Shown: piece by piece, positions 1-64,000 of the stretch
Numbering within the stretch: position 1 is the first letter of the stretch
Layout: the number at the start of each line of letters is the position of its first letter
From: Methanomassiliicoccales archaeon UBA280
Lineage (GTDB): Archaea; Thermoplasmatota; Thermoplasmata; SG8-5
DNA length: 64,000 nucleotides
NCBI GenBank assembly: GCA_002499085.1
Contig: DAKD01000016.1
Location: 88,880 to 152,879 of the forward strand
Reading direction: 5' to 3'
Translations under genes and position numbers: made by a program
Notes under the pieces: model-generated
The model's database searches: none
What the model saw: only the letters and a program-made list of their open reading frames with translations
Told to the model about the DNA's origin: nothing

Positions 1-2
1 TG

Positions 3-740
3 ATGCAAAAAACCGAAGCATCAGACATCGTTCCTTGCCAAACGACCCTTTTCAATAACTCGGTACTTGAACGTGTGAAAGCCTTCATGAAAAACAATGC
101 GAATACAGAATATAACTCTTGGACGCTTGACAAGAAGCTTTGCATCAAGGATAGCACGGCCCGTTCTTGTCTTTCTAAACTCTCTTCCAGTGGGCATGTC
201 GTGAGGACTCGAAAGGGATTCTATCGGGCTGCAATCGAATTCGACAACATACCTGCCTGGCTCCGGGACAATCTTTACATATCTGGCATAAAAATTCAAG
301 CAAATTTTCCGGAATTACACGACAACGGAATAAACGGTCTTAAACATCACCCCAAAACCACTCAGAAAGATGGCCAAATATACAACATTCAGTTTGAATC
401 TGGGAATGCGACAATATTCGTGCACTGGAATGCAGATGTCGATATACATTACCAGCGCCCGAACCACCCACTCAGCTACTTGGATTATGCAAAATTTATC
501 GCATTTCTTCATGGCATTTTCCCGAGCTTCAACAAGATGAATCCTTTCCTGGTCAGTATTGAACTGGGGGCTGCTGTGAAACTTCTGCCACGAGATGAGG
601 AACGTGCTGCCAATCTCGAAGCCATTGATAGGGTCTGGAATCGCGCTATGCTCTGCCGAGACCGTCGAGCCAAGGAGCAAGGCGATGTGTGTGTTCAGAT
701 TCGGGAATTGCAAACTTATTTGGAAGTAGTAAAGAACTGA
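3..740 (+). CDS. hypothetical island-associated protein with wHTH-like N-terminal segment (possibly 5'-truncated at window edge)
   Basis: 245-aa ORF. Local GC is visibly lower than downstream core genes. Segment LDKKLCIKDSTARSCLSKLSSSGHVVRTRKGFY resembles a winged HTH. No catalytic motifs recognised. Confidence 0.35.
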   Translation: MQKTEASDIVPCQTTLFNNSVLERVKAFMKNNANTEYNSWTLDKKLCIKDSTARSCLSKLSSSGHVVRTRKGFYRAAIEFDNIPAWLRDNLYISGIKIQANFPELHDNGINGLKHHPKTTQKDGQIYNIQFESGNATIFVHWNADVDIHYQRPNHPLSYLDYAKFIAFLHGIFPSFNKMNPFLVSIELGAAVKLLPRDEERAANLEAIDRVWNRAMLCRDRRAKEQGDVCVQIRELQTYLEVVKN

Positions 741-758
741 ATAAATGAAGGTAGAACC

Positions 759-1955
759 ATGAACAACATCCGGCAGAACCCCAGGAAAGCAGGCGAGTCG
801 TCGCTCCCCAGTACCCACCTTTCCGAGCCCGGAAAAGGACACGATGATGATGCGCTTGCCTGCCCCGAGAACGTTCTGCTGGACGTCACCCCGAATGTCT
901 TGGAAAATATTGCAAAACCTTGCAGTAAGATTACCGAAGTTGAAAAATGTAAAAGCGCCCTTAGAGAACGATACCCTGATACCGTAACAGCCGAGCAATT
1001 GTCCCGAGCTACAGGGGTGAGCAAGAGCAACATTTATTCCTATGCAACGAGATGCCCCGAAATTAAAAAATTAGGCAATGGCCTATATCAATGGCAGGAC
1101 CCAAACCAGATTAAAAACGACCTTTATGACAGCCCTACACCCTATCACAACATTCATTTTGTTAGAAAAGGGGGTAGCCCCCCCAATCTAACAGGCCTGC
1201 AACCGGGGGAGAACGTCATCTTGAATCATTACGGGCGCAAGATATGGTTTCTCGTACATCCTGACACTATTGAATTGAGAATCGGCTGTACAGATAATCC
1301 CTATCCCGACATCGAGTTGGTATGCCTTTTCGAGTTGTTCAAAGTTCAATATGGTTTGAACCTCTTTGATGGGGCCTGGGAAGGTACTTTGGAAGCGGGG
1401 GGCGATTCGGATAAGCTTCGGTTGGACGGGCTGACCTGCGCAACACTCACCCCCATCCTGGAGAGTTGGAGAGTCAAGGCTTACAATCATGCCGGAAGGG
1501 CGAGGCTGGAGATTACCAATATCAAGACCGGAAACATCGTCGATTTAATTCTGGAAAAATCAAGGTTGATGTTTGAACGAAAAATGGCGCAGTTGATGAA
1601 GGAACAGAATAGGATCCTAAAGATATTACAGACTCGGTTAGATGAACATTTACTTCTTTCGCATTCTCAGGAAAAAGATGAGTCAGAGCCCGTCAAGGAA
1701 CCTAAACCTAAAGTCGAGTCAAAAACAAAGCCGGAGGTTGGGAAGGTAGAACCAGGTTCCAAAGAAGACCTATGCCCACAATGTTCGATGCAGATAGAAA
1801 GGGGCGCATCTGGTGAAATTCAATGCAATTGTGGCTATCAATTCTTGCCCCAGTATCAGGGTGAGGTTGCATTTCAACGTGCAGAACCCTCAGGAAACGA
1901 ATGTAAATCACAAGACCAGCATCTTGGAATCAAAGAGGGGGAATCCGATCAATGA
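759..1955 (+). CDS. hypothetical protein: HTH-like N-terminus, coiled-coil, C-terminal zinc ribbon; middle domain paralogous to ORF 3..740
   Basis: 398-aa ORF. HTH-like segment AEQLSRATGVSKSNIYSYA. CxxC...CxC pair CPQCSMQ...IQCNCGYQF. KEPKPKVESKTKPE low-complexity linker. Lower GC than the core genome. Confidence 0.35.
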   Translation: MNNIRQNPRKAGESSLPSTHLSEPGKGHDDDALACPENVLLDVTPNVLENIAKPCSKITEVEKCKSALRERYPDTVTAEQLSRATGVSKSNIYSYATRCPEIKKLGNGLYQWQDPNQIKNDLYDSPTPYHNIHFVRKGGSPPNLTGLQPGENVILNHYGRKIWFLVHPDTIELRIGCTDNPYPDIELVCLFELFKVQYGLNLFDGAWEGTLEAGGDSDKLRLDGLTCATLTPILESWRVKAYNHAGRARLEITNIKTGNIVDLILEKSRLMFERKMAQLMKEQNRILKILQTRLDEHLLLSHSQEKDESEPVKEPKPKVESKTKPEVGKVEPGSKEDLCPQCSMQIERGASGEIQCNCGYQFLPQYQGEVAFQRAEPSGNECKSQDQHLGIKEGESDQ

Positions 1956-2207
1956 CCGTCCTTGGAAATCTGGACAGGAAAGGAACCGGTTTGGCACAAT
2001 TCCACCAATCCCCACTGGCCAGCAGGCCAGGAAATGCCAGGCCGCTTCCCCTGAATTCGGCTTTCCCAGACACAACCCGGGGGTGCTTGCTAACTGAGTA
2101 GCAACGCCCCCACCCACGCACCACGGCGAGTCGCCACGCTCTACACCAGCGAGCATGCAGGGCACGGACACAACGTCAAGGATCGGAACAGCCCCGATGG
2201 ATGCTGC

Positions 2208-3380
2208 ATGTACGGCCATGTCCTAAATACATCCTTTGATAATACCCCCCCGAGGCATGATAATGCCGAGGATGAACAGGATATTCTCCCTGAAATGGCT
2301 CCTTCGGGGAAAGCAACTGGACATCAAAAACACGAGCGCAAACGCAAGTACAAGCCACGAACCAGGGGTGCAAGGAGCTTGGGCCGATACCCATTCCACG
2401 CATACCTGAAACAATACATCCAGGACTGCAAGCACAGAAAGGCGGAGAATACGCTGTGGCAAGAGGAACGCACGCTGAGGCGCATACACGACCACTTCGC
2501 AGAACTGAAGGCACAAGGCAGGGTCTCCTCCTCAAACCCAAAGAAAATGACAGAGAAGGACGTCAAGGAGTTCCTGTACTACATACAGCAGCTCAACCTT
2601 CACATCAACACACAGGCCAAGTACAGCCAGTACCTCCAAAGTTTCCTGACCTTCTGCGAGAATCCCTGCATGAGCAGGCTCAAACTGAGGAAGGAACTGC
2701 CGAGAGCGAGACACGACCAGGAGATACGGGTGCTCAGCGAGGAGGAGATAGAGAGGCTCCTCAACATTGCGGACCAGCTGCCGGGATGGAAAGGGACGGT
2801 GATGTCGTTCGCTGTCCGTTTCTACTTCTACACAGGGCTGAGGGCAGGAGAGCTGCGTACAGCCCATCTCGTGGACATAGACACGTTCAAGTGGACTTTC
2901 TATGTCCGGCACCCGAAGGGCGAGAAGACATGGGGCAGCAAGGCGACTATACCAATCATACCGCATCTGAGGCCCTATGTCGTGGAATACCTGGAGAAGC
3001 GTGAGAAACGCCTGCAAGAGCGGGGCATCGAGAAGTGCGATGCGCTGCTGCCCAACCTGAACCTGAAGAAGGACAGGGGGCAGTTCTATATCGCACAGAC
3101 GTTCCTCAAAATGAGGTACGAACTGATCGAGGCCTCGGGCGTGAACTTCGACTTCAGGGTGCTGAGGCGCTGCTGCGGTCAATTCCTACGCGACCGAGAC
3201 GTGCCCATCGACGCAGTGTCGAAAATCCTTCGCCACCAAACAACACGAACCACCGAACTCTACTACGCTCGAATACGTGACACGAAAGCCTACGCAGAGA
3301 TAGAGGACGCATGGAGCCGGCGACCTTTAGCAAGCCGAGGTGCAGAAAAGCCGTTGATAGAAATAGTGCCAGGCAAGTGA
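2208..3380 (+). CDS. tyrosine recombinase / phage-type integrase (XerC/D-like)
   Basis: 390-aa ORF. C-terminal catalytic-domain layout: GLRAGELR (Arg I), FRVLRRCCGQF (box II HxxR-like), KILRHQTTRTTELYY (His/Tyr nucleophile region). The basic unstructured N-terminal 60 aa suggests the true start may be an internal Met. Confidence 0.8.
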   Translation: MYGHVLNTSFDNTPPRHDNAEDEQDILPEMAPSGKATGHQKHERKRKYKPRTRGARSLGRYPFHAYLKQYIQDCKHRKAENTLWQEERTLRRIHDHFAELKAQGRVSSSNPKKMTEKDVKEFLYYIQQLNLHINTQAKYSQYLQSFLTFCENPCMSRLKLRKELPRARHDQEIRVLSEEEIERLLNIADQLPGWKGTVMSFAVRFYFYTGLRAGELRTAHLVDIDTFKWTFYVRHPKGEKTWGSKATIPIIPHLRPYVVEYLEKREKRLQERGIEKCDALLPNLNLKKDRGQFYIAQTFLKMRYELIEASGVNFDFRVLRRCCGQFLRDRDVPIDAVSKILRHQTTRTTELYYARIRDTKAYAEIEDAWSRRPLASRGAEKPLIEIVPGK

Positions 3381-3482
3381 AAATATTTCCCGTTGGGTCC
3401 ATTTTTCTTTCTATTATTGTTTTAAAAGCAATGAAAAATGGTAAGCCTAATCGCCCAACATTGAATCCTCGATTAGGCGCTA

Positions 3483-3516
3483 CCAACAAACTAGCGACAT
3501 TGACAAACAATCGCAG
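3483..3516. repeat. copy 1 of ~35-nt iteron-like repeat (CCRACRAACTRGCG...CAAYMAW...GC)
   Basis: ccaacaaactagcgacattgacaaacaatcgc aligns with the copies at 3622 and 5838. It sits inside a hairpin-rich AT-rich intergenic region downstream of the integrase. Confidence 0.45.
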
Positions 3517-3621
3517 AGTCTGTTTGTTGTATTTCCTTGACTCGATTCTTTCACCTTTTTAGCATCAGCTAGAAAAAATTTTTTGGCAGGTCGAATCTCG
3601 CCAATAATCCAGGTTTCGACC

Positions 3622-3664
3622 GTGCCGACGAACTAGCGATTCTCAGCAATCAATAGCGAACAGC
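3622..3664. repeat. copy 2 of iteron-like repeat
   Basis: gtgccgacgaactagcgattctcagcaatcaatagcgaac: 11/11 identity to copy 3 over GCCGACGAACT, plus downstream GCG..CAGCA..AATA.GC matches. Confidence 0.5.
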
Positions 3665-3715
3665 ACCCTATTCGATGGACAGTTAGAATAGTTATGAAAA
3701 CATTGGAGGTGGTGC

Positions 3716-3898
3716 ATGACCAAGAATCGAGTGGTTTATACGAAGGGGTTCAAACTGGCGATTTTGTCACAAATTGAATCCGAACTCCCACTTGCCCAGG
3801 TAGCCCGCGAGAATGGCCTCCACCCGGCCTTGGTAAGCCGGTGGAAGAAGTATAGAAGAACGGTTCTCGCCTTCCAGGAATGGGGGGATATCGACTAA
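3716..3898 (+). mobile_element. IS3-family transposase OrfA N-terminal HTH fragment (remnant, no OrfB)
   Basis: 60-aa ORF KNRVVYTKGFKLAILSQIESELPLAQVARENGLHPALVSRWKKY fits the IS3/IS911 OrfA HTH pattern (YSxEFKLxAV...VARExGI....LxRWxKxY). No leucine zipper or DDE domain follows, and the downstream plus-frame ORF is antisense to a real gene. Confidence 0.5.
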
Positions 3899-4623
3899 TA
3901 AATTATACGCCTCAATCCCTCAACCATGTTTCTTGCACTTTCCGACGAGATGCCGTATTTATCAGCTCCGTCCCTGGACTCAGCAACTCGGTCCAACACC
4001 GGCTTTATGAATTCATGCTCCGAGAAGAACCGGCCGAGCTGGCCTATGTTCAGGTCCGTTCCGCCCCTGGCCGGATCAATGAGGGCCAGTATATCCGAGT
4101 AATCCTTGATTATCTTCGCCCATTCATGGGTCTGATTCATGCTGGCTCCATGGTCATATCTCCAGCGTCTGTCCCAGGCGGCCTTCGTCTTCATCATCAG
4201 GAGCACAGAGCGGCTCGGGACAGGTATTTCTTGGCCTGCTATCCGTTTCACCTGGACGTTGCCCGTGATTATTCCCAGGTCGAAAGAGCCGTGGGAGCCC
4301 TCGAAAACGTCAGAGCCTCGGGATGCAAAGTCTATCGATACCTTTCCGGCCGGCGTATCCTTGAACACGGATGCCGAAGCTGATAGCCCGTCCTGGTCTG
4401 GGTGGAACCCGTGATTGTCCAGAAGGTGCTTCCTCAGGCTCGCCTTCGTCCTGTTGTTCGTCACTAGGTCGATGTCCACAGAACCCCAATAGGGATTGTA
4501 AGCATATACGGCCCAACCGCCCACGAGAACGGTCGAGGACTCTGTGAGTTCATCCTCACGTCCGCGCACCCATTCGAAAATGGTCTGGAGCACTCTCAAG
4601 GATTCAACGGCGATGGGTTCCAT
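3895..4623 (-). CDS. minimal nucleotidyltransferase-fold protein, AbiEii-like (type IV TA toxin-like)
   Basis: 242-aa ORF. VLVGGWAVYAYNPYWGSVDIDLV matches the pol-beta NTase signature hG[GS]x9-13DhD of the AbiEii/DUF1814 type. Overlaps the upstream partner gene by 20 nt. Confidence 0.5.
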   Translation of the reverse strand: MEPIAVESLRVLQTIFEWVRGREDELTESSTVLVGGWAVYAYNPYWGSVDIDLVTNNRTKASLRKHLLDNHGFHPDQDGLSASASVFKDTPAGKVSIDFASRGSDVFEGSHGSFDLGIITGNVQVKRIAGQEIPVPSRSVLLMMKTKAAWDRRWRYDHGASMNQTHEWAKIIKDYSDILALIDPARGGTDLNIGQLGRFFSEHEFIKPVLDRVAESRDGADKYGISSESARNMVEGLRRIIY

Positions 4624-5683
4624 ATTGCTCCACTATGTTGTTCAATAAGTCCCGTCCAGAATAGCCGAGCCCGGCGACATCCAGAAGCGTCTGGGCTCTG
4701 GATGTGATTTTTACGCCGTCTGCAATCTCTGCGTCCGCGAACACATCCCTGTCGCTCAGCAACACGATAATCTTGATTCCCGAGTTCAGCCTGGCGTCAT
4801 GAAATTCGTTCCTGAGTATCTCGCCAGTCTCCTTCGTCGAAATATAGCAATACACAAGGTCGCTCCGGATCCCATAACCGAACTGGTATGCCGCTGCGGT
4901 ATAGACACCGAGGGCAATCTGCTTGTCCCAGCTTTCTGCGGCTCGGGTCAGGGTACGCGCCAGCTCGTGCGTGGACTCGACACCGGTCGTTATTTCATCT
5001 GTCTGAAGGGCCTTGAGCGGCCTCTCCCATGCGATGGCGCTGAACAGTGTCTCCAAATCGCCGAGTTCCACCGCGTTGCCTTTCTGGGAAATGATCCCCC
5101 TGGACTCCAGGTTCTTCACAGTCCTGTGGGTCCATGCATAGGACACTTTCTCTTCCTGGGAGATGCTCCTGATCGAGCATGGGCCTGTTCTGAGAAGGTG
5201 GGTGATGACCTTCCAGGCCTTCTCGGAGGTCAACTTTCCTCGGGGTGTGGTCCTTTCCTGGCTGACTGAAAACTCATATGGTAGGCGTATTAGTTTGATT
5301 CCGATTTCTGTGGCTGCGGAATGAATAACCTCAGGGATGACCTTTGCAGCCAGCGCAATCTCTACCCTCTCGTCGCTCAATCTCTGGAAGAGGAGAAGCT
5401 TGGAAACGGTTTCCCATGTCGCTGTATGGGTTATCTCGATAATGTAAAGTCTGTTACCATCCCGAATCAGTATATCTGGCCTGAGATTATATTTGTCATT
5501 CAGCAGATAATCGTGGACCAAGTTACCGTTCTCACTCACGTTGAGCTCTTGCCGAATGAAGCTCTCGAGGGCCTGGGAATTCTTCGGAGTTAGTTTCATA
5601 ACTATATCGGCAGAATATAGATAGTATTTAAATGTATCAGTGATATATATCGCTAATTTGCGATATGGGAGAGGAGGTATCAC
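4604..5683 (-). CDS. AbiEi-like putative antitoxin/regulator (PD-(D/E)XK-like N-domain + wHTH + C-terminal domain)
   Basis: 359-aa ORF upstream of and overlapping the NTase gene, in the AbiEi then AbiEii order. Internal wHTH-like AWKVITHLLRTGPCSIRSISQEEKVSYAWTHRTVKNLESRGII. DILIRDGNRLYIIEITH is nuclease-fold-like. A TATA-like gtttatatacc lies at 5764-5774 on the minus strand. Confidence 0.4.
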   Translation of the reverse strand: MIPPLPYRKLAIYITDTFKYYLYSADIVMKLTPKNSQALESFIRQELNVSENGNLVHDYLLNDKYNLRPDILIRDGNRLYIIEITHTATWETVSKLLLFQRLSDERVEIALAAKVIPEVIHSAATEIGIKLIRLPYEFSVSQERTTPRGKLTSEKAWKVITHLLRTGPCSIRSISQEEKVSYAWTHRTVKNLESRGIISQKGNAVELGDLETLFSAIAWERPLKALQTDEITTGVESTHELARTLTRAAESWDKQIALGVYTAAAYQFGYGIRSDLVYCYISTKETGEILRNEFHDARLNSGIKIIVLLSDRDVFADAEIADGVKITSRAQTLLDVAGLGYSGRDLLNNIVEQYGTHRR

Positions 5684-5837
5684 TGATAGGGGCCGTTCCG
5701 CAATTGAGGTACATTTCTATCCTTGAAAAAAAGAAAAAAGGGGACGATTTTCACATTTCGAAAGGTATATAAACTACCCCTTCAACTAGAAAATGGCAAG
5801 CCGAATTGGAATTGCTGATTGAAACTTCAATTCAGCG

Positions 5838-5878
5838 CAGCCGACGAACTGGCGGCTGCCAGCATAAATAAGCATAGT
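5838..5878. repeat. copy 3 of iteron-like repeat (possible att/boundary of integrated element)
   Basis: cagccgacgaactggcggctgccagcataaataagcat matches copy 2 at about 26 of 36 positions. Lies 2.2 kb from copy 2, bracketing the IS fragment and AbiE-like pair. Confidence 0.5.
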
Positions 5879-5963
5879 ATGTTCGTCGCTCTCATTGATT
5901 CGTTTCTCTCATCCTTTCAGAAATAACCGAATCCTTATGTACCGGGTAATATATGCCAGAAGC

Positions 5964-7271
5964 ATGAAGCTCTTCGGCTCGTCCGGCATCCGGGGCAGGT
6001 TCGGCGACCTGATTACTCCCGAGTTCGCCTGCCGTGTCGGCCAGTCCGTAGGGGCCAAGTATGACCGCGTTGTCGTGGGCTGGGACACCAGGACAACCAG
6101 CCCCCTGCTGGCCGGGGCCGTGCTTTCCGGCCTTGCTTCCGCGGGTTGCAATGCCTGCTCTGCCGGTATGGTATCCACGCCGACCCTTGCCAATGCAGCG
6201 AGGGATTTCAAGGCCGGCATCATGATAACTGCCTCTCACAACCCGCCCGCAGACAACGGTGTCAAGCTCTGGAACCCGGACGGCTCGTCCTTCGGCATGG
6301 GGCAGATGGAAGAGACGGAGAGATTCCTTCTCGGGGAAAAGCCGGCATTGGCCAAGTGGGACAGGATCGGGCGTTTGGAATCCGTCGACAACGCCGTTGA
6401 AAGCCACATCCTGAGGATATCCAAGGAAATAGGCCAGCTGAAAGCCAAGGTGGTTGTGGACTGCGGCAACGGCGCCGGAACAACTATCACACCGGCGCTC
6501 CTGCGCAGGCTCGGCTGCGATGTAACCGTCATCAACGAACAGCCTGACGGCTCTTTCCCGGGCAGGGGTTCCGAGCCCACCGAGGAGAACACAAAGCCCC
6601 TGGCCAAGCTGGTTGCGGAACACGGCGCTGTCATAGGCCTTGCGCATGACGGGGACGGGGACAGGGTCGTCGCGGTGGATGAGAAAGGCAATTTCGCCGG
6701 AGGCGATGCCCTGCTTCCGCTTCTGTGCAAGCTTGAAGGCAGGTCCAAAGTGGTTGTCCCGGTCAACGCCAGCATGGCAGTGGAAAGGGCTGTGGGCAAC
6801 GTTCAGGTGATAAGGTGCCGCGTCGGGGACGTCTATGTCTCCGAGAAGATCAAGGAGACAGGCGCGGATTTCGGCGGAGAGCCCTCCGGAACATGGGTAT
6901 TCCCGAAGGTCTCATACTGTCCGGACGGCATATACGCGGCAGCAAGGCTGGTCCAGATCGCGTCGGAGAGGCCGCTCTCGGAGAGAATAGCCGAGATTCC
7001 CAAGTTCTTCACAGTCAGAAAGAGGCTGGACATGCCCCCTGGCATGCGGGAAAAAGCCATGTCACACGTGTCAACGGCCCTCAGGTCCCTCAATCCGAAA
7101 GAAACCTCGGACCTGGACGGGATACGGGCAGTGTTTGATGATGGCTGGATTCTGTTCCGCCCGTCAGGCACCGAACCGAAACTGAAGATTGTGGCGGAAG
7201 CCGAGTCCCGCGAGAGCGCGGACAGGCTTCTGCAGACAGCTTTGAAAATAGGAAAGGAGGCGCTCCAATGA
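5964..7271 (+). CDS. glmM: phosphoglucosamine mutase / phosphomannomutase (alpha-D-phosphohexomutase family)
   Basis: Catalytic phosphoserine loop ITASHNPPADNGVKL. N-terminal MKLFGSSGIRG. Mg-binding DGDGDR. Start moved to the internal Met at 5964, where the family N-terminus begins. Confidence 0.85.
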   Translation: MKLFGSSGIRGRFGDLITPEFACRVGQSVGAKYDRVVVGWDTRTTSPLLAGAVLSGLASAGCNACSAGMVSTPTLANAARDFKAGIMITASHNPPADNGVKLWNPDGSSFGMGQMEETERFLLGEKPALAKWDRIGRLESVDNAVESHILRISKEIGQLKAKVVVDCGNGAGTTITPALLRRLGCDVTVINEQPDGSFPGRGSEPTEENTKPLAKLVAEHGAVIGLAHDGDGDRVVAVDEKGNFAGGDALLPLLCKLEGRSKVVVPVNASMAVERAVGNVQVIRCRVGDVYVSEKIKETGADFGGEPSGTWVFPKVSYCPDGIYAAARLVQIASERPLSERIAEIPKFFTVRKRLDMPPGMREKAMSHVSTALRSLNPKETSDLDGIRAVFDDGWILFRPSGTEPKLKIVAEAESRESADRLLQTALKIGKEALQ

Positions 7272-8494
7272 AGGCATTCATAATGGCAGCGGGCGACGGC
7301 ACCCGCATGAGGCCGCTCACGGCCAACATGCCGAAATCATTGCTACCGGTTGCGGGGAAGCCGCTAATCCAGCATATGCTGGAGACTCTGAAATCCTGCA
7401 GGCTCAAGGACATCACGATACTTGTCAACCCTGGAAGACGATACATCGACCAGGAGTTCGGGGACGGCTCCGACCTGGGCCTCGAGCTCTCTTATGTTGT
7501 GCAGAGGCAGCCGCTGGGCACGGCGAATGCTGTGGGCACTGCCGGGCTGGTCCTTGACGAGCCGTTCCTCTGCCTCAACGGGGATGTCATTGTGAACAAG
7601 CCCACAATCTCGGGAATACTGGCAGATTACAGGAAGAACGGCCTGAATGTTGTCACCGGCGTGAGCGTGGACAACCCCTCCGAATTCGGAATACTCGACA
7701 TCAGCGGCGGAAAGCTGAGGCGCATGGTCGAGAAATCAAGAACCCCGCCGGGCAACCTTGCCAACGCCGGAATATACGTATTCACTCCCGAGATATTCAA
7801 ATGGATCGAGAAAACCGGGAAATCCATTCGCGGCGAATACGAGATAACAGACTCGCTGACCATGATGGCAGAAACGAATCACATCCGCGTCCATGAGTTC
7901 GAGGGCGAGTGGGTGGACGTGGGCAGGCCGTGGGACCTTCTGAGGGCGAACAGGTTGTTCATGGAAAGCCTCAAATCAAAGATGGAAGGCGATGCCCAGC
8001 CAAATGCCACATTGGAGGGTCCTGTGGTTCTGGGCAAGGGAAGCCGCATACTCAACGGGGCCTATGTTATCGGCCCGGTCATAATCGGCGAAGACACTGT
8101 GATAGGGCCGAACTGCTTCATACGTCCGTCCACATTCATCGGGAACGGCTGCAAGGTGGGCAATGCCACCGAAGTCAAGAACTCCATACTCATGGACGGC
8201 GCCAAGGCCCCGCATCACAATTATGTCGGGGACAGCATACTGGGCAGGGAGACCAACCTGGGCTCGGGCACCAAGGTGGCCAACCTGCGACTGGACGGAA
8301 GGAACATCCGTGTAAGCCTTAGAGGCAAAACTGTGGACACAGGCCTGCGGAAGCTCGGAGTGATAACGGGCGACAATGTCAAGGTCGGGGTCAATGCCAG
8401 CATCAACCCCGGCACAATAATCTCCGAGGACTGCCTCATCGGGGCTGGAACGACAGTGGGCGGGACCATCGAGCCGGGTTCCAGAATCTATTGA
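7268..8494 (+). CDS. glmU: bifunctional sugar-1-phosphate nucleotidyltransferase / acetyltransferase (archaeal GlmU-like, NTP-transferase + left-handed beta-helix)
   Basis: N-terminal MAAGDGTRMRPLT (GxGTRxxPxT NTP-transferase motif). C-terminal hexapeptide repeats (VIGPNCFI, IGNGCKVG, VGVNASI). ATGA overlap with the upstream mutase gene. Confidence 0.8.
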   Translation: MKAFIMAAGDGTRMRPLTANMPKSLLPVAGKPLIQHMLETLKSCRLKDITILVNPGRRYIDQEFGDGSDLGLELSYVVQRQPLGTANAVGTAGLVLDEPFLCLNGDVIVNKPTISGILADYRKNGLNVVTGVSVDNPSEFGILDISGGKLRRMVEKSRTPPGNLANAGIYVFTPEIFKWIEKTGKSIRGEYEITDSLTMMAETNHIRVHEFEGEWVDVGRPWDLLRANRLFMESLKSKMEGDAQPNATLEGPVVLGKGSRILNGAYVIGPVIIGEDTVIGPNCFIRPSTFIGNGCKVGNATEVKNSILMDGAKAPHHNYVGDSILGRETNLGSGTKVANLRLDGRNIRVSLRGKTVDTGLRKLGVITGDNVKVGVNASINPGTIISEDCLIGAGTTVGGTIEPGSRIY

Positions 8495-8570
8495 TGGATG
8501 TTGAATGCAAATCCGTGCGCAATATGATAGAGCCGGGTGCGGGGTTTTCTGAGAGTTTGTCACTAATTTA

Positions 8571-8766
8571 GTGATATTGAGATTATTGCCAGGGTCTAGG
8601 GTCTGCGTTTTCAAATTGGGATAAAGGGTCTAGGGTCTAGGGGGCTGGATTGGTCTGGACAAGCCAGCAAATGCGATTTGGAAGCACCCTATGACCCTAT
8701 CGCCGAATCAGAGATTCGGCTTAGTCGCGACACATGTGTCGCTCCTAGCCCCTATGACCCTAGCCC
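8571..8766. repeat. copy A of ~200-bp (GGGTCTA)n-armed palindromic repeat element
   Basis: gtgatattgaga...(GGGTCTA)2 GCGTTTTCAAATTGGGATAAA (GGGTCTA)2..CCAGCAAATGCGATTTGGAAGC then (CCCTATGA/CCCTAG)n. Near-identical to the copy at 49142. Arms are mutually inverted, with internal perfect palindromes gccgaatcagagattcggc and gcgacacatgtgtcgc. Confidence 0.6.
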
Positions 8767-8847
8767 CAAACATTCACCAAGAAGTTGACAGACTCTTTTC
8801 TGAGATAACTTATTTATCAAGCTGCGCATTGCCATGCAGGTGATTGC

Positions 8848-9105
8848 ATGGCAAAGGGTTATGTGCTTGTCAACGTGGAACCCGGAAAGGAGCTGGAGGC
8901 TCTGCGCGGTTTCAAGAGGGTGAAAGGCGTGAAAGAGGTGACGCCGCTTCTGGGCGACATCGACTTCCTCCTGTTTATAGAGGCCAAGGACACGAACATA
9001 ATCGCGGGCATTGTCATCGAACACGTCCGCAAGGTCATTGGCGTGGTAAGCACCAAGACACTTGTGGAGGACGAGTTCCTCAAGCATTTCGAGGATATAT
9101 GCTGA
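8848..9105 (+). CDS. stand-alone RAM (Lrp/AsnC C-terminal ligand-binding) domain protein
   Basis: 85-aa ORF MAKGYVLVNVEPGKELEALRGFKRVKGVKEVTPLLGDIDFLLFIEAKD matches the ~80-aa archaeal RAM-domain-only family. A perfect palindrome gccatgcaggtgattgcatggc overlaps the start codon. Confidence 0.6.
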   Translation: MAKGYVLVNVEPGKELEALRGFKRVKGVKEVTPLLGDIDFLLFIEAKDTNIIAGIVIEHVRKVIGVVSTKTLVEDEFLKHFEDIC

Positions 9106-9115
9106 GAGTGATAGG

Positions 9116-9748
9116 ATGAAACTGATACTGTTGGGACCACCGGGGGCAGGAAAAGGAACGCAGGCGCAATTTCTCGTCGAGAAATACGGCATACCGCAGA
9201 TAAGCACTGGCGACCTTCTGAGGAAAGCTGTTGCCGAAGGCACCGAGCTGGGCAAGATAGCCAAGAGTTACATGGATGCCGGCAAACTGGGACCGGACGA
9301 CCTCATACTCGCCATGATCAAGGAGAGGATAGAAAAGCCCGACTGCAAGAAAGGGTACATCCTTGACGGGTACCCGCGCAACCTGGCCCAGGCCGAGGCC
9401 ATGGAGAAGCTGGACCGCGTGGATGCCGTCATCAACCTGGTCCTGCCCATGAAGGAGCTGGTGAACAGGCTCACGTCCAGGAGGACTTGCCGAAAGTGCA
9501 ATGCCGTTTACAACCTGACAGCGAGGCCGCCCAAGGTCACGGGGAAATGCGACTCGTGCGGCGGAGAGCTTTACCAGAGGGACGACGACAACGAGAAGAC
9601 TGTCAGCAAGCGCCTTGACACATACACCGCGCAGACGGCCCCCCTGATTGAATATTACAGAAATAAGAACATTCTAAGGGACATAGACTCGACCAGGGGC
9701 ATGGAGAACACCCTTGCAAGCATAGTCAAGGTCATAGACTCTCTATGA
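9116..9748 (+). CDS. adk: adenylate kinase (bacterial-type, zinc-binding LID)
   Basis: P-loop GPPGAGKGTQA. LID with CRKC...CDSC zinc knuckle. Start set at the internal Met (MKLILLGPPG) rather than the longer ORF. Confidence 0.9.
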   Translation: MKLILLGPPGAGKGTQAQFLVEKYGIPQISTGDLLRKAVAEGTELGKIAKSYMDAGKLGPDDLILAMIKERIEKPDCKKGYILDGYPRNLAQAEAMEKLDRVDAVINLVLPMKELVNRLTSRRTCRKCNAVYNLTARPPKVTGKCDSCGGELYQRDDDNEKTVSKRLDTYTAQTAPLIEYYRNKNILRDIDSTRGMENTLASIVKVIDSL

Positions 9749-10857
9749 AACTCAAAGGCTCGATAGTCATCGCCTTCTCCGGCAGAAAATACCTGATGGT
9801 CAGGCACAGCCAACGCGCCTGGGAATTTCCCGGCGGCCGCATCGAGGGGGACGAATCCCCCCTGGAGACAGCCAAGCGCGAGTTCAGGGAGGAAACCGGT
9901 CTCAGGGGCGAAGATTGGAGGGACTGCGGCGTGGCCAGGCTGGAGAACGGGAACCTGGCATTGTTCAGATGCAGAGCCTCGGGCAAACCGGTTCCGGAAA
10001 CGGGGGAGATAGCCGAAGCCAGGTATTTCACCGCACCGCCGTTCAATCTCTCCTTCGAAAGGAGCGAGTATTTCGAACTCTTGGGCATGGCCGGCTGGCG
10101 CGCCAAACCGAAAACAGATTACGACACAGCCTCCAGGGAATTTGACTGCCTAAGGGGGAAGACCGCAGGCGACGAGATATGGGCCGGGGCCATAGCCAAA
10201 TGGGGGAAAGTCAACAAGTATGACAGGGTACTGGACATTGGATGCGGGACCGGCCGGCACTCGATAACCCTTGCGGAAACCTACGGGGCTGATGTTTGCG
10301 GCCTGGACTATTCGGGGGGCATGCTATCCAAGGCCAATGCCAAGCGCGGGGGCTGCTGGCTCAGGGCCGACGCCTCCACTCTCCCGGTGGCATCCGGCAC
10401 ATTCGACACGGCGCTGCTTATTCTGGTGCTCCAGCATGTGGACGACGAGCCTATGGCCATATCCGAGGCCAAGAGGGCGCTGCGGCCGGGGGGCAGGTTG
10501 CTGATAGCCACAGTCTCGCATTCGCGGATACGGCGTCACATCTCGAGACTTTTCCCAAGCCTTGTGAGGCTGGACACGGACAGGTTCATGTCGGTTCCGG
10601 AACTCAGATGGCATCTGGCAGACCATGGCTTCACAGGCATCAGGACCGGAATAATGAGGACAGACAAGAAAATCGAGCCTGTCGAAGGAATAGTCGAGAG
10701 GTTCAGGCGCAGGTTCATCTCCACACTGGCGCTTGTGCCGGAGAAGGATTTCGAAAGGAACATGGCGACATTCGAGAGAAGGCTCAGGAAGGAATACGGC
10801 GACTCGGTCGAGACGGATGTTGAGATAACCTTCATCGGGGCGCGCAAACAGGCCTAG
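9745..10857 (+). CDS. Nudix hydrolase fused to class I SAM-dependent methyltransferase
   Basis: Nudix box GGRIEGDESPLETAKREFREETGL. Methyltransferase motif I VLDIGCGTGRHS. Start overlaps the adk stop (ATGA). Confidence 0.75.
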   Translation: MKLKGSIVIAFSGRKYLMVRHSQRAWEFPGGRIEGDESPLETAKREFREETGLRGEDWRDCGVARLENGNLALFRCRASGKPVPETGEIAEARYFTAPPFNLSFERSEYFELLGMAGWRAKPKTDYDTASREFDCLRGKTAGDEIWAGAIAKWGKVNKYDRVLDIGCGTGRHSITLAETYGADVCGLDYSGGMLSKANAKRGGCWLRADASTLPVASGTFDTALLILVLQHVDDEPMAISEAKRALRPGGRLLIATVSHSRIRRHISRLFPSLVRLDTDRFMSVPELRWHLADHGFTGIRTGIMRTDKKIEPVEGIVERFRRRFISTLALVPEKDFERNMATFERRLRKEYGDSVETDVEITFIGARKQA

Positions 10858-11300
10858 ATATCCGGGCTGTCCCTCTTCCTCAGATAATGCATCCCCTCAT
10901 GCTCCTCGTAGCCCGCCTCTTTGAACAGCCTCAGGGATGCGTCATGGCCGTCCTCGATCAGAACCGCGAATATCCCCAGGCCCTTGGCCCTCAGGCGCCT
11001 CTCCATCTCCAGAACCATTGCCTTCCCGAACCCCTTGCCCTGATGTTCCGGAAGCACAGCCAACCTGTTGAGCCAGCCCTTCCGGCTCTCATGCGTGCCC
11101 ACAAGCACGCCCACGAGTTTGCCGTCCTCGAAACACCCGAGCCACATGTCCGGGTCCAGTGCCATCTGTCTCCCGACCTCGGCTCGGCTGTCCCGTCCTT
11201 TGGGCCTGTAGGGTAGCCCTGCCCTCTCCCAGACGCTGACAATCCCGTCATAATGTTCCGGCGCCAGCGTCCTCAGTCCCAGGGCATCACTCCCAGTCAA
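10854..11300 (-). CDS. GNAT family N-acetyltransferase
   Basis: Motif A WLNRLAVLPEHQGKGFGKAMV (Q/RxxGxG/A). Confidence 0.8.
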   Translation of the reverse strand: MTGSDALGLRTLAPEHYDGIVSVWERAGLPYRPKGRDSRAEVGRQMALDPDMWLGCFEDGKLVGVLVGTHESRKGWLNRLAVLPEHQGKGFGKAMVLEMERRLRAKGLGIFAVLIEDGHDASLRLFKEAGYEEHEGMHYLRKRDSPDI

Positions 11301-11823
11301 GAATGAATTCGTCGTAGGGGTCTCCGCGGATCTGGCTCTTGTTGCGCCTCACTGAGCCCTTGGTCCGGGTTATCTCCATCATGCCCTCGAAGGCTCCTTC
11401 CCAGGCCATGCCGGATTCCTCGATGAAATTGCAGTCCTTCATGATGACGACCGCTCTTTTTCCGAACTCGTCGCTGAGAATCGACACGTCTCCGAAGTTG
11501 AAAGTCTCTGTGTAATTGTCCTTCGCGCGCTTGAGGAGATGCTTGATGTTGACAAAACGGACAAGGTGGGCCAAGCTTCCCAGGTTCTTCACAGTGTGAT
11601 TTCCGCTCTTTCTGACGTACTCCGACCCTCTGGCGCTTATCCATTTCATGACCTTTTCGTCGGTCGCAAGCGGGTACATGGAATCGGGTTTCAGTTCCTC
11701 AGGTCTCAATCCAGTTTCCGAGAGGCATTGCTTGAGCCCGTCCTGTCCCCACTGATGCTTCACATAGTCAAGGTATCCCAGGATGACTCCGCCTTTCAGC
11801 TTGCGCTCTTTCATGCATGCCAC
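11287..11823 (-). CDS. hypothetical protein, V4R-domain-like (COG1719-like small-molecule binding)
   Basis: 178-aa ORF. C-terminal CNFIEESGMAWEGAFEGM resembles the V4R C-x-F..G motif. Otherwise unassigned. Confidence 0.4.
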   Translation of the reverse strand: MACMKERKLKGGVILGYLDYVKHQWGQDGLKQCLSETGLRPEELKPDSMYPLATDEKVMKWISARGSEYVRKSGNHTVKNLGSLAHLVRFVNIKHLLKRAKDNYTETFNFGDVSILSDEFGKRAVVIMKDCNFIEESGMAWEGAFEGMMEITRTKGSVRRNKSQIRGDPYDEFILDWE

Positions 11824-11842
11824 AACCGCGAATGGCTAGTTA

Positions 11843-14800
11843 TTACTTTCTCTTTCTGATGAACAGGGCCATCCCGATCATGATGACGGAGATTGCGAGA
11901 AGTGCAAGCAGATATCCGCTGCCGATTCCGTTCGGAACTGAGGCGACGCTCTCCCGCACCGGATCGTTCTGGTCCGGCACAGGCTCTGCAGCCTCGGTAT
12001 CCTCCGGGACTGGCGTCTCGGCAACAGGCTCCTCATCCGCGGGGATCTCATCATCCTGCGGGACAGTATATTGGATGGGGTGTGTCGGAACTTCCGGCAG
12101 AACGGCTGTAATGGTGTCTCCCTCGTCCTCATCCTCAGGTTCTTCCACTGGCTCCTCTACGACGGCAACAGGTTCTATCACAATGCCTGCGGTCGTGTAC
12201 TGGCCTTTCAGCGGGTAATTGTCCTGGGAACTCGCGTCTATCACATAGGGATTGTCAATCATTCCGTCAGCGCCGGGTATGTTCTGCAGGGGGCCGTTCT
12301 GTGTGTCCGGGCCTGTGAAGCCGCTCCAGTAGTTGCCGCCGGATGGGTAGCCGTCGTCCCATTGGTTGTCGTCCCTGTTGTCCAGGGCATGCACTCCGTT
12401 ATTGATGAAATTGTTGTGGAACACCTTGTTGGTCATGGAGCTATCCAGTATCACGCCGAAATCGTTGTTCTTGACCTGGTTGGCCTCTATCATGTTGCCT
12501 AAGGGAACCACTCGCACATTATCCACGCGGTGATGGTTGGTCGACCCGCCCGTGCCGGCAGAGAAGCTCATTCCGCCGTGGGTCATGTCGAGCTGGCCGC
12601 TCCATTCCAGCAACGGGTTGTCCATGTCGTCAACGTAGACCGTGACGCTCCAGGGCGTGACTATGACCATCACGTTGTGCCATGTGGCGTCCTCGGTCCT
12701 GGGGTCGTTAACATTTGTCAGATGATTGTTGACATTGTTCTGTATCAGCGCGATGTGGTTTGCGCTGGGGTCAGATGCGCCGTTGTCCCAGTTATCGAAC
12801 TCGATGGCATATCCCAGGGTTGTTTCGTCGGCATCCTGGGCGCCTATCGAACCGCCGCCGGCCGGGGTATAGGCCTCCTTGAAGAAGTTGAAGGCCATGC
12901 CATCAGCCCCGGTGCCGCCTCCGGCATAGAAGTCGAATGTGGCTATGAACGGCGTATGTATCGGTTCATTGTAGAGTATCTGGCCCACCAGGCTGCCGGC
13001 GTTGGTCGTAAGGCTGCAGTACCCGCCCACCCTTGCCGCGTTCCCGTAATAGGTCCAGAGCCCGGAATCGGCTGCGAAGTCGTCCTGGAAGGGCGCGAAG
13101 GTGTTGCCGGCAGCCAGTATGCCGGCGCCAACATTGTTCAGTATCTCATTGCCCTGTATGCGATTGCCTCCGGCATTGTTGAGCTGGATGCCATCACCGC
13201 AATTCCGGATGATGTTGTCATGTATCTCGCAGCCGGCCACGCCGTCCAGCAGTATGCCGACATCGTTGTTCTGGATGGTAAAGCCGTCTATGCTGACATA
13301 GTTAGCCCGGACATCGAATACAGAGGTTCTGGCCATGGGTGTTCCCATGGAGGATATCATGTTGATCCAAAGTTCGACGCCGTCCGCAATTCCGTCCGTG
13401 TCCGCATCCTGGCCGAACTGGCCGTCCAGGAAGCTCTTGAATATGGTTCTTCCGTCGTTGCCGGGCACGATTGCAGCCTCGCCGGCCGTGACGGCCGGTA
13501 CATGTCCGGCAATCGCGTCGAATCCGGCAAGCGGGTTAACCTTGCACGCGTATGTCCCGTAGCCGACGTCGGCCGGCGTTGTGAGCTGGGGCACTGACTC
13601 AGGGCTGTTGAACAGCGGGTTGGACGTGTCCCACCAGTACACGGGGTCGGGCGGACTTCCGTCATCACTGGCATAGGCGACTCCCATTGTTGTCCAGAAG
13701 GCATGGGATGTCCAACTCATCTCCCAGGTATTGAATATCACACGGCCACCGCCCGCAATGTATGTATCAAGCGCATTGAGAATAGTTGTCAGGTCCGTGT
13801 TATAATTTTCATGTCCGAATATCACGAGATCCCAGGGCCCGCCTCCGGTAAGGTCCGCCTCAAAGCCTGCGAAGTCGGAGTCGTAATGGGCGGTATAGGT
13901 CAATCCCAGGTTGTTCAGGGCCTGGTCCACGTAGGTGTTGGGTGCCGGATGGAAGGCGTCGTCCGCGTAAATCAGTATGTTGTTCAGCGGCACGCCCCCG
14001 GTTGCGTCAACGGTGCCATCCACTATGGTAGTGTCCCTGTCCAATCCGTGGATTGTGACAGCTTTGTCAACGACGACGTTCTCCTGGTAGGTATCCGGGT
14101 ATGCCCATAGCGTGTCGCCCGGGTCCGCGGCGTTAACTGCGGGCTGTATGGCCATGAACCATGTGTCCTGGTCGAGGTTGTGCACCCTGGCCGCTGTTGT
14201 CGTCAGGGTCATGGTATTGGAGACCCACGGTTCAAGTATGGATGTGACCGTGACGGTTACCGTGTCGCTCAGTCCAATAACGTCCGCCGGTATATCCACG
14301 GCCACAAAGAATGTATCGGTGTTTAAGGGGCCCTGTGGGCCGAGAGGGCTGATCAGTGTGTCCTGTGCAAAGACCGCCACATTATCGAAGTATATCCCGG
14401 TGTTGCCCCAGCTGTAAAGGGCTATGGCTCCGTGGTCCAGTGAACCGTCGTTCACGTCGAAAATAAGGTTGCCGTCAATCAGGACCTGTATGCGGTCGCC
14501 GAGCATTCTCATCTCAACATCGTACCATTGTGACAATGTATAAGGGATATTGTCCGAAGCCAGTACTTGCCAAACACCATCCACGCATACATCGAGGACC
14601 CTGCGCTGGAGCCCGGGCTCTGTCAGGTCCTTGTCCCAGCCAGCGTCCGCGCTCCAGTGGAACCGGTAATAATTGTGTGAATCAGTGTACCTCGCCATGA
14701 GCCCGATGCCGTCATTGTCGCTGGACATCAAGTCGGCCGTGAGAATGTAGTCTGACCATGCAGCGTTGCCGTTCCATAGATAGGTGCCGGGCAGCCATTG

Positions 14801-17800
14801 GCCGCTGTATGAATATATGTTATCTGTCTGCCGCAGCCGGCCCGCACCGTCGACGTACCAGTTGCTTGGCGGTCCGTCCGTCCATCCTTCGTCCACGACT
14901 GTCCAGCCGTTTCTGTTCAGGTCGTCGAAGTCATCCTTAAAGGCAGAAACCAATACTTCGGTGGGCCATGTGTTGCCTTCCAGGCTGACGGTGTATTCGT
15001 CGCAGTGCCTAGCGTAGTTCTCGACACTGATTTCATAAAGTGCGATGTCGCCCGGCCCTCTCATGTCGGACGTTGTCGGCGTCTGAAGCCCGAACCAGCT
15101 CTCGGGTGCCCCTATGAACACGTTGTCTATGTGCCAGTAATCGCTCCAAATCTCCCCGTTCACGGTCCTGAACCTCAGCTGGAACCTGGGGTTGAGCGCA
15201 TCCTCGGGCAGTGTCCACAGCGGCGTGAGTATCTCGCCGGGCGTTCCGCCTCCAGGGAATCTGCCAAGTTCATGCCACTGGGCCCATTGTAGGTTGCCAT
15301 CCGAATATTCGATTATCAGGTCCTCGCCGGCTTCCGGGTTGTCGCTGCCGAATGCAACGTCCCCTCTCCGGACGACGCAGCTGGCAATGCCATTGGGCAT
15401 GTCCATGTCGATCTTGATGGTTGTCGCGGAGTTGTCTTCGCCGCCAGTGTACAGTGAGAACGTTCCCGTGTAAGAGGTGCCTCCCCAGACGCCCACGTCG
15501 TCCGTGTCCGTTCTCTGCCAGGCGCCGTGAATCCATCCCAGCACAGGGTCGTTATAAAGCCCGAACTCGCCCTGGTTTCCGGCCAGCTCGAATGTATCGT
15601 AGAACGGAGCGGGCATCGAGAGCCTCGTCCATATCTCGATTTCCTTAACGACTGAGCCCAGATTATCCGAGGTGATAAAAATCCTGGCTTGGTCAAATGC
15701 CCCAATTTCGTTCGTTGGGACAAAGACTTTGATAGCATATTCCTTGGTCTCGCCCGGCTGGACAGGGCCCCACCACCAGGTCTGGCTGCCGTCGTCGATG
15801 CCGTTGTAAATGCCCTGCGGGCGCAGGTCGACGGTGAAGAATTTGGTCCACCAGTCCGCATTCTGCGATGTGTCCATATTGTTGTAGAACATAGGTAGGT
15901 AGACGTCAGGTATCGTGCCGGTGTTGGTGATGCTCACCCTGTGCTCGACCCATTCCCCTACCCAGCCGAAGTTGGTCTGGCTATCGGGGCTGACAGTGAA
16001 ATCGAATACGAGAGGGGAACCCAAGGACACGTCGTCAATGTACCATCCTCTAAAGCCATTGAAAATTTCGTCTCCAGTGTCGAAGTAAAAAGCGATATGC
16101 ACAATCTGGTTGCTGAACGGGGAAACATCAAAAGACCTCTGCTGCCAAGCGTTCATCGCATTTTCATTAAGCTGTTCTACTGGAACCCAACCCGTCGAAT
16201 CGGAATAAATGAAGACCCATCGCTGGTCAAACATAGGATACAACCCCTCGGTTTGATACCATTCCCAGAAGGATAGCGTGGTCGTGGATTGGCCAGTCAG
16301 GTCAACGGGTGGGGATATGATAACCCCCCAATTAGAATTGCCGTTGTCATAGTCGCCAGTTGCATCTTGGCCATACCACCAGCTCGTTGTCGGGCTGTGG
16401 CTGTTGGGATACGGACTCACTCCGTCCTGAACCATATGCCACATATCTCCCTCCACTGTCCAACCGGGTGACCCGCTCTCAAAGTTATCAAACCAACTTG
16501 GGATATATGTACATAACTGTACGGTATCGAGGACGGTATTATCCCCCCTCGATGACGCAGTGATATCCGCGACATCGAATTCGCCGGGCGATGCATCGGC
16601 TGGAATGTTGACCCTTACCGAGAAAAACGCAACATCGCCGAGAGCAAGCGGCCCGACAGATGTTATTGGGACCGACGTTTCTGTATAAGCAGTTACTTCG
16701 ACATTGTCAATCTGCCACCAGTAGCACCAGTTCCAGTCATCATAATAATAGAACTCTATAAACGCATCGCCCAGGCCTATCCATGGTGTCAGGTCCAGGG
16801 TGACATGCTCGTTCGGGCCGTGGTCTTCGTCGTAATAATCGAGCAGGTCCCAGGAACCGCCGCCGTCCCAGCAAATCCAGACCTCTGCATAATCCCAGCT
16901 TCCCCAATTCTCATCCAGGTAGTACTGGTCGAATTCCAGGGTTGCGCTGGCATACCCATCAAGGTTGAAGATGGGCGTACAAAGGCCGGCATCAACGCCG
17001 CCGCTCCAGGTCCAATCCCATGATAGGTAATCGCTATTGGCCTCGGTGCATTGTCCAGTACCGGCATCATTCGAATAACCTGTGTAATCGTTACTGTGCC
17101 ACTCCCCGCCTGGGTATCCCCATCCGAAGTAATCTACAGTAACCCAGCCGGGTGGCGGAAATGCCCCCTCGAACTGCTCGTTTATGAGCGATACACTCGA
17201 ACTGCTCCAGAACTCGACAGGCCATTCATTATTTTTAGCCGAAAGGTCGAAAGTGTCCGTGTTAATCCCATTGTTGGTGACGCTCAGATCGTAAGAAACC
17301 GTATTTCCGGGTAATCCAATATTTGACTCGAAATCCGGATTGATTTCCACAGCATAGGCTGGCGGTGGCGGTCCATAAAACAGTATGGACGTGCCCGAGA
17401 CAGGCGGTGGTGAACCCGAGCTGTAGTCCAGGCCGTCCGAGCTGATTTCATTTTCGATGCCCACGATTCCCCATGGATTTGTCATCGTCTGATAGTTGAA
17501 CATTATATCTCCATCCCCATATAAAACTGCCTGGAAGGTTTGGTATTCGCTCGTGCTGTAGTGGGGGATATCATACCAGGTGACCACGAACATGTCCGGG
17601 GTGCCAGGCATGCATTGATAATATACCTCTCCCCATGCACCTGGGTTTATATCACACGAATAAGGGGATATTATCCCTTGGTAGTTTACATCATCCGGAA
17701 TTGGGACATCCTGGAACCATGAATCTGCGTCCACGAAACTTATCCAGCCGTTCGACATGATGTACACATTATCGTAAATTTTCCCATAATAGTTAAAACT

Positions 17801-18328
17801 CATACCCATGTTTATCGGGCCTGCCCAGTCGTCGTCGGAAAGCATCAATGCCGTGCCTCCAGTGACGCCGTCAACCCATGTGTAAGGGATGGTGGGCGCG
17901 GGAGCATTGCTGTCCTCCCAGACATATCCAAACATATCCGGACCGCCTGACTGCTGCGGCTCTACCGGAATCACACCAGAATTCGTCGGCAATCCCGCCT
18001 CCTTAGATCCTGTAGCTGTTGGTTTGCTGGAATTCTCGGAATCCCTGAGCCTTGGCGGTATCAAGGCGCCCTCGGATGGTTCATTCTCCACAATGTTCAG
18101 GTTCCTCTGAGGTACTTCAGATGACCCTTTGAAAAAATTGGTGATAAGTGACGGTTCTTGGGTGTCTTGAATGATTACCTCTGGAACAGCATCATCCGCC
18201 AGCGATTCTTCTGATGCTTCCGCTGAAGCAGCGGGGCTAAGGCTCATCGCAACCATCACAGCTACCAGAAGTATAGCAGCCATTCCTTTCCATGACGCAC
18301 CGGTCTTGACAGAGTCAGTATGTGTCAT
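11843..18328 (-). CDS. giant secreted, C-terminally membrane-anchored surface protein (2161 aa) with parallel beta-helix, jelly-roll/MAM-like and flavodoxin-like modules
   Basis: N-terminal signal-like MAAILLVAVMVAMSLSPAASA. PbH1 repeats NNDVGILLDGVAGCEIHDNIIRNCGDGIQLNNAGGNRIQGNEILNNVGAGI. LamG-like region. Acidic Pro/Glu linker then a TM helix LLALLAISVIMIGMALF plus RKRK. Alternative start at internal Met 18283. Confidence 0.8.
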   Translation of the reverse strand: MTHTDSVKTGASWKGMAAILLVAVMVAMSLSPAASAEASEESLADDAVPEVIIQDTQEPSLITNFFKGSSEVPQRNLNIVENEPSEGALIPPRLRDSENSSKPTATGSKEAGLPTNSGVIPVEPQQSGGPDMFGYVWEDSNAPAPTIPYTWVDGVTGGTALMLSDDDWAGPINMGMSFNYYGKIYDNVYIMSNGWISFVDADSWFQDVPIPDDVNYQGIISPYSCDINPGAWGEVYYQCMPGTPDMFVVTWYDIPHYSTSEYQTFQAVLYGDGDIMFNYQTMTNPWGIVGIENEISSDGLDYSSGSPPPVSGTSILFYGPPPPAYAVEINPDFESNIGLPGNTVSYDLSVTNNGINTDTFDLSAKNNEWPVEFWSSSSVSLINEQFEGAFPPPGWVTVDYFGWGYPGGEWHSNDYTGYSNDAGTGQCTEANSDYLSWDWTWSGGVDAGLCTPIFNLDGYASATLEFDQYYLDENWGSWDYAEVWICWDGGGSWDLLDYYDEDHGPNEHVTLDLTPWIGLGDAFIEFYYYDDWNWCYWWQIDNVEVTAYTETSVPITSVGPLALGDVAFFSVRVNIPADASPGEFDVADITASSRGDNTVLDTVQLCTYIPSWFDNFESGSPGWTVEGDMWHMVQDGVSPYPNSHSPTTSWWYGQDATGDYDNGNSNWGVIISPPVDLTGQSTTTLSFWEWYQTEGLYPMFDQRWVFIYSDSTGWVPVEQLNENAMNAWQQRSFDVSPFSNQIVHIAFYFDTGDEIFNGFRGWYIDDVSLGSPLVFDFTVSPDSQTNFGWVGEWVEHRVSITNTGTIPDVYLPMFYNNMDTSQNADWWTKFFTVDLRPQGIYNGIDDGSQTWWWGPVQPGETKEYAIKVFVPTNEIGAFDQARIFITSDNLGSVVKEIEIWTRLSMPAPFYDTFELAGNQGEFGLYNDPVLGWIHGAWQRTDTDDVGVWGGTSYTGTFSLYTGGEDNSATTIKIDMDMPNGIASCVVRRGDVAFGSDNPEAGEDLIIEYSDGNLQWAQWHELGRFPGGGTPGEILTPLWTLPEDALNPRFQLRFRTVNGEIWSDYWHIDNVFIGAPESWFGLQTPTTSDMRGPGDIALYEISVENYARHCDEYTVSLEGNTWPTEVLVSAFKDDFDDLNRNGWTVVDEGWTDGPPSNWYVDGAGRLRQTDNIYSYSGQWLPGTYLWNGNAAWSDYILTADLMSSDNDGIGLMARYTDSHNYYRFHWSADAGWDKDLTEPGLQRRVLDVCVDGVWQVLASDNIPYTLSQWYDVEMRMLGDRIQVLIDGNLIFDVNDGSLDHGAIALYSWGNTGIYFDNVAVFAQDTLISPLGPQGPLNTDTFFVAVDIPADVIGLSDTVTVTVTSILEPWVSNTMTLTTTAARVHNLDQDTWFMAIQPAVNAADPGDTLWAYPDTYQENVVVDKAVTIHGLDRDTTIVDGTVDATGGVPLNNILIYADDAFHPAPNTYVDQALNNLGLTYTAHYDSDFAGFEADLTGGGPWDLVIFGHENYNTDLTTILNALDTYIAGGGRVIFNTWEMSWTSHAFWTTMGVAYASDDGSPPDPVYWWDTSNPLFNSPESVPQLTTPADVGYGTYACKVNPLAGFDAIAGHVPAVTAGEAAIVPGNDGRTIFKSFLDGQFGQDADTDGIADGVELWINMISSMGTPMARTSVFDVRANYVSIDGFTIQNNDVGILLDGVAGCEIHDNIIRNCGDGIQLNNAGGNRIQGNEILNNVGAGILAAGNTFAPFQDDFAADSGLWTYYGNAARVGGYCSLTTNAGSLVGQILYNEPIHTPFIATFDFYAGGGTGADGMAFNFFKEAYTPAGGGSIGAQDADETTLGYAIEFDNWDNGASDPSANHIALIQNNVNNHLTNVNDPRTEDATWHNVMVIVTPWSVTVYVDDMDNPLLEWSGQLDMTHGGMSFSAGTGGSTNHHRVDNVRVVPLGNMIEANQVKNNDFGVILDSSMTNKVFHNNFINNGVHALDNRDDNQWDDGYPSGGNYWSGFTGPDTQNGPLQNIPGADGMIDNPYVIDASSQDNYPLKGQYTTAGIVIEPVAVVEEPVEEPEDEDEGDTITAVLPEVPTHPIQYTVPQDDEIPADEEPVAETPVPEDTEAAEPVPDQNDPVRESVASVPNGIGSGYLLALLAISVIMIGMALFIRKRK

Positions 18329-18527
18329 AACTTTCCCTTCCTTTATATTATTATAAGTCGGCTATAATAGTTTTAATATTTAATATTACCGCTTGCTATT
18401 ATATATGAAACATCTGGCGAAATTGCAGATATTCGCCGACATTCCGGACCAAGGCTGCATGCGGGCTAATCTCAAGGAAACGCCGCTCACGCTGGCTTCA
18501 AATGGCGGCTGTCTTGGGCTTGCCGCT

Positions 18528-21500
18528 TCAGTCTGCCTGAGGCTCTTCGGGGGCCGGCTCGGCTCCGTCCTGCCCGCCGTCGGGATCGTCAGGCTCCTCC
18601 GGCCCGGACTTCTTCTTCTTTTTGAGCAGCATGAAGACCAGCAGGCCGGCGACCAGCAGGGCTATCAGCAGCACCGGGATTATCCAGCCCACGCTGCCGG
18701 ACCCGCCGTCCTCTTCGAGCGCGAGGATTATGTCGTCGGCTGCTGTCGCTGTTCCCGCGGCAACGCTTGCGGTCGTGGAGCCGGACTGGTAGCCTTCCTT
18801 TGAAGCCTGTATCGTGTACGAGCCTGCAGGCACGCTGGCGAAGGCATAGTTGCCGTTCGCGTCCGTGGTCGCAGTCAGAGAAGTACCCTGCAATGACACG
18901 GTCGCTCCCTCTATTCCGGCGCCGCTTCCGTCCAGGACCCTGCCTCTCAGGCTGCCGGATGGCGTCTGAGGCTGGGCTTGCGTTGTGAAGGTCCGCGTCA
19001 TGTCAGCGGCCATAAGGTTGCCCGCGATGTCAGTTATTCCGGAAGCAGTCAGGTTTACGGTGTACGTTGTTCCGTATGCCAGAGAGGTGCCCGGCACGAA
19101 GGTCATTACGGTTCCGGCCGTGTTCCAGACGAACGTACCTGTGACCGCTGGGAACAGGGAGAACGCGGCCTGTGCCGCGGTCTGGCCCACAGGCTCGCTG
19201 AAGGTGACGGTGATGTTCGTCCCGATCGAGATATTGGTGCCTGAGGGAACTACAGTGGCAGTGGGCGCCACCCTGTCGACTATTGTGGCAGTATCAGGCA
19301 CTGTCCCGCCAATCGGAACCGTCCTGTGGTTTCCTGCCAGGTCAAACGCGACAATATAGAACCCAAAGGCTCCGTCGGAAGATGCCGTGAAGGATATGGG
19401 TGAAATGAGGTGATGTGTAGGTGTTGCCGTCCAAGTCGAGCCTCCGTCCGTCGTGTAGTAGAGGACATAGTATGCCAAACCGCCGGAGTCCGTCGCGGTG
19501 AAGGCGATGTTGAAAGTTGCTACCGTGGTATAGGCCGGCAATGCCGTGACAGTCACGGTCGGAGCGGTCGCGTCATAAGCCCAAGCAGCGTCGGCCGAGG
19601 AGGGCGCGGCCTCAACCTGTCCGTTCGAATCCGTTGCGGTGGTGTAGAACTGGTAGAATCCCTGGCCGCTTGCGAACCCGAAGCTCCATGACCAGGGCGC
19701 GGCAGTGTCAGTTCCGAAGCTATTCCATCCGCCCCATGTGGCGTTGTCAGTGGAGAATCTGTACCACAGCATCACGCTGGCGACAGTCCCCTCGGAGTCG
19801 CTCGCGGTCGCCTCAACGGTCAGCGGACCTGAAGCCAGCCAGTACGGCCCGGCCACGGTCACTGAGCTTGTCGGCGGGTTCGTATCGGCTCTGCGCCTGC
19901 ATGAGTCATCCGCGGAGGCCGGCGGCAGCTCCCCGTTGTCGGCATTGTCGACCGCTATGGTGTAGAACTCATAGTATCCTGTCCCATTGGGCATGGTGAA
20001 AAGCCAGGACCAGGGCGCGGCATAATCTGTGCCGAAGGCCACCCATTCGCCCCAGGTTGCGTTATCGGCAGACCATCTGAACCAGAGCGTGACGTTCCTC
20101 ACGCCGCCTACCGCGTCGGAAACCGTCGCATCCACAGTCCTGCTGACCTCGTACGAAGCATAGGCTCCGGGCACGGAGGCGGCGCTGTCCGGTGCGGTGA
20201 TGTCATAGGCCCATGCCGCGTCGGCCGAGGCCGGCGCGGACTCGTAATTGCCGAGGCCGTCCGTCGACCTGCTGTAGAACTCGTAGAATCCCTCCCCGTC
20301 GGGCCAGTCAAAGGTGAAATCGAACGGAGCCAATGTGTCGGTCGCGAAGAGGGCCCATGCGGACCATGTTGCGTTATCGGACGAGAATCTGTACCAGAGT
20401 TCGATGCTGCCGAATCCGTTTAGCTGGGAGATGCCGGAGACAGTGGGTATCAGGGGCGATGTTGCGCGAGCATATGGGGCAACAAAGTTCACGTTCGTGG
20501 AGGGTGCGGTCGCGTCGTATCCGTAGCTCACTTCCGCAGGCTTCAGCGCCTCCTGGTTCCCGGCCCGGTCCACACCTCTGGTCTGGAACTGGTAGAAACC
20601 GTCAGCGCCGAACGCGAAGCTGAACGAATAGGGGGCTGTGGCGTCGCTCATCTGCAATGACCATGCGCTCCATGTTACGTTGTCTGCGGAATACCTCATC
20701 CAGAGATCCACATTAGATATGTTGCTCAGCGCGTCGCTTCCGGTTGCCGTGATGGTTATCGGGGATGTTATGCGCCAGTAGGCGCCGGTCACGTCGGCCG
20801 CTGTTGTCGGACTTGCAGTGTCGTACCCCACCCGTGCGTCAACGCCACTGTAGGTTTCCCAATTGCCAGCAAGGTCAACCCCTTCCGAGTATAACTCGTA
20901 GTAGCCGTCTCCATCAGGGAAGGTGAAGGTCCACTGGTATACCGGGACTGTGATGGTTGAGCCGTACTGCGTCCATGCACCCCATGTCACATTGTCTGCG
21001 GAATAACGATAGTACGCGTTCACGCCAGCCAACCCGCTCATCGCATCGCTCCCGAATGCTGTGATGGCCAGCAATCCATTATGCCAATAGAATGATCCCG
21101 CGGTCATGCTCGTGGCAGGTGCCGCCGTGTCATAGCCGTACGCCGCATCGGCCGTTCCGGGCATGGCTTCGGTGTTCATTGCCCTGTCCCATGCCTGGGA
21201 AGCGAACTCGTAGTAACCTTCCCCGAAAGGCCACATGAAGTCCATCGAGTACGGTGCGGTGAGGTCCGTGCTCATGTAAATCCACCCGCTCCAAGTCGCG
21301 TTGTTTGCAGAGTGCCGGCAGTAGAAGTCGACTCCGCCGACGCCGCTTAGGCTGTCTGAAGCGGTTGCGCCGATGGTGAACGGGGCTCCGACCTGCCAGT
21401 ATGCTCCGGCGGGGGTTACGCTGCTTGCCGGGTCAGTGGCGTCATAGGCGTTGAAGGCATCGGCCGCTGCTGGCGGGCTCTCGTAGTTGCCGAGCGTGTC

Positions 21501-24500
21501 CATGCCCCGGGTGAAGAACATATAGTATCCCTCCCCGCTTGGCGTGTAATCGAACGGGAATTCCCAGGGGGCTGCGAAGTCCGTGCTGAAGACTGCCCAG
21601 GGGCCCCAGCTGATGTTGTTGACCGACCAGCTGTACCAAAGCTCGACATAGCTCACAGGGTTGCCTGTGCCCATGACAGTTGCGGTGAGTGTGACAGGCG
21701 CGTTAAGCCAGTACGGCGAATACTGGTCCAAGCTGGTGATCGGCGCGGGCGGGTTCCAGAACCATTCGGCGTCCCGAACCGGTGGTGCAGCTTCCGTATT
21801 CTCTGCATGGTCACTGGCGATTGTGTAGAACTGATAGTATCCCAAGCCCATGGGCCAATCGAAGGCGAACTCCCATGGCGCTGCGTCATCGAGGCCAAAC
21901 CAGGTCCATCCGCCCCATGTCGAGTTGTCTGCCGAGTACCTGTAATACAGGGCCGTGTAGTTCAAGCCGCTGGGCCCGGCATCGCCGGCCGTAGCCATCA
22001 CTGTCATGGTAACCGCTGTCTGCTCGTAGGGCGGGATGAATATCACCGTGCTGCTGGGCGTGATGTTGTCGAAGCCTATCTCCACGTCGTACCCGCCCGG
22101 GGGCCATGCAGGCGCGTTGCCGAGCGTGTCATAAGCCCTTGCGGCGAACCTGTAATAGCCTGTTCCGTTCGGGTATGTGAAGCTCCATTGCCATGGGGCT
22201 GCACTGTCGACAGCGAACACGCTCGGCCCGCCCCAGGCGATGCCGTCCGGAGAGAACCAGTACACCAGCTCCACGCTGGCGACAGGGTTGAGGCCGTCAA
22301 GGGCCGTGGCTGTTACGGTCAATGGCGATGAGTTCTGCCAGTACTCCGGTATCATGTCCACGGTGGCAGCGGGCGGCGTGCCGTCGTACCCGCCGACGGC
22401 ATCAGCCACACCGGGCTGTGCTTCAAGGTTCCCGGCTGCATCGACGGCAGTGCAGTAGAAGAGATAATACCCGTTCCCGTTGGGCCAGTTGAACGCCCTT
22501 GTGTAAGGCGCTGCGAAGTCGCTGCCCAGCGACACAGGCGCTCCCCAGGTGACATTGTCCGCCGAATAGGCGTAGAAGAACTCGACCCATGCTATGCCGC
22601 TAGTCGCATCGAAGGCTGTTGCGGTCAGGGTTTTGGGGGCATTGTTCCAGTACGGAACAACCGGGTCAACGCTGCTCGAGGGCGGCGTTACGTCATAAAC
22701 ATAGGGCCCGGACTCGATGAATGTCGGGTTGACAGGCACAGGCTCGAAGCCGTTCGCCTGGGCGCACCAGTAGTATGTCCCGTCCGACGGCAGGTCGGTT
22801 GTCGGCGTCCAAGCGAAGTCAGGCAGCGTCACATCCTGGCCCCAGAAGTTCCAGGATGTGCCGCCGTCGTTCGTGTAGTAGATGTCAACAGCGGTTATGG
22901 TTCCGCCGTATGTGTATGTAATCGCTGGCCTTGGGTCTTGGCTGCCCGAGCTCGTGGGGCCTGTTGCCGAAGCATACTCTGTTCCGGCGGTCGTGAATGT
23001 GAAGTTTCCGTCTCCGGTCAGGGGGTTCCCCACAAGATCCGTGAATCCGCCTGTTTCAAGGTTCACATTGTACATTGTCGTGTAGGCAAGACCTCCATAT
23101 GTGCCGTTCAGCCATGTCCCGTCAGCCGACCATGTCCATACGGTTCCCGGCAGTGATGTGTCCACCAGGCCCAGCCCCGTGTCCATAGCCTCGTTGAAAT
23201 GAATTCTGAACGTTCCGGCCGTTACAGGCACATTAATGGCGCCGTCCGGCGGCGATGTCCATATCACTGTCGGATTGGTGGTGTCGTAACGGTAGGCAGC
23301 GTCCGCGGTCGCGGGAGGCGACTCGCGCCATCCCCAGTCGTCGATCGCTATGGTGTAGAACTCGTAGAATCCCTCTCCATCGGGCCAATCAAAGTCAAAC
23401 TCCCAGAGCGGCCCTGTGTCTGTGTCGAAGTATGTCCACGCGCCCCAGCCGGCGCCGTCCAGCGAGTGTCTGTACCATAATTCCAGGGACGCGACCGGGT
23501 CAGAAGACATTGATATCTGCACGTTGTCAACCTCGAACCACCAGTTCCAGCCCGGGCAGTAATAATAGAACTCAATCATAACGTTTGGCTCGCCGATGTA
23601 GGCGCTGAGGTCGTAGGATTGGGGGGCGCCGGGGCCGGATGGGGAGACATCCCAGTTCCATGTGTCTATGTTTGTCCATAAACCGCCGCCGTCCGTGGAT
23701 ACCCTCACCGCGGCATACTCGGAACCTATAAAGAAATTGTAGGACATGATGAAATCGAGGGTCGCGACAGATGCACCAACAAGGTTGAAGCTGGGCGTCC
23801 TTAGCCCTGTGTTCATTGTGGTTCCTGAACCGAGTCTGTCGCTGTCCGCATCTGCGCAGAAACCCGAGCCTCCTGCATAGTTCGGGCGACCTCCGGCCCA
23901 CATGTCGTTTCTCTGCCAGACTCCGTCACCTCCGTAGTTGACAACTGTCCATCCGGCAGGGGGCCAGGCTCCCTCGAACTGCTCGTTTATCAGAGTGCCG
24001 GAGAATCCGACCTCCGCCTCTATGGTCATCGGGCTGATGTTCACCGTGTCCGGCATGGTCTGTATCGCATTGCTGCTTGGGCAAACCAGGTCGAACAGCC
24101 AGGCCGCGTCCGCGGCGCCGGGCTCGTCCTCGTAGTTCCCTGCGAAGTCGCGCGCCCTCGTGTAGAACTGGTAGTATCCGTCTGCGTTAGCCGTGAAGGT
24201 CCATTGCCACGGTATTGCATTGTCCGTGGAGTGCAGGGTCCATATGCTCCATGTGGAATTGTCAGGGGAATGGCGCACCCACAGCTCCACAGACTGCACG
24301 CCGCTGAGGCCGTTGCCGGCGTCTGCGGTTATGACACGGCTCGGGCCGAGGTTGAGGTACGGTTCTGTCAGGATGACATTGCTCCACGGTATCGAGGTTT
24401 CATAGGCATAAGCCGCATCCGCGAAGAAGGGTGCAGCCTCGACAATGCCCGCATTGTCCTCGGCCACCGTGTAGAACTCGTAATATCCCTCTCCATAGGG

Positions 24501-27500
24501 CCAGTAGAATTCAAAGTCCCAGGGCGCGCCGAACAGCGTGTCCCAGTAGGTCCAGGCTCCGAACATGGCGTTATCCGCCGAGTACCTGTAATAAAGGTCA
24601 ACCGATGCCAGGCCGCTCGATGTCTCCAATATCCCGTCGCCGTACATCATTATATCGTCCACCATCCACACGCCTCTGCTTCCAATTGGGGTTTCCGCCA
24701 GGTAGTTCCATGCCATCATGACCGAGGGCTCGCCGGCATAGGCCGAGAGGTCTATTAGAATCGGGACCTCGTACCAGTTCCATCCCGGTCCTCCCGGACC
24801 GCCGGTCAAACCGTCAAAGTCGTAGGCCGGGTCATGGGCAAGGTCGGCCACAATGTCCCATGTGGAACCGCCGTCGGTCGAGACTCTGACATAGTCATGT
24901 GAGGTGGCTGACGAGCCATATCTCAGCATCGTGTAAGCGGACCAGAACTCCAGTTCCACCGTTGAATAGGAAGAGAAGTCCATCTCCGGCGAAATCAGCC
25001 ACTCGTCCTGCTCTCTGGCCGGCGGGTCGCCGCCGCTCCCGTCGCTCCACCAGACGCCTGCGCAGTAGGGCAAAGAGTTGGGCAGCGGTAACAACGAATC
25101 GTCCATCATGGACCAGTAATGCGTGAGCGTAGGGTTGCCGCTCTGGCTGGCAGAGCATATGCCGTCCACGGACCAACCTGTCGGCGGCCAAATACCGCCG
25201 TCGAAGTTCTCATTGATAAGGTTGGAGTCCCTGGCCTCGGCTCTGATGACGGTCGGGAATTCGCTGCGCCAGTACGAACCTTCCTGTATGACATGGCTTG
25301 ACGGCGCTCTGCCGTCGACTATTATACTGGCGAATGCCGTTGATTCTGTCTGGTAGTTTGTCACTGAGTCCCAGCCGTAGATGTAGAGGTCGTATTGCCC
25401 GTCTGGCCAGCCTGTCGTGTCTATGGGCGAGGTGGCCCACTCGATCGGGCCGTCGAAGTCCCCGTCAGCCGGGTTCATGGCAACTCCGGGGAAGTTTCCC
25501 TCGCCGAAGGTGTACAAAGCCCCCTCGACAGTGTTCCACCAGAAGTATGGGTTGGACTCAATCATACCAATCAGCGTAAGCAAGGTTCCGGGCTGAACTA
25601 TGGCCACCGGGGTTCCGTCCACGAGCGCATTTGACGATATCGGTGTCCTTGTCACGAGCCAACTCATTATCTCTGCCATCGCAGCAGTGCGCTCAGGCTC
25701 GTCGCCCATCTTCGAGTGGTCGAACGATGAGATCACCGAGCGGAAACCGCCACCGTCCATTCTCACCATTGTGGTCGCGCCGGCACCGAGGCCGGGCGAG
25801 AAGTAGCAGGATCTTACGGCCGCCGGGTCGACAATCTCAAGGATTGCATAGCTGCCCCATACCGAGGGGCAACTGCCTGGTGCGTCCATCGGGAATCCCA
25901 GGCCGTCGCCTATCGGGTCCCCGTTCTCGCCGGCCAGGGTCTGGGGTGCGGAACCGAACATGTCCCAGCCGTATCCCATGCCCCCCATGGAACCGTCGAC
26001 GGGCACAGCCCCGAACCACTGGCCCAGCCAGTCGGTCCATCCGTTTTCCGCCGCATCCATCCAGAACATGTCTCCTGTGAGGTAAATACTGCCGCCGTTC
26101 AGGAGGTAGTCCTGAATGTTCGTGCGGTCCGCAGCGGTAAGGCTGGGGCCGTTAACACCATAGGAGTTGCCTGTCGCCCAGATCACTCCGATGTACTGAG
26201 ACATATCGGCATAGGAAGGTGCACCGTAGGTTGCCACGTCCCAGAAATTGTAAGAAGCATATCCCATAGTATCCAGCCAGTCCAACGAGTCTGTGTACCA
26301 GTCCTCTGAGTCGATGCCCAGGTCGTCGTCCACCAACAGCAGGTCCGCATATGCCTGGCTGAACAGCTCGCACCAATCCCACTCTGCCGGGTCAGCCTGG
26401 GACTGGCCGTAAGGCCATGTGTATTCAATGTCCCCGGGATTGACAAAGCCCGGAATATCCACACGCACGATGAAGCTCTGGGACTCGCCGTACTCGAGCG
26501 GCCCGATGGCCGTTATAGGGCTGTAACCCAGGTCGAGGAATTGCGCGGTCCAGCCGTTCATCGAACCGTAATCGAGGTCGAAACTGTCGTTCCCCAATGT
26601 CCCGATGTTCGTGATGCTTACCCCGTAATCAATGCTGCCGCCGGGAAGTTCGAATCCCTGCTGCAAAACGGGGGTCAGCAGGCATCCCCTGTCTGGGTAT
26701 GCGGCATCAACGTCGAAGTCGTCGATGTACCATCCCGGATAGCCGCCCGTGGCGGGCGAGGACATGAATCTCATCCTGAAGGACACTGTCTCTCCCAGGT
26801 ACGGTGAGAGGTCAAACTGCTCCTGCAACCATCCGCCCGAGAAGCCGCTGAAGCTGTCGATTCCCCACCAGTTCATCCAGTCATAGCCGCCCACGGGAGT
26901 TATCTGGGTCCATGTCTGGCCGAAATCCGCTGTTATCTCGACCGAGCCGCCGTCCATGCCGTCCGTGTCATACCAGTGATGGAAAGACATCTCGGACCAG
27001 GAAGCCAGCCCCAGCGTGAAGTAGTGAGAGACCAGGGCGATGTCCGCCTCAGGATAATAGTCGTCGGCCAGGTTGGTTCCCCAGCAGTTGTCCGGCGAGT
27101 AAGCCGCGCCCGGGCCGAAACCCGAGGGATCGCCGATCTCCCAGGCTGTGGCGCCAGATCCGAAAGCCCTGAAGTCATAGAATGCCCCCTCGAATTCGTC
27201 GAACGCATGCGGCTCCACCCATACCTGGGTAAAGGTTTCGGCCGTTGCGGAGATTGACGGATCCGTCCAGGAAGCAACAGAAACAACGGCTAAATCCCAT
27301 TCGCTCGGGGACGCGCCCATGGGTATGTCCACAACAATCGTGAACCGGAAGCTCTGGCCCGGGTCCAGGTTGCTTGTTTGAGTGATGTCGAAGCTTGCTG
27401 TCTCGTCCATTATCCTCGTGTTCCAGGCGGAGGGATAGTCAAAGTAAAGGTCGAATGTGTCCGGAAACGCCATCCTGTTTGTGACCTCTACGGAATAGAT

Positions 27501-30500
27501 TACCGTGGTGTCCGGCATGTAGGCGAACTCCTGGTGCTCCGGCGTCATCTCCACTGAATCCTCTGCCAGCAGCCAGTCCAGAATCCTTTCCATCAGTTCA
27601 GCCCTGTCGTCCGCACCGTCCACGTCCGCCAGGTCGAAGCCAGTGAAGACAGTTCTGAAACCCGCAAAGGCATAGTGCATGGAGGCGCCGGCCATGTCAG
27701 GGTCCCAGACTATGGGAATCGCCGCATTCGGCGCGGCAGGGTCGTTCCAGGTCCAGACGCCGCTCAGCTCGGCCCAGTAATCACCGGTGTGTATGCACAT
27801 GTCCAGGCCGTCGCCTATCGGGTCGCCCGGCACTCCCAGCATGTCATACGGGAAGCCGTAGTCGCCATTCCACGGATTGGCGCCGAGATAGTTGTTCATC
27901 CAACCGGTCCCTATGTTGAAGGCCGAGTCCCAGCCGAACCCGCCACTCGAAAGGAAAAGTCTGCCGCCGTTGTCCAGATATGTCGAAAGCTCGCCTCTCT
28001 CTTTGGAGTCGAGCGTGTCCTCCGGTGAACCGAGCGTCGTCGTGCCTCCCGAGAGGTCCCCGGTGGTCCACACGACAGCGTCGAACATGTCCATGAATTC
28101 TGCGGCCGGGCAGCCGTGTTCGGTTGTGTCCCAGCAGGTGTGAGGCAGGCCATAGTCGTCGAGCGCAAACAAGTAATATGTCTCGACAGAGAGGCCGCCG
28201 TCGTCGTCCACCAGCAGTATCCCGCCCGGGACGATGGTTGTCAGCATGGCGGAATCGCCCGCGCCAGGGTCGTTCCAGGATTCTGCCGAGACATATGCCA
28301 GGTCGCTGTCCCCGGGCATTGCGCCGCCCGGTATGCTGCACCTGGCCGTGAAGTCCAGGAAACCGCCCGAGTCCACAGGGCCGACCGAGGTTATAGGCGC
28401 AGGAGGTATGCCCGTGTCCCCGTATATGTGCACATTGTCGATCTGCCACCATCCGGCCCATATCCCGCTGTCGTAATAGTAGAACTCGATCGAAACATCG
28501 TCGTATCCCACCCACGGGGTGAGGTCGATGAAGATGTTCTCCCCGGGTCCTGTCGGCGAATGGTCCTCATCATAGTAGGCGAGCAGGTCACCCATGCCGT
28601 CATAATACACAACAACGTAAGCGTAATCATCAGAACCCAGGTTCAGGTCGTAATAGCACATGTCGAACTCCAGTCCGGCCGCGGGGAAGCCGTCAAGGCT
28701 GAACTCAGGCGTTGTGAGCGAGGCCTCGACCCCGCCGCTGCCAGTCCACCAATTGGACATGGCATCGCTGTTCGCCTCGGCGCAGTACCCCGCACCGGCC
28801 CAGTTCGGGTATCCGGTGTAATCGTTGCGGTGCCATTCGCCCAGCGGGTCGCCCCATGAGTTCCAATCGTATAGCGTCCATCCGGGCGGCGGGAACCGCC
28901 CCTCGAAATCCTCGCTCACCAGTGTCTGGGTTGGCGAGCTCCAGAACTCGATCGGCCACACGCTGGTCGAATACAGGTCATAGGAGTCGGCCTCGGTTCC
29001 GGAATTTGCAATTCTCATTGTATAGTCCACATCTGCCCCGGGCAAGCCGAAGTTAACCTGCTGAGCGGGGAACAGGTCTGCGCGGTACTGAGGGGGGGCG
29101 CCCATGAATATATCGTCCAGGTACCATCCCCAGTCGCCTCCCCACCAGGGCGAGGATGCGAAGTGGAACCTTGCCTGCACAGCCTGTCCGGCAAAGGCGC
29201 TCAGGTCGAACTCGTAAAACTCCCAGCCGTCGCTTGTTCCGGAGAAGGCATCAGTCATGTAGCCGCTGCAGTATGCGTCCGTGTAGGGATATCCCCAGTA
29301 ATGCGAGCCGTATGTCGGTTGTATCTGCATCCAATCACCTGCTCCGCGTACCTCGACGAAGCCGCCGTCATCGCCATCCGTCTCCATGTCGTACCAGGTC
29401 CAGAACGAGAGCACCTGCTGGCCGCCGCTGAGTCTCACCCAGGGCGTTACCAGGGCCATGTCAGTGCCCGGGTAGTACGCGTCCCAGAGGTTCGTGCCCG
29501 CGCATTCCGTGCCCGCGAAGGCGCTGCCCGGCCCCGCGCCTGAGGGGTCGCCTATCTCCCATTGTGTGGAGCTGGGCATTTGCTCGGTGAAGGTCCACGC
29601 GCCCCAGCCTGTCTCGAATCCGTCATACCAGTCGGTCCAGAATGGAACCACAGTCTCGGTCTGCGCCATCCTTTGCACGGCCGGGTCTGCCTGTGATGTG
29701 ATGTAGATGTCCGCGATGTCGAAATCGCCGGGTCCGGCGCCGCCCGGGACTCCCACTGTGGCCAGGAAATCCATTGTTTCCCCCGGTGCCAGCGGCCCTA
29801 TCTGTGAAATTAAGGCCGTCTCGGTAATCCTGATATTGTCCAGCTCGAAGAATGCAGGTCCAGACATGGACTCAGGAACCCACCAGTCGAACTCGATGTA
29901 AACTGTTGTCCCTGCATAAGGCATCAAGTCTACTAGGCCTTGCAGGATGCCCGTATCGGACACATATGTGTTTGCTGGCGCAACCAGTATAACATGGGAT
30001 TCAATCGGGGGGCCGCCTCCCGAGGGTTCGATGAGGACCGAGAATGTTCTGTCAATGGTCGCCGGAATCGTCTCCAGGTCCCAGGCAGCTCTATAATCGA
30101 ACATCAATACGGAGTTGGCCAAAGGCACATCGAAGTCCTGGCCTGCCAGAATATGGCCGGGGCCGTTGCCGTCGAACCCGTTCTGGAGGGAATATATCCC
30201 GTCGGTCGGGGCGCTGTCGAAGAAGCCGCCTCCAGGGTTGTTCCCTGCGCCCGAGACCTGCAGAGGCGAGAATGGGCCGGATAAATCCGTGGCGTCCCAT
30301 CCAGTGAAGTCCCCGGTCTCGAAACTCGGGTTGTTGAGTTGGGATGCGGACAGGCCGTCCAGGCCGTAGAAATCCACCGGCCAGGAGCTGGTTGCCATGA
30401 GGTCATATGTGTCGTCGCTCAGCCCGTTGTTCGTTGCGTGCAGCATGTACGATACCTGCCCGCCCGGCACCCCGAAACCGCGCTGCGCTTCAGGCTCCAG

Positions 30501-31997
30501 CCTGGCGTCATTAAGGCATCCGACGAGGACGTCGTCTATGTACCATCCTCTGTAACCATTCGCTATGTCGTCCACGGTGCTGAAATAGAAACCGATGCTG
30601 ACTGTCTGTCCGTCATAGGCCGATAGGTCCACGACCCTTTCCTGCCATGTAGACATGGTCATCCTATCAAGCAGCACCAAGTCCTGCCACCCGGTGCCGT
30701 CGTCAACCTGTATCCAGCGTTGGTCATGATCGGGACTGCCCTCGGTCTCGTACCACTCCCAGAAAGCAAGGACCGAGCCAGTGCCGGTCAGCTCCAGCAT
30801 GGGAGTTTCCAGCCTTCCCGCATTTGCATCGCCGTCGTCATAGTCCCCTGTCGAGTCCTGGCCGTACCACCAGCTCGTTTCGTAGCTGTGGTAGTCGGGG
30901 TAGGGGCTGACACTATCCCAGACCTGATGCCATAATCCGTAGTATGTCCAACCGTTCTCCCCGCTCTCCATGTCGTCGAACCAGGGCGTGGCAAGGGACT
31001 GAGTGTAAGTCACGGCATTGTGGAATATGAGGGGCAAGTCCCCGGTGTACTGATAGTATGTCCCGACATAGGAATTGATGCCGACCACATTACCCTTCAC
31101 AGCCACGAAATTCTCACCGTCGTCCCAGCTGGCGACCAGGGTCGCGCCGGGGTCCAGCGCCGTGTAGTCCCTGTATTCGTCGCCAGCTGCGGTTACCCCC
31201 GCCATCAGCCGGTGCGCGGCGTCGAACCAGCCCAAGCTGGCTGTCGTAAAATGATTACCGACATCGAGAGACACAAGGGGGCTGTAGCCTTCCGCAGTGA
31301 ACCTTCCCTGTGGCCCGCCCCATCCTGTGGAATCGACCCAGTTGAAGGTCCCCTGGACCACACATCCGCCGGCATCGACGTAGTCGGCGAGAACATCTCC
31401 CAAACCTGTCACGTCGAGGTAAGCGTAATTGCTCCATGTGACTACAACATCGTAGCCGAGCAAAGTCGGCAGGTCGGGCGTGGCAGACCTTGCATCGAAA
31501 ATGTCGACAGTGCCGATGTCCGGGTATGCATCGAGCTGCGAGCGCAGGGGCTCGCCGTTGCCATCGTCCGCGTGGACCAGCAGCACCGAGTCCACATATA
31601 CGTTTTGTTTTGCACCCGGGTCCGAGGCGATCTCATGGTCGCCTCCACCGCCTGCCGAGTACCCGCCCCTGCCTGAGGAAGATGCGCCTGCATCTGCAGG
31701 CCTCTCCGCGGCCATCATCCTGCCGTAAGCGCTGCCGGAGCCTGAGCTCAGCAAGCCGCTCGGCACGTCGCCGGAACCGGGAACTGTCCATTGGCGGCCG
31801 TCCGAGGTCTGTATGCCGATACCGTCCGCATCAGTCTGCCCCGTGAGGTCGGGCGCCCATACGAAATCCTCGCCTGAGGGCTCGGCCGCGGGCAAAACCT
31901 CACTGACGGGTTCCGTATCCTCCGCGCCGACTGCCATCACGAACGCCGATGTCACAATCATCATTCCGACCCATGTCGCAAACAGTTTCTGTTTCAT
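18528..31997 (-). CDS. giant modular surface protein (about 4490 aa) with ~16 tandem Ig-like ~105-aa repeats, MAM/jelly-roll-like modules, flavodoxin-like modules, CarboxypepD_reg-like domain and C-terminal TM anchor
   Basis: Signal peptide MKQKLFATWVGMMIVTSAFVMAVGA; start placed at this Met (ORF track begins 13 codons earlier at 32036). Recurring repeat signature YRYSADN.TWG.WT...D.APW.F.F.WP.GEGYYEFYT.A.D.AGN.E. C-terminal GSLRGRVLDGSGAGIEGATVSLQG...YTIQASKEGYQ (carboxypeptidase regulatory-like). TM IIPVLLIALLVAGLLVFMLL plus KKKKK and acidic tail. Confidence 0.8.
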   Translation of the reverse strand: MKQKLFATWVGMMIVTSAFVMAVGAEDTEPVSEVLPAAEPSGEDFVWAPDLTGQTDADGIGIQTSDGRQWTVPGSGDVPSGLLSSGSGSAYGRMMAAERPADAGASSSGRGGYSAGGGGDHEIASDPGAKQNVYVDSVLLVHADDGNGEPLRSQLDAYPDIGTVDIFDARSATPDLPTLLGYDVVVTWSNYAYLDVTGLGDVLADYVDAGGCVVQGTFNWVDSTGWGGPQGRFTAEGYSPLVSLDVGNHFTTASLGWFDAAHRLMAGVTAAGDEYRDYTALDPGATLVASWDDGENFVAVKGNVVGINSYVGTYYQYTGDLPLIFHNAVTYTQSLATPWFDDMESGENGWTYYGLWHQVWDSVSPYPDYHSYETSWWYGQDSTGDYDDGDANAGRLETPMLELTGTGSVLAFWEWYETEGSPDHDQRWIQVDDGTGWQDLVLLDRMTMSTWQERVVDLSAYDGQTVSIGFYFSTVDDIANGYRGWYIDDVLVGCLNDARLEPEAQRGFGVPGGQVSYMLHATNNGLSDDTYDLMATSSWPVDFYGLDGLSASQLNNPSFETGDFTGWDATDLSGPFSPLQVSGAGNNPGGGFFDSAPTDGIYSLQNGFDGNGPGHILAGQDFDVPLANSVLMFDYRAAWDLETIPATIDRTFSVLIEPSGGGPPIESHVILVAPANTYVSDTGILQGLVDLMPYAGTTVYIEFDWWVPESMSGPAFFELDNIRITETALISQIGPLAPGETMDFLATVGVPGGAGPGDFDIADIYITSQADPAVQRMAQTETVVPFWTDWYDGFETGWGAWTFTEQMPSSTQWEIGDPSGAGPGSAFAGTECAGTNLWDAYYPGTDMALVTPWVRLSGGQQVLSFWTWYDMETDGDDGGFVEVRGAGDWMQIQPTYGSHYWGYPYTDAYCSGYMTDAFSGTSDGWEFYEFDLSAFAGQAVQARFHFASSPWWGGDWGWYLDDIFMGAPPQYRADLFPAQQVNFGLPGADVDYTMRIANSGTEADSYDLYSTSVWPIEFWSSPTQTLVSEDFEGRFPPPGWTLYDWNSWGDPLGEWHRNDYTGYPNWAGAGYCAEANSDAMSNWWTGSGGVEASLTTPEFSLDGFPAAGLEFDMCYYDLNLGSDDYAYVVVYYDGMGDLLAYYDEDHSPTGPGENIFIDLTPWVGYDDVSIEFYYYDSGIWAGWWQIDNVHIYGDTGIPPAPITSVGPVDSGGFLDFTARCSIPGGAMPGDSDLAYVSAESWNDPGAGDSAMLTTIVPGGILLVDDDGGLSVETYYLFALDDYGLPHTCWDTTEHGCPAAEFMDMFDAVVWTTGDLSGGTTTLGSPEDTLDSKERGELSTYLDNGGRLFLSSGGFGWDSAFNIGTGWMNNYLGANPWNGDYGFPYDMLGVPGDPIGDGLDMCIHTGDYWAELSGVWTWNDPAAPNAAIPIVWDPDMAGASMHYAFAGFRTVFTGFDLADVDGADDRAELMERILDWLLAEDSVEMTPEHQEFAYMPDTTVIYSVEVTNRMAFPDTFDLYFDYPSAWNTRIMDETASFDITQTSNLDPGQSFRFTIVVDIPMGASPSEWDLAVVSVASWTDPSISATAETFTQVWVEPHAFDEFEGAFYDFRAFGSGATAWEIGDPSGFGPGAAYSPDNCWGTNLADDYYPEADIALVSHYFTLGLASWSEMSFHHWYDTDGMDGGSVEITADFGQTWTQITPVGGYDWMNWWGIDSFSGFSGGWLQEQFDLSPYLGETVSFRMRFMSSPATGGYPGWYIDDFDVDAAYPDRGCLLTPVLQQGFELPGGSIDYGVSITNIGTLGNDSFDLDYGSMNGWTAQFLDLGYSPITAIGPLEYGESQSFIVRVDIPGFVNPGDIEYTWPYGQSQADPAEWDWCELFSQAYADLLLVDDDLGIDSEDWYTDSLDWLDTMGYASYNFWDVATYGAPSYADMSQYIGVIWATGNSYGVNGPSLTAADRTNIQDYLLNGGSIYLTGDMFWMDAAENGWTDWLGQWFGAVPVDGSMGGMGYGWDMFGSAPQTLAGENGDPIGDGLGFPMDAPGSCPSVWGSYAILEIVDPAAVRSCYFSPGLGAGATTMVRMDGGGFRSVISSFDHSKMGDEPERTAAMAEIMSWLVTRTPISSNALVDGTPVAIVQPGTLLTLIGMIESNPYFWWNTVEGALYTFGEGNFPGVAMNPADGDFDGPIEWATSPIDTTGWPDGQYDLYIYGWDSVTNYQTESTAFASIIVDGRAPSSHVIQEGSYWRSEFPTVIRAEARDSNLINENFDGGIWPPTGWSVDGICSASQSGNPTLTHYWSMMDDSLLPLPNSLPYCAGVWWSDGSGGDPPAREQDEWLISPEMDFSSYSTVELEFWSAYTMLRYGSSATSHDYVRVSTDGGSTWDIVADLAHDPAYDFDGLTGGPGGPGWNWYEVPILIDLSAYAGEPSVMMAWNYLAETPIGSRGVWMVDDIMMYGDGILETSSGLASVDLYYRYSADNAMFGAWTYWDTLFGAPWDFEFYWPYGEGYYEFYTVAEDNAGIVEAAPFFADAAYAYETSIPWSNVILTEPYLNLGPSRVITADAGNGLSGVQSVELWVRHSPDNSTWSIWTLHSTDNAIPWQWTFTANADGYYQFYTRARDFAGNYEDEPGAADAAWLFDLVCPSSNAIQTMPDTVNISPMTIEAEVGFSGTLINEQFEGAWPPAGWTVVNYGGDGVWQRNDMWAGGRPNYAGGSGFCADADSDRLGSGTTMNTGLRTPSFNLVGASVATLDFIMSYNFFIGSEYAAVRVSTDGGGLWTNIDTWNWDVSPSGPGAPQSYDLSAYIGEPNVMIEFYYYCPGWNWWFEVDNVQISMSSDPVASLELWYRHSLDGAGWGAWTYFDTDTGPLWEFDFDWPDGEGFYEFYTIAIDDWGWRESPPATADAAYRYDTTNPTVIWTSPPDGAINVPVTAGTFRIHFNEAMDTGLGLVDTSLPGTVWTWSADGTWLNGTYGGLAYTTMYNVNLETGGFTDLVGNPLTGDGNFTFTTAGTEYASATGPTSSGSQDPRPAITYTYGGTITAVDIYYTNDGGTSWNFWGQDVTLPDFAWTPTTDLPSDGTYYWCAQANGFEPVPVNPTFIESGPYVYDVTPPSSSVDPVVPYWNNAPKTLTATAFDATSGIAWVEFFYAYSADNVTWGAPVSLGSDFAAPYTRAFNWPNGNGYYLFYCTAVDAAGNLEAQPGVADAVGGYDGTPPAATVDMIPEYWQNSSPLTVTATALDGLNPVASVELVYWFSPDGIAWGGPSVFAVDSAAPWQWSFTYPNGTGYYRFAARAYDTLGNAPAWPPGGYDVEIGFDNITPSSTVIFIPPYEQTAVTMTVMATAGDAGPSGLNYTALYYRYSADNSTWGGWTWFGLDDAAPWEFAFDWPMGLGYYQFYTIASDHAENTEAAPPVRDAEWFWNPPAPITSLDQYSPYWLNAPVTLTATVMGTGNPVSYVELWYSWSVNNISWGPWAVFSTDFAAPWEFPFDYTPSGEGYYMFFTRGMDTLGNYESPPAAADAFNAYDATDPASSVTPAGAYWQVGAPFTIGATASDSLSGVGGVDFYCRHSANNATWSGWIYMSTDLTAPYSMDFMWPFGEGYYEFASQAWDRAMNTEAMPGTADAAYGYDTAAPATSMTAGSFYWHNGLLAITAFGSDAMSGLAGVNAYYRYSADNVTWGAWTQYGSTITVPVYQWTFTFPDGDGYYELYSEGVDLAGNWETYSGVDARVGYDTASPTTAADVTGAYWRITSPITITATGSDALSNISNVDLWMRYSADNVTWSAWSLQMSDATAPYSFSFAFGADGFYQFQTRGVDRAGNQEALKPAEVSYGYDATAPSTNVNFVAPYARATSPLIPTVSGISQLNGFGSIELWYRFSSDNATWSAWALFATDTLAPFDFTFDWPDGEGFYEFYSRSTDGLGNYESAPASADAAWAYDITAPDSAASVPGAYASYEVSRTVDATVSDAVGGVRNVTLWFRWSADNATWGEWVAFGTDYAAPWSWLFTMPNGTGYYEFYTIAVDNADNGELPPASADDSCRRRADTNPPTSSVTVAGPYWLASGPLTVEATASDSEGTVASVMLWYRFSTDNATWGGWNSFGTDTAAPWSWSFGFASGQGFYQFYTTATDSNGQVEAAPSSADAAWAYDATAPTVTVTALPAYTTVATFNIAFTATDSGGLAYYVLYYTTDGGSTWTATPTHHLISPISFTASSDGAFGFYIVAFDLAGNHRTVPIGGTVPDTATIVDRVAPTATVVPSGTNISIGTNITVTFSEPVGQTAAQAAFSLFPAVTGTFVWNTAGTVMTFVPGTSLAYGTTYTVNLTASGITDIAGNLMAADMTRTFTTQAQPQTPSGSLRGRVLDGSGAGIEGATVSLQGTSLTATTDANGNYAFASVPAGSYTIQASKEGYQSGSTTASVAAGTATAADDIILALEEDGGSGSVGWIIPVLLIALLVAGLLVFMLLKKKKKSGPEEPDDPDGGQDGAEPAPEEPQAD

Positions 31998-32200
31998 TCC
32001 AGATTCCTCCTCAAGTTCCGAAGTGCCCGCGTGCATCCGCGCATGCCGGCAATAAATATGCAGCTACATCTGATTTGAGCTATTTAATGTTTGTTGATTA
32101 TATCAAACATATTTATTCTTCATTAAAAGAAAACCCCACACAGGCATCTGCAACGAAACTCTTATCCCCAAGTTGCGGATTGAGGCACGGTGGTCATAGG

Positions 32201-33523
32201 ATGACATCAGACACGGAACAAATGTTGGCTGCAATGGGCATGAGATCAGTCGATGAGTTGTTCGCGGACATACCAAAGGAAGTGAGGCAGGACATTTCAG
32301 CGCTCGGGAAGGGCAGATGCGAGCAGGAAGTGAGAGCCCGCATCGAGAAAATTCTGGCGAAAAACAGGCCCGCCGGTTCGATGTCAAGCTTCCTCGGCGG
32401 AGGCTCGTACGGCTTCTATGTTCCCGCGGCCGTGAAATCCATAGCAGGCCGCTCGGAGTTCCTCACGTCATACACGCCGTATCAGCCCGAGACCAGCCAA
32501 GGACTTCTTCAGGTCCTCTTCGAGTACCAGAGCATGATGTGCGAGCTCACAGGCATGGACGTGATAAACAACTCGCTGTACGATTACGCCACAGGCCTCG
32601 GGGAGGCCGCCCTGATGGCAGCAAGACTGAAACCGGGAAAAATTTTCCTGGTCCCGGAAACGATTTCCCAGCCGAGACATTCAGTGATGGAGAACTACTG
32701 CAAGGGCGCAGGAATCATTCTTCAGAAATATTCCTACGACAGAACAACAGGCCAGGCGGACATCGGCGATCTGGGCGCCAAGCTCGCGCCCGAGGTGTTC
32801 GGGGCACTGGTCGAGTCGCCCAACTGTCTGGGCGTCCTGGAATCCGGGCAGGGGGAAATCAGGGAACTGCTCGGGGACAGAATCCTGGTCGCCGGCGTCA
32901 ATGCCCTTTCGCTTGCGGCCGTGAGGCCTCCGGGGGAATACGGCGCGGACATAGTTATTTCCGAGGGCCAGATGCTTGGAAATTTCACGAATTTCGGCGG
33001 CCCGATGCTGGGCATCATGGGCTGCAAAAAGGCGCATGTCAGGAAGATGCCCGGGCGGGTAATCGGTCTCACGTCCGACGCTGACGGCAGAATGGCCTTC
33101 TGCATGACCCTCCAGACAAGGGAGCAGCACATCAGGCGGGAAAAAGCCACCTCGAACATCTGCTCGAACGAGGCATTGACGACGGTGGCCACTGCTGCCT
33201 ATCTCGCGCTGAAAGGGGGCTCGGGGCTCAGGGAGACGGCTTACACGGCGATGGACAGGGCCAGGAACCTTGCCGAAGCCATAAGCGCGGTCAGGGGCTG
33301 CAAAGCCCCTGTTTTCTCGGGTCCGTACTTCAACGAATTCGTGGCCTCGTTCCCGGCGGAATCCGGAAACATCATCGAAAAAATGTCGGAAAAAGGCGTC
33401 ATTCCGGGCGTGGAATTAGCCCTCGCGGGAATGGAGAAAAATCTGCTTGTCGCGGTCACGGACATGACGACGGAAGCGGACATACAGAATTACGCCAGCA
33501 ACCTGAAGGAGGCGCTGCGATGA
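32201..33523 (+). CDS. gcvPA: glycine dehydrogenase (decarboxylating) subunit 1 (P-protein N-terminal half)
   Basis: Start moved to the internal Met at MTSDTEQMLAAMGMRSVDELFADIPKEV. Conserved SFLGGGSY, TPYQPE. ATGA overlap with gcvPB. Confidence 0.9.
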   Translation: MTSDTEQMLAAMGMRSVDELFADIPKEVRQDISALGKGRCEQEVRARIEKILAKNRPAGSMSSFLGGGSYGFYVPAAVKSIAGRSEFLTSYTPYQPETSQGLLQVLFEYQSMMCELTGMDVINNSLYDYATGLGEAALMAARLKPGKIFLVPETISQPRHSVMENYCKGAGIILQKYSYDRTTGQADIGDLGAKLAPEVFGALVESPNCLGVLESGQGEIRELLGDRILVAGVNALSLAAVRPPGEYGADIVISEGQMLGNFTNFGGPMLGIMGCKKAHVRKMPGRVIGLTSDADGRMAFCMTLQTREQHIRREKATSNICSNEALTTVATAAYLALKGGSGLRETAYTAMDRARNLAEAISAVRGCKAPVFSGPYFNEFVASFPAESGNIIEKMSEKGVIPGVELALAGMEKNLLVAVTDMTTEADIQNYASNLKEALR

Positions 33524-34977
33524 GCTACAGGCAGGCAAGGTATGACGTCCCGCTGATATACGACGAATTCAGCGATTATGGTGCTGTAAATATAAATTTT
33601 AATAAATATTTATCAAAAGATATTGTTCGCAGCGGGAATCCCAACATCCCGAGGCTGTGCGAACGCGACCTCGTGAAGCATTTCACCCAGCTGTCCCAGA
33701 TGAATTTCGGAGTGGATTCAGGATTCTACCCGCTGGGCTCGTGCACGATGAAGTACAATCCGAAGATCAACGACGAATTGGCCTCGCTTCCGGCCTCGGC
33801 CATGATGCATCCGCACCAGCCCGACGCGCAGATCCAGGGCACCCTGCAAATAATGTACGAGCTCCAGGAGATGCTGGCCGCCATAACCGGGATGAAAGCT
33901 GTGAGCCTGCAGCCCGCGGCCGGTGCGCACGGGGAGTTCACGGGCATGCTGATTGCCCGCGCCTACCACGAGGACAGGGGCGAGAAGAGGGACCAGGTCG
34001 TGCTTCCGGATACATCGCACGGCACAAACCCTGCGAGCGCGGCCATGGCCGGTTTCGATATCATCACAATCCCTTCGAAGGAAGGCAAAGTGGACCTTGA
34101 CGCGCTTGCCGCGGCAGTCTCCGAAAGGACCGCGGCCTTCATGCTCACCAATCCGAACACGCTCGGAATTTTCGAATCTGATGCATTGGAAATAGCCAGG
34201 ACAGTTCACGGAGCGGGCGGGCTGCTGTATTACGACGGAGCGAACTTCAACGCCATCATGGGCAAAACATCCCCCGGGAAGATGGGATTCGACATTGTTC
34301 ACCTGAACCTGCACAAGACATTCTCCACGCCGCACGGAGGCGGAGGCCCGGGAGCCGGCCCGGTGGGCGTGGTCGAGAAGCTCGCACCCTTCCTTCCAGT
34401 GCCGCTTGCTGCCAAGAGGGGCGATGCATATTACATGGATTACGACCGCTCGAAATCCATCGGAAAGGTTCACGGATTCCATGGAAACTGGGGCGTGCTG
34501 CTCAGGGCCTATGCCTACATACTCTCCGAAGGCGGGGACGGCCTCACCGAAGCGACCGAAAGAGCTGTGCTGAACTCGAATTACCTGAGGATGAAGGTCG
34601 AAAAATACCTGGAGGTACCGTATCCGGGACTTAGGAAACACGAGTTCGTGGCCTCCGGCGCGGCGCTGAAGCCGAAGGGCGTGAAGACCCTGGACGTGGC
34701 CAAAAGGCTCATAGACCACGGATTCCACCCGCCCACGGTGTACTTCCCGCACCTCGTCGAGGAGGCCATCATGATCGAACCGACCGAGACCGAATCGAAA
34801 TCGACCCTGGACGCATTCGCTGACGCCCTGGAGACAGTCGTGAACGAGCCGTCGGAGGTTCTGCACAATGCCCCTTCATGCGCCTCGGCCAGGCGGCTCA
34901 ACGAGACTGATGCCGCCAAGAATCTAATACTCTCATATCGCGATTATCTGGGATTTAAAGAGGGGCGTAGGGTCTAG
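33520..34977 (+). CDS. gcvPB: glycine dehydrogenase (decarboxylating) subunit 2 (PLP-binding half)
   Basis: PLP-lysine region HLNLHKTFSTPHGGGGPG. Conserved CTMKYNPK. Immediately follows gcvPA. Confidence 0.9.
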   Translation: MSYRQARYDVPLIYDEFSDYGAVNINFNKYLSKDIVRSGNPNIPRLCERDLVKHFTQLSQMNFGVDSGFYPLGSCTMKYNPKINDELASLPASAMMHPHQPDAQIQGTLQIMYELQEMLAAITGMKAVSLQPAAGAHGEFTGMLIARAYHEDRGEKRDQVVLPDTSHGTNPASAAMAGFDIITIPSKEGKVDLDALAAAVSERTAAFMLTNPNTLGIFESDALEIARTVHGAGGLLYYDGANFNAIMGKTSPGKMGFDIVHLNLHKTFSTPHGGGGPGAGPVGVVEKLAPFLPVPLAAKRGDAYYMDYDRSKSIGKVHGFHGNWGVLLRAYAYILSEGGDGLTEATERAVLNSNYLRMKVEKYLEVPYPGLRKHEFVASGAALKPKGVKTLDVAKRLIDHGFHPPTVYFPHLVEEAIMIEPTETESKSTLDAFADALETVVNEPSEVLHNAPSCASARRLNETDAAKNLILSYRDYLGFKEGRRV

Positions 34978-34993
34978 GGGCATAGGGTCTAGG
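34961..34993. repeat. (GGGTCTA)-type arm repeat flanking the four-helix-bundle gene (left arm)
   Basis: aggggcgtagggtctaggggcatagggtctagg, followed by gacgcatttgga, which resembles the aaatgcgatttggaagc core of the 8571/49142 elements in reverse orientation. Confidence 0.5.
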
Positions 34994-35387
34994 TGACGCA
35001 TTTGGAGGAGAAGTACACAGGCAAGAGTTATAGAAAATTGGATGTGAGGAAAAGGGCTATCTGTTAACTAAAAATATTTATGCAGCAACAGAGAATTTCC
35101 CGAAGGAAGAGACATATTGCCTTGCCTCTCAGATGAGGCGGGCTTCTGTATCCATAATTGCAAACGTTGCCGAAGGCTATGGACGAAATCATATGGGTGA
35201 GTACATCCAATTCGTATCTTATGCCATCGGTTCATCTAATGAATTGGAGGTATATTTGTCATTGGCAAATGACCTGGGATACATTGAAAGGGACAGCTAC
35301 ACACATCTTATTTCCATTCATGCGGAGGTTAGCAAGATGCTAAATGGCCTAAAAAACTCACTTGAAAACAGAAGACAACAAAACTAG
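34993..35387 (+). pseudogene. four-helix-bundle protein (23S rRNA intervening-sequence protein family), apparently frameshifted
   Basis: Downstream frame gives NIYAATENFPKEETYCLASQMRRASVSIIANVAEGYGR...ELEVYLSLANDLGYIERDSY, matching the PF05635-type consensus [27 protein letters not shown]. The N-terminal helix SYRKLDVRKRAI is in the adjacent frame (GTG 34993) and is interrupted by TAA at about 35065. A frame switch near 35058-35067 is needed. Confidence 0.5.
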
Positions 35388-35436
35388 ACCCTAGACCCTT
35401 TGTACCGTTCTATGAACAAAGACCCTAGACCCTAAA
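35384..35436. repeat. (TAGACCC)-type arm repeat flanking the four-helix-bundle gene (right arm); overlaps trmI 3' end
   Basis: ctagaccctagacccTTTGTACCGTTCTATGAACAAAgaccctagaccc. The reverse complement matches the insertion tttgttcatagaacggcacaaagggtctaggg inside copy B (49142-49338). Confidence 0.5.
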
Positions 35437-36186
35437 TTTTCTCCCGAAGCACAGGTATCCTGTGTGCCCGAGAGTGTCGAAGCTGGGCCTTGTGCCGCCC
35501 TCGCCGACGACGATCTCCCTCTGGATGTTCTCCAGGACATGGGTGTCCGAATAGCCCTTTTCCCTCATGGCTTTGATGACTGTCTCGGCCTGGTTCATTG
35601 TCGGAAGGTAGGCACAGATATATCCGCCCGGCTTCAGGGCCCGAGTTACCCCGTCAAGGATTTTCCAGGGCTCTGGCATGTCTATGACAACCGCATCGTA
35701 AATCCCAATCTCATTGCAGGTTGCCGCATCGGCCTCCCTGAGCTCCACACACGCTGCCAGGCCGCTGTTTTCAAGGTTGGTTGCGGCGACTTTTGCATGC
35801 TTTGGATTTGATTCATAGCTGACTATTCTCCCGCCGTCCCCGACGATATGGGCAAGCACGAGAGTGAGACCCGCGCTGCCCGCGCCCACTTCCAGGACAG
35901 AAGAGCCTGCGCCGATGCTGCAGCCGAGCGCGATCTGCGAGGCATCCTTCGGTGTAATTATCTGTGCGCCGCGCCTCATGCAGATCAGAATGTCCCCGAG
36001 CGACGCGTCCAGAACCACGAAATCCTTTCCTGCGACGGTTATTTTCGAGCCTGCCTCTGCATGTGCGAGCCTGTCCGTGTCCACGACGCCCAATCCGCTG
36101 ATTTGCTGCATGCCGCGCCCCGGCATCACAACGAATCTCCCGTCGCAGCCCAGAAGAACAATGGGCCTCACAGTACCGGAATCCAT
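35425..36186 (-). CDS. trmI: tRNA (adenine58-N1)-methyltransferase TrmI
   Basis: VLEVGAGSAGLTLVLAHIVGDGGRIVSYESNP (SAM motif I). DAVVIDMPEPW. ALKPGGYICAYLPTMNQ. Matches the Gcd14/TrmI family along the full length. Confidence 0.8.
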   Translation of the reverse strand: MDSGTVRPIVLLGCDGRFVVMPGRGMQQISGLGVVDTDRLAHAEAGSKITVAGKDFVVLDASLGDILICMRRGAQIITPKDASQIALGCSIGAGSSVLEVGAGSAGLTLVLAHIVGDGGRIVSYESNPKHAKVAATNLENSGLAACVELREADAATCNEIGIYDAVVIDMPEPWKILDGVTRALKPGGYICAYLPTMNQAETVIKAMREKGYSDTHVLENIQREIVVGEGGTRPSFDTLGHTGYLCFGRKFRV

Positions 36187-36389
36187 GCCCGGGCATACTC
36201 ATGAATCATCATAAAAGTATGCGTGCCCGGGCGGATTTCGCATATTATTCTTCCTTATATATTTAATCAACATTTATAACTTTTTTATTTTTAAAACGAT
36301 ATTCCTTCTTTTTATGTTAAAGAGACCCCCTAGGATATCCCACAATTGCACATACGCTATAATTATATAGTGCATTATTATATTTACAA

Positions 36390-36491
36390 TCTAACATAAG
36401 TTTTATATACTACCGCAATATTCTTTGACTAATCAAAAAATAAGCACACAGAGAAAGAAAGAAAGAGGAAGAATAACAAGGAGGTAAAAAT
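36390..36491 (+). promoter_or_regulatory. AT-rich promoter region with TATA-like box and strong Shine-Dalgarno for the 895-aa surface-protein gene
   Basis: ttttatatac at about 36397-36406. aaggaggt sits 8 nt upstream of ATG 36492. The 300-bp AT-rich stretch contrasts with the roughly 60% GC genome. Confidence 0.35.
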
Positions 36492-39179
36492 ATGAAAACT
36501 TGGAGGAAGGAAGCAAGCCTTCTTTTGGTGGGAATGATGATAATGAGCGGACTGGTAGCCTTCAGCGCGCCAGTGATTGCGGACACACAGGTAGTGAACA
36601 ACAGCTTGGAAGTCGTCTTCAACCCCGCGTTCATGGTTGACGAGCTTGTATGGTCGAAAGACCCGACCGTAAACAACCCCTATAACCTGGGCGAGGGAGA
36701 CGGCATTGACGACGACGCGACCACAGCCGACTCCTGCACACTCAGGATAACGATCAGGAACATCGACGCGGACGCGGCACAGGATTTCTACCTGAACATT
36801 ACACAGTACCAGGCATCGGTCTTCGACTTCAGGGACACTGTAGCTGCAACAGCGGGAGTTCAGGTGTCTGTAGGTCCGGTCGCGATCGCCTCCGGAGCCA
36901 CAGCGAACTTCAATTTTAACTTCGACATCCTGGCGACAAACATACCCCTGGGAACAAGCTCCAACACGCAGATAACGTTCGCATGGGACTACATCGACGC
37001 AGGCGGACCGACAGACGTAACTGGAAACCGCAACGGACACATCTACATCGCATCGATATTCGATAACCCAGCGGAGGACCTCGACGAGCAGCTGCCGAAC
37101 ATGGAAGACGAGAACGATGACGCTGAGTTCGAGGCAGGAGACCTGTTCGAGGAAGCCGAGATGGACCTTCACAACTACGAACTGGGCACGGACAACATCG
37201 ACGATCTGACATGCGTGGTAACAGTTCCGGCATCGAGCGGGATAACCTTCTCCGGTGGCAGGGACACATGCATGATACCCGCCGGCATCAATGTCGGAAC
37301 GACAGCGTCCACCCTCTACAGGGTAGATGTTGCAGCCGGAACGCCCCCGGGCGTTTACACCGGTAGCGCCGACATCACATACACAAGGGCGGACAGCGGC
37401 CTTACAGTCACCGAGAACGACCTTGCGGTCGACTTCGAGGTAGACTTCTCGTTCGACGATGACGACCCAGTGCCGGAAGGCGAACTGTACTCACAGTACC
37501 AGTGCTACGCGACAGGCGTCACTGTGCTCAACTACACCAGGCAGGTGGACTACGTTGCTCCGTATGACATACCCGTCATAGAACAGAGCGACTACACAGA
37601 CCAGACACTCGAGCTTGAAGTCACCATAATCAACAACGGAAACAGCGACCTCTACAACGTCGAGTTCGAACTGGACCCGGCTGGCTGGCCGTACTTTCGG
37701 AACCCACTGTTCTTCTGGGAATCTGCAGGCACTCTTAATTACGACTCTATCAGTGATACTATTGATATCGCTGCTGGCGATTCGATCACGTTCACGATGA
37801 CAGTGTTCGTGGATGCCGCGATTCCGATAGGGGAACACAGGCTCCAGATACTCTACAGGGGCTACTACTTCGACGACGGATCCCTCGGTAACCCGACAGG
37901 GTTCATCGAGACCAACGGCGGAGACGACCTCGAGATACTGTTCAGCATATGGGTGGACGACCCGGTCATACAGTGCCACATATCCGCGATAGACACGACA
38001 GTCACCGACGAGGTCGGCGACAAGGACGACATCAGGGCAGAAACACTCACAATCTCGGTTGTCAACGATGAGGAATACAACTTCATCGACATCACCGCGA
38101 GGGCAGACTTCACGGGAACACCCTGGTACATGCCTGTGATCAACATGGCTGACCCATGGGTCGCAGCGGACAATGCCAACCCGGCAATGCCCCTGGGCGC
38201 ATGGAACGGCGGCGCAACCATGGACCTCGACTTCACCGTCGACACATACCCGACCTTCGTGCCGGACAGGTACCCCTTCTCGCTGGAGATAACCGCAGTC
38301 ATCCAGGAGACACTCGAGATAGTGACAGTGGTCCTCGACTACACGCAGGGCGCGGTCATCGACTTCACAGGATACGGACCTGACATCTACATCACCGGAT
38401 TCACGGCAGAGGACATTGTGCCCGGCGAACCGTTCGAGCTCGTGCTGGAAATCAGGAACGTCGGAGACGACACGCTCAGGGACGTCACCCTCCAGATAGA
38501 CACGGACGGAACCGACGAGTACCCGTGGGACATCGAGCAGGACTTCAAGGAGCAGTTCGACTGGTCCGGCGTATTTGACAACTGGGGCGGCTCAGACGCA
38601 ACCGTCGGACAATCTGGCGGAGTTACCTGGAACGGCGACTTCCCCGAGGACATGTTCTACACTGTCGAGGACCTTGACGTGGACAACATCAGGGAAATCA
38701 TCGAGATCAACCTGTTCATGGACGGCGTCTACTCTGACCCGGCGGCAAGTATAGCGTTGATACACATCTCGGACCTCGCAGCCGGCGCCAACACGACCGT
38801 GACCTTCACCATGATAACGGACAAGGACATGGTCAACGGAAAGCCCTACGACTTCCCAGTGTGGATATGGGGCATCGGAGCTGACGGAGAGGACTACGAG
38901 GCCGAGCGCTGGATAACGGTGCAGACCTCGATCCCAGGCGACTCCTACAACCCGGTTGAGCTGAACTGGTTCGACGCAGGCCTCAAGGCCCTCGCGCTGT
39001 TCCTGTTCTTCATCATCGTGCTGGCAATACTCCTGTTCGTGTACAACATGTTCAAGGGCGAGCCGTACGACGAGGACGAGGAAGACTTCGACTTCGAGGA
39101 CGAGGAACCCTTCGAGCCCGAGACGGAAGCGCCAGGCGACACTCCGGTCGAGAAGAAGGAAGAACTGGTAGAACCGTAA
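36492..39179 (+). CDS. acidic secreted surface protein with C-terminal TM anchor and acidic cytoplasmic tail (candidate S-layer or cell-surface structural protein)
   Basis: Signal peptide MKTWRKEASLLLVGMMIMSGLVAFSAPVIA. 895 aa, D/E/T-rich, beta-rich composition. C-terminal ALALFLFFIIVLAILLFVY followed by a DEDEEDFDFEDEE tail. Strong SD and terminator hairpin. Confidence 0.7.
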   Translation: MKTWRKEASLLLVGMMIMSGLVAFSAPVIADTQVVNNSLEVVFNPAFMVDELVWSKDPTVNNPYNLGEGDGIDDDATTADSCTLRITIRNIDADAAQDFYLNITQYQASVFDFRDTVAATAGVQVSVGPVAIASGATANFNFNFDILATNIPLGTSSNTQITFAWDYIDAGGPTDVTGNRNGHIYIASIFDNPAEDLDEQLPNMEDENDDAEFEAGDLFEEAEMDLHNYELGTDNIDDLTCVVTVPASSGITFSGGRDTCMIPAGINVGTTASTLYRVDVAAGTPPGVYTGSADITYTRADSGLTVTENDLAVDFEVDFSFDDDDPVPEGELYSQYQCYATGVTVLNYTRQVDYVAPYDIPVIEQSDYTDQTLELEVTIINNGNSDLYNVEFELDPAGWPYFRNPLFFWESAGTLNYDSISDTIDIAAGDSITFTMTVFVDAAIPIGEHRLQILYRGYYFDDGSLGNPTGFIETNGGDDLEILFSIWVDDPVIQCHISAIDTTVTDEVGDKDDIRAETLTISVVNDEEYNFIDITARADFTGTPWYMPVINMADPWVAADNANPAMPLGAWNGGATMDLDFTVDTYPTFVPDRYPFSLEITAVIQETLEIVTVVLDYTQGAVIDFTGYGPDIYITGFTAEDIVPGEPFELVLEIRNVGDDTLRDVTLQIDTDGTDEYPWDIEQDFKEQFDWSGVFDNWGGSDATVGQSGGVTWNGDFPEDMFYTVEDLDVDNIREIIEINLFMDGVYSDPAASIALIHISDLAAGANTTVTFTMITDKDMVNGKPYDFPVWIWGIGADGEDYEAERWITVQTSIPGDSYNPVELNWFDAGLKALALFLFFIIVLAILLFVYNMFKGEPYDEDEEDFDFEDEEPFEPETEAPGDTPVEKKEELVEP

Positions 39180-39191
39180 GCCAGAAAGAAT

Positions 39192-39222
39192 GAGGGGCCG
39201 CAAGGCCCCTCCCTTTTCTAAT
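39192..39222 (+). terminator. intrinsic terminator-like hairpin plus T-tract after the surface-protein gene
   Basis: gaggggcc gcaa ggcccctc followed by ccttttct. Confidence 0.5.
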
Positions 39223-39229
39223 TTTCTAT

Positions 39230-39790
39230 TATCTTTATTTTCCTTATCTCAATCTGGCATTCCATTGAATGCCAGTTATACGAAGAACGAGCAGGCTCAC
39301 CCGGAGTTTTTCTATTTCTGAATTTTTCTTTTTGCGAAGGGTGAGCCAGCGGAGTTCTGAGTTCAAAAAGAAAAACTCGGCCCCACCATTTTCTAATTTT
39401 TCATTATTTTCTTATTAACAGCGTATGCGATGACGGGGGTCTGAGGCACCGGGAATGCGAAGAACGAGCAGGCCCCCCGCAGCTTTTTCTTTGGAGCCCG
39501 TGCTATCTTCCCGGGCACCCAATCAACCACATATGGTTTTCGAGCAGGTTTATTCGGCATCCAAAGTCCTGAGGGACATTTGGAATTGCCGCAACAGACC
39601 TGGGCACCCGGCTAACCACTCAGATTTTTCGAGCAGGTTGACCAGAGCTTTTTCTATTAATAAATTTTTCTTTTTGGCGACGGTCAACCAGCGGAGAAAA
39701 ATCTTTCAAAAAGAAAAACTTCAGCGGAGAAAACCATTAAAAGAAAAATACTCGACAATAGGTATTTAAGCCAAGATTTCTATGGGCCGG
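39230..39790. repeat. 560-bp intergenic array of repeated hairpin units (TTTTCGAGCAGG-stem-T-rich loop-stem-AGCGGAG) and short direct repeats
   Basis: Unit 1 at 39288-39354: cgagcagg CTCACCC...ttttctatttctgaatttttctttttgcgaag GGTGAGcc agcggag. Unit 2 at 39627-39697: cgagcagg TTGACC...tttttctattaataaatttttctttttggcgac GGTCAAcc agcggag. The stems differ but stay complementary. Additional TTTTCGAGCAGG at 39470 and 39538; tcaaaaagaaaaact twice; cattttctaatttt twice. Confidence 0.5.
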
Positions 39791-39794
39791 TAAT

Positions 39795-40499
39795 ATGGCC
39801 AAGAAGCGCAAGCGCATGGAGGAGAAGAAAGAGGAACTGGAGTACAAGCCTCCGGAGTTCGACAGGCTCGAATATGTGAAGACGGAGGTGGCCGCCTCCA
39901 AGGCGACCATAATCGCGGCGCTGTTTGCCATCCCGATCGGTATGGCGGCATGGTACGTGATGCCGGTGGGAGGCACAGCCGGCGGTCTGATGGCAGGTCT
40001 CGGAGGCATGTCCCTGCTGTGGATACTCCTGCCCAAGCTGAAGCTCGAGGTTCAGAATTTCAAGTGGACCCAGTGGGCCGGCGTGTTCTCCACCCATTTC
40101 CTGGTGTTTCTGGCAATTTGGGTGGTGGCATGCAACCCCCCGTTCAGCGACATGGCCTCGCCCGTGATAGAGGACGTGCAGGTGAGCTGGGACGGCGGCA
40201 ATTGGACTGCGGTCGAAAAGTCCCTGGCAGGCCAGTGGGAGGCAGCCAGACCCGCCAATGTAGTGGGCAACATGACCATTCGGGCGGTCGTGACTGACAA
40301 CCGGGACCTGAACCGGGGCAATGTGACAATACAAAACCGCTCGCAGCCTACCGAATTTATGACTTATGATACAAATTCGGAGGACGAGATTTTCACGAGC
40401 CGCACATTCTATTACGTGGCAAGCGGAAGTTATTTCACAATAACCGCATATGACCGCAACGGCAATGCCCCGGCCGTGTTCATTTTCACGGTTGTTTAG
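39795..40499 (+). CDS. hypothetical membrane protein (basic N-terminus, 3 predicted TM helices, C-terminal beta-rich ectodomain)
   Basis: 234-aa ORF. Hydrophobic segments IIAALFAIPIGMAAWYVM, LMAGLGGMSLLWILL, VFSTHFLVFLAIWVVA. TATA-like tatttaag about 27 nt upstream. Confidence 0.5.
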   Translation: MAKKRKRMEEKKEELEYKPPEFDRLEYVKTEVAASKATIIAALFAIPIGMAAWYVMPVGGTAGGLMAGLGGMSLLWILLPKLKLEVQNFKWTQWAGVFSTHFLVFLAIWVVACNPPFSDMASPVIEDVQVSWDGGNWTAVEKSLAGQWEAARPANVVGNMTIRAVVTDNRDLNRGNVTIQNRSQPTEFMTYDTNSEDEIFTSRTFYYVASGSYFTITAYDRNGNAPAVFIFTVV

Positions 40500-40512
40500 C
40501 CAAGAAATGAGC

Positions 40513-41850
40513 TTACACTCTTTCCCAGGGCATGAGCCTGTCCAGGTGAACGGATAACGCTTTCCTAATCTCAGCCCCGGCAGGCGCCTTCTCATGCACA
40601 GTCACCTTGGGTTTCAGGGCATTTAGGTCCTTGCCCGCATCTATGTTCTCGAGTCCCTGCCTCAGTGCTTCGGCCGCTTCTACGAATCTCCTTTTGACGA
40701 AAACATGCCAGCACGCGTCCCGGACGAAAAGCCCGGATACGGCCTCAGGGCTCGATCTCCATTTATCGAGGAAGCTGGCGGAATTCTCCGCTACATAGGC
40801 GGGCGGCCCCCTGTGAAGCATCGCATCGGGCAGGCGGGCGCTCTCCAGCATTATTATGATGACAAGGGATTGGCCTGAAACATGGCTTGAGGATTCCACA
40901 ACTCTGAAGCCTGCGGATTCCATGTGCAGGCAGACATTTCTCCCGAACTTCCTCAGTTGGGGGTGCAGGATGTCATCGATGAGGTCCGGAAGGGGCGCGG
41001 TGAGCACCAGCATCTCGCCTATCTGCGCAACCCGCTTGCGAATTTCGCCGATGCCCAGGATTTTGATTGGCTTGGGGAAGAAGAATTCCAGTTTCGGGCA
41101 GGCAAGGTAAGACCGGGACGCTGCAATGAATACCGCCATGTTATCTTCCGATACTGCGGAGGAGACATTCCTCGCAGGGTCAACCGGGTCGATGAAAGTC
41201 AGGGGCGAGTCGAATTTTCTCTCGGTATCGGGTCCGAGTTCCAGCCTCAGGCCGCGCCTCCAGCTTCCTGCGGCTTCAAGGCAAGCGCGAAATCCGCCGC
41301 ATCTGATGACGAGCAGTTCGCACAGGTACCCGGAGAACCCCATGGTCTTCGCGTCCGCGCCGTACGTGCCGATGCCCTTCATGAAAGCCTTCAGGAGCCT
41401 GACATCGTCCCTCAGTTCCGGCTTCAGATTCTTCTTGACAAATTCAGTGTGAAAAGGAGTGCGGTCAACCGCGGTCATCTTCTGGCTTGAATCAATGATT
41501 TTGTAGGCCGGGACAATGTCCACCCTCAGTCCCATGAACTCGCCCTTGATGTAAGGATGCTCGGCGTAATGCTCCCTGCCTGTAATGGCTTCCCTGCCTA
41601 TGGCAAGGCCGGTTTTCTCCAGCTCCTCTCTCGAAACCTCGGGTTTGAAAAGCAGGAACAGGTCCGCGTCCGGGTCCTTGAGATGGGTGCCCTTGGCAAC
41701 CGAACCCACAAGGTACAGTTCTATGTCCTTTCCCTGAGCGGCCTTTGTGGCCATGATCTTCTTTGTGAGAAGCTCCACTGTGTCTTTTATGCGCTTCTCA
41801 TCCTCGGGCGAGGGTTTCAGCCTGGCCAGTACCTCTCTCTCGGTGTCCAT
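40513..41850 (-). CDS. cca: CCA-adding enzyme (archaeal class I tRNA nucleotidyltransferase)
   Basis: N-terminal LYLVGSVAKGTHLKDPDADLFLLF (GSxxxG...DxD pol-beta NTase). Archaeal-type length and body. Confidence 0.85.
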   Translation of the reverse strand: MDTEREVLARLKPSPEDEKRIKDTVELLTKKIMATKAAQGKDIELYLVGSVAKGTHLKDPDADLFLLFKPEVSREELEKTGLAIGREAITGREHYAEHPYIKGEFMGLRVDIVPAYKIIDSSQKMTAVDRTPFHTEFVKKNLKPELRDDVRLLKAFMKGIGTYGADAKTMGFSGYLCELLVIRCGGFRACLEAAGSWRRGLRLELGPDTERKFDSPLTFIDPVDPARNVSSAVSEDNMAVFIAASRSYLACPKLEFFFPKPIKILGIGEIRKRVAQIGEMLVLTAPLPDLIDDILHPQLRKFGRNVCLHMESAGFRVVESSSHVSGQSLVIIIMLESARLPDAMLHRGPPAYVAENSASFLDKWRSSPEAVSGLFVRDACWHVFVKRRFVEAAEALRQGLENIDAGKDLNALKPKVTVHEKAPAGAEIRKALSVHLDRLMPWERV

Positions 41851-41892
41851 GCAAATCCCCTTTAGGCGCTGCCGGATAAATAACTTTCCCAG

Positions 41893-42113
41893 CCTAGTAA
41901 ATGTTCAGTGTTTTGAAGTTCGGGACTCGGGAAAGGGGAATCGTACGGAATGGCTGCTTCGCTGTCATATTGTTCGGGACTCGGGAAAGGGGAAGGGGGA
42001 ACCGTACGGAATGGCTGTCAAATACAGCCATTGATTCCGTCGACGCTTCCCGCTTCCCGCTTCCCGACCTGGCAATAGTCACACCTTCATTTCACTGAAT
42101 GCTTACCCAGCCT
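41893..42113. repeat. intergenic tandem and inverted repeats between cca and nop5
   Basis: gttcgggactcgggaaaggggaaNcgtacggaatggctg occurs twice in tandem (41926 and 41982). A partial inverted copy cagccattgattccgtcgacgcttcccgcttcccgcttcccgac follows. Flanked by the direct repeat cccagcctagtaaatgttcagtg / cactgaatgcttacccagcctatc. Confidence 0.5.
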
Positions 42114-43152
42114 ATCTGCGCTTTTGATGCCTGGCTTTCGGTTTGGGATATCTGCGCCTGATGTCCTCCACTCGCCTGGTGAGGTCAGCCTCGAGCTTCG
42201 GGCCTATGAATTCGTGGCCGTATCTATCCATCTTCACGGCGATGCCGATCTTGGCCGCGAGTGCCCTGGCTATCTTGCCTCTCTGCCACTGAGGCGCCCT
42301 GTGGATGATGGGGTGCAGGAATATGACGCCGTGCTTCGGGGGCTTGGCCTTTTCCTTTATGTGCTTGAAAAGCGCCTTCTCCGCTCCGAGGAGCTGAATG
42401 GTGCTGGCCGGCACTTTCGAAAGCCTGTCAAGGCCGCCCGTAAGCGAGATGAGCCGCGCCCCGATGAGCGCGCCGGCCACATGGGCGGTGTTGGGTGCGA
42501 GGTCCCTCATCCTGGCCTCGATGTATCGCTCCATGCCCCTTTTCTTCTCTGAAGCGTCAAGGAGGGCCGCAGCCAGGGACTTCATGGCTCTTGCGTCGGC
42601 CTCTGAAACCTCGCCTCCGATGGAACCGGGGAAACTGACATTGCCGGACTCCAGCATGGACTTCCTGTCCCCGTATTTTGCTATCAGTTCGGCGTATTTT
42701 GTCTCGGGGACCAGCCTTGTCAGTTCAGGGAAATTCAGCGCATGCCACTCGTGCAACCGTTCCGACATGAGGTTGACTATCTTGGTCAGGTCGTCTATTG
42801 TCCTTATGGCCTGGACTATGTGCTCGTCCGGAGAGGCCCTCGCCCTTACACGGTTCTTTCCGACGCAGAGCATGGCGGCTCCCAGCAGCTCATGGCTGAA
42901 GCCGTGATCCTCCGGTTCTATCTCGGGTTGGGGGAACTCAAGAAGGTCGCCGAGGTCGGCCAGCCTTCTTTCCCGGACACAAAGGCTTCTGCCTCTGGCA
43001 AGTTCTTCCTCCTCGGGCAGAACTCCCCCGCTGTCCACAGCTTCAAGCCTTTTGGAGATCTCATCCGGGTCGGCAGGAAAAAGTTTACTCTCCGTAACCC
43101 TGCCGTCATCGTCAGTGACGAAGGCGCCGAACCAGGTGGTCACTAGCTTCAT
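42112..43152 (-). CDS. nop5: Nop5 (Nop56/58) C/D box snoRNP protein
   Basis: Nop domain AHVAGALIGARLISLTGGLDRLSKVPASTIQLLGAEKALFKHI...KHGVIFLHPIIHRAPQWQRGKIARALAAKIGIAVKMD. N-terminal fibrillarin-binding domain-like start MKLVTTWFGAFVTDDDG. Confidence 0.8.
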   Translation of the reverse strand: MKLVTTWFGAFVTDDDGRVTESKLFPADPDEISKRLEAVDSGGVLPEEEELARGRSLCVRERRLADLGDLLEFPQPEIEPEDHGFSHELLGAAMLCVGKNRVRARASPDEHIVQAIRTIDDLTKIVNLMSERLHEWHALNFPELTRLVPETKYAELIAKYGDRKSMLESGNVSFPGSIGGEVSEADARAMKSLAAALLDASEKKRGMERYIEARMRDLAPNTAHVAGALIGARLISLTGGLDRLSKVPASTIQLLGAEKALFKHIKEKAKPPKHGVIFLHPIIHRAPQWQRGKIARALAAKIGIAVKMDRYGHEFIGPKLEADLTRRVEDIRRRYPKPKARHQKRR

Positions 43153-43183
43153 GTTTGAGGGAAAACCCCAAAGGATTAAAAAA

Positions 43184-44188
43184 CTATTGCAGTTTTTTCC
43201 GGGACAGCTCGCCCGGTTTGAATATCCCGCGCTCCGTGATTATGCCGGTGATGTATCTGGCAGGCGTCATGTCGAAGGCCGGGTTTCTTGCGGTTGCGCC
43301 TTCGGGGCATATCAACTTGCCGCCGACAAACCTCACTTCGTCCTGGCCCCTCTCCTCTATCGGAATGTCCGCTCCGGATTTCAGGGAGAAATCGAATGTG
43401 CTGACAGGCGCAGCAGTGTAGAAAGGTATTCCGTTCTCCTTGGCCAGCACTGCCTTCTCGTATGTCCCTATCTTGTTGGCAAAGTCCCCGTTGGCGGCTA
43501 TCCTGTCCGCTCCCACAATGACAATGTCAACCTCGCCGCGCTGCATGAAATGGCCTGCCGCATTGTCCGGTATGATGTTATGGGGTATGCCCTCCTGCAT
43601 AAGTTCCCATGAAGTGAGGGCCGCTCCCTGAAGGCGCGGTCTGGTCTCGTCAGCCAGAACCGTTATCCCCTTGCCCGAGCGGTGGGCCGCCCTAATCGGT
43701 GCGAGCGCAGTGCCGTGGTCAACAGTGGCAAGGGCTCCGGCGTTGCAATGCGTGAGAATTCTGTGGCCCCTATCAATCAAACCGTTACCGTGTTCCCCGA
43801 TCATTCGGCATTTCTCGACTATGCTGTCCGCGTATTCCTCGGAAGCACGGACAACATCCCTGCCTTCCGAAGAGGCTTCCAGCATTCTGTCCACTGCGTA
43901 GAACAGGTCGAATGCAGTCGGCCTTGTCCTCTTTAGCCTTGCCGCGGCCTCTTCAAGGTTGATACCTGTAACCTGGGCCAGGGCCATGCCGTAAGCTCCT
44001 GCGGCGCCAATGCTGGGCGCCCCCCTCACAGTCATGTCCTCGATGAACACGGCCACCTCTTCAACGGTTTTGGCGCTGACAATGTCGAACCTGTGGGGCA
44101 GAACCCTCTGGTCGATGAATTTCACAGCTCGGCCATCAAGCCAGAGCGCTCTAAGGTCCTGCTCCTTTCCGCCTGTTACGACTCTCAT
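43184..44188 (-). CDS. eIF-2B alpha/beta/delta-related isomerase (MtnA / ribose-1,5-bisphosphate isomerase family)
   Basis: LWLDGRAVKFIDQRVLPHRFDIVSAKTVEEVAVFIEDMTVRGAPSIGAAGAYGMALAQ and ILTHCNAGALATVDHGTALAPIRAAH are the hallmark family motifs. Confidence 0.8.
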   Translation of the reverse strand: MRVVTGGKEQDLRALWLDGRAVKFIDQRVLPHRFDIVSAKTVEEVAVFIEDMTVRGAPSIGAAGAYGMALAQVTGINLEEAAARLKRTRPTAFDLFYAVDRMLEASSEGRDVVRASEEYADSIVEKCRMIGEHGNGLIDRGHRILTHCNAGALATVDHGTALAPIRAAHRSGKGITVLADETRPRLQGAALTSWELMQEGIPHNIIPDNAAGHFMQRGEVDIVIVGADRIAANGDFANKIGTYEKAVLAKENGIPFYTAAPVSTFDFSLKSGADIPIEERGQDEVRFVGGKLICPEGATARNPAFDMTPARYITGIITERGIFKPGELSRKKLQ

Positions 44189-44279
44189 GCTCTCGTCCGG
44201 CCAAAACTCCCATGCTGTATTTCAGTGTTTCCGTCGCGCAATAGAAACATATATATCCAGACAGGTGGATTATCTCCAC

Positions 44280-45299
44280 ATGGAAGAGCAATCCCAAGGC
44301 GCAGGAAAAACGGTCATATCTGCCAGCGCCCTGGAAAAATTCGGATACTGCCCGCTCAGCTGGTGGCTGAGCAGGAACGAGCCAGATCCGGACTCGGAAC
44401 CCATGGATTCGGGAGAGAAGGCCCACACGGCAGTCGCGGAAGACCTGGGAAGCATAGTGCACGAAGAGAGCCAGGCCAAGATATTCGAGAGCATTGTCAT
44501 GTGGTTCGCCATAGCCGCAACGCTGATATCGATCATAGGCGTCTCGCTGCTCATAGAGGTGGGCCAGGATATCGGCATGATCATGGGCGTGATTGCGCTG
44601 ATTTGGATTCTTGCCGCCTGCTACTTCCTCTACAAGGCGGAAACAATGCCCCGCGGGGCATCGACCCTCAGATACCAGAGAATAATTCTCGTCTTCGCCA
44701 TAGTCGCGGCCGTGTTCGGGGTGAATTCAGTCACACTCCTTTCGGGATTCTTCCAACCCAAAGTGGCCCAGATCCTTCAGGCAATATCGCTCGCATGGCT
44801 GATAGCCGCAAGCTATTTTCTATATCACTCGCTCAAGAGATTCGAGCAGGCTGTGTTCAAGAGGCGCAAGCATCAGGTAAAACATCAGATAACCTATGTC
44901 GACACGAATGACAGAAAGCCAAAACTTTTCATATCCGCGAAGTACGGTTTATCAGGCAGGCCGGATTACGTGATAATGTCGGATGAGGAGCACATACCCG
45001 TCGAAATGAAGACCGGAAGGGTCCCCAGAGGGCCGCTTTTTTCCCACATTCTTCAGGTCGCAGCCTACTGCATCCTGATGGAGGAAGAGTTTGGGACTCC
45101 TCCGTCCCACGGAATCCTTAGGTATGGCCAGTCAGAACATGTGGTGGATTACGACCTCGCTCTAAAGCAGATGGTCATCATGAAGCTTGACGAGATGCGT
45201 GCCATTATGCGGAGCGGGGCAGCGCACCGCAACCACAATAAGGAGGGCAAATGCCGCCACTGCTCCCGGAGACCTATATGCCCCGAAAAACTGATTTGA
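44280..45299 (+). CDS. Cas4/DUF83-like PD-(D/E)XK nuclease with Fe-S Cys cluster and a four-helix transmembrane insertion
   Basis: N-terminal ISASALEKFGYCPLSWWL (Cas4 first Cys). Four hydrophobic helices at residues about 70-200. Core GRPDYVIM (motif II), PVEMKTG (ExK), QVAAYCILMEE (QxxxY), C-terminal KCRHCSRRPIC (CxxC...C). Start moved to Met 44280. Confidence 0.6.
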   Translation: MEEQSQGAGKTVISASALEKFGYCPLSWWLSRNEPDPDSEPMDSGEKAHTAVAEDLGSIVHEESQAKIFESIVMWFAIAATLISIIGVSLLIEVGQDIGMIMGVIALIWILAACYFLYKAETMPRGASTLRYQRIILVFAIVAAVFGVNSVTLLSGFFQPKVAQILQAISLAWLIAASYFLYHSLKRFEQAVFKRRKHQVKHQITYVDTNDRKPKLFISAKYGLSGRPDYVIMSDEEHIPVEMKTGRVPRGPLFSHILQVAAYCILMEEEFGTPPSHGILRYGQSEHVVDYDLALKQMVIMKLDEMRAIMRSGAAHRNHNKEGKCRHCSRRPICPEKLI

Positions 45300-45341
45300 T
45301 AGGCAGTACTATTATTAATTAGAATTAATTGTCTATATTAT

Positions 45342-46703
45342 ATGGATGCGCCGAACCAGCCGCCACCGCCCTATTCGGGCCCGCAGGCACAGCCGCCCTA
45401 TTATGCACCCCAGTACACGCCTCCTCCTCCGCCGCAGAACCCGCTGAGGGAACTTCTCAACATGGCCAAGGCGATGCTGTGGAGCACGAGTTTTATCTCA
45501 TACCTCATACTCTTACTGTTCAGCCTCACCATTGTGCTTGCGATGACCCCGGCGATTCAGCACTGGATACTGACGCCCTACCCGGGCGTTTCGGACTCCT
45601 CGGCCATGCTGTACCATGAAGATATATTCCTCATAACGCCCTTTTACGTCCACCTATTCTATCTGGACGGTTCCGGCTTTCAGGCATGGCACATTCTCAT
45701 TTTGGGGATTCTTGTCGCGGGCTTCGCCCAGGCAATACACGGCCTATGGAAAAAATGGCTTTCAAGGCCGAATCAGATTGCGGTCTCACTTACAGCCCCA
45801 GGCAAAGCCGACAGCAGCCTGGAGGGCATAGCCAAGCTATTCATGGCATCCATGTCTTTCAGTTTCATTTACTTCCTTTTTCTGTATGTCATCGGCGTCG
45901 AGATGAGAACTCCGAACTTCGACAGCCTTTCAACGCCGCATCTGATATACGTGCTTTTCAGCGCCTCCGTGTTCGAGGAACTCATCTCCAGGGTTTTGCT
46001 CATTGGCGTCCCGCTTGTGTTTCTCGGAATCCTGTTGAAATGGAAGCAGCCGCACAGGAAGATACTCGGCGGCGGATTGGACCTCACACCCATGACATTT
46101 GCACTGATCGCCATCTCCGCAACGATATTCGCCTTTGCCCATGTTGGGGGGTGGGACTACTGGAAGGTTCCGCAGGTACTCATTCCCGGATTCGCGCTTG
46201 GCTGGGCCTTCGTCAGGTACGGCCTACACGCATCGATGCTGATACATTTCTCGATAAACTGCACGGATTTGGCCACAGAGATATGGCCCGACAACATGGC
46301 TGTTCTGTCCGCTCTGGGCTTCGTATACCTGATTTGGATAGTCGCAGGAACCTATTTCATGTATGTCTTCTCGAGAAAACTGCTGAGCAAGTTCCTCCCG
46401 AAACCCGCTCCCATGCCAGTCCAGCCGCCCGTCCCGCAGTATTCATATCCCCAGCCCATCTATGCCCAGCAGGCGGCGCCTCCTCAGGCATATTATCCGC
46501 CTCCCCAGCCGCAATACCCAAATTACCCGCCACCGCAACCTCCTCCGCATCCAATGCAGCAGGGCGGCTTCGTATGCCCAGGTTGCGGCCATACCGGCGC
46601 CACATACGAGCCCGGGAAACTGATATGCCTGAGATGCGGACAAACTTACTACAGGCAAGCACCCGCGGCTCCGCCTCCCGACAAAGAGCAGTTCGAATTC
46701 TGA
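45342..46703 (+). CDS. CPBP-family (CAAX/Abi) intramembrane metalloprotease with Pro-rich termini and C-terminal zinc ribbon
   Basis: Motifs VFEELISRVLL (EExxxR), FAFAHVGGWDY (FxxxH), HFSINCT (HxxxN). Multiple TM helices. N-terminal PPPYSGPQAQPPYYAPQYTPPPPPQNP. C-terminal CPGCGH...CLRCGQ. Confidence 0.65.
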   Translation: MDAPNQPPPPYSGPQAQPPYYAPQYTPPPPPQNPLRELLNMAKAMLWSTSFISYLILLLFSLTIVLAMTPAIQHWILTPYPGVSDSSAMLYHEDIFLITPFYVHLFYLDGSGFQAWHILILGILVAGFAQAIHGLWKKWLSRPNQIAVSLTAPGKADSSLEGIAKLFMASMSFSFIYFLFLYVIGVEMRTPNFDSLSTPHLIYVLFSASVFEELISRVLLIGVPLVFLGILLKWKQPHRKILGGGLDLTPMTFALIAISATIFAFAHVGGWDYWKVPQVLIPGFALGWAFVRYGLHASMLIHFSINCTDLATEIWPDNMAVLSALGFVYLIWIVAGTYFMYVFSRKLLSKFLPKPAPMPVQPPVPQYSYPQPIYAQQAAPPQAYYPPPQPQYPNYPPPQPPPHPMQQGGFVCPGCGHTGATYEPGKLICLRCGQTYYRQAPAAPPPDKEQFEF

Positions 46704-46794
46704 TAGGGCATTCCATCGCAGCATTCCCCGGGGTTGTACACGGAGTTCTATATCCCCAGCTATGGCATGGACACGTTTCTTTCTGGCTTCGCGA

Positions 46795-47075
46795 TAGGAT
46801 GCAATGTGAAGATAGAGAGAGACGTCTCTGTACATTTCCTATACTCTGCCTCTAGCCGAGGCTTCAACGGGCATGCAATCGGTGTTTAGAAAATTCTTTC
46901 AGTATCCTGCCCAAATACATCGCCGAGAAAAGGCGAGACGAAATAAAGGATGAGAGAAACGTTTCTGTGCATTTCCTTTACCCCGCCCTGACAGGCGGGG
47001 CTTTACGAACGTGTGATGTTTGTGTTTGTCAAGCGCTTAGAAATGTTCTCAGTACCCCGCCCTCTAGATACAAAA
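46795..47075. repeat. ~150-bp tandem duplication in intergenic region with GC-clamp hairpins
   Basis: agagagacgtctctgtacatttcctatactctgcc (46815) versus agagaaacgtttctgtgcatttcctttaccccgcc (46963). gtttagaaaattctttcagtatcctgccc (46886) versus gcttagaaatgttctcagtaccccgccc (47034). Hairpins ccccgccc-loop-ggcggggc at 46985 and 47055. Confidence 0.4.
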
Positions 47076-47149
47076 TTGACGCCATTCAGGCGGGGCATGC
47101 TGTTCGCATTTTGTTAACATCTGAAAACAATTGATAAAATCAGATTATA

Positions 47150-47182
47150 AATAGAAAAAAAGTGGTGGATTTTTCCACCACT
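47150..47182 (-). terminator. intrinsic terminator (perfect hairpin + U7) for the small minus-strand gene
   Basis: On the minus strand: gtggtggaaaaatccaccac followed by ttttttt, immediately after the stop codon. Confidence 0.5.
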
Positions 47183-47418
47183 TACTTCTTCATTATTTTC
47201 ATCCAGCCGTTGCTCTCGTAGATCTGGAGTCTCCTGGATACCAGGGTCTTCTTGAATTCGTCCCAGTCTATTGTCTCGAGGCGGGGATTCCTTCCCTTCG
47301 TGAACTGGACTCCCTTCGTTCCCTTCACGCGGCCCGGCTTCAGATTCTTCCTCTTGGCAACCTCTATTGCCTTGTCCACACTTATCGGTTCCATTGCCAT
47401 TCTTTTTCCTCCAATCAC
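47182..47418 (-). CDS. small basic hypothetical protein
   Basis: 78-aa ORF (MAMEPISVDKAIEVAKRKNLKPGRVKGTKGVQFTKGRNPRLETIDWDEFKK). Has its own terminator. Function not recognisable. Confidence 0.4.
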   Translation of the reverse strand: MIGGKRMAMEPISVDKAIEVAKRKNLKPGRVKGTKGVQFTKGRNPRLETIDWDEFKKTLVSRRLQIYESNGWMKIMKK

Positions 47419-47553
47419 TTGTTTCCCCTACCTGGCTTTTCGGCCAGATAGAAGCCAGACCTATATGGCCTGCATCAATATATAAAACTTTCGAGTCACT
47501 GGCTACACCGTTCGCGGCTTAACTTTTTATCAAGGCAGGCTGTTCCTCAGAAG

Positions 47554-49065
47554 TTATTTCATGGCTTTCTCGGCTTCATTCAGGCCCTTCCTGGCCTCGG
47601 CATTTTCCGGCTGGAGCTCGAGAATCTTCCGGAAGCACTCGGCTGAATCCGAGTATTCTTTGCCCTTCAGGGTGGCATTGGCCAGGGTGAACCACGCAGG
47701 GATGAAATCCGGTTTTTTCCCCAGTATCTTCGATATCGTGTTTATGGCCCTGTCGCGGTCTCCCATCTCGTACTGGACCTGGGCCATCAGGCAGAGAGTC
47801 ATGTCGTCGTAAGGGTTGATCTTCAGTGCCTTCTTCAGGTCTCTCTCGGCCTCTTTGTAGCGCTCCCCGTTTATGAGTTTCCTGCTCCTGGATACAAGGG
47901 CGTGAAGGTCGTTTCCCGAGTCCTCGGACTCCTGCTCCTCCTTCCGCTCGACCATCTCTTCCTCGATGCTCCCGAGGGCGTTTGTTTTCATGTAAGCGAC
48001 ATTCTTCCCTTCATCCGAGGATGCGGCCAATCCCCTTCTCACCAGGCCTTCGAGCGCTCTTTCAAGGGCCGGCTTCGCAAGCTTGTTTCCGACCGAGGCC
48101 TTCAGAGCCGGAACAGTCATGGGCTCGTCCGTCAGGGCATCCAGCGCCAATTTCTCCTCCTTCGTGAGATGTTCCTCGGGCCTCTCGAACTCGTCCCCCA
48201 TCCTCTCGGACTCAGCCCTGGGTTTGAGAATCTCGTTCTGTATGCTCTTCTCTGTTCTCTCCTTCTCCCGTTCCGTGATCTGGGTCTTCTTGCCCGCCTT
48301 GGCAGTGTCCCCGGGCTGTTCAACAAGTTTCTTCTTCAGGACATCGAGCGCCCTCTTTGCCTGTGCGAAGTCAGGATTGAGTCTTCTGGCCCTTTCAAGA
48401 CATACAATGGCCTTCTCGAAGTCGCCCATGCCTATGTATGCCTTGCCCTTGACATACCAGCCCTCTGCGAAAAGCGGCCTGGATTTCAGAACATTGTTGA
48501 GAAGCGAAAGCGCTCCGTCGAACTTCTTCATGTGAATCAGTTCCACGGCCTTGTTGTTCATGGCGGCCATGTAATTGGGATTGATTTCCAGGGCCCGGTC
48601 ATAGCAAATTATGGCTTCGTCGTACCTTTCCAGCTTGGACAGGAGATTTCCCCTGTTGTTCCAGGTGGTTTCATGGTTCCGGTCCAGCTCAAGAGCCCGG
48701 TCATACCATTCAAGGGCCTCGTCAAGCTTTTCCAGTTTCGAATATGTCATGCCTACATTGGAAATCGCATCGACATGTTCCGGGTCCAGTTCCACGGCCT
48801 TCATGTGGCATTTCAGAGCCTCGTTGAAATTTCCCGCAACGGCGAGTATGAGCCCCTTGTTGTTCCAGGCCACGGGATTCTCAGGGTCTATCTGCAGCAC
48901 CTGGTTGTATGCCTTTATGGCTTCTCCCAACCTGCCCTTCCTGTAATGCTCGTTACCCTGCGAGATGAGCTTTGCCACTCCGGACTTCCTGACGCCGGGC
49001 AGCGCTACGGCAGCCGCATAAGCTATCATGGCCTTCGTGCAGACAATCCTAGTTCCCGGAACCAA
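47554..49065 (-). CDS. TPR repeat protein
   Basis: At least 10 tandem 34-aa TPR units (AWNNKGLILAVAGNFNEALKCHMKAVELDP and similar) in the N-terminal 230 aa, then an acidic coiled-coil linker and further TPRs. Confidence 0.7.
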   Translation of the reverse strand: MVPGTRIVCTKAMIAYAAAVALPGVRKSGVAKLISQGNEHYRKGRLGEAIKAYNQVLQIDPENPVAWNNKGLILAVAGNFNEALKCHMKAVELDPEHVDAISNVGMTYSKLEKLDEALEWYDRALELDRNHETTWNNRGNLLSKLERYDEAIICYDRALEINPNYMAAMNNKAVELIHMKKFDGALSLLNNVLKSRPLFAEGWYVKGKAYIGMGDFEKAIVCLERARRLNPDFAQAKRALDVLKKKLVEQPGDTAKAGKKTQITEREKERTEKSIQNEILKPRAESERMGDEFERPEEHLTKEEKLALDALTDEPMTVPALKASVGNKLAKPALERALEGLVRRGLAASSDEGKNVAYMKTNALGSIEEEMVERKEEQESEDSGNDLHALVSRSRKLINGERYKEAERDLKKALKINPYDDMTLCLMAQVQYEMGDRDRAINTISKILGKKPDFIPAWFTLANATLKGKEYSDSAECFRKILELQPENAEARKGLNEAEKAMK

Positions 49066-49141
49066 TGTGCATCCGCTCTCGGAAGGCTATATCCTTCAGA
49101 ATATTTAAATTGTTATAATAAGCGAGCTTCTCAAGAATTTT

Positions 49142-49338
49142 GTGATATTGAGACCAGTTGCGAGGGTCTAGGGTCTGCGCTTTCAAAATGGGATAAAGGG
49201 TCTAGGGTCTAGGGTCTTTGTTCATAGAACGGCACAAAGGGTCTAGGGAGACTAGCTTGGTTCGGACACGCCAGTAAATGCGATTTGGAAGCGCCCTAGA
49301 CCCTATGACCCTAGACCCTAGCCCCTAGCCCCTGAACC
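49142..49338. repeat. copy B of ~200-bp (GGGTCTA)n-armed palindromic repeat element
   Basis: gtgatattgaga..gagggtctagggtctGCGCTTTCAAAATGGGATAAAgggtctagggtctagggtc ... CCAGTAAATGCGATTTGGAAGCGccctagaccctatgaccctagaccctagcccctagcccc. Carries the insert tttgttcatagaacggcacaaag shared with the 35384-35436 arm. Confidence 0.6.
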
Positions 49339-49438
49339 CAAATATCCAGTTAGACGCGACAGTCTCCAATAAACACAGTCCCGCAATCGCAGGAATTCCA
49401 TTCCTAAGATTTATGATGGTGATTGCCATGTCAGGTCC

Positions 49439-50995
49439 GTGCAGGAAATGGCCGCGAACGTTCAGAGGAGGGCGCTGATAAGCGTATCAGACAAGAAGGG
49501 TTTGCTCGAGTTTGCCAGAGCGCTGGTGGAAATGAATTACCGCCTGGTTTCCACAGGCGGGACATTCCAGGAGCTGCATGAGAACGGCATTCCTGTCGAG
49601 CGCGTTTCCGATGTCACTGGGTTCCCCGAGATTCTCGACGGGAGGGTCAAGACACTGCACCCCCACATCCATGCAGGCATTCTTGCCAAGAGGGACCCGG
49701 CCCACCAGGACGAACTCAGATCCCGGGGGATCGAGCCCTTCAGCCTGGTCATAGTCAACCTTTATCCGTTCGAGAGCGCGGTGCAGAAATCCGCCTCGGA
49801 GCAGGAACTCATTGAGAACATCGACATAGGCGGGCCGTCCCTAATCCGCGCAGCCGCCAAGAATTTCGAGAGCGTGGCAGTGATAATCGACCCGTCCCAG
49901 TATTCATCGGTACTCTCCGAACTGAGGGAGAAAGGCGAGGTCTCTCCGGAAACAAGGAAGAAGCTGGCATGGGAGGCATTCTCCAGAACGGCCGAGTACG
50001 ACGCCATTATCTCCGGCTCGCTGAAAGGCATACTTGCCCCGGAGGAGGAGCATCCGGAGCGGTATGTCATGGCCTTCAGGAAGGTCCAGGCGCTGAGATA
50101 CGGCGAGAATCCCTACCAGAAATCCGCTTTCTACAGGGACATATTCCTCAACGAGCCGTGCATAGCCAACGCCAGGAAGATCAAGGGCAAGGAACTCTCG
50201 TTCAACAACATACTGGACATCAATGCCGCCCTGGAGCTTGTCAAGGATTTCGAGGAGCCGACTGCAGCCATTGTCAAGCACATGAACCCCAGCGGCATTG
50301 CCAGTGCAGGCACGATATCCGAGGCATTCACCGGCGCGCTCGGCGCCGACCCGCTGTCCGCATACGGGGGCATAGTGGCGCTGAACAGGGAACTTGACGC
50401 CGAAACGGCCAAGGCAATGAAGTCCATCTTCCTGGATTCCATTGTGACGCCCGCAGTCAATTCCCAGGCCCTTCCCCTGCTCGAGAAGAAGAAAGTGATG
50501 ATACTTGAGACCGGCCCCCTCGGCGGCGGAAAGCTGCCGGGAACAGACATCAAGAGGGTTGCAGGAGGCATTCTTGTCCAGTCCAGAGACATCAGCAAGC
50601 TCGACCTGTCCGCCCTCAAAGTTGTATCGGAGAGGAAACCCACCGGGGACGAGATGAAAGACCTGATATTCGCCTGGAAGGTAGTGAAGCATGTCACATC
50701 CAATGCCATTGTCCTGGCGAGGGGAGGGATGAGCGTTGGCGTGGGCGCGGGCCAGCAAAGCCGGGTTGGCTCGGTCGGGATAGCAGTCAAGAAGGCCGGC
50801 GAGAGGGCCAAAGGCGCGGCAATGGCATCCGACGCATTCTTTCCATTCAGGGACGGAATCGATGAGGCAGGGAAAGCCGGTGTCACGGCAGTGATTCACC
50901 CGGGCGGGTCCATCAGGGATGCGGAGGCCATAGAGGCTGCAAACGGGTACGGCATGGCCATGGTGACCACGGGCATGCGCTGCCTGAAGCACTGA
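49439..50995 (+). CDS. purH: bifunctional AICAR transformylase / IMP cyclohydrolase
   Basis: MGS-like N-terminus ALISVSDKKGLLEFARALVEMNYRLVSTGGT...RVKTLHP. AICARFT core through the C-terminus, 518 aa. Confidence 0.9.
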   Translation: MQEMAANVQRRALISVSDKKGLLEFARALVEMNYRLVSTGGTFQELHENGIPVERVSDVTGFPEILDGRVKTLHPHIHAGILAKRDPAHQDELRSRGIEPFSLVIVNLYPFESAVQKSASEQELIENIDIGGPSLIRAAAKNFESVAVIIDPSQYSSVLSELREKGEVSPETRKKLAWEAFSRTAEYDAIISGSLKGILAPEEEHPERYVMAFRKVQALRYGENPYQKSAFYRDIFLNEPCIANARKIKGKELSFNNILDINAALELVKDFEEPTAAIVKHMNPSGIASAGTISEAFTGALGADPLSAYGGIVALNRELDAETAKAMKSIFLDSIVTPAVNSQALPLLEKKKVMILETGPLGGGKLPGTDIKRVAGGILVQSRDISKLDLSALKVVSERKPTGDEMKDLIFAWKVVKHVTSNAIVLARGGMSVGVGAGQQSRVGSVGIAVKKAGERAKGAAMASDAFFPFRDGIDEAGKAGVTAVIHPGGSIRDAEAIEAANGYGMAMVTTGMRCLKH

Positions 50996-51004
50996 GATGT
51001 TACC

Positions 51005-52960
51005 ATGACCCGCGCCAAGGAATATGACGAGGCTGTGAACTGGCTTTTTGAGCTCCAGTATTTCGGCATGAAGCTTGGCCTGGACAACACCAGGGCGCTG
51101 CTCTCCGAAATGGGGAACCCCCATGAAAAATTCCCTTCGGTCCATGTCGCCGGAACAAACGGAAAGGGTTCAGTATGCGCTTTCCTCACGGGCATGTTGA
51201 TTGATGCCGGGCTGAAGGTCGGCACCTACACATCTCCGCATCTTTCCGAGTTCGGGGAACGGATTTGCGTGAACGGCTTTCCCATGACCAGGGCCGAGAT
51301 CCTGCGGTCCGTCGGTCAAATAAGGCCGAAGGTCGAAGCCCTTGAAAGGAAAGGGGTGCAGTGCACGTTCTTCGAGGTCACGACATGCATGGCATTCAGG
51401 CAGTTCGCCAGGCGGAAGGTCGACATCGCGGTGGTCGAGGTCGGCATGGGCGGCAGGCTCGATTCCACCAACGTGATAAAGCCCGAGCTCAGCATAATCA
51501 CGAACATATCCAGGGAGCACATGCAGCACCTGGGCGAAACCCTGGCCGAGATAGCTTCCGAGAAGGCAGGCATAATAAAGAGGGGCATTCCCGTCGTATC
51601 GTCTGTCCAGGAGAGGGACGCGGCCAATGTCATTGAGTCAAAAGCCCGGAAATTGAGTGCCAAGCTCTTCAGGATACATGAATCTGCGAAGTGGCGCATA
51701 GAAGCGACCAGCAGCCTCGGTTCGATACTTACTGTTCGGACCAGGGACAATGAATACGGCCCGGTGAGGATTCGGCTTCCGGGCGAGCATCAGGCAGTCA
51801 ATGCCTCGACATCGGTTCTGGCGGCCGAGATACTGGCAGGGAGAGGTTTTTCCATCTCCGGAGAGAACATTCTCAGGGGACTGGAATCGACAAGATGGGC
51901 GGCCCGTCTACAGACTGTCCGTCTGAATCCCGCGGTGATACTTGATGCCACGCACAATCCCGGCGGCGCCGAAGCTCTGGCCGAATTCCTGAAATCCCAT
52001 TTCACAAGGAAGAAGCCGGTCATGGTCATTGCGATGCTGGAGGACAAGGAGGTCGGGCCGGTGGTAAGCCACCTGGAACCTCTTGTCCGGAAGGCAATAG
52101 TCTCCCAATCATCCTATCACAGGCGCATGAAGGCGGATGTGCTGGCATCGAATTTCAAAGGCGTTGCGGTTACCGAAGCGGACCTGCGCAAGGCAACAGA
52201 CCTCGCCATGGCTGCCGCCGGAAAGGACGGAACCGTTTTGATAACAGGGTCCATATTCACGGCGTCGGAGGCTCTTCGGCATCTCGACGAAATCAGAATC
52301 GCCGAGATAGTGCCAATTCTCCAGGAAGCTCACGGGATAGGCGCTTACCCGGGCAGGGATCCCGGGACACCCGGCCCGCCGGCACCGGGCTCCCAGGACC
52401 CGTTCAGGGTACTGATTTCCACAATCCTGTCGCAGCGCACCAAGGATGAGAACACGCATGCGGCGACAGAAGCCCTGTTCTCGAAGTTTGACACACCCGG
52501 CAAACTGGCGCGCGCGAGACCGGAGGACATCGAACCGCTCATCAAATCAGCAGGGTTCTACAGACAGAAGGCCAGAAACATCATCGGCGTGTCCAGGACA
52601 ATCCTGGACAGGTATTCGTCCAAGGTCCCCGCATCTATTGAGGAACTGACGGCCCTGCCCGGCGTGGGGAGGAAAACTGCCAATTGCGTGCTCTCATACG
52701 GATTCGGCCTGCCAGCAATCGCAGTCGACACCCATGTCCACAGGATATGCAATCTCATGGGCCTTGTGAATTCCGAATCACCGGAGGAAACCGAGAACCA
52801 ACTCGGGCTGAAAGTGAGACTTGAATATTGGCATGACATGAACCGGCTGCTTGTCAGGCACGGCCAGACAATATGCTTGCCTGTGAAGCCGAAATGCGGG
52901 AAATGTCCGGTGTCGCATCTCTGCGACAAAGGCATCTATTCCGATTGGCAGTCAAGCTGA
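51005..52960 (+). CDS. folC: folylpolyglutamate synthase/dihydrofolate synthase (FolC, Mur-ligase family) fused in-frame to endonuclease III (Nth, HhH-GPD + 4Fe-4S)
   Basis: N-terminal P-loop HVAGTNGKGSVCAF (Mur ligase). C-terminal PFRVLISTILSQRTKDE, LPGVGRKTANCVL (HhH-GPD), CLPVKPKCGKCPVSHLC (CX6CX2CX5C). No stop between the domains. A possible internal GTG start at IAEIVP. Confidence 0.75.
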   Translation: MTRAKEYDEAVNWLFELQYFGMKLGLDNTRALLSEMGNPHEKFPSVHVAGTNGKGSVCAFLTGMLIDAGLKVGTYTSPHLSEFGERICVNGFPMTRAEILRSVGQIRPKVEALERKGVQCTFFEVTTCMAFRQFARRKVDIAVVEVGMGGRLDSTNVIKPELSIITNISREHMQHLGETLAEIASEKAGIIKRGIPVVSSVQERDAANVIESKARKLSAKLFRIHESAKWRIEATSSLGSILTVRTRDNEYGPVRIRLPGEHQAVNASTSVLAAEILAGRGFSISGENILRGLESTRWAARLQTVRLNPAVILDATHNPGGAEALAEFLKSHFTRKKPVMVIAMLEDKEVGPVVSHLEPLVRKAIVSQSSYHRRMKADVLASNFKGVAVTEADLRKATDLAMAAAGKDGTVLITGSIFTASEALRHLDEIRIAEIVPILQEAHGIGAYPGRDPGTPGPPAPGSQDPFRVLISTILSQRTKDENTHAATEALFSKFDTPGKLARARPEDIEPLIKSAGFYRQKARNIIGVSRTILDRYSSKVPASIEELTALPGVGRKTANCVLSYGFGLPAIAVDTHVHRICNLMGLVNSESPEETENQLGLKVRLEYWHDMNRLLVRHGQTICLPVKPKCGKCPVSHLCDKGIYSDWQSS

Positions 52961-53598
52961 TCAATGAGTTCAGACAGATACCTGGCATTGTCATCATTGC
53001 CCGAGGCCGTGAGCTTATCGAGGCATTTCTTTGCCGCGCCGTACCTCTGCATGTCAAAGAGCAATTTGGCCTTGCAGTACAGGGCATCACGGTCCCGCGG
53101 GTTGATGAGAAGGGCCTTCTCTATCATGGCCAAGGCTTCACCGTGTTTCCCGAGAGACATGAGGGCATTGCTGAGCTTGATGTACGTAACCTCGTTGCCC
53201 ACGGGCCTTCCGCTCTTTAAATCAGCATTTACCAGGCATCCGCTGATAAGGCCTATGAATTCCACCTCCTCCCTGTTGAACTTCAGCTCATCCTCGGCCC
53301 CCAAAATGAGCGGGATCTGCAGGTTTTTCAGTGATTCGTCAACCAGCGGGACCAGCTCTTCAATCGACAACTCTCTGGCCTTGATATTGTCCAGGTATGC
53401 CGCGAGTTTGGACTGGCTTTTCCTCAGCTCGCGTTTGACATCTTCCACTTCCTTGCCGGTATGCCTTTCCAGCAGTGCCCTGTCCCTGCTGTCGGCCCTG
53501 ATCTGCCTCTGGAACTCGAAACCGCATCTAGAACAGGCCTTCAGGTCTGTCTGAACCTCGGCCCCGCAAAGCTCGCATTTCTTCATTGCCATATCCAA
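52936..53598 (-). CDS. zinc-ribbon + TPR-like hypothetical protein
   Basis: N-terminal CELCGAEV...CSRCGFEF zinc ribbon. C-terminal TPR-like helices (GEALAMIEKALLINPRDRDALYCKAKLL). Confidence 0.5.
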   Translation of the reverse strand: MDMAMKKCELCGAEVQTDLKACSRCGFEFQRQIRADSRDRALLERHTGKEVEDVKRELRKSQSKLAAYLDNIKARELSIEELVPLVDESLKNLQIPLILGAEDELKFNREEVEFIGLISGCLVNADLKSGRPVGNEVTYIKLSNALMSLGKHGEALAMIEKALLINPRDRDALYCKAKLLFDMQRYGAAKKCLDKLTASGNDDNARYLSELIDQLDCQSE

Positions 53599-53718
53599 TC
53601 GTCAAGCTAATAGATAAAGGTTGGTCAACTCCCGAAATTCCCTCCGGGCACCAAATCTCCCCGGAATTATCAGTTTTTACGCAATTTGGCGTTATATTTA
53701 TAGTTGGACCAGCGACAG

Positions 53719-53755
53719 CTATATATATATTGATACTATTAATTGGAGCGAGAGG
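53719..53755 (+). promoter_or_regulatory. TATA-like promoter for the pilus-locus first gene
   Basis: gctatatatatattg at 53719-53733, about 25-35 nt upstream of ATG 53756 (short-leader transcript typical of archaea). Purine-rich ggagcgagagg precedes the ATG. Confidence 0.35.
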
Positions 53756-54814
53756 ATGTTGAGACCGAATTTTTTCCCTGTGCGCAGGCGCATCAATGAA
53801 ATCAGCCCCGGAACACGTGAGGCTGTGCGCATCAGACCCCGCATAAGGTGGGAGGAAGAGGGTGTGGCTTCCACAGTAGGGACAATCATGGCCCTGATGG
53901 TATTTCTGGCGTTTCTTTCAATGTTCACAAGCCAATATGTTCCAGTCTGGATGGAGGAGAACGAAGCCTCGCACATGAACGAGGCCTACGGCCAGTTTGC
54001 TGCCATGAAACAGGCAGTTGACATGCAGATACTGGCCGGCACGATACAGGGGACCTCGACCGTGCAGATGTTCTCGCCTATTAAATTGGGGGCAGAGGGA
54101 ATACCGATGTTCGCCTCGCCAACCCCGGGATACCTCACGCTTTCCCGTTCGGCCAGCTATGACAATGTGAGCTTCAGCTTCAACACCAGCGCTTCCATTG
54201 TCGACTATAACATGAACACGGGCGGCACGATCAAGCTGAAGGCGGAAAACAGGTACTATATCCAACAGGAGCTTGCCTTCGAGAACGATGCCATCATCCT
54301 CAAGCAGCCGGACGGCCAGTACATGAAAGCCATGCCCCAGCTTCGAATCACGCCCACGGGGACGGTGACTGCCACTGGCGGCATTGTATGCCAACTTTCC
54401 TACACGCAGGTCGACCTTCGCGGAGACGACGCCAATTACATAGGCTTCGGCACACGGGGCGTTTCCACGCTCATGAAGTCAACCACAACCACAACATTCA
54501 CAAACCTGACAGGGGAATCCGCACCGGGCGTGCCCGCCACTCATCCCTATCTATCGATAGTCCATACGGGTTATTACGAAAGGGCCTGGAACTCAAGCCT
54601 GAACCAGACGCTCTCAAGCGCCGGTCTGAGATGGGGCTTCGACATAACAAATGCGAACACGGATTACACTATCGTTTCCACACTGAAATCACCGCCCGGC
54701 TCGATCGAAAAGATGTGGGAAGTGCGCGTTTTGATAAAGACAGACGTAATCTCAAGCTTCTCGCTGACCGTGGCAAACATCGAGATATCCACCTCGGAAC
54801 TGGGGGCTGCGTAG
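53756..54814 (+). CDS. N-terminally membrane-anchored pilin-like/pilus-associated protein (class III signal-peptide-like TM followed by beta-rich domain)
   Basis: Charged N-region then RWEEEGVASTVGTIMALMVFLAFLSMF hydrophobic helix, then a Thr/Ser-rich beta domain. Its stop abuts the start of the ATPase gene (TAG ATG). Confidence 0.45.
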   Translation: MLRPNFFPVRRRINEISPGTREAVRIRPRIRWEEEGVASTVGTIMALMVFLAFLSMFTSQYVPVWMEENEASHMNEAYGQFAAMKQAVDMQILAGTIQGTSTVQMFSPIKLGAEGIPMFASPTPGYLTLSRSASYDNVSFSFNTSASIVDYNMNTGGTIKLKAENRYYIQQELAFENDAIILKQPDGQYMKAMPQLRITPTGTVTATGGIVCQLSYTQVDLRGDDANYIGFGTRGVSTLMKSTTTTTFTNLTGESAPGVPATHPYLSIVHTGYYERAWNSSLNQTLSSAGLRWGFDITNANTDYTIVSTLKSPPGSIEKMWEVRVLIKTDVISSFSLTVANIEISTSELGAA

Positions 54815-56506
54815 ATGGGAATGAAGCAGTCGATGATGTCAAAGATGCTAAGGAGCAAATCCCAGACGCTCAAAGTCAAGGTTCCGAAGGGCGTGATAGC
54901 CCTCGAGAAGAAATGGAAGGACGGCAAAGGCTCGCCGCTCTGCCCCATACCGGACATCACAACCCCGGGCATAGATGAGATAGAGATTTACACCATAAAG
55001 GAACCCTACAGCTATGCCAGGATAGTGTTTGACAACAACAACTCTGAATTCGTGTACCAGGTTCATGAACCCTCGCTCAACGAAGCCGAAGCGGAAGTCC
55101 TCAGGCTGATCAAGGATTCGCTCCAAAGGACGCTCGAGTATGAGCTGGACAAAATGGCCATTAAGGACAAGAGCGAGTACCTGAAGAAAAGCGTTGAGAG
55201 CTTCATAAAGAGCAGAGAGATGCGGCTCGAACCCGTGACAATCCAGAAGATTCACTATTATATCGCCAGGGACTTTGTCGGGTATGGTTCTGTCGACTCG
55301 CTCATGGGTGACCAGTACATCGAAGACATATCGTGCGACGGGACAAACGTACCGCTTTTCATTTATCACCAGAAATACGAGTCGATAAAGACAGACATCA
55401 AGTTCCAGGAGGAGAAGGACCTGAACAGCTTCGTCATCTACCTGGGACAGAGATGCGGCAAGCAGGTGTCCGTGTCTGCCCCCATCCTGGACGGGACCAC
55501 CGTCGAAGGGCACAGAGTACAGGCCACCTACGGGACCGAGGTCACCACAAGGGGCTCATCCTTCACAATCAGGCGTTACAAGGAGAAACCCTTCACTCCG
55601 GTTGAACTTATCACGTACGGCACGGCATCGCCGGAAATGGTTGCCTATGCCTGGATGCTTGTCGAGCATGGCCAATCCATGATCATTGCCGGCGGGACAG
55701 CAAGCGGCAAAACAGCCACGCTAAACGCGCTCGCGCTGTTCATCAGGCCCGGTGCCAAGGTCATCACGATGGAGGACACCAGGGAGATAAACCTGCCTCA
55801 CGAGAACTGGATACCCGGAACAACCAGGACCGGTGTCGGAGAGCGCGACAAAAGCGGAAAGGCCGCCGGCGAGATAAACATGTTCGAGCTTGTCAGGGCA
55901 GCGCTGAGGCAGAGGCCGGAATACATCATTGTCGGAGAAGTGAGGGGCGCGGAGACCGCCACCATGTTCCAGGCGATGGCAACAGGCCACACCACATATT
56001 CCACGATGCACGCGGACTCTGTCAAGAGCATGATCAACAGGCTTGAGAACCCGCCCATCAGCACGCCGAGGATTCTGCTCACATCCCTGAACTTCGTCAT
56101 CATCCAGAAGCATGTCAGGGTCGGCGACAGCATTGTCAGGCGCATAGTCCAGATTGTAGAACTGGTGGGATTCGAGCCCGAGACCAACGAGGTCATAACG
56201 AACATGGTCTACGAATGGAACCAGCGCACAGATGCGTTCATCTACAAGGGGCACAGCTTCATTCTTGACCAGATAATGGAAATGAAGAACATGACCCACG
56301 AGGAGATGAACACCGAGATGAAGAGGCGCGTCGACATCGTGAAGTACCTGGTGGAGAAGGACATCACCGACTTCAAGCTCATTTCCAACCTGGTTGTCGC
56401 CTATTACAAGGAACCCATGGAAACGATACAGAAGATAAGGGACGAGATGGGATGGATTACGGAAGAGAGCCTCGTGACCGACGGGGGTGCGAAGATTGGC
56501 GCATGA
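54815..56506 (+). CDS. type IV pilus / Tad-like secretion ATPase (FlaI/TadA/VirB11 superfamily), paralog 1
   Basis: Walker A IIAGGTASGKTATLNAL. Asp box IITMEDTREINLP. Walker B YIIVGEVRGAE. His box MATGHTTYSTMHADS. FlaI-like N-terminal domain of about 200 aa. Confidence 0.85.
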   Translation: MGMKQSMMSKMLRSKSQTLKVKVPKGVIALEKKWKDGKGSPLCPIPDITTPGIDEIEIYTIKEPYSYARIVFDNNNSEFVYQVHEPSLNEAEAEVLRLIKDSLQRTLEYELDKMAIKDKSEYLKKSVESFIKSREMRLEPVTIQKIHYYIARDFVGYGSVDSLMGDQYIEDISCDGTNVPLFIYHQKYESIKTDIKFQEEKDLNSFVIYLGQRCGKQVSVSAPILDGTTVEGHRVQATYGTEVTTRGSSFTIRRYKEKPFTPVELITYGTASPEMVAYAWMLVEHGQSMIIAGGTASGKTATLNALALFIRPGAKVITMEDTREINLPHENWIPGTTRTGVGERDKSGKAAGEINMFELVRAALRQRPEYIIVGEVRGAETATMFQAMATGHTTYSTMHADSVKSMINRLENPPISTPRILLTSLNFVIIQKHVRVGDSIVRRIVQIVELVGFEPETNEVITNMVYEWNQRTDAFIYKGHSFILDQIMEMKNMTHEEMNTEMKRRVDIVKYLVEKDITDFKLISNLVVAYYKEPMETIQKIRDEMGWITEESLVTDGGAKIGA

Positions 56507-57509
56507 GACACAGGACACCTTCAAGAAGCTCGAGACGAAGGACAGGCACCTCAAGACGAAGAAATCAAGGGAGGAAGCGGTCGCAGAACCGCATCTGATA
56601 AGGCTGCCCAAGGGCGCGGTTCCCGAGTACATCAAACTCTCTCCGTTCGAAGAGATGAGCTGGCGCGTGATGGGCAATTATGTCAAGTCCAAGTACACGG
56701 AGGACCAGGAGCTCGAGGAAAACCTCATGAAGGCCCACATGAAGATAAGGCCGGAGGAGTACATGGCCTTTGTCTACATGGCTGCAGCGGTCCTGTTCGG
56801 GGTCGCGCTCGTGGCCGGCATAGCCATCGCCCTGGTCTTCACTTTTCTGATGGACATGATGTTCATAGGCATTCTTCTGGCAATAGCGATGCCCATAGGC
56901 CTTCCCATCATGGCGCTTGTTGTGCTGAAGGGCTCGCCCGGCGGAAAGGCCAAGGCAAGGGCCAGGAACATCGACAAGAGAATCTCCTCCGCAATGAGCT
57001 TCATATCCGCAATGGCCTCGGCGAACGTGCCCGTTGACATGGTGTTCAAGGAGCTCTCAAGACAGCCTGTGTACGGGGAGATCCAGAAGGAGGCCGAATG
57101 GATAACCAGGGACACGGAACTGCTGGGCATCGATATCCTTACGGCCATCAAGAGGGGCGCGATGCGTTCCCCATCACAGAAATTCCAGGATTTCCTTCAG
57201 GGCGTGGTCACGACCTCGACATCAGGAGGCCAGCTCAAGCCCTATTTCCTGCTCAAAGCGACAGAGTACGAGAAAGAGAACAAACTCATACTCAAGAGCA
57301 CCATGGAAACGCTTTCCATGCTCGGAGAAAGCTACGTCACTGTGGTGGTGGCGTTCCCGCTGTTCCTGGTGGTCATATTGGCCATCATGGCCATCATCGG
57401 CGGGAATTCGGCCAACACCCTGATGATTCTGTACGCTGTCGTGGGATTGATGATCCCCCTCGCGCAGTTCGGATTCATCTTCGTGGTGTGGAACATAGGC
57501 CAGGAGTGA
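56487..57509 (+). CDS. T2SS-F domain membrane platform protein (TadB/FlaJ-half-like), 1 of 2
   Basis: 340-aa ORF overlapping the ATPase stop. TM helices FVYMAAAVLFGVALVAGIAIALVF, GILLAIAMPIGLPIMALVVL, VVVAFPLFLVVILAIMAIIGG. A single T2SS-F-like cytoplasmic domain. Confidence 0.65.
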   Translation: MRRLAHETQDTFKKLETKDRHLKTKKSREEAVAEPHLIRLPKGAVPEYIKLSPFEEMSWRVMGNYVKSKYTEDQELEENLMKAHMKIRPEEYMAFVYMAAAVLFGVALVAGIAIALVFTFLMDMMFIGILLAIAMPIGLPIMALVVLKGSPGGKAKARARNIDKRISSAMSFISAMASANVPVDMVFKELSRQPVYGEIQKEAEWITRDTELLGIDILTAIKRGAMRSPSQKFQDFLQGVVTTSTSGGQLKPYFLLKATEYEKENKLILKSTMETLSMLGESYVTVVVAFPLFLVVILAIMAIIGGNSANTLMILYAVVGLMIPLAQFGFIFVVWNIGQE

Positions 57510-57513
57510 TAAA

Positions 57514-58626
57514 ATGGCAATGAGCAAGGATGAGATGAAGAAGGTCGTGATGGCCCAGAAACGGGATTACACCAGGCTCATCCTTGCCGTGAGCGGCGCC
57601 GTGTTCGCCCTGTTCCTGGTATTCGCCATGTTGAACCTCACGGACCAGGTTGACTGGTCACTGAAACAGCTCCCCACCACCGACCTTAACGAGAACGGCG
57701 TCATCGACAGGCCATACGAAGTGGGTCTGGACACCAACGAGAACGGCATCATAGACTCGGGGGACGTGTTCGACGGCCATGATTCCGGGGACCCTTGGGA
57801 CTTGGACGGGGACGGCGATAGAACCGAGATGGACGGGATCCCCGACCAAGCGCAATCGCCTTTGCAGCGGATGCTCAATTTCATTTTCATAGGTCTGGGC
57901 TTCATGATAGGTCCGTATGCGTTCTACTCCTCGAAAAAGCAGCAGAACATCAAGGAAATCGAGAGAAGGCTTCCGGACTTCCTCAGAGATGTGGCCGAAG
58001 CCGGAAGGTTCGGCATGACGCTTGCCGACGCGATAGTGGTCGCGTCCTCGGGCAGATACGGCGACCTCACCCCGGAGATTAAGAAGATGGCCGCCCAGAT
58101 CGAATGGGGCGTCACCGCCGGGGAAACCCTGAGGCTGTTCTCGGAGCGGGTGAATACCCCGCTGGTCAAGAGAGTGGTGACGATTGTCGTGAAGGCGAGC
58201 GACGCAGGCGGCAGCGTTGCGGACGTTCTCTCGATGGTCGCGCATGACACCAAGGAGGAGCAGTTCTCGGCGGCCGAGAGGAGGCTCCAGATGAGCACAT
58301 ATCTCGCTGTCATCTACATCTCTTTCTTCGTGTTCCTGGTGACCATAATCATCCTGAACCTCACTTTCCTGCCCAAGATAAGGATTGCCGGAACCAATGT
58401 GGCCGCGGCAGCGGCCGCGGCAGGCATCGAGGGCGGAGTGGGCGGGGCATCGCTGGACGTTAGCGCGATTCCGATGATACAGATCGCGTTCTTCCTTGCC
58501 GTCATGGCGCACGCCATCGGCGACGGCATCATGGCCGGCGTCCTGCAGACAGGAAGCGTGGCCGACGGCATGCGTCACAGCGTTATCATGCTCATTATGG
58601 GATTCCTAATACTGACGGTGATGTAG
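57514..58626 (+). CDS. T2SS-F domain membrane platform protein (TadC/FlaJ-half-like), 2 of 2, with extracytoplasmic EF-hand/dockerin-like Ca-binding insertion
   Basis: T2SS-F-like segment VKASDAGGSVADVLSMVAHDTKEEQFSAAERRLQMSTYLAVIYISFFVF. Insertion DLNENGVIDRPYEVGLDTNENGIIDSGDVFDGHDSGDPWDLDGDGDRTEMDGIPD (57679-57850) after the first TM helix. Confidence 0.65.
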   Translation: MAMSKDEMKKVVMAQKRDYTRLILAVSGAVFALFLVFAMLNLTDQVDWSLKQLPTTDLNENGVIDRPYEVGLDTNENGIIDSGDVFDGHDSGDPWDLDGDGDRTEMDGIPDQAQSPLQRMLNFIFIGLGFMIGPYAFYSSKKQQNIKEIERRLPDFLRDVAEAGRFGMTLADAIVVASSGRYGDLTPEIKKMAAQIEWGVTAGETLRLFSERVNTPLVKRVVTIVVKASDAGGSVADVLSMVAHDTKEEQFSAAERRLQMSTYLAVIYISFFVFLVTIIILNLTFLPKIRIAGTNVAAAAAAAGIEGGVGGASLDVSAIPMIQIAFFLAVMAHAIGDGIMAGVLQTGSVADGMRHSVIMLIMGFLILTVM

Positions 58627-58628
58627 AA

Positions 58629-60326
58629 ATGGCGGACGCAGCGGCTGAGATGCAGGAAGAGACCCTTGATGTCAGGAAGAAGGGGCCGGGCGCACTCGGA
58701 AACATGAAGAAATCCTACATGAAGAAGCTTGCGGGCAAGAAGGCCATGAAGATAGTGGCGCCCGTCGGCTCCCAGCAAGCCGAAAGGAAGCTGGTCGAAG
58801 GCGTCACGACAATACCGAAGATAGTCGAGAAGCACATCAGGGAGATCGAAATACAGCCTGTCATCGACGGCTATTCCTATGTCAGAATCAAATATGACAA
58901 TATCTCCAACGATTACATGTACGAGGTCATTGAACCGAGGCTCACGGAGGAAGAGGAGGACATCCTCGAGGTTCTCAAGGAGACGCTGATTGACTCGCTC
59001 GAGATGCTTGTGGACGCGAAAAAGGAGGAGAAGGAAGAATATCTCAGGAAAGCCATAGAGACCCTCCTGGCCGACATAGGTGTGAGCCTGAACCCGATCT
59101 CAAGGGAGCGCGTGACCTATTACATACTCCGCGACTTCCTCAGGTACGGAGCCATTGACGTTGCGATGATCGACCCCCAGGTGGAGGACTGCTCCTGCGA
59201 CGGCATGAACGTCCCGCTGTACATATTCCACAGGAAGTACGGCTCGATCCAGTCAAATCTCAGATTCAAGACATCCGAGGAGCTGGACGGCTTCGTCGTA
59301 TGGCTTGCCCAGCGCTGCGGCAAGCACATCTCCGTGGCAGAGCCCATGCTTGACGCCACGATACCGGACGGCTCGAGGCTGCAGGCGACTCTGGGGACGC
59401 ATGTCACAAAGCGCGGCTCGTCGTTCACCATCAGGAGGTTCAGGGAGAACCCGTTCACGCCCCTGGACATGATACGGTTCAAAACAATGTCCCTGGACAT
59501 GATGGCCTATCTGTGGCTCTGCATAGAGAACGGCAAGTCCATTCTCGTGTGCGGAGGCACTGCGAGCGGAAAGACCACGACTCTCAATGCAGTCCTGCTG
59601 TTCATCCCGCCGCAGATGAAGATAGTCAGCATCGAGGACACAAGGGAACTTAACTTACCGCATGAGAACTGGGTGCCCCTGCTCACCAGGCACGGCTTCG
59701 GGGGCAAGGACGCCTCCGGGAAAGCAGCCGGAGAGATTGACATGTTCGAGCTTCTCACGGCCGCGCTGAGGCAGCGCCCCCAGTACATGATGGTCGGTGA
59801 GGTCAGAGGCTCGGAAGCCTATGTCGTCTTCCAGGCCATGGCGACGGGCAAGAGCGCTTACACAACTTTCCACGCGGAAAGCGTCCAGGCCATGGTTCAC
59901 AGGATGGAGCAGCCTCCCATCGAGGTTCCCCGCGCCTTGCTGAGCGCCCTCAACATGGTTCTGATACAGGCCCAGGTCAAGGTGGGCACGAAGATGACCA
60001 GGCGCGTCAAATCGCTGACTGAGGTGGTGGGCATTGACCCGGACAACAACGAGCTGATAACAAATTCGGTCTATGTTTGGAACCCTGCGGACGACACCTT
60101 CAACTACTCAGGCCACAGCTACATCTACGAGCAGATAGCCGTGACAAAGGGCTGGAGCCAGCGCGAGATGATGCGAGAGGTGAAACGCCGCACAAGGCTT
60201 CTCCAGTACCTGCGGAGCAAGAACGTCAGCTACAAGAACATGGCCAAGTACGTCTCGGCCTATTACAAGGACCCGGACAAGGTCATGAGGGAAGTCGACG
60301 ACTCGGGATTCGTGGCCGAGGAATAG
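58629..60326 (+). CDS. type IV pilus / Tad-like secretion ATPase (FlaI/TadA superfamily), paralog 2
   Basis: Walker A LVCGGTASGKTTTLNAV. Asp box IVSIEDTRELNLP. Walker B YMMVGEVRGSEA. His box MATGKSAYTTFHAES. Collinear with paralog 1 (motifs shared, sequences diverged). Confidence 0.85.
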   Translation: MADAAAEMQEETLDVRKKGPGALGNMKKSYMKKLAGKKAMKIVAPVGSQQAERKLVEGVTTIPKIVEKHIREIEIQPVIDGYSYVRIKYDNISNDYMYEVIEPRLTEEEEDILEVLKETLIDSLEMLVDAKKEEKEEYLRKAIETLLADIGVSLNPISRERVTYYILRDFLRYGAIDVAMIDPQVEDCSCDGMNVPLYIFHRKYGSIQSNLRFKTSEELDGFVVWLAQRCGKHISVAEPMLDATIPDGSRLQATLGTHVTKRGSSFTIRRFRENPFTPLDMIRFKTMSLDMMAYLWLCIENGKSILVCGGTASGKTTTLNAVLLFIPPQMKIVSIEDTRELNLPHENWVPLLTRHGFGGKDASGKAAGEIDMFELLTAALRQRPQYMMVGEVRGSEAYVVFQAMATGKSAYTTFHAESVQAMVHRMEQPPIEVPRALLSALNMVLIQAQVKVGTKMTRRVKSLTEVVGIDPDNNELITNSVYVWNPADDTFNYSGHSYIYEQIAVTKGWSQREMMREVKRRTRLLQYLRSKNVSYKNMAKYVSAYYKDPDKVMREVDDSGFVAEE

Positions 60327-60419
60327 ACATAACTTTTACAGATGGTTGAGAACCAAATTCTGTGCGGGAGTCGGCAGACTGCCCTCCCCAGTTTAGATAA
60401 TCCATAAAAATGGTAAAGG

Positions 60420-60452
60420 TGGGAGCCGGTATCCGGCTCCCATTCTCGTTTA
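60420..60452. terminator. hairpin between convergent genes (possible bidirectional terminator)
   Basis: gggagccgg tat ccggctccc followed by attctcgttt. Lies between the ATPase stop (60326) and the stop of the minus-strand gene (60450). Confidence 0.4.
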
Positions 60453-63400
60453 CTGTTGGGGCTGGTCGCCGCCCGGCTCGCCCGGCCTTCTGACGATCTT
60501 CTTTATCGGCTTCCGTATGACGCGTCTGACTTCGCCGCCTGCCTGGGGCTGAGAGAAGTCATAGTTGCATATCGGGCATATTTTCTCGTTGGCGTTGACT
60601 TCCATGCCGCAGGACGGACAGCCCTTCTTTCCGGGCGTTCCCTGAGGTGCGGCCTGCTGGGCCGGAACAGGCGCAGCGGGTGCGGGCTGAGGCCGCGGCT
60701 GCTGCTGTGCGGGCTGCGGTGCGGGTTGGGCCGGTGCCTGCTGGGGTTTCGGCTGGGGCTGGGCAGCCGGCTTCGCCTCCTGCTTGGGCGGGAGCTTGCC
60801 CTCCGGCTTCTTGGGCGTCGTGTCTCCCATGACGCTGCCGCACTTGTGGCATATCTTGGCCGTGACCGAGTTCTCCATCTCGCAGACAGGGCAGGGCTTC
60901 GAGCCCATGCGCTTCATCTCCTCCTCCTCCTTCAACCACTGGTCGAAGGTGATGAATGTGGGTTTCGATGCCCACCAGGCCTGGAACTCCGTCTCCGTGA
61001 ACTCCGCGCCGAGTTCCTTCTTTGCATCGTTGCGGAACTTCCTGACAATGTCATCATACTGGCGCTTCATCTTCGCCTCGTAGTCGTCAAGGTCCTCAGT
61101 GCCGACAGTGAATTCCGTGCCGCAGTCCGGACAGTTCTTCACGTCGATGGGCACCCAGGCTCCGCACACGCTGCACTTGGCGACCTCGGTCTCGAACTCC
61201 ACGCCGCACTTCGGGCACTTCTTGGCGCCCTCGGGGATGAATGCGCCGCATTCACCGCACTGCACAGTCTTTCCGAGTCCGACGAAGTACAGGTAGAGCG
61301 TTATGCCGACGATTATCGCGACGACGATGATTATTATCAGTATTATTATCCACCAGGGGAATATCACCGAGGGGTCTATCCTGAACCAGCTGGTTGCCGA
61401 ATTTACCCCCTCGCCGGACACGGTCACTGTGTAGTTGCCGGTGGCTGAGACCTGGACGGTTGTGCTGTAGAATCCTCCTGACTGCGATGTGACGTATACC
61501 GGGTCCATGCCCTGCACGGTCACTGTCACAGGGATGTCAGCCACTCCCAGGCTCGGGCTGTCCTGCCTGACGATATATCCGGATATCTGGATGGTTTGGA
61601 CCTCTCCTTCCTTGTAAATCTGCGTCCATTCGGTGCCGATTGCTATCGGCGATGGAAGCGCAATGGTTGCCATCAGCGGCGGTATTGTGGCTGTCACGGA
61701 GAAAGACACATTGTTGTTCCTCTCGTTCCTTTCCTCGATATTGCCTATGAGCGGGGTAACGCCGTCGTAATCGATCTCGTCGGTGTTGTTGAGCTCCGTG
61801 TCCACGAATATGAACAGGCTGCGCTGTCCCGCGTCGACGCCAGTGCAGCTGATCGTGAAAGTCTCAATCTCTCCGGCAACCAGTGTCGCAACCGTTGTGT
61901 TTCCTATCCTGCCGATCGGCGTCCTGCGGCCCTGGTTCCAGGCCGTCCTCGAGCTGTTGTAATTGTCCATGCTCGAATACACGTCAATGGCCACTTTGCT
62001 GGCTATCGAGAGGCCCCTGTTAATCACAGTCACGTTGAGGCTGAAAGCTGTGTTGCCTGTGATTTCGGTTGCGCCGTTTGCCAACTCAACCTCCGACGGC
62101 TCCAGGTCGGGCCTGCTGTCCCGCACTGTAAGGGTATCGCTCATCGTGTTGCTCACGAGGCCCGGGTTGCCGTATGCTATCGCGTTGATGGTGCGCACTT
62201 CCTCTCTTGCGTTGGTCAGCACTTTCCAGGTGCATGTGGCGTAGGCATAGTTGCCCGTGCTTATGCTCGGGATGGCCGCGGATGTGTTTATGAGGTTGGC
62301 AGTTATCGGGGCACCATCGTAGAATCTGACATACACGCTGCCGGCATGCAGGTCGCCCAGGTTGCGGACCATTGCCCTCAGCGTGACTGTCGTCCTGTTG
62401 TCTGTGCTGTTCAGCACGGTGCCGCCGCCGTTGGCGATCTGGACCAGGTTCGTGCCTTCCACCACGTCCAGGGCCTGAATGATCAGGTCAGCGTCGTCAT
62501 AGACGCGCAGGCTGAGAGGCCACATGGTGTTGTTGTTGTTGTTCTCGTTCACCTCGGATATGCCGTTGAGCGGGTCGATGTAAGCCTCTATCATGTAAGT
62601 CCCGTTGTCCTCGAAGGTTACTGGTATTGAGACGACCGTCGGCATTGTCGGGTTCGCCGGGACCTCGGTTGCGTTCGCGCTTCCGAGCCATTCGCCGTTC
62701 GCGTAGAACCAGACCATCACGCCAGTCGCGTTTATGTCTCCCTGGTTCCAGATATTGGCCGAGATCGTGAACTCCTGGTTCGTCTGCGGGTAGGTCCGGG
62801 AGGACCAGACGTCCGTGTACTGGAGCATCGCAAGGTCAGCCTGGGATGTCACCTCTATCCAGGTGTAGTTGTCGTTGTTTGTCTCGTCCTGTTCCGGTAT
62901 TGATCCCGGCGCAGGGTCAACCTTCACTGTGATGTTGTGCATTCCTATCTGGGTGACGCTCAGCCAGGTGTAGGGGAACGAGATCGGCCAGTTGCCGCCC
63001 GGGGCGAGCGTGCTTATGGTCTCCGTGTAAATCTGAGTGGCCTGGCCGTTGAATATGTCCTCGAACCTGACAACTATTCCGTTCGCTGTGGCATCGCCGA
63101 TGTTGGATATCGTGCTGTTTATCAGCACCGTGTTGCCGCGGCCCACCGCGGACCCTGTATCGAGAGGCCATACCGTGAGCGGCGGGTCCAGGTCCGGAAG
63201 CACATTCCTGAGGTAGACGCTCCTCTTGGCTGTCGCATCGCTGGTTCCCATCGACGGGAATGCGGCAAGCCCGAGCCCGGTCGTGTCTGTGTGCAATATT
63301 CCTGAGAACAGCTGGTACTCCGTGTAGAGTGTGTACAGATTGTAATGCGATTCCACGACCTCCGAGGCTGCAGGGCTGTAGTAGAGATAGTCGCTCAGCG

Positions 63401-63959
63401 CGTACGTGAGGTACACGCCTGCGGAGTTCGTGGTACCGGCCCTGTTGAGCATCGTCCCCAGCCCGGTGTACTGCGTCGTTATCCAGACATCCGCGTTCGG
63501 GAGCGTCTTGGCCGGTGTCTGGCCGTTGTAGACAGTCACCTCTGCCCACCTGTAGTTCCATACCTTGGCCGAATCCATCGGCTCGACCTTGAAGTTGGGC
63601 GAAAGCGGCGAGTAGCAGCCTATCAGCCTCACTTCGGTTGTGCCGTACAGGTCATTGAGGTTTCGACCGAACATGGTGCTCCAGGCATTCAGCCTGACGT
63701 TCGTGCCGGCCTCGTCGGCCGTGTCGAACTGCCCGCCTATCTCGCTCCTGTTGAATAACACCTGGACATTGTCCTTCGCCAGTATATCTATCACGTTAGT
63801 CGTGGTGGAGTCTATCATTGTGAATGCCGCGTTATCTTCGAGCGTGATCATCATGTACAGGCTGTTCTGGGTTCTCAGGTCCACATTGTCCAGAATGAGC
63901 TGGCCAGAGTCCCTCACCGTTATATGGAAGGGCGCCGCTCCGGTGGGGGACATCATCAT
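60450..63959 (-). CDS. single-pass membrane protein: large CARDB-repeat ectodomain, TM helix, cytoplasmic tail with four zinc-ribbon motifs and PQ-rich low-complexity region (N-terminus probably beyond window)
   Basis: TM WWIIILIIIIVVAIIVGITLYLYFVG. Cytoplasmic CGECG..CPKCG, CSVCG..CPDCG, CPVCE..CHKCG, CPSCG..CPICN. PQPKPQQAPAQPAPQPAQQQPRPQP stretch. Ectodomain repeats with a CARDB-like pattern (ADLAMLQYTDV...FTISANIWNQGDINATGVMVWFYANG). No signal peptide at the listed start, so the ORF likely continues upstream. Confidence 0.7.
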   Translation of the reverse strand: MMMSPTGAAPFHITVRDSGQLILDNVDLRTQNSLYMMITLEDNAAFTMIDSTTTNVIDILAKDNVQVLFNRSEIGGQFDTADEAGTNVRLNAWSTMFGRNLNDLYGTTEVRLIGCYSPLSPNFKVEPMDSAKVWNYRWAEVTVYNGQTPAKTLPNADVWITTQYTGLGTMLNRAGTTNSAGVYLTYALSDYLYYSPAASEVVESHYNLYTLYTEYQLFSGILHTDTTGLGLAAFPSMGTSDATAKRSVYLRNVLPDLDPPLTVWPLDTGSAVGRGNTVLINSTISNIGDATANGIVVRFEDIFNGQATQIYTETISTLAPGGNWPISFPYTWLSVTQIGMHNITVKVDPAPGSIPEQDETNNDNYTWIEVTSQADLAMLQYTDVWSSRTYPQTNQEFTISANIWNQGDINATGVMVWFYANGEWLGSANATEVPANPTMPTVVSIPVTFEDNGTYMIEAYIDPLNGISEVNENNNNNTMWPLSLRVYDDADLIIQALDVVEGTNLVQIANGGGTVLNSTDNRTTVTLRAMVRNLGDLHAGSVYVRFYDGAPITANLINTSAAIPSISTGNYAYATCTWKVLTNAREEVRTINAIAYGNPGLVSNTMSDTLTVRDSRPDLEPSEVELANGATEITGNTAFSLNVTVINRGLSIASKVAIDVYSSMDNYNSSRTAWNQGRRTPIGRIGNTTVATLVAGEIETFTISCTGVDAGQRSLFIFVDTELNNTDEIDYDGVTPLIGNIEERNERNNNVSFSVTATIPPLMATIALPSPIAIGTEWTQIYKEGEVQTIQISGYIVRQDSPSLGVADIPVTVTVQGMDPVYVTSQSGGFYSTTVQVSATGNYTVTVSGEGVNSATSWFRIDPSVIFPWWIIILIIIIVVAIIVGITLYLYFVGLGKTVQCGECGAFIPEGAKKCPKCGVEFETEVAKCSVCGAWVPIDVKNCPDCGTEFTVGTEDLDDYEAKMKRQYDDIVRKFRNDAKKELGAEFTETEFQAWWASKPTFITFDQWLKEEEEMKRMGSKPCPVCEMENSVTAKICHKCGSVMGDTTPKKPEGKLPPKQEAKPAAQPQPKPQQAPAQPAPQPAQQQPRPQPAPAAPVPAQQAAPQGTPGKKGCPSCGMEVNANEKICPICNYDFSQPQAGGEVRRVIRKPIKKIVRRPGEPGGDQPQQ

Positions 63960-64000
63960 GTTGGCGTTGGATATTGTCAGCCTGCCATTGTCCTCGACTA

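Follow-up and report, generated by a model that had tools for sequence, protein, structure and literature searches.

A giant, C-terminally anchored, predicted surface protein with a repeat stalk and a modular head in a Thermoplasmata archaeon

A 13.5-kb gene in the window (the whole 64,000-nucleotide stretch of DNA that was analysed) encodes what is probably a type-I, C-terminally anchored giant surface protein of a Thermoplasmata archaeon, for which adhesion or ligand capture is the most likely role. The protein combines a membrane anchor, a long array of Ig-like repeats and a region of jelly-roll, CARDB-like and flavodoxin-like modules, several of which are nested one inside another. It belongs, as yet uncharacterised, to the giant archaeal adhesin-like proteins, an established class, and does not represent a novel type of system. 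The features identified are listed in Table 1.

Gene model and homologues

On the minus strand, positions 18528..32036 of the window form one open frame of 4,502 aa counted from the first ATG. The initial annotation had described a single ORF of about 4.5 kaa at 18528-31997 that begins with a signal peptide. The frame is indeed uninterrupted, and the ATG at 31997 opens MKQKLF..., a hydrophobic signal-peptide-like stretch (hydrophobic peak at residue 5) with an SD-like GGAGG about 8 nt upstream. Public gene calls begin at this codon and give a product of 4,489 aa. The same 4,489-aa product was found, identical, on three contigs (sources NCBI and Logan), while on a 154.6-kb NCBI/ENA contig this ORF is called at 4,502 aa. 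Since the identical protein comes from at least three assembly sources, it is no chimera of one assembler. The source organism is close to Methanomassiliicoccales/Thermoplasmata MAGs. A tRNA scan and an Rfam scan of the whole window were both empty.

Querying with just the first 1,187 aa of the N-terminal side returned single-domain matches only and gave the impression that no orthologue existed; this was overturned by an exhaustive profile search, which found P0071 (JGI 3300063141, 4,940 aa) and P0076 (MBI4999929.1). P0071 is collinear with the giant protein at 50 % identity over 3,329 aa, and P0076 and the gene pair L008 are partial homologues. Across these uncharacterised Thermoplasmata/Euryarchaeota giants the alignments are collinear at 46-50 % identity over 2,650-3,330 aa, with equal module order, the same Ig(MAM) nesting and a shared anchor arrangement of Big_5 - CarboxypepD_reg - TM - basic residues. 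The stalk, anchor and nested units are kept and the head is variable: in L008 a Kelch propeller takes the place of the ThuA-like and CARDB modules. P0071 differs in having 12 uninterrupted repeats compared to ten here, and in its genomic neighbourhood. In close relatives a giant ORF lies at the same chromosomal position. A scan of genome contigs with residues 1271-2146 found no match; the species is apparently unrepresented there, or the region is masked.

Table 1. Features of the giant protein, from N- to C-terminus, and of the neighbouring gene (window positions).
Feature	Residues	Window position	Strand	Evidence
Start codon and signal-peptide-like segment MKQKLFATWVGMMIVTSAFVMAVGA		31923..31997	-	Translation; start = M14 of maximal ORF
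Acidic Gly/Ser-rich linker	39-145	31602..31922	-	Translation; no domain match
Flavodoxin-like module, type a	146-349	30990..31601	-	AlphaFold2 pLDDT 91.4, pTM 0.91
MAM-type jelly-roll 1, with FWEWYETEG...DQRW	350-512	30501..30989	-	Own HMM E 2e-62; choice-of-anchor J 30.0 bits
CARDB/NEW3-like Ig domain, split; divergent jelly-roll nested at ~560-740	513-552 + 741-793	29658..30500	-	HMM halves
MAM-type jelly-roll 2	800-987	29076..29639	-	Own HMM E 5e-54
Second CARDB-like domain, split; choice-of-anchor-J/MAM nested at 1040-1206	988-1026 + 1214-1264	28245..29075	-	HMM halves
Flavodoxin-like module, type b, copy 1	1271-1497	27546..28226	-	Alignments A1 and A4
CARDB/NEW3-like domain, unsplit	1496-1604	27225..27551	-	Pfam NPCBM_assoc E 4e-4 (isolated domain); own HMM
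MAM-type jelly-roll 3	1605-1786	26679..27224	-	Own HMM E 4e-49
CARDB-like domain, unsplit	1787-1894	26355..26678	-	Own HMM
Flavodoxin-like module, type b, copy 2	1894-2146	25599..26357	-	Alignments A1 and A4; own HMM E 7e-145 (in iteration)
Unassigned segment of ~95 aa	2146-2240	25317..25601	-	No Pfam/NCBIfam match
Ig-like repeat 1, split; choice-of-anchor-J/MAM nested at 2273-2470	2241-2271 + 2471-2550	24387..25316	-	Repeat HMM
Ig-like repeat 2, unsplit	2545-2653	24078..24404	-	Repeat HMM E 2e-44
Ig-like repeat 3, split; MAM-type nested at 2681-2842	~2654-2680 + 2843-2922	23271..24077	-	Repeat HMM; own MAM HMM
Big_5 domain 1	2920-3022	22971..23279	-	Pfam Big_5
Divergent repeat with canonical Asp-box-like motif YYTNDGGTSW	3020-3115	22692..22979	-	Weak repeat HMM, E 0.48
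Ten uninterrupted tandem Big_7-like repeats, ~108 aa each	3114-4159	19560..22697	-	HMM E 1e-40 to 1e-46 per copy
Divergent terminal repeat with YYTTDGGSTW	4154-4255	19272..19577	-	HMM E 2e-23
Big_5 domain 2	4262-4352	18981..19253	-	Pfam best stretch
CarboxypepD_reg beta-sandwich	4362-4433	18738..18953	-	Pfam PF13620, 65.4 bits (cut-off 32.3)
C-terminal transmembrane helix WIIPVLLIALLVAGLLVFMLL	4451-4471	18624..18686	-	Kyte-Doolittle; sequence read directly
KKKKK stop-transfer, 26-aa acidic cytoplasmic tail and stop codon	4472-4476 (KKKKK)	18528..18623	-	Translation
2,161-aa surface protein with shared modules		11843..18328	-	Pfam, NCBIfam, BLASTP, own HMMs

Membrane-proximal region and anchor

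Apart from the N-terminus, the C-terminal transmembrane helix is the sole strong Kyte-Doolittle peak of the protein, and the Lys-rich stop-transfer that had been proposed to follow it is read directly in the translation. The CarboxypepD_reg-like domain, likewise proposed from the sequence at the outset, scores above its Pfam cut-off, and the two Big_5 stretches reach 89.8 bits (PF13205, cut-off 23.6). With 0.3 % Lys, 4.6 % Trp and a net charge of about -459, the composition is typical of an exposed ectodomain, unlike that of the cytoplasmic proteins of the window. Sorting by a PGF-CTERM/archaeosortase route was considered and rejected: the NCBIfam scan lists no such model, the PGF motif is absent and the basic cluster is followed by an acidic tail. 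No catalytic domain was detected anywhere in the giant protein by the Pfam and NCBIfam scans.

The Ig-like repeat array

With an HMM built from unsplit copies, 13 canonical repeats, of which two are interrupted by an insertion, and two divergent ones were identified, and HMMER reports 16 repeat stretches within the giant protein. The array of about 16 YRYSADN repeats described in the initial annotation is present, at a slightly lower count, and the copies span ~19272-25316 in place of the narrower ~19400-24700 given there. Each of the ten tandem copies carries Y-R-Y-S-x-D-N-x-T-W (alignment A2). The Ig-like assignment fits: Pfam PF17957 Big_7 matches six of 12 copies (best E 1.5e-6), leaving the remaining six without a Big_7 match, the repeat profile matches Ig/Fn3-like modules in the PDB at E ~2e-4 (Ig domains in 9x9r, X1 modules in 3pdd/3pe9), and an NCBIfam OmpL47-type domain falls on the repeats with a summed E of 1e-12. 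Relative to these PDB modules, the repeats bear an extra S-x-D-N-x-T-W hairpin.

The two halves of repeat 1 match positions 2-32 and 31-110 of the repeat HMM, and its insert scores 41.8 bits (residues 2273-2472) with the NCBIfam choice-of-anchor J model NF038128 (cut-off 30). The same nesting is found in P0071, P0076 and L008. Repeat 3 is interrupted at the same site by a domain that matches our MAM HMM at E 7e-49; its C-terminal part matches HMM positions 31-110 (E 1e-25) and its N-terminal part was assigned by eye only. The weakly scoring divergent repeat at 3020-3115 gives a score of 218 with its positional counterpart in L008, compared to 29-68 for the other L008 repeats, and the terminal repeat has as its orthologues the final repeats of P0071 (score 340) and L008 (score 269). 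Most repeats are closer to their cross-species positional counterpart than to any paralogue, which makes this an ancient array, and the positional matches with P0071 imply that selection has acted on the array itself.

These observations also bear on whether the gene might be chimeric through assembly, whether its repeats were collapsed or expanded, or whether it is a pseudogene from which no single protein is made. The available contigs all appear to be metagenome assemblies, and the related L008 is split into two ORFs within a repeat. Against this stand the recovery of the same product from three contigs, a frame free of stop codons for 13.5 kb, and an array that is mostly collinear, repeat by repeat, with that of an independent homologue (50 % identical). 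The copies are just 33-46 % identical to the reference copy, and Tandem Repeats Finder did not see the array at the DNA level, where no tandem repeat able to misassemble is present. We consider such an artefact very improbable, in agreement with the early view that the repeats are old.

Jelly-roll and CARDB-like domains of the head

Seven copies of the jelly-roll, initially described as MAM-like, were found in the giant protein with our own HMM. Pfam PF20773 (InhA-like_MAM) confirms the call at 86.2 bits (cut-off 26.9) in three stretches over the whole protein, the best at residues 1670-1777. The signature FWEWYETEG....DQRW, proposed as typical of these domains, is present; the exact string occurs once here, and once near-identically in the neighbouring gene, and therefore marks one subtype, not every copy. 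The divergent jelly-roll at ~560-740 reaches E 5.7e-5 with our MAM HMM and merely E 0.067 with choice-of-anchor J, while the nested domain at 1040-1206 scores 28.8 bits with NF038128, slightly under the cut-off of 30.

Four CARDB-like domains are present, two of them split. An HMM built solely from the two unsplit copies matches the halves of the first split domain at positions 2-44 and 55-107 and those of the second at 2-43 and 56-106. In total, four jelly-rolls sit within loops of CARDB-like or Ig-like domains, a nesting in place of the simple alternation of module types first described. The linker at residues 39-145 is partly conserved, P0071 being 44 % identical over residues 29-344. The segment 2146-2240 possibly represents a degenerate Ig-like domain, having a weak repeat-HMM match at 2202-2234 (E 0.0055).

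Flavodoxin-like modules

The module with the pattern hLLVDDD had been reported as three copies of about 100 aa. The three copies are found; the full module spans 200-250 aa, and the copies fall into two subtypes related through their N-terminal core alone (hhalign probability 69 %, E 4e-5). A fourth copy is located in the neighbouring gene. For type a, the predicted structure has as top PDB matches in Foldseek 4pxy, 2gk3 and 3rht (E 3e-7 to 2e-5, TM 0.66-0.73, probability 1.00), which share its fold at only 11-15 % sequence identity; the GH42 middle domain has this fold too. According to this model, type a has the three-layer alpha/beta/alpha fold of ThuA-like class-I glutamine amidotransferases, and the flavodoxin-like call proves right at the fold level. 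The model of type-b copy 1 is of low confidence (pLDDT 53.6, four-sequence alignment); it has a beta-alpha-beta N-terminal half, and its matches to GH42 middle domains and flavodoxins are merely suggestive, lending weak support to a shared ThuA/GATase superfamily fold.

None of the three copies in the giant protein matches a Pfam or NCBIfam family, including ThuA (PF06283). Homologous modules weakly match Pfam ThuA, GH42M and DUF4350, with ThuA found in eight of 15 (best E 5e-4). Sequence-profile matches to the PDB were discarded as spurious: beta-alpha periodicity had drawn in AI-designed TIM barrels, and the others were an endolysin and a light-harvesting peptide. Neither alignment A3 (15 sequences) nor A4 (seven sequences) has a column with an invariant Cys or His, so the amidotransferase Cys-His-Glu triad is absent and the modules are probably non-catalytic. 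They differ from ThuA-like/GATase domains in this respect, and also in being embedded in a giant, predicted extracellular protein.

The neighbouring 2,161-aa gene

About half the size of the giant protein, the neighbouring product contains a NIDO domain, a split CARDB domain with a nested MAM, a further MAM, and a 3keto-disac_hyd domain (PF06439, 43.5 bits, cut-off 26.8). Nested within its NosD/beta-helix are both a flavodoxin-like module and an L-type lectin-like domain, and its C-terminus consists of a TM helix followed by RKRK. The sharing of modules between the two genes, noted from the outset, was borne out by BLASTP: residues 981-1270, covering the second split CARDB unit, are 51 % identical to residues 322-610 of the neighbour over 295 aa (E 1e-84), and residues 340-560, covering jelly-roll 1, are 45 % identical to its residues 597-834. 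An AT-rich upstream region suggests that the neighbouring gene has its own promoter.

Proposed function and alternatives

After Sec-dependent export and cleavage of the signal peptide, the lone TM helix, together with its KKKKK stop-transfer, would retain the protein in the cytoplasmic membrane, with the short acidic tail inside. The membrane-proximal stalk would consist of about 19 consecutive beta-sandwich domains, namely CarboxypepD_reg, two Big_5 and ~15 Big_7-like repeats carrying the Asp-box-like S-x-D-N-x-T-W hairpin, and at an assumed ~4 nm per domain it may measure tens of nanometres when extended. The distal 2,200 residues would form a multivalent head of seven jelly-rolls, four CARDB-like domains and the three ThuA-like modules, which are probably non-catalytic; these are domain types that bind carbohydrate or protein ligands elsewhere, and through which the protein may bind particles, polymers or other cells. 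It is this architecture that makes an adhesin plausible. No adhesion-specific sequence feature was found in the giant protein, and elsewhere MAM, CARDB and ThuA-like modules of these kinds frequently come joined to S8 peptidases. They are therefore extracellular building blocks of general use, without specificity for adhesion.

A structural role in the envelope, in which many copies would coat the wall-less Thermoplasmata cell in the manner of an S-layer or glycocalyx and the sequons of the repeats would carry N-glycans, is rather unlikely. An N-x-S/T at one conserved position in ten of the 12 aligned repeats, the extremely acidic and Lys-poor composition and the giant ORFs at the same position in close relatives are in line with it, and the C-terminal Big_5 - CarboxypepD_reg - TM region is weakly matched by the model for the Kustd1514 S-layer glycoprotein. 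This match, local to the Big_5/CarboxypepD_reg region, reaches 24.9 bits compared to a cut-off of 1,400 (NF052345), so the giant protein is not a member of that S-layer family. Typical S-layer proteins are far smaller than a 4,489-aa protomer. The make-up of the head differs strongly among homologues and syntenic genes, which is unusual for a lattice-forming protein, and the lack of a detectable PGF-CTERM/archaeosortase signal in the NCBIfam scan also counts against this role.

That the locus encodes a machine for processing or harvesting glycans at the cell surface, with the ThuA-like modules and the neighbour's 3-keto-disaccharide-hydrolase-like and lectin domains acting enzymatically on sugars, appears improbable. 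It would fit the ThuA-like proteins being the closest structures to the type-a module, the presence of PF06439 and an L-type lectin-like domain next door, and the fusion of related modules to hydrolases such as S8 peptidases. However, the modules of the giant protein itself match no Pfam or NCBIfam family and lack the amidotransferase triad, in GH42 enzymes this fold forms a domain that is non-catalytic and serves oligomerisation (Foldseek matches), and PF06439 is a concanavalin-like fold that many proteins employ for binding. Counts of N-glycosylation sequons, which are strikingly scarce in the head and in the neighbouring gene, raise a further proposal. The head (2,228 aa) has one sequon compared to ~9 expected, the neighbouring gene one compared to ~19, and three of four syntenic giant genes of close relatives have 1-4 compared to 16-22, while the stalk repeats each retain a conserved N-x-T; P0076 and the sister lineages L011, P0071 and P0001 are instead enriched, P0071 and P0076 thereby differing from the depleted head described here. 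Whether this polarity between head and stalk is a functional design rule, and the ThuA-like modules a new family of domains with ligand-binding or enzymatic function, seems quite doubtful. Under such a rule, the binding heads may be kept glycan-free and the stalk coated with glycans at a single fixed position in every repeat, and the opposite trend in L011, P0071 and P0001 would suggest an arms race, for instance with glycan-recognising viruses or grazers; the ThuA-like modules could then work together with the neighbour's 3-keto-disaccharide-hydrolase-like domain. Adhesion or ligand capture by an anchored, multivalent surface protein remains the reading that we favour.

Relation to known systems and significance

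Methanogen adhesin-like proteins (ALPs) have been defined by a membrane anchor, Big-domain repeats and a beta-helix; their TM anchor is mostly N-terminal, and some contain CarboxypepD_reg (PMC11532034). Like the ALPs found in Methanobrevibacter smithii and in Methanosphaera stadtmanae (PMC11532034), the giant protein is large, repeat-rich and membrane-anchored, with Big-type Ig-like repeats that are poorly covered by Pfam and basic residues beside the TM helix. In contrast to them, its anchor is C-terminal, and a right-handed beta-helix is absent (no Beta_helix/NosD match) and present in the 2,161-aa neighbour. Its ~15 repeats are Big_7-like and comparable to the tandem "archaeal Big domain" (ABD) repeats of the ALPs at the level of Big-type Ig-like domains. 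Its head is built from MAM/choice-of-anchor-J, CARDB-like and ThuA-like modules, and its lineage is Thermoplasmata, whereas the ALPs belong to Methanobacteriales. The jelly-roll is shared, at ~45-55 % identity per domain, with bacterial choice-of-anchor J/InhA-like MAM secreted proteins such as bacillopeptidase-F-like S8 peptidases, in which it often lies beside CARDB/NEW3-type and CarboxypepD_reg domains, as here. Such proteins have, in addition, a peptidase domain with catalytic function and sorting signals of bacterial type; in the giant protein no catalytic domain was detected.

The repeat type itself is widespread, occurring in 8,595 protein clusters according to an exhaustive profile search; a word-index search with the same profile had found one protein. 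The locus is a clean case, assembled in full, in which the stalk-plus-head plan is clear, the repeat array retains position-specific identity across species and domain-in-domain nesting recurs. The type-a and type-b ThuA-like modules represent extracellular types that are unnamed in current family databases. No new mechanism is revealed; the locus can serve annotation and offers structural studies a template. Giant surface proteins, almost none of them characterised, are probably the main interface of uncultured Thermoplasmata with their surroundings.

Gene structure and start site

The giant gene occupies one open minus-strand frame (32036 to 18528; 4,502 aa from the first ATG), in agreement with the initial annotation, which had described a single 13.5-kb ORF. 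Position 31997, the end coordinate given in the initial annotation, is the second ATG of the frame (M14), from which the product opens MKQKLFATWVGMMIVTSAFVMAVGA; a GGAGG motif lies about 8 nt upstream of this ATG and an AT-rich stretch is found farther upstream. An exact-sequence look-up returned the identical 4,489-aa product on three contigs, of which those identified are contig DAEZ01000007.1 (41.9 kb) of NCBI GCA_002497815.1 and one in a Logan assembly of SRR5036787 (30.8 kb). A 154.6-kb NCBI/ENA contig carries the 4,502-aa call of the ORF. Tandem Repeats Finder detected no DNA-level tandem array within the gene, and thus no stretch that would readily be collapsed during assembly. The giant ORF is very unlikely to be an assembly artefact.

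On the other side of the start, in the region 31949-32200, a maximal 524-aa ORF for glycine dehydrogenase subunit 1 (from 31949) overlaps the beginning of the giant gene. Public calls of this subunit are 440 aa long, so the real starts leave a divergent, AT-rich intergenic region of about 200 bp.

Module organization

The module order was established with our own HMMs, built on the giant protein's own modules, and is listed below. Four family matches exceeded their curated cut-offs: InhA-like_MAM (86.2 bits, cut-off 26.9), Big_5 in two stretches (89.8, cut-off 23.6), CarboxypepD_reg (65.4, cut-off 32.3) and choice-of-anchor J (up to 41.8, cut-off 30). Pfam and NCBIfam scans of the whole protein found no catalytic domain.

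Modules of the giant protein, numbered from the first ATG (residue n corresponds to window coordinate 32036-3(n-1))
Module	Residues
Signal peptide	14-38
Acidic linker	39-145
Flavodoxin-like module, type a	146-349
MAM 1	350-512
CARDB-like domain with nested jelly-roll	513-793
MAM 2	800-987
CARDB-like domain with nested MAM	988-1264
Flavodoxin-like module, type b, first copy	1271-1497
CARDB-like domain, unsplit	1496-1604
MAM 3	1605-1786
CARDB-like domain, unsplit	1787-1894
Flavodoxin-like module, type b, second copy	1894-2146
Segment of ~95 aa, no module assigned	2146-2240
Ig-like repeat with nested MAM	2241-2550
Ig-like repeat	2545-2653
Ig-like repeat with nested MAM	~2654-2922
Big_5	2920-3022
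Divergent repeat	3020-3115
Ten Ig-like repeats, uninterrupted	3114-4159
Divergent repeat	4154-4255
Big_5	4262-4352
CarboxypepD_reg	4362-4433
TM helix	4451-4471
KKKKK	4472-4476
Acidic tail, 26 aa	4477-4502

Several of these domains are interrupted by others. With a CARDB-like HMM built solely from the two unsplit copies, residues 513-552 and 741-793 matched HMM positions 2-44 and 55-107, and residues 988-1026 and 1214-1264 matched positions 2-43 and 56-106; the approximately 187 aa between the halves of each domain independently match the MAM-type HMM. A repeat HMM made from unsplit copies only likewise recognised residues 2241-2271 (positions 2-32) and 2471-2550 (positions 31-110) as parts of one Ig-like repeat, whose 199-aa insert passes the choice-of-anchor J cut-off. 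The third Ig-like repeat is interrupted at the same point, its short N-terminal part being recognised by eye only. The unit of half-repeat, MAM and half-repeat occurs twice each in P0071 (a 4,940-aa homologue, JGI 3300063141), in the partial homologue P0076 and in L008 (a locus with a homologous gene pair), which argues that the nesting is an inherited composite unit and not a misreading.

Ig-like repeats

An alignment of twelve unsplit repeats spans about 110 columns, and the copies show 33-46 % identity to a reference copy. Six of the twelve are matched by Pfam Big_7 (best E 1.5e-6) and four by Big_13, and the summed NCBIfam OmpL47-type domain reaches E 1e-12. Against the PDB, the repeat profile retrieved Ig domains from a chitodextrinase (9x9r) and X1/Fn3-like modules from CbhA (3pdd, 3pe9), at E of about 2e-4; in these alignments the target has a gap opposite the S-x-D-N-x-T-W segment. 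This segment resembles an Asp-box shorter by one residue, and the two divergent repeats have the canonical form, (T)-x-D-G-G-x-(T/S)-W.

Searched exhaustively with the repeat profile, a set of 1.84 billion cluster representatives yielded 8,595 proteins with this repeat type at E ≤ 1e-3, of which 637 reached E ≤ 1e-30. Giant proteins carrying 10-53 copies are numerous among them; the giant protein itself contributes 16 stretches. Some matches are named 'hypothetical protein', 'uncharacterized membrane protein' or 'Ig-like domain repeat protein [Thermoplasmata archaeon]', and some from bacterial MAGs 'PQQ-binding-like beta-propeller repeat protein'.

Flavodoxin-like modules

The label "flavodoxin-like" holds at fold level for type a and is probable for type b. 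The AlphaFold2 model of type a (pLDDT 91.4, pTM 0.91) gave the ThuA-like structures 4pxy, 2gk3 and 3rht as top Foldseek matches in the PDB (E 3e-7 to 2e-5, TM 0.66-0.73), followed by class-I glutamine amidotransferases and the GH42 beta-galactosidase middle domain. Among 15 aligned sequences (residues 146-349 and 14 homologous modules from the homologue search), Pfam matched ThuA weakly in eight, GH42M in two and DUF4350 in one, and did not match the window's own copy. This alignment has no invariant Cys or His column, hence it lacks an amidotransferase triad.

Between them, the two type-b modules share 29 % identity; the modules at the corresponding positions in P0071 and P0076 share 45-52 % with the first copy. 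Types a and b are linked through the N-terminal beta-alpha-beta core only (hhalign probability 69 %, E 4e-5, 54 columns). For type b the sole model has low confidence (pLDDT 53.6), and the folds that it matches best, those of GH42 middle domains, of flavodoxins and of the N-terminal domain of IFT52, agree weakly with a flavodoxin-like fold.

Homologues and age of the repeat array

P0071, on a 341.5-kb JGI contig, is collinear with the giant protein (50 % identity over 3,329 aa), and its modules follow one another in the same order, beginning with type a and running through to the anchor. P0076 (MBI4999929.1, Euryarchaeota archaeon) is 46 % identical over 2,653 aa. At L008, P0005 (1,787 aa) is followed immediately by a 1,565-aa ORF continuing the same repeat, and the pair reproduces the stalk and anchor with a Kelch-type head instead. 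The break between the two ORFs (L008 9840-9880; JGI contig Ga0566183_0003271) lies in the middle of an Ig-like repeat and is probably due to a frameshift, a sequencing error or recent pseudogenisation.

When every repeat was scored against every P0071 repeat, most scored highest with their positional counterpart (322-447, compared with 235-293 for the best within-protein paralogue). Two mid-array positions were ambiguous, and in P0071 the membrane-proximal third of the array is longer by two repeats. The array ends are also orthologous to those of L008. This position-by-position orthology indicates that the array already existed before these lineages diverged and that it has escaped homogenisation.

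Genomic context and neighbouring genes

The flanking genes are archaeal (archaeal-type CCA-adding enzyme, GCD14-type tRNA methyltransferase, Nop and eIF-2B). For the subunit of the split glycine dehydrogenase that adjoins the giant gene, identity is 84-88 % to the copies of five MAGs labelled Thermoplasmata archaeon or Methanomassiliicoccales archaeon (e.g., UBA147), with the next tier at about 62 %. In four of the closest relatives (loci L009-L012) a giant minus-strand ORF lies divergently beside the glycine dehydrogenase genes, as in the window. Three of these ORFs extend past the fetched DNA (at least 2,840, 2,878 and 954 aa), and that of L012 measures 2,555 aa and is adjoined by a 483-aa ORF. 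These ORFs, located upstream of the gcvPA homologue, show MAM and CARDB-like modules in up to 6-8 alternations, and their visible part contains no flavodoxin-like module. Such a different module composition at a conserved locus points to fast turnover of the head. P0071 and L008 share another neighbourhood (DUF5611, Gpr1/Fun34/YaaH, an HD protein and an AMP-binding enzyme).

The next ORF after the giant gene encodes the 2,161-aa surface protein (18328-11843), separated by 199 bp and with its own AT-rich upstream region. The module sharing claimed for the two genes was borne out by two common segments (51 % identity over 295 aa and 45 % over 238 aa), a similarity about equal to that between the giant protein and its own full-length homologue over those modules. 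This supports the view that the two genes have exchanged or duplicated modules. In the neighbour, a flavodoxin-like module (residues 1449-1657) and an L-type lectin-like domain (1758-1936) are situated between NosD/right-handed beta-helix segments (window 12521-13984), suggesting two domain insertions inside a beta-helix. The neighbour, too, has a split CARDB-like domain. At residues 780-1373 (window 14210-15991) a CARDB-like domain is apparently split: residues 780-831 and 1324-1373 match HMM positions 3-49 and 58-105, both weakly (E 0.004 and 0.015), around an insert of about 490 aa comprising a MAM-like segment and PF06439 3keto-disac_hyd.

Directly downstream of the 2,161-aa gene, on the same strand, lies a 178-aa ORF (11287-11823) with no Pfam match. 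Elsewhere in the window, an 895-aa protein (36492-39179) carries CARDB/NPCBM_assoc, and in a 1,169-aa protein (60450-63959) CARDB domains occur together with several zinc ribbons (DZR); such a pairing of zinc-ribbon modules with domains of extracellular type is unusual.

Composition and sequons

Lysine is extremely rare in the mature giant protein, with 14 Lys among 4,489 residues (0.3 %), five of which belong to the stop-transfer; the proportion is 1.1 % in the 2,161-aa neighbour and 4-9 % in the window's cytoplasmic proteins, and all homologues checked are Lys-poor (0.2-1.9 %). The giant protein carries a net charge of about -459, and Trp and Tyr make up 4.6 % and 5.8 % of its residues.

N-x-S/T sequons, with expected counts from shuffling (giant protein numbered from M14, i.e., first-ATG numbering minus 13; its head corresponds to window 25314-31997)
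Sequence	Observed	Expected
Giant protein head (1-2228)	1	9.3 ± 2.8
Giant protein stalk (2229-end)	23	17.0 ± 3.7
Neighbouring 2,161-aa gene	1	19.2 ± 4.0
L009 syntenic ORF	1	22.4
L010 syntenic ORF	4	17.7
L012 syntenic ORF	4	15.9
L008 head	1	8.2
L011 syntenic ORF	33	14.9
P0071 head	36	23.9
P0071 stalk	37	23.1
P0001	67	30.2

Sequons are nearly lacking in the giant protein's head and in the neighbouring gene, depleted in three of the four syntenic giant ORFs of close relatives, and over-represented in L011, P0071 and P0001. Ten of the 23 stalk sequons fall on a conserved repeat motif, at one fixed position in ten stalk repeats. The split between depleted and enriched proteins suggests that N-glycosylation may be a selective factor acting on them.

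Proposed role

The features of the giant protein are consistent with a type-I anchored surface protein in which a long stalk of beta-sandwiches bears a multivalent head made of domains of binding type. The initial annotation was, overall, correct and well described. In archaeal adhesin-like proteins, a membrane anchor and Big-domain repeats occur together with a beta-helix (PMC11532034). The giant protein resembles this overall plan; however, its anchor is C-terminal, its head consists of MAM, CARDB-like and ThuA-like modules, and it has no beta-helix, although the neighbouring gene has one.

Judging from this architecture, the giant protein most likely serves in adhesion or ligand capture, ahead of two alternatives: a structural coat, and the processing of surface glycans, the latter suggested by the ThuA-like fold together with the 3keto-disac_hyd and lectin domains of the neighbour. 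Three points of modest interest are the conserved domain-in-domain nesting, the sequon polarity between head and stalk, and the extracellular ThuA-like modules, unnamed in family databases. Ordinary in kind, the giant protein adds a new and uncharacterised member to the giant adhesin-like surface proteins of archaea.

What the first reader, a model, noticed from the sequence alone, without database searches (positions are those of the whole stretch)
44280..46703. Membrane-embedded Cas4/DUF83-like nuclease adjacent to a CPBP (Abi-type) intramembrane protease with zinc ribbon
ORF 44280-45299 has the Cas4 signatures: an N-terminal Cys helix (GYCPLSWW), RecB motifs (GRPDYV, PVEMKTG, QVAAYCILMEE) and a C-terminal KCRHCSRRPIC cluster. 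Unlike Cas4, it has about 130 residues forming four predicted TM helices inserted between the N-terminal Cys and the nuclease core. No CRISPR array or cas genes are nearby. Directly downstream, 43 bp away on the same strand, is a CPBP-family protease (EExxxR / FxxxH / HxxxN) with Pro-rich tails and a CxxC...CxxC ribbon. CPBP/Abi proteins recur in abortive-infection and immunity contexts. A membrane-tethered 4Fe-4S nuclease paired with an intramembrane protease is a plausible two-gene membrane-associated defense or DNA-processing module. I do not recognise it as a described system.
Basis: partly seen in the sequence, partly recalled or inferred. Interest (0 to 1): 0.65.

Follow-up and report, generated by a model that had tools for sequence, protein, structure and literature searches.

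The report
Membrane-embedded solo Cas4 nuclease of Thermoplasmata
The gene really encodes a Cas4-type DNA nuclease with four membrane-spanning helices spliced into its middle, and it is a conserved stand-alone gene in several hundred Thermoplasmata archaea; its pairing with the neighbouring membrane protease is local gene order, not a two-gene defence system.

Summary
ORF 44280-45299 (339 aa) has every Cas4 signature: one N-terminal Cys plus three C-terminal Cys, and His, D, ExK and QxxxY. About 120 residues forming four TM helices are inserted between the N-terminal Cys/His segment and the nuclease core. ORF 45342-46703 is a CPBP/Rce1-like protease with Pro-rich tails and a zinc ribbon.

The two-gene defence reading is not supported. 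The TM-Cas4 occurs in at least 331 species-level genomes. All that carry names are Thermoplasmata or Methanomassiliicoccales-type MAGs. The CPBP gene is adjacent in only 10 of 80 sampled loci. Those are the closest relatives, and they keep the whole housekeeping neighbourhood.

Other clades have different neighbours: an LTD plus double-PLD (Nuc-like) surface protein, a TPD/CDIN1-like nuclease, MtnA, or L15e. No CRISPR arrays, cas genes, defence islands, viruses or plasmids are involved.

The TM insert is a duplicated hairpin, present in 2 copies here and in more copies in longer relatives. It is under stronger purifying selection than the nuclease core, and both soluble halves are predicted to be cytoplasmic.

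Best reading: a vertically inherited, membrane-integral solo-Cas4 nuclease that acts on DNA at the inner face of the membrane. This is a new variant of a known kind. Its biological role is not established.

The parts
44248..44258 (+). TATA-like element (catatatatcc) about 25-30 nt upstream of the ATG at 44280. It implies an own promoter and a leaderless or near-leaderless mRNA.
   Evidence: Read directly from the sequence. An equivalent BRE/TATA-like box (AAAGGTCTAAAG or ATATAAG) lies at the same distance upstream of the orthologous start codon in clade-B loci. Promoter function is inferred, not shown.
44280..45299 (+). TM-Cas4 gene (339 aa plus stop): a Cas4-family PD-(D/E)XK nuclease with a membrane insertion.
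44280..44477 (+). N-terminal cytoplasmic segment (residues 1-66). It carries Fe-S ligand C24 (44349-44351) and the motif-I His49, on a helix that runs straight into TM1.
   Evidence: C24 and H49 are invariant in 67 sequences. The segment aligns weakly to the N-terminus of type I-C Cas4 8D3L, 'FCKRQW...EGQHLH'. The model shows helix 40-91 as continuous.
44478..44645 (+). TM hairpin repeat 1 (residues 67-122: TM1 ~70-92 and TM2 ~98-118, with motif LIWILAACYFLY).
   Evidence: Hydropathy. The model shows helices 40-91 and 96-122. Repeat 1 against repeat 2 by hhalign gives probability 99.3%, E 2e-20.
44658..44837 (+). TM hairpin repeat 2 (residues 127-186: TM3 ~132-154 and TM4 ~163-183, with motif LAWLIAASYFLY).
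   Evidence: The K/R-rich segment after TM4 (mean 5.1 K+R) and loop 2-3 (2.6), against outer loops of 0.7 and 0.3, support an N-in/C-in topology.
44838..45296 (+). Cytoplasmic linker and nuclease core (residues 187-339). It contains D229 (44964-44966), E242/K244 (45003-45011), Q259/Y263, the family-specific HRNH motif (316-319) and Fe-S ligands C325/C328/C334 (45252-45281).
   Evidence: Pfam, NCBIfam and PADLOC Cas4 profile matches. PDB sequence matches to 8D3L and 4IC1. Foldseek top hits are Cas4 in 7MI5, 8D3L and 8D3Q. pLDDT in the core is ~87-97.
45300..45341 (+). AT-rich 42-bp spacer with a TATA-like run (tattattaatt) about 25 nt upstream of the CPBP ATG.
   Evidence: Read directly from the sequence. 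Independent transcription of the CPBP gene is inferred, not shown.
45342..46703 (+). CPBP/Rce1-like intramembrane glutamic protease gene (453 aa). It is a clade-specific neighbour, not a demonstrated partner.
   Evidence: Pfam PF02517 at 40.5 bits. There are at least 6 hydrophobic segments. EExxxR, FxxxH and HxxxN are invariant in 11 orthologues. The family has only 38 detectable homologues.
46290..46370 (+). Last TM helix of the CPBP protein (residues 317-343, LIWIVAGTYFMY). It resembles TM2 and TM4 of TM-Cas4.
   Evidence: The CPBP HMM hits Cas4TM ORFs at E 6e-8 to 1e-3. An HMM built only from Cas4TM proteins that have no CPBP neighbour finds this helix as the only other hit among window ORFs, at E 1.2e-3 and 13.7 bits. 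The motif regex occurs nowhere else in the window. The signal is weak and its meaning is unresolved.
46569..46640 (+). C-terminal CxxC...CxxC zinc ribbon of the CPBP protein, preceded by a Pro-rich linker.
   Evidence: Weak Pfam zinc-ribbon matches over residues 406-438. The Cys residues are invariant in orthologues.
43184..44188 (-). Divergently transcribed MtnA (S-methyl-5-thioribose-1-phosphate isomerase, IF-2B family). It is the most widely recurring neighbour of TM-Cas4 across clades, adjacent in 16 of 80 loci.
   Evidence: NCBIfam TIGR00512 at 384 bits and Pfam IF-2B. Adjacency is seen in several synteny groups and in both orientations. No functional link has been shown.

Best explanation
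ORF 44280-45299 encodes a membrane-integral 'solo' Cas4-family nuclease. It is a complete RecB-type PD-(D/E)XK catalytic domain with a four-cysteine [4Fe-4S] site. Two copies of a two-helix membrane hairpin are inserted between the N-terminal Cys/His helix and the catalytic beta-sheet. Both soluble halves face the cytoplasm and must re-associate beneath the membrane to build the active site (H49 with D229/E242/K244) and the cluster (C24 with C325/C328/C334).

The gene is a vertically inherited, strongly constrained, stand-alone gene of Thermoplasmata with its own promoter. It is not part of CRISPR-Cas, a mobile element or a defence island. The downstream CPBP protease is a neighbour by clade-specific synteny.

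Inferred mechanism: the enzyme sits on the inner face of the cytoplasmic membrane and cuts or resects DNA ends that come close to the membrane. The most plausible substrate is DNA entering the cell, whether scavenged, transferred or viral. Under this reading the conserved hairpin bundle does more than anchor the protein; it would serve in oligomerisation, partner binding or coupling to the membrane.

Shown here: the architecture, conservation, distribution, gene context and predicted topology. Inferred: nuclease activity, Fe-S binding, the substrate and the biological role.
For: Cas4 identity:
- Profile matches are above curated cut-offs.
- Catalytic and Cys residues are invariant or conserved in at least 90% of 67 homologues.
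- PDB sequence matches are to Cas4 8D3L and SSO0001 4IC1.
- The AlphaFold model (pLDDT 77 overall, ~87-97 in the core) has Cas4 structures as its best Foldseek matches.

Membrane insertion:
- There are four hydrophobic helices.
- K+R distribution fits the positive-inside rule for an N-in/C-in topology.
- The insert is an internal duplication (hhalign probability 99.3%).
- Relatives of 500-645 aa carry additional hairpin repeats (three to four matched copies of the unit) in front of the same core.

Constraint:
- dN/dS against the closest orthologue is 0.041 overall, 0.016 in the TM insert and 0.045 in the core.
- Amino-acid identity tracks that of housekeeping neighbours such as MtnA, PurH and Nop5.

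Distribution:
- More than 1000 full-length homologues were found.
- 331 species-representative genomes carry it, and all named ones are Thermoplasmata-type.
- There is no full-length match in viral contigs, phages or plasmids.

Context:
- Neighbours are housekeeping genes and differ between clades.
- 89 of 90 loci have no CRISPR array.
- A TATA-like box lies at a conserved distance from the start codon.

Support for a DNA-at-the-membrane role, circumstantial only:
- In 37 of 80 loci the gene directly follows a membrane-anchored secreted LTD plus 2x PLDc_2 protein. That protein's best family matches are the nucleases DrmC and NucT rather than cardiolipin synthase.
- In 16 of 80 loci it directly follows a TPD/CDIN1-type PD-(D/E)XK protein.
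Against: - No activity, metal or localisation data exist.
- TM pLDDT is only 55-70.
- The topology rests on the positive-inside rule alone.
- No neighbour is universal, so context gives no firm functional clue.
- The PLD and TPD associations each lie within one large clade that also keeps other neighbours (c4/c3, Aminotran_5). They may simply be inherited synteny.
- The PLD protein's matches are all below curated cut-offs, so it could act on lipids rather than DNA.
- A core, vertically inherited gene could equally serve repair, replication-end processing or segregation.
- The weak similarity between the TM helices of the CPBP protein and TM-Cas4 leaves a small chance of a real interaction in this clade.
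Confidence: 0.6

Rival explanations
1. One reading: TM-Cas4 and the CPBP protease form a two-gene membrane-associated defence or abortive-infection module. For example, the protease would activate or release the nuclease on infection.
For: - The genes are on the same strand, 42 bp apart.
- Adjacency is kept in all 10 sampled close relatives, and in further metagenomic contigs where both proteins share a contig length.
- The last TM helix of the CPBP protein resembles TM2 and TM4 of TM-Cas4.
Against: - Adjacency is limited to one clade in which the whole ~17-kb housekeeping block is syntenic.
- The other 70 of 80 loci have no CPBP nearby.
- CPBP relatives at ~30% identity sit elsewhere, without Cas4TM.
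- The helix motif is already present, in degenerate form, in those unlinked CPBP relatives. It is therefore not a product of the pairing.
- The CPBP evolves about twice as fast (dN 0.16 against 0.07; identities).
- Each gene has its own TATA-like element.
- There is no PADLOC model match for the CPBP and no defence island.
- The gene is core-like in distribution rather than patchy.
Confidence: 0.07
2. TM-Cas4 is a trans-acting CRISPR adaptation factor, a solo Cas4 that works with Cas1-Cas2 encoded elsewhere. It would capture prespacers from DNA as it enters at the membrane.
For: - It scores above the TIGR00372 cas4 equivalog cut-off.
- Its best structural matches are Cas4 subunits of Cas4-Cas1-Cas2 complexes.
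- Solo Cas4 genes are common in archaea (PMC5704561).
Against: - No CRISPR array lies within +/-8 kb in 89 of 90 loci or in the 64-kb window.
- No cas Pfam family appears in any annotated context.
- Its conservation and synteny resemble a housekeeping gene.
- Membrane tethering of both halves would hinder docking on Cas1-Cas2 in the way seen in 7MI5 and 8D3L. This last point is inference.
Confidence: 0.08
3. TM-Cas4 is a housekeeping DNA-repair or chromosome-maintenance nuclease. Its membrane location would serve cell-cycle functions, such as processing DNA ends or clearing DNA at the division site, rather than handling incoming DNA.
For: - It is inherited vertically and evolves at a housekeeping-like rate.
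- Its neighbours include MtnA, Nop5, CCA enzyme, MetRS, gyrase, ribosomal L15e and FtsZ in different lineages.
- The related nucleases Dna2, AddB/AdnAB and MGME1, all recovered by Foldseek, are repair or replication enzymes.
Against: - Nothing in the context points specifically to repair genes.
- It does not explain why repair would need an integral-membrane nuclease with a highly constrained hairpin array.
- The recurrent extracellular LTD-PLD neighbour fits envelope-linked DNA handling better.
Confidence: 0.22

Closest known systems
Cas4 (PF01930 / TIGR00372; structures SSO0001 4IC1, Pcal_0546 4R5Q, type I-C Cas4 8D3L, Cas4-Cas1 7MI5)
   Same: It has the same PD-(D/E)XK core, with His, D, ExK and QxxxY motifs, and the 1+3 cysteine arrangement of the [4Fe-4S] site. 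Profile scores are above curated cut-offs, and Cas4 structures are the best structural matches.
   Different: - About 120 residues of membrane hairpins are inserted inside the domain.
- It has a family-specific HRNH motif before the Cys cluster and an extended GRxPRGPLFSH segment.
- It has no cas or CRISPR neighbours.
- It is restricted to Thermoplasmata.
Solo-Cas4 genes of archaea (Hudaiberdiev et al. 2017, PMC5704561; Methanosarcina mazei Solo-Cas4, PMC12501428)
   Same: It is a Cas4-family gene encoded away from cas loci on the chromosome, with an unknown cellular role.
   Different: The described solo-Cas4 proteins are soluble. The words 'transmembrane', 'Thermoplasma' and 'Methanomassiliicocc' do not occur in the main text of the 2017 phylogenomic survey, and full-text searches found no description of a membrane-inserted Cas4.
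RecB-family Fe-S nucleases of end-processing machines (AddB/AdnAB, Dna2, MGME1)
   Same: It shares the fold and, for AddB and Dna2, the Fe-S 'staple' that joins an N-terminal Cys to C-terminal Cys residues (established knowledge of these families).
   Different: It has no helicase or other soluble partner domain, and it is integral to the membrane.
Membrane-associated defence assemblies with nuclease effectors (Kiwa KwaA/KwaB, PMC11785009; Zorya)
   Same: Conceptually, a DNA-targeting activity is placed at the inner membrane, where foreign DNA enters.
   Different: Those systems are multi-gene, patchily distributed and located in defence islands. Their TM and effector parts are separate proteins. 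Here there is one core-like gene, and the only PADLOC matches are to Cas4 and DruK PD-(D/E)XK nuclease domain models.
CPBP / Rce1-like intramembrane glutamic proteases (PF02517), for ORF B
   Same: It has the EExxxR, FxxxH and HxxxN motifs on a multi-pass membrane core, and its Pfam score is above the cut-off.
   Different: It has Pro-rich tails and a C-terminal zinc ribbon, and distant relatives also have an N-terminal one. This is a small lineage-specific subfamily of 38 detectable homologues.

Membership tests
Cas4-family nuclease (PF01930 / TIGR00372) | Profile score at or above the curated cut-off | tested here: met
   TIGR00372 scores 73.7 bits against a cut-off of 65. PF01930 scores 34.7 against 22.7. 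PF12705 scores 54.9 against 22. The matches cover only the part C-terminal to the insertion.
Cas4-family nuclease (PF01930 / TIGR00372) | RecB motifs II and III (D ... ExK) and the QxxxY motif | tested here: met
   K244, Q259 and Y263 are invariant, and D229 and E242 are conserved in at least 90% of 67 homologues. They align to the GRAD / IEIK / QLQIY motifs of SSO0001 (4IC1) and to 8D3L.
Cas4-family nuclease (PF01930 / TIGR00372) | Four Cys for a [4Fe-4S] cluster: one N-terminal and three C-terminal (CxxC...C) | tested here: met
   C24, C325, C328 and C334 are invariant in 67 homologues and present in the long variants. Actual cluster binding cannot be tested here.
Cas4-family nuclease (PF01930 / TIGR00372) | Motif-I metal-binding His on the N-terminal helix | tested here: inconclusive
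   H49 is invariant. It aligns to 'EGQHLH' of 8D3L only in a weak domain of 4.8 bits.
Cas4-family nuclease (PF01930 / TIGR00372) | Cas4 fold | tested here: met
   Foldseek against the PDB gives 7MI5, 8D3L and 8D3Q Cas4 as top hits (E ~1e-4, probability 1.00), followed by Dna2, AdnAB, ACE1, Pcal_0546 and MGME1.
Cas4-family nuclease (PF01930 / TIGR00372) | Compact soluble single domain of about 170-220 aa | tested here: not met
   A 120-residue, four-TM insertion splits the domain.
Cas4-family nuclease (PF01930 / TIGR00372) | Metal-dependent DNA exo/endonuclease activity | not testable with these tools
   This needs biochemistry.
CRISPR-associated Cas4 (adaptation module) | Encoded next to cas1/cas2 or other cas genes, or next to a CRISPR array | tested here: not met
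   There is no array in the window or in 89 of 90 loci. No cas families appear in the annotated contexts.
CPBP / Rce1-like intramembrane protease (ORF B) | PF02517 match above the cut-off, with EExxxR, FxxxH and HxxxN/D motifs on TM helices | tested here: met
   The match scores 40.5 bits against a cut-off of 22.4. The motifs are invariant in 11 orthologues. The protein has multiple hydrophobic segments.
Two-gene defence system (TM-Cas4 plus CPBP) | Pair conserved across divergent lineages, independently of surrounding synteny | tested here: not met
   The pair occurs in 10 of 80 loci. All 10 are in one clade with full block synteny. Distant CPBP relatives are unlinked.
Two-gene defence system (TM-Cas4 plus CPBP) | Defence-island or mobile-element context, with patchy distribution | tested here: not met
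   Neighbours are housekeeping genes. There is no viral or phage match and no full-length plasmid match. The gene is present in at least 331 species genomes of one class.
Two-gene defence system (TM-Cas4 plus CPBP) | Protection against viruses or plasmids | not testable with these tools
   This needs a challenge experiment.

The most novel reading that the evidence does not exclude
TM-Cas4 may be a membrane-coupled (gated) nuclease of a DNA-handling apparatus in the archaeal envelope.

The hairpin bundle separates the lid half (C24, H49) from the core half (D/ExK, three Cys). Both join the membrane through continuous helices (40-91 and 160-198). The packing of the TM helices could therefore open or close the active site and the Fe-S staple.

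The enzyme would act on DNA crossing or touching the membrane. In the largest clade it would work together with the outward-facing LTD plus double-PLD (NucT/DrmC-like) nuclease encoded immediately upstream and the two small membrane proteins encoded immediately downstream. It would serve either as an uptake and scavenging route or as a RecBCD-like innate barrier to incoming linear DNA.
Probability: 0.2. Interest if true: 0.75.

Novelty: new variant of a known kind. Interest (0 to 1): 0.5.

Why it matters
Cas4 and its RecB-family relatives are known as soluble enzymes. A version whose catalytic domain is split by a conserved, duplicated membrane hairpin array, fixed across a whole archaeal class, would place a DNA-end nuclease permanently at the inner membrane face.

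How archaea take up, restrict or recycle DNA at the envelope is largely unknown, and the role of solo-Cas4 genes is an open question. This family offers a concrete, testable candidate. It also comes with candidate envelope partners in other clades: the LTD-PLD protein and two small membrane proteins.

For the finding as written, the result is corrective. The nuclease-protease 'module' is a neighbourhood effect.

Tried and rejected
1. CPBP pairing. I tested it by tblastn of window neighbours against 80 loci, by an HMM of 11 CPBP orthologues, and by a motif regex against all ORFs within about 5 kb of the gene. No CPBP appears outside the closest clade. The reverse look-up of distant CPBP relatives shows no Cas4TM nearby.

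2. Defence system. PADLOC gives only Cas4 and DruK domain-level hits for ORF A and nothing for ORF B.

3. Mobile element or virus. There are no viral-contig or phage hits, and plasmids match only the C-terminal Cas4 domain.

4. CRISPR link. No arrays were found.

5. Non-coding RNA in the region. There are no Rfam or tRNA hits in the window.

6. Is the TM module found in other protein types? A phmmer search with residues 1-204 against 1.8 billion representatives returned 107 proteins. The full-length ones I inspected all carry the same Cas4 core.

7. Naive all-ORF clustering was swamped by shadow ORFs in these GC-rich genomes. I replaced it with greedy non-overlapping calls plus HMMs.

8. dN/dS beyond the closest orthologue was unusable because dS is saturated.

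10. Literature searches for a membrane-inserted Cas4 found nothing relevant. The library is incomplete, so an earlier description cannot be excluded.


Full report
**What is at the coordinates**

An identical public contig (GCA_002497815.1, a UBA MAG) carries the same two gene calls.

ORF A matches PDDEXK_1 (1.6e-14) and Cas_Cas4 (2.4e-8) in Pfam. It scores 73.7 bits on the NCBIfam cas4 equivalog TIGR00372, whose cut-off is 65. All these matches fall in residues ~186-335.

A profile of 67 homologues matches type I-C Cas4 (8D3L) and SSO0001 (4IC1) in the PDB. The alignment includes a weak stretch from the N-terminal 'YCPLSWW...GEKxH' to 'FCKRQW...EGQHLH'.

An AlphaFold model built on the 67-sequence alignment has pLDDT 77 overall, ~87-97 in the core and 55-70 in the membrane part. 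Its best Foldseek matches are Cas4 subunits (7MI5, 8D3L, 8D3Q), followed by Dna2, AdnAB, ACE1, Pcal_0546 and MGME1.

C24, H49, K244, Q259, Y263, C325, C328 and C334 are invariant in 67 homologues, and D229 and E242 are conserved in at least 90% of them.

**The insertion**

Hydropathy and the model give helices at ~70-92, 98-118, 132-154 and 163-183. Across 67 sequences the two short loops carry 0.7 and 0.3 K+R on average. Loop 2-3 carries 2.6 and the segment after TM4 carries 5.1. By the positive-inside rule the N- and C-terminal halves are both cytoplasmic. That is what a shared Fe-S cluster and a shared active site require.

The insert is an internal duplication. Hairpin 1 against hairpin 2 gives hhalign probability 99.3% and E 2e-20, with a shared motif (A)LxWLxAxxYFLY.

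A phmmer search with residues 1-204 against 1.8 billion representatives found 107 proteins. The full-length ones I inspected all had the same Cas4 core. They include 500-645-aa forms in which phmmer matched three or four copies of the hairpin unit. The hairpin is therefore a modular repeat.

The insert is not a passive anchor. Against the closest orthologue, dN/dS is 0.016 in the insert, 0.045 in the core and 0.041 overall, although dS is near saturation. Family-wide pairwise identity is 51% in the insert.

**Distribution**

More than 1000 full-length homologues exist in public data. A pattern scan of one genome per GTDB species found relatives in 331 genomes. The 80 best, and all named members of more distant clusters, are Thermoplasmata, Methanomassiliicoccales or 'Methanobacteriota' MAGs.

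Nothing was found in IMG/VR viral contigs or GenBank phages. Plasmids match only the C-terminal Cas4 domain. Amino-acid identity between orthologues tracks that of neighbouring housekeeping genes. In L001, for example, Cas4TM is 86% identical, MtnA 85%, PurH 83% and Nop5 77%.

**Is the CPBP gene a partner?**

The CPBP gene is adjacent in 10 of 80 loci. All 10 have Cas4TM identity of 64% or more, and all retain the whole block CCA-Nop5-MtnA | Cas4TM | CPBP-small ORF-TPR-PurH-FolC.

An HMM of the CPBP orthologues and a motif regex found no CPBP protein in the other 70 loci, within about 5 kb of the gene.

The CPBP subfamily is small, with 38 detectable homologues. Its ~30%-identical members lie between CYTH and AP-endonuclease/PolD genes, without Cas4TM.

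The CPBP protein diverges about twice as fast. Both genes have an AT-rich TATA-like element about 25-30 nt upstream of their ATG. The same arrangement is seen upstream of Cas4TM in other clades, even inside the 3' end of the preceding gene. This points to separate leaderless transcripts, which is an inference.

PADLOC has no model matching the CPBP. The window's other genes are glycine cleavage, a tRNA methyltransferase, PurH, FolC-Nth, a type IV pilus-like cluster and large surface proteins. This is not a defence island.

One observation favours a link. The last TM helix of the CPBP protein (LIWIVAGTYFMY) resembles TM2 and TM4 of TM-Cas4. An HMM built only from Cas4TM proteins without a CPBP neighbour picks this helix as its only other hit among window ORFs. 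The hit is weak, at 13.7 bits and E 1.2e-3. A degenerate form of the motif is already present in the unlinked distant CPBP relatives. I record it as unexplained, not as evidence for a complex.

**What else sits next to the gene**

- In 45 of 80 loci, two small membrane proteins (c4, ~105 aa; c3, ~165 aa; no family match) are encoded convergently. In most of these loci c4 ends about 3 nt from the end of Cas4TM.
- In 37 of those loci, a secreted, C-terminally anchored LTD plus 2x PLDc_2 protein of 670-915 aa lies directly upstream on the same strand. Its best NCBIfam and PADLOC matches are the nucleases DrmC and NucT, ahead of cardiolipin synthases. All are below the curated cut-offs.
- In 16 loci, a TPD-domain (PF14811, CDIN1-like) protein lies directly upstream.
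- MtnA is adjacent in 16 loci, across several synteny groups and in both orientations.
- Long-variant lineages place the gene beside ribosomal protein L15e. Another lineage places it beside MetRS and gyrase.

No partner is universal. The only constant is the gene itself. None of these partner genes is in the window.

**Mechanism**

Shown here:
- a complete Cas4 catalytic and Fe-S residue set;
- a conserved, duplicated membrane hairpin insert;
- a predicted N-in/C-in topology;
- core-like vertical inheritance;
- independence from CRISPR, mobile elements and the CPBP gene.

Inferred: the protein is an active, Fe-S-containing DNA nuclease held at the inner face of the membrane, acting on DNA ends there.

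I consider processing of DNA that enters the cell the most likely role, at about 0.3-0.35. This could be scavenging or uptake, or a RecBCD-like barrier to linear foreign DNA. The reasons are the obligatory membrane location and the recurrent outward-facing Nuc-like PLD neighbour. A housekeeping repair or segregation role is next, at about 0.2-0.25. A trans-acting adaptation role and the CPBP two-gene model are each below 0.1.

An attractive but untested point concerns the position of the insertion. It lies exactly between the lid half (C24, H49) and the core half, and both are connected to the membrane by continuous helices. Packing of the TM bundle could therefore gate the active site.

**Comparison and novelty**

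The protein meets the sequence and fold criteria of the Cas4 family, except that it is not a compact soluble domain. It does not meet the criterion of CRISPR association, so it is a solo-Cas4.

The main text of the 2017 Cas4 phylogenomics paper contains no mention of transmembrane segments or of these lineages. Full-text searches found no description of a membrane-inserted Cas4. Databases label members simply as 'Cas4' or 'PD-(D/E)XK nuclease'.

I rate it a new variant of a known kind, of moderate interest. The architecture is real, widespread and apparently undescribed. The two-gene defence reading that motivated the finding does not hold, and the function remains inferential.

Noticed in passing
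L015-L080 (e.g. L049:6071-8167, L015:5336-7993); not present in the window: In 37 of 80 related loci the TM-Cas4 gene directly follows a membrane-anchored secreted protein with a lamin-tail domain and two PLD domains. That protein's best matches are the nucleases DrmC and NucT. In GC-rich genomes its ORF runs ~145 nt into the Cas4TM gene and contains the Cas4TM TATA box.
   Followed up: partly
e.g. L071:2688-3023 (-) and L059:5784-6308 (-): Two small membrane proteins with no family match (c4 ~105 aa, c3 ~165 aa) are encoded convergently, in most cases ending ~3 nt from the end of TM-Cas4, in 45 of 80 loci. This includes loci that lack the PLD gene. They are the most persistent neighbours outside the window's own clade.
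   Followed up: partly
e.g. L073:3419-4222 (+): In 16 loci of the Methanomassiliicoccaceae type, a TPD-domain protein (PF14811, the family of human CDIN1/C15orf41, a predicted PD-(D/E)XK nuclease) lies directly upstream of TM-Cas4 on the same strand.
   Followed up: partly
window 46290-46370 compared with 44580-44640 and 44770-44830: The last TM helix of the CPBP protein (LIWIVAGTYFMY) resembles TM2 and TM4 of TM-Cas4 (LIWILAACYFLY, LAWLIAASYFLY). In six-frame translations of the window and of 985 kb of related loci, the motif occurs only in these two protein families. The statistical support is weak (13.7 bits) and its meaning is unknown.
   Followed up: partly
window 47182-47418 (-): A small basic ORF (78 aa here, 72 aa in the public call) has no Pfam match. 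It is 96% identical in genomes whose flanking housekeeping genes are only 70-85% identical, so it is unusually conserved.
   Followed up: partly
window 51005-52960 (+): A single 651-aa ORF fuses a FolC-type Mur-ligase (folylpolyglutamate synthase-like) to an endonuclease III-type HhH-GPD glycosylase with its Fe-S loop. The fusion is kept in the close relatives.
   Followed up: partly
window 11843-18328 (-) and 18528-32036 (-): Two giant ORFs of 2161 and 4502 aa lie in tandem on the minus strand. They are presumably surface proteins. I did not examine them.
   Followed up: no
window 53621-60326 (+): A type IV pilus / secretion-like cluster with two PilB-like ATPases (T2SSE) and two PilC-like membrane proteins (T2SSF) lies about 8 kb downstream of TM-Cas4. 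No link to it has been shown.
   Followed up: no
window 41920-42017 and 49163-49244: There are short intergenic direct repeats: two 37-nt copies 61 nt apart between the CCA-enzyme and Nop5 genes, and AGGGTCT-bounded 41-nt tandem copies upstream of purH. Neither has an Rfam match.
   Followed up: no
window 60450-63959 (-): A 1169-aa protein combines CARDB domains with several zinc-ribbon / double-zinc-ribbon modules. Pro-rich linkers followed by zinc ribbons on membrane proteins recur in this genome. Examples are the CPBP protein here and the c9 family in loci L051-L076.
   Followed up: no

Follow-up and report, generated by a model that had tools for sequence, protein, structure and literature searches.

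Two secretion ATPases and a two-gene platform in a probable type IV pilus assembly operon conserved across Thermoplasmata

Archaeal pilus and archaellum operons have long been held to carry one multifunctional ATPase. The locus studied here carries two, which raises the question of what machine its genes build and what a second ATPase contributes to it. It was analysed within a window of 64,000 nucleotides of archaeal DNA, the whole stretch available to us. Five genes follow one another on the forward strand: a gene for a pilin-like protein (PIL), a first ATPase gene (A1), two platform genes (M1 and M2) and a second ATPase gene (A2) (Table 1). We are fairly confident that they form an assembly operon for a type IV pilus of the kind known from Thermoplasmata as CdiP, a statement that concerns the identity of the locus and not the roles of A1 and A2.

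Table 1. Features of the pilus-like locus, in window coordinates
Feature	Coordinates	Strand	Evidence
Putative promoter and translation-start region	53692..53755	+	Sequence reading
PIL, 352-aa pilin-like protein	53756..54814	+	N-terminal motif, AlphaFold2 model, DUF7289 matches of homologues
A1, 563-aa FlaI/PilB-type secretion ATPase, derived paralogue (by residues)	54815..56506	+	Pfam T2SSE, E 3e-36
M1, N-terminal half of FlaJ/PilC-type platform, one T2SSF domain, CdiPFa homologue	56487..57509	+	Pfam T2SSF, E 2.3e-12
M2, C-terminal half of platform, one T2SSF domain, CdiPFb homologue	57514..58626	+	Pfam T2SSF, E 1.3e-17
A2, 565-aa FlaI/PilB-type secretion ATPase, conservative paralogue (by residues)	58629..60326	+	Pfam T2SSE, E 1.2e-34
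Perfect 9-bp GC-rich hairpin	60421..60441		Sequence reading
C-terminal 1169 aa of an 1851-aa surface protein (CARDB)	60450..63959	-	Pfam CARDB, E 3e-29; DZR/zinc-ribbon families

Pfam and family models bear out the gene count, the common strand and the domain content given in a preliminary description of this DNA, as well as its reading of the locus as a single pilus-like operon in which two full-length FlaI/PilB-type ATPases bracket a platform made of two single-domain genes. The junctions are tight. The TAG stop codon of PIL directly abuts the ATG of A1, and 4 nt separate M1 from M2, both as first described. The reported 20-nt overlap of A1 and M1 holds if M1 starts at GTG 56487, and shrinks to 11 nt with the TTG at 56496 that is used in the public gene call; the gap between M2 and A2, given earlier as another 4 nt, is 2 nt. 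Because of this short gap and because only a convergent gene lies beyond it, A2 is assigned to the same operon, in line with the earlier proposal. Its attribution to a separate downstream system is ruled out by the same 2 nt and by the surveyed loci, in which A2 is followed by the convergent gene or by PIL. The outer bounds first given for the locus (53719-60452) had to be revised, since 53719 is no gene start, A2 ends at 60326, and the convergent minus-strand gene has its stop codon at 60450-60452.

The maximal open reading frame of PIL begins at 53621; its likely start is the ATG at 53756, in agreement with the public gene call, which gives a protein of 352 aa. Upstream of it, TATA-like AT-rich stretches (TTATATTTATAG at 53692-53703 and TATATATATATT at 53720-53731) and the purine-rich GGAGCGAGAGG (53745-53755), immediately 5' of the ATG, may constitute the promoter and translation-start region. 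A bacterial sigma-70 promoter scan, whose scope does not extend to archaeal promoters, reported no more sites than in shuffled sequence. At the other end of the operon, the hairpin GGGAGCCGG-TAT-CCGGCTCCC lies within the 123-nt spacer that separates the convergent A2 and CARDB genes (predicted fold of the spacer, -45.1 kcal/mol), and possibly marks the transcript end for both. It was not reported by a terminator scan made for bacteria and not for archaea, in which other sites of the region were no more numerous than in shuffled sequence.

The platform is split between its two T2SSF domains, as M1 and M2 cover separate halves of the 555-position FlaJ model (positions 4-243 and 317-542, respectively). 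M2 has an N-terminal membrane segment of its own as well as an acidic insertion, specific to the lineage, that contains EF-hand-like loops (DLNENGVID at aa 57 and DTNENGIID at aa 73). That M1 and M2 are truly two genes, as had been claimed, is borne out by this segment and by the survey described below: a frameshift or assembly artefact is ruled out, because the split is present in all 53 complete related loci, which come from different species, and recurs when four independent assemblies of this sequence are compared. Calling the locus 'Tad' and its platform proteins 'TadB/TadC-like', in contrast, is not supported. The models that match M1 and M2 are exclusively archaeal (FlaJ, UpsF and BasF), the TadB and TadC models give no match to either, and both ATPases score far below the TadA cut-off.

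A1 and A2 share 48% identity over 549 aa; each is about 565 aa long and colinear with afGspE and FlaI, full N-terminal domains included. The best solved relative of both is afGspE (2OAP), with 418 bits for A1 and 433 bits for A2, against 136-138 bits for CpaF. The FlaI model is the top NCBIfam match for both ATPases, at 413.5 bits (A1) and 431.9 bits (A2), and neither reaches its cut-off of 550. The TadA model (143.6 and 142.1 bits; cut-off 373) and the PilT family model (51.0 and 44.2 bits; cut-off 319) are missed as well. The PilB3_C cut-off of 27 bits is passed by A2 (38.6 bits), A1 falling just short of it (25.5 bits). By their sequences, A1 and A2 are thus neither PilT-, TadA- nor FlaI-type at curated thresholds, and euryarchaeal afGspE is nearest to them. 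A neighbour-joining (NJ) tree of 130 diverse representatives likewise places both among euryarchaeal afGspE-like ATPases, apart from SaFlaI and CpaF. With a FlaI model as best match and a platform split in the manner of TadB/TadC, one might think of an archaellum locus or of a transferred bacterial-type Tad locus. We consider this extremely improbable in view of the subthreshold FlaI and TadA scores, the failure of the TadB and TadC models, the position in the tree and the gene content of the window: among 32 ORFs, mostly of at least 150 aa, that were scanned against Pfam, no KaiC/FlaH, archaellin, FlaF/G or A24 prepilin peptidase was found, which agrees with the preliminary description on FlaH/KaiC, archaellins and prepilin peptidase.

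How widespread this layout is was determined in 62 related species-level loci, 53 of them not cut by contig ends. The order A1-M1-M2-A2 is found in 53 of the 53 complete loci, which belong to Methanomassiliicoccales-related, Saliniplasma, Proteinoplasmatales and Methanomethylophilaceae genomes. ATPase-T2SSF-T2SSF-ATPase also occurs in Cuniculiplasma-like and Thermoplasmataceae loci fetched separately (L067, L069, L071), and a further Thermoplasmatota locus (L075) shows this order with a PIL homologue after it. A four-gene core of this kind (CdiPE1, CdiPFa, CdiPFb, CdiPE2), with two ATPases and a split platform, was described in Cuniculiplasma divulgatum in 2025 in ISME J; the presence of two ATPases was called unique, and the purpose of the second was left unexplained (PMC12448462). 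Already in 2016, euryarchaeal pilus loci with two tadC-like genes and an Aciduliprofundum boonei locus with two ATPases had been reported (PMC4858521). M1 is 34% identical to CdiPFa over 323 aa (E 9e-47) and M2 30% identical to CdiPFb over 229 aa (E 3e-28), the CdiPF query having been taken from machine-read supplement text that may contain small errors. Identity between M1 and the Fa protein of the Cuniculiplasma-like locus L067 is 36%, and loci whose proteins are 88% identical to CdiPFa show the order ATPase-Fa-Fb-ATPase. The layout had initially been taken to depart from known systems; it is instead the common one of its lineage, and essentially the operon whose core has been described for C. 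divulgatum (PMC12448462). The window therefore provides a further example of a CdiP-like machine. The present survey adds that the two-ATPase design dates far back and has been preserved throughout the class. Far from being an outlier, the combination of two ATPases and a split platform is fixed in at least 53 species-level genomes and is found in Thermoplasmatales-type loci as well.

Both ATPases are intact by motif content and should be catalytically competent: Walker A (GGTASGKT), the Asp box, Walker B (VGEVRG) and the His box of A1 are kept in 53 orthologues, and the catalytic motifs of A2 in 63. They differ in the superfamily-conserved motif DA.LPDGSR, which is altered in A1 to DGT..EGHR; these are concrete residues that distinguish the paralogues and are open to mutation. 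Higher scores to A2 than to A1 were obtained for 104 of 150 diverse relatives, and at the 16 fixed A1/A2 differences outgroup residues agree with A2 in 21 cases and with A1 in 8. Judged by these residues, A2 retains the ancestral state and A1 is the derived copy. Placing A2 among the retraction-type (PilT) ATPases, as had been suggested, is not upheld, as A2 scores 44 bits against the 319 of the PilT model and is the more conservative, PilB/FlaI-like copy.

The two copies have long been separate. Within-genome identity between A1 and A2 is 43-52% across the related loci, and recent tandem duplication or gene conversion is ruled out by these values, which hold everywhere. In BLAST comparisons, the first Thermoplasmatales ATPase (E1) matches A1 and the second (E2) matches A2, reciprocally, and A1 sides with the first by 30 to 39 bits; by position, too, A1 corresponds to CdiPE1 and A2 to CdiPE2. 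This orthology to CdiPE1 and CdiPE2 is based on Cuniculiplasma-like metagenome loci and not on the type strain. A1 and E1 grouped in 73% of the NJ bootstraps, and E1 with E2, as expected from an independent duplication, in 5%. The grouping of A2 with E2 obtained 18%; the deep branches are 0.003-0.03 long, and near its base the NJ tree does not resolve how A1, A2, E2 and single-ATPase relatives branch. Because such relatives exist with an A1-like ATPase (L073) and with an A2-like ATPase (L074), the pair could also stem from recruitment instead of tandem duplication.

In PIL, a basic N-terminus is followed by a class-III-signal-like motif (EEG|VASTVGTIMALMVFLAFLSMF); the N-terminal helix has 62 residues, and the ectodomain is rich in beta structure. 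Its AlphaFold2 model (pLDDT 86.7) shows a helix at residues 37-98 followed by beta strands. The motif G-V-A-[ST]-[TV]-[VI]-G-T-I-[MF] is near-invariant in about 45 orthologues despite an overall identity of 26-79%. Pfam DUF7289 is reached by homologues of PIL and not by the window protein itself; a literature search on DUF7289 found nothing. The fold has no confident solved relative, structural matches to pilins being weak. In 27 loci the gene precedes A1, and in 19 it comes directly after A2. PIL is a candidate, within the DUF7289 group, for a minor pilin or for a subunit that primes assembly. Searches of the window for a second class-III-signal candidate, a CdiPB-like gene or a small major pilin found none.

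The protein encoded by the convergent gene, which is present in full in L001, combines CARDB repeats with a single membrane span and a cytoplasmic tail bearing several zinc ribbons. In 34 of the 62 loci a CARDB homologue lies convergently, no more than 2.5 kb from A2; by this association the protein is possibly an adhesin or an accessory component. Further downstream in L001, an 1871-aa protein gives a weak Pilin_N match. Such giant surface proteins invite the idea that the apparatus is no adhesive pilus and serves secretion, surface display, for instance of these neighbours, or DNA uptake. The frequency of large CARDB and adhesin-like genes next to the operon, the 1871-aa protein and a window devoid of a small major pilin would fit. 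The 1851-aa neighbour, however, begins with an ordinary signal and a membrane span and has no class-III motif, the CARDB homologue is missing from the Thermoplasmatales loci examined, and the homologous machinery of C. divulgatum accompanies a solved helical pilus whose small pilin is encoded remotely (PMC12448462). We thus regard a non-pilus function as distinctly unlikely and retain the pilus assembly operon.

If this pilus operon works as other type IV filament machines do, M1 and M2 would pair in the membrane and so rebuild one two-domain platform, with a hexameric ATPase docked at its cytoplasmic face. ATP hydrolysis would then make the platform lift peptidase-processed pilins from the membrane to the base of the filament, major pilin and prepilin peptidase being presumably encoded elsewhere, as in C. 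divulgatum. PIL, with its almost invariant N-terminal helix, would most likely be found at the platform as minor pilin or priming subunit. Our view of the ATPases is highly tentative. A1 and A2 may share the one platform and divide the labour; A2, with its ancestral residues, might act as the canonical polymerisation motor, and A1, in which DA.LPDGSR has been rewritten and the catalytic boxes kept, might have taken over a derived function, for example depolymerisation, priming or the handling of a different substrate.

With both ATPases motif-intact and one of them clearly the derived copy, a non-redundant role maintained by selection is favoured. An antagonistic or otherwise non-redundant motor pair, independent in origin from PilB/PilT and kept class-wide, with A2 for example extending and A1 retracting or disassembling the filament, would give Archaea their first dedicated second pilus motor; we rate the probability of such a pair as low. 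Its strictest form is an archaeal counterpart of PilB/PilT, in which one ATPase, probably A2, extends and the other, probably the derived A1, retracts. This has bacterial precedent and is in keeping with the retention of both ATPases, catalytic motifs complete, in every complete locus, and the fixed changes of A1 in a superfamily-conserved motif suggest a new function. Against it stand the PilT scores of 51 and 44 bits, far from 319, and the full N-terminal domains of both proteins. In Caulobacter a single ATPase, CpaF, does both jobs, a further point against it. AapE is an example from the literature of a single ATPase that can serve both. Extension and retraction have been proposed for CdiPE1 and CdiPE2 too; adhesion, but no twitching, was observed in C. 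divulgatum, whose operon is homologous (PMC12448462). On balance we doubt strict antagonism. Equally doubtful to us is one composite motor on an asymmetric M1/M2 platform, either a mixed A1/A2 hexamer or A2 with A1 as obligate co-motor, like PilU for PilT. A1 and A2 strictly co-occur with equal length and domain layout and are translationally coupled at either end of the platform genes, whose differing halves would offer two non-equivalent docking surfaces; yet 43-52% identity is low for interchangeable ring positions, and close single-ATPase relatives (L073, L074) use the same kind of split platform.

Among known systems, bacterial PilB/PilT resembles the locus in having two paralogous hexameric secretion ATPases for one pilus machine. 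PilT, however, is a family of its own without the N-terminal domain, whereas A1 and A2 are full-length and 48% identical, and neither retraction nor twitching is on record for C. divulgatum, the one relative tested. With the Epd pili of Methanococcus maripaludis and the bacterial Tad pilus the locus shares a platform of two adjacent single-T2SSF genes, which has been explained there by gene fission (PMC6668835). Those systems have one assembly ATPase and a FlaH- or TadZ-type second NTPase instead of two FlaI-type paralogues. Tad further differs in its secretin, of which there is none here, in its TadA model, which the ATPases miss by far, and in domain order: M1 and M2 follow FlaJ, whereas TadC is reported to be the N-half and TadB the C-half. 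Closer are the euryarchaeal clade 2/system 2 pili (Haloferax volcanii PilB3C3, PilB4C4; Makarova et al. 2016, PMC4858521), with afGspE/PilB3-like ATPases carrying PilB3_C, often two tadC-like genes, and commonly large adhesin-like neighbours. Their signature minor pilin is long and all-beta (arCOG02911) and has a class III signal; PIL shows a class-III-like motif and a helix-plus-beta model, its homologues match DUF7289, and its structural matches to pilins are weak. Their typical locus has one ATPase, and the haloarchaeal ATPases have long extra N-terminal regions. The closest system is CdiP. It belongs to Thermoplasmatales and has an observed filament, whereas the present machine is known from the genes of Methanomassiliicoccales-related MAGs, at about 30-43% identity; the EF-hand-like insertion of M2 sets it apart, as do, in comparison with Cuniculiplasma-like loci, the DUF7289-type pilin-like gene within the operon and the giant CARDB neighbour. 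Common to both are two FlaI/AapE-like ATPases, a platform divided into N-half and C-half genes, one gene order, on the CdiP side as read from the Cuniculiplasma-like loci, and a major pilin outside the operon.

The five genes read from the sequence at 53756-60326 on the plus strand follow each other with almost no intergenic space (see table). They encode a pilin-like protein (PIL), two ATPases of the FlaI/PilB type (A1 and A2) and, between them, the N-half and the C-half of a FlaJ/PilC-type platform (M1 and M2). The ATG of A1 directly abuts the stop codon TAG of PIL, M1 begins 20 or 11 nt before the end of A1, according to which start codon is taken, and gaps of 4 nt and 2 nt separate M1 from M2 and M2 from A2, respectively. 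A2 and the stop codon of the next gene, which is convergent, are separated by a spacer of 123 nt. The preliminary description of the operon was accurate as to genes and domains, while its bounds, 53719 and 60452, were slightly off.

Features of the operon and of its surroundings in the window
Feature	Position	Strand	Length	Content
Phage-integrase family gene	2208-3380			adjoins ORFs without Pfam matches
Predicted surface protein	11843-18328	-	2161 aa	beta-helix/NosD, lectin-like
Predicted surface protein	18528-32036	-	4502 aa	Big_5, MAM-like, CarboxypepD_reg
Predicted surface protein	36492-39179	+	895 aa	CARDB
Single ORF	51005-52960	+	651 aa	folylpolyglutamate synthase-like Mur ligase part and HhH-GPD (endonuclease III-like) DNA glycosylase domain (Pfam)
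Zinc ribbon/TPR gene	52936-53598	-	220 aa	N-terminal zinc ribbon, C-terminal TPR repeats; divergent from PIL
PIL	53756-54814	+	352 aa	pilin-like
A1	54815-56506	+	563 aa	T2SSE ATPase (Pfam, E 3e-36)
M1	56487 or 56496 to 57509	+	about 340 aa	one T2SSF domain (Pfam)
M2	57514-58626	+	370 aa	one T2SSF domain (Pfam)
M2 acidic insertion	57661-57828			M2 residues about 50-105, after the first membrane span
A2	58629-60326	+	565 aa	T2SSE ATPase (Pfam, E 1.2e-34)
Hairpin	60421-60441			perfect 9-bp GC hairpin in the spacer after A2, read from the sequence
CARDB gene	60450-63959	-	1851 aa (full gene)	full gene at 11822-17377 of L001, a locus with the same sequence that extends past the right end of the window

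M1 covers positions 4-243 of the 555-position FlaJ model (NCBIfam) and M2 covers positions 317-542, and thus both together represent one two-domain platform cut between its domains. A1 and A2 share 48% identity along their full length. Assignment to the FlaI, TadA or PilT family was rejected, since all scores were below the curated thresholds (A1/A2: FlaI model 413/432 bits, cut-off 550; TadA model 144/142 bits, cut-off 373; PilT family model 51/44 bits, cut-off 319). The best solved relative is afGspE, a secretion ATPase of Archaeoglobus fulgidus (2OAP; 418 bits for A1, 433 for A2); Sulfolobus FlaI (267 and 312 bits) and CpaF (about 137 bits) score lower. That the operon acts in secretion or display appears very improbable. 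The best-supported explanation is orthology to the machinery of the adhesive type IV pilus of Cuniculiplasma divulgatum (CdiP). M1 and M2 would jointly serve as a single platform on which one or both hexameric ATPases power the extraction of pilins into the filament. PIL would be a minor or priming subunit, with the genes for the major pilin and the peptidase located elsewhere in the genome.

In PIL, the basic N-terminus leads to EEG|VASTVGTIMALMVFLAFLSMF, which matches the archaeal class III signal pattern. This segment is nearly invariant in about 45 orthologues, whereas the ectodomains are only 26-79% identical. An AlphaFold2 model (43 homologues, pLDDT 86.7) predicts an N-terminal helix of 62 residues and, after it, a beta-rich domain, the general layout of pilins. 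Pfam DUF7289 is reached by homologues of PIL, not by the window protein itself; a DUF7289 gene also lies upstream of the ATPase in another Thermoplasmatota locus (L074). Given the class III-type signal, the modelled fold and the DUF7289 matches of homologues, the designation pilin-like seems reasonable. PIL is the sole convincing class-III-signal candidate within the window, and a scan of 32 window ORFs detected no FlaH/KaiC, archaellin or A24 peptidase domain, as had been noted at the outset for FlaH/KaiC, archaellin and prepilin peptidase.

Identical protein sequences are present on metagenome contigs, and the window matches a 96.7-kb contig (ERZ27315072, k141_363983). Among named relatives, MAGs of Thermoplasmata and Methanomassiliicoccales are closest. 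When GTDB was scanned with one genome for each species, 62 loci were obtained, and their ORFs were assigned by BLAST comparison with the five proteins of the window. The complete core is present in the order A1-M1-M2-A2 in 53 of these loci, the remaining nine being interrupted by contig ends; none of the 53 complete loci has a fused platform or a single ATPase. PIL is found directly upstream of A1 in 27 loci of this set and directly downstream of A2 in 19. Within genomes, A1 and A2 are 43-52% identical, which indicates that the pair is old and without ongoing homogenisation.

Both ATPase families keep Walker A (GGTASGKT), the Asp box (EDTRE.NLPHENW), Walker B (VGEVRG) and the His box, so that ATP hydrolysis is expected of both; 121 alignment columns are invariant in A1 and A2 alike. 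A composite or mixed-ring motor formed by the two is conceivable, though we regard it as improbable. Sixteen positions are fixed differently between the families. At these, afGspE, FlaI and CpaF agree with A2 in 21 instances and with A1 in 8, and the A1 changes include three within the widely conserved DA.LPDGSR motif (DGT..EGHR in A1). In agreement, A2 outscores A1 for 104 of 150 diverse relatives. Judged by sequence, A2 is the conservative and A1 the derived copy. We tentatively favour the view that A1 and A2 divide the labour on a single platform, A2 being the canonical motor of polymerisation.

A neighbour-joining tree was built from 116 A1/A2-type sequences, 130 diverse representatives drawn from a search of 1.84 billion proteins, and afGspE, SaFlaI and CpaF. 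In this tree, each of the two families, A1 and A2, forms a clade with 100% bootstrap support. The first ATPase of Thermoplasmatales loci (E1) falls with A1 in 73% of bootstraps, and E1 joins the second (E2), as independent duplication within each order would imply, in only 5%. Placement of E2 with A2 has only 18% support, and the deep branches are very short. One ATPase of the pair may have been recruited from a paralogous system, since other Thermoplasmatota contigs show differing layouts: a single A1-like ATPase (705 aa) with a platform split into two T2SSF genes (L073); DUF7289, DUF7266, a single A2-like ATPase (1063 aa), T2SSF and an 814-aa T2SSF protein (L074); and ATPase-T2SSF-T2SSF-ATPase-PIL (L075). 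These loci could help to date the origin of the second ATPase.

Within the acidic insertion of M2 lie a DLDGDGD run and two EF-hand-like loops (DLNENGVID and DTNENGIID). Of 60 M2 orthologues, only 16 share the motif, and these all belong to the closest species, which suggests a lineage-specific, possibly calcium-binding, extracytoplasmic loop. The position of the zinc ribbon/TPR gene is conserved in the closest relatives only. On the other side, 34 of the 62 loci have a CARDB homologue that is convergent to A2 at a distance of at most 2.5 kb; it is absent from Thermoplasmatales loci. In the 1851-aa protein, an N-terminal signal precedes about 1500 aa of CARDB-type repeats, and a single membrane span at residues 1551-1578 leads into a cytoplasmic tail with several zinc ribbons and a P/Q-rich end; a zinc-ribbon tail of this kind is unusual for a surface protein. 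Downstream of this gene, L001 (17498-21698) encodes a Peptidase_M14 and Peptidase_C11 protein of 1009 aa and a CARDB protein of 1871 aa that weakly matches archaeal Pilin_N and may be a giant surface protein with a class III signal close to the pilus operon. The region of the three very large predicted surface proteins (11843-39179) abounds in adhesin-like genes. The left end of the window (1-4000) possibly marks the border of an integrated element: G+C is 0.46 at 1-2000 versus 0.51-0.60 in the rest, and the phage-integrase family gene lies here. No tRNA genes were found within the window.

The CdiP operon was described in 2025 (ISME J, Thermoplasmatales; PMC12448462) and comprises the ATPases CdiPE1 and CdiPE2 and a split platform, CdiPFa (N-half) and CdiPFb (C-half). 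The authors judged the two ATPases unique among archaeal operons, raised the extension/retraction analogy and left the second ATPase 'enigmatic'; the cells adhered and did not twitch (PMC12448462). The PilT model score argues against A2 as the retraction-type ATPase initially envisaged, and we consider an antagonistic A1/A2 pair unlikely. M1 is 34% identical to CdiPFa over 323 aa (E 9e-47), and M2 30% to CdiPFb over 229 aa (E 3e-28). With the concatenated CdiPFa/b sequence from the supplement text of PMC12448462 as query, Cuniculiplasma-like loci were obtained, one group being 88% identical to CdiPFa and a Thermoplasmataceae MAG included. All are arranged as ATPase (about 525 aa)-T2SSF-T2SSF-ATPase (about 529 aa). 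In the Cuniculiplasma-like loci, the first ATPase scores 30-39 bits higher with A1 and the second 24-60 bits higher with A2. Earlier surveys had noted that pilus loci of euryarchaeal clades 1 and 2 often contain two tadC-like genes, and that one locus of Aciduliprofundum boonei encodes two distinct ATPases (PMC4858521). For the two-gene platform of Epd and Tad systems, gene fission is the best explanation (PMC6668835). The novelty first ascribed to the layout does not hold, because the four-gene core is standard in the lineage and already published for a relative. The present analysis contributes the breadth and age of the two-ATPase design and the asymmetry of the paralogue pair.
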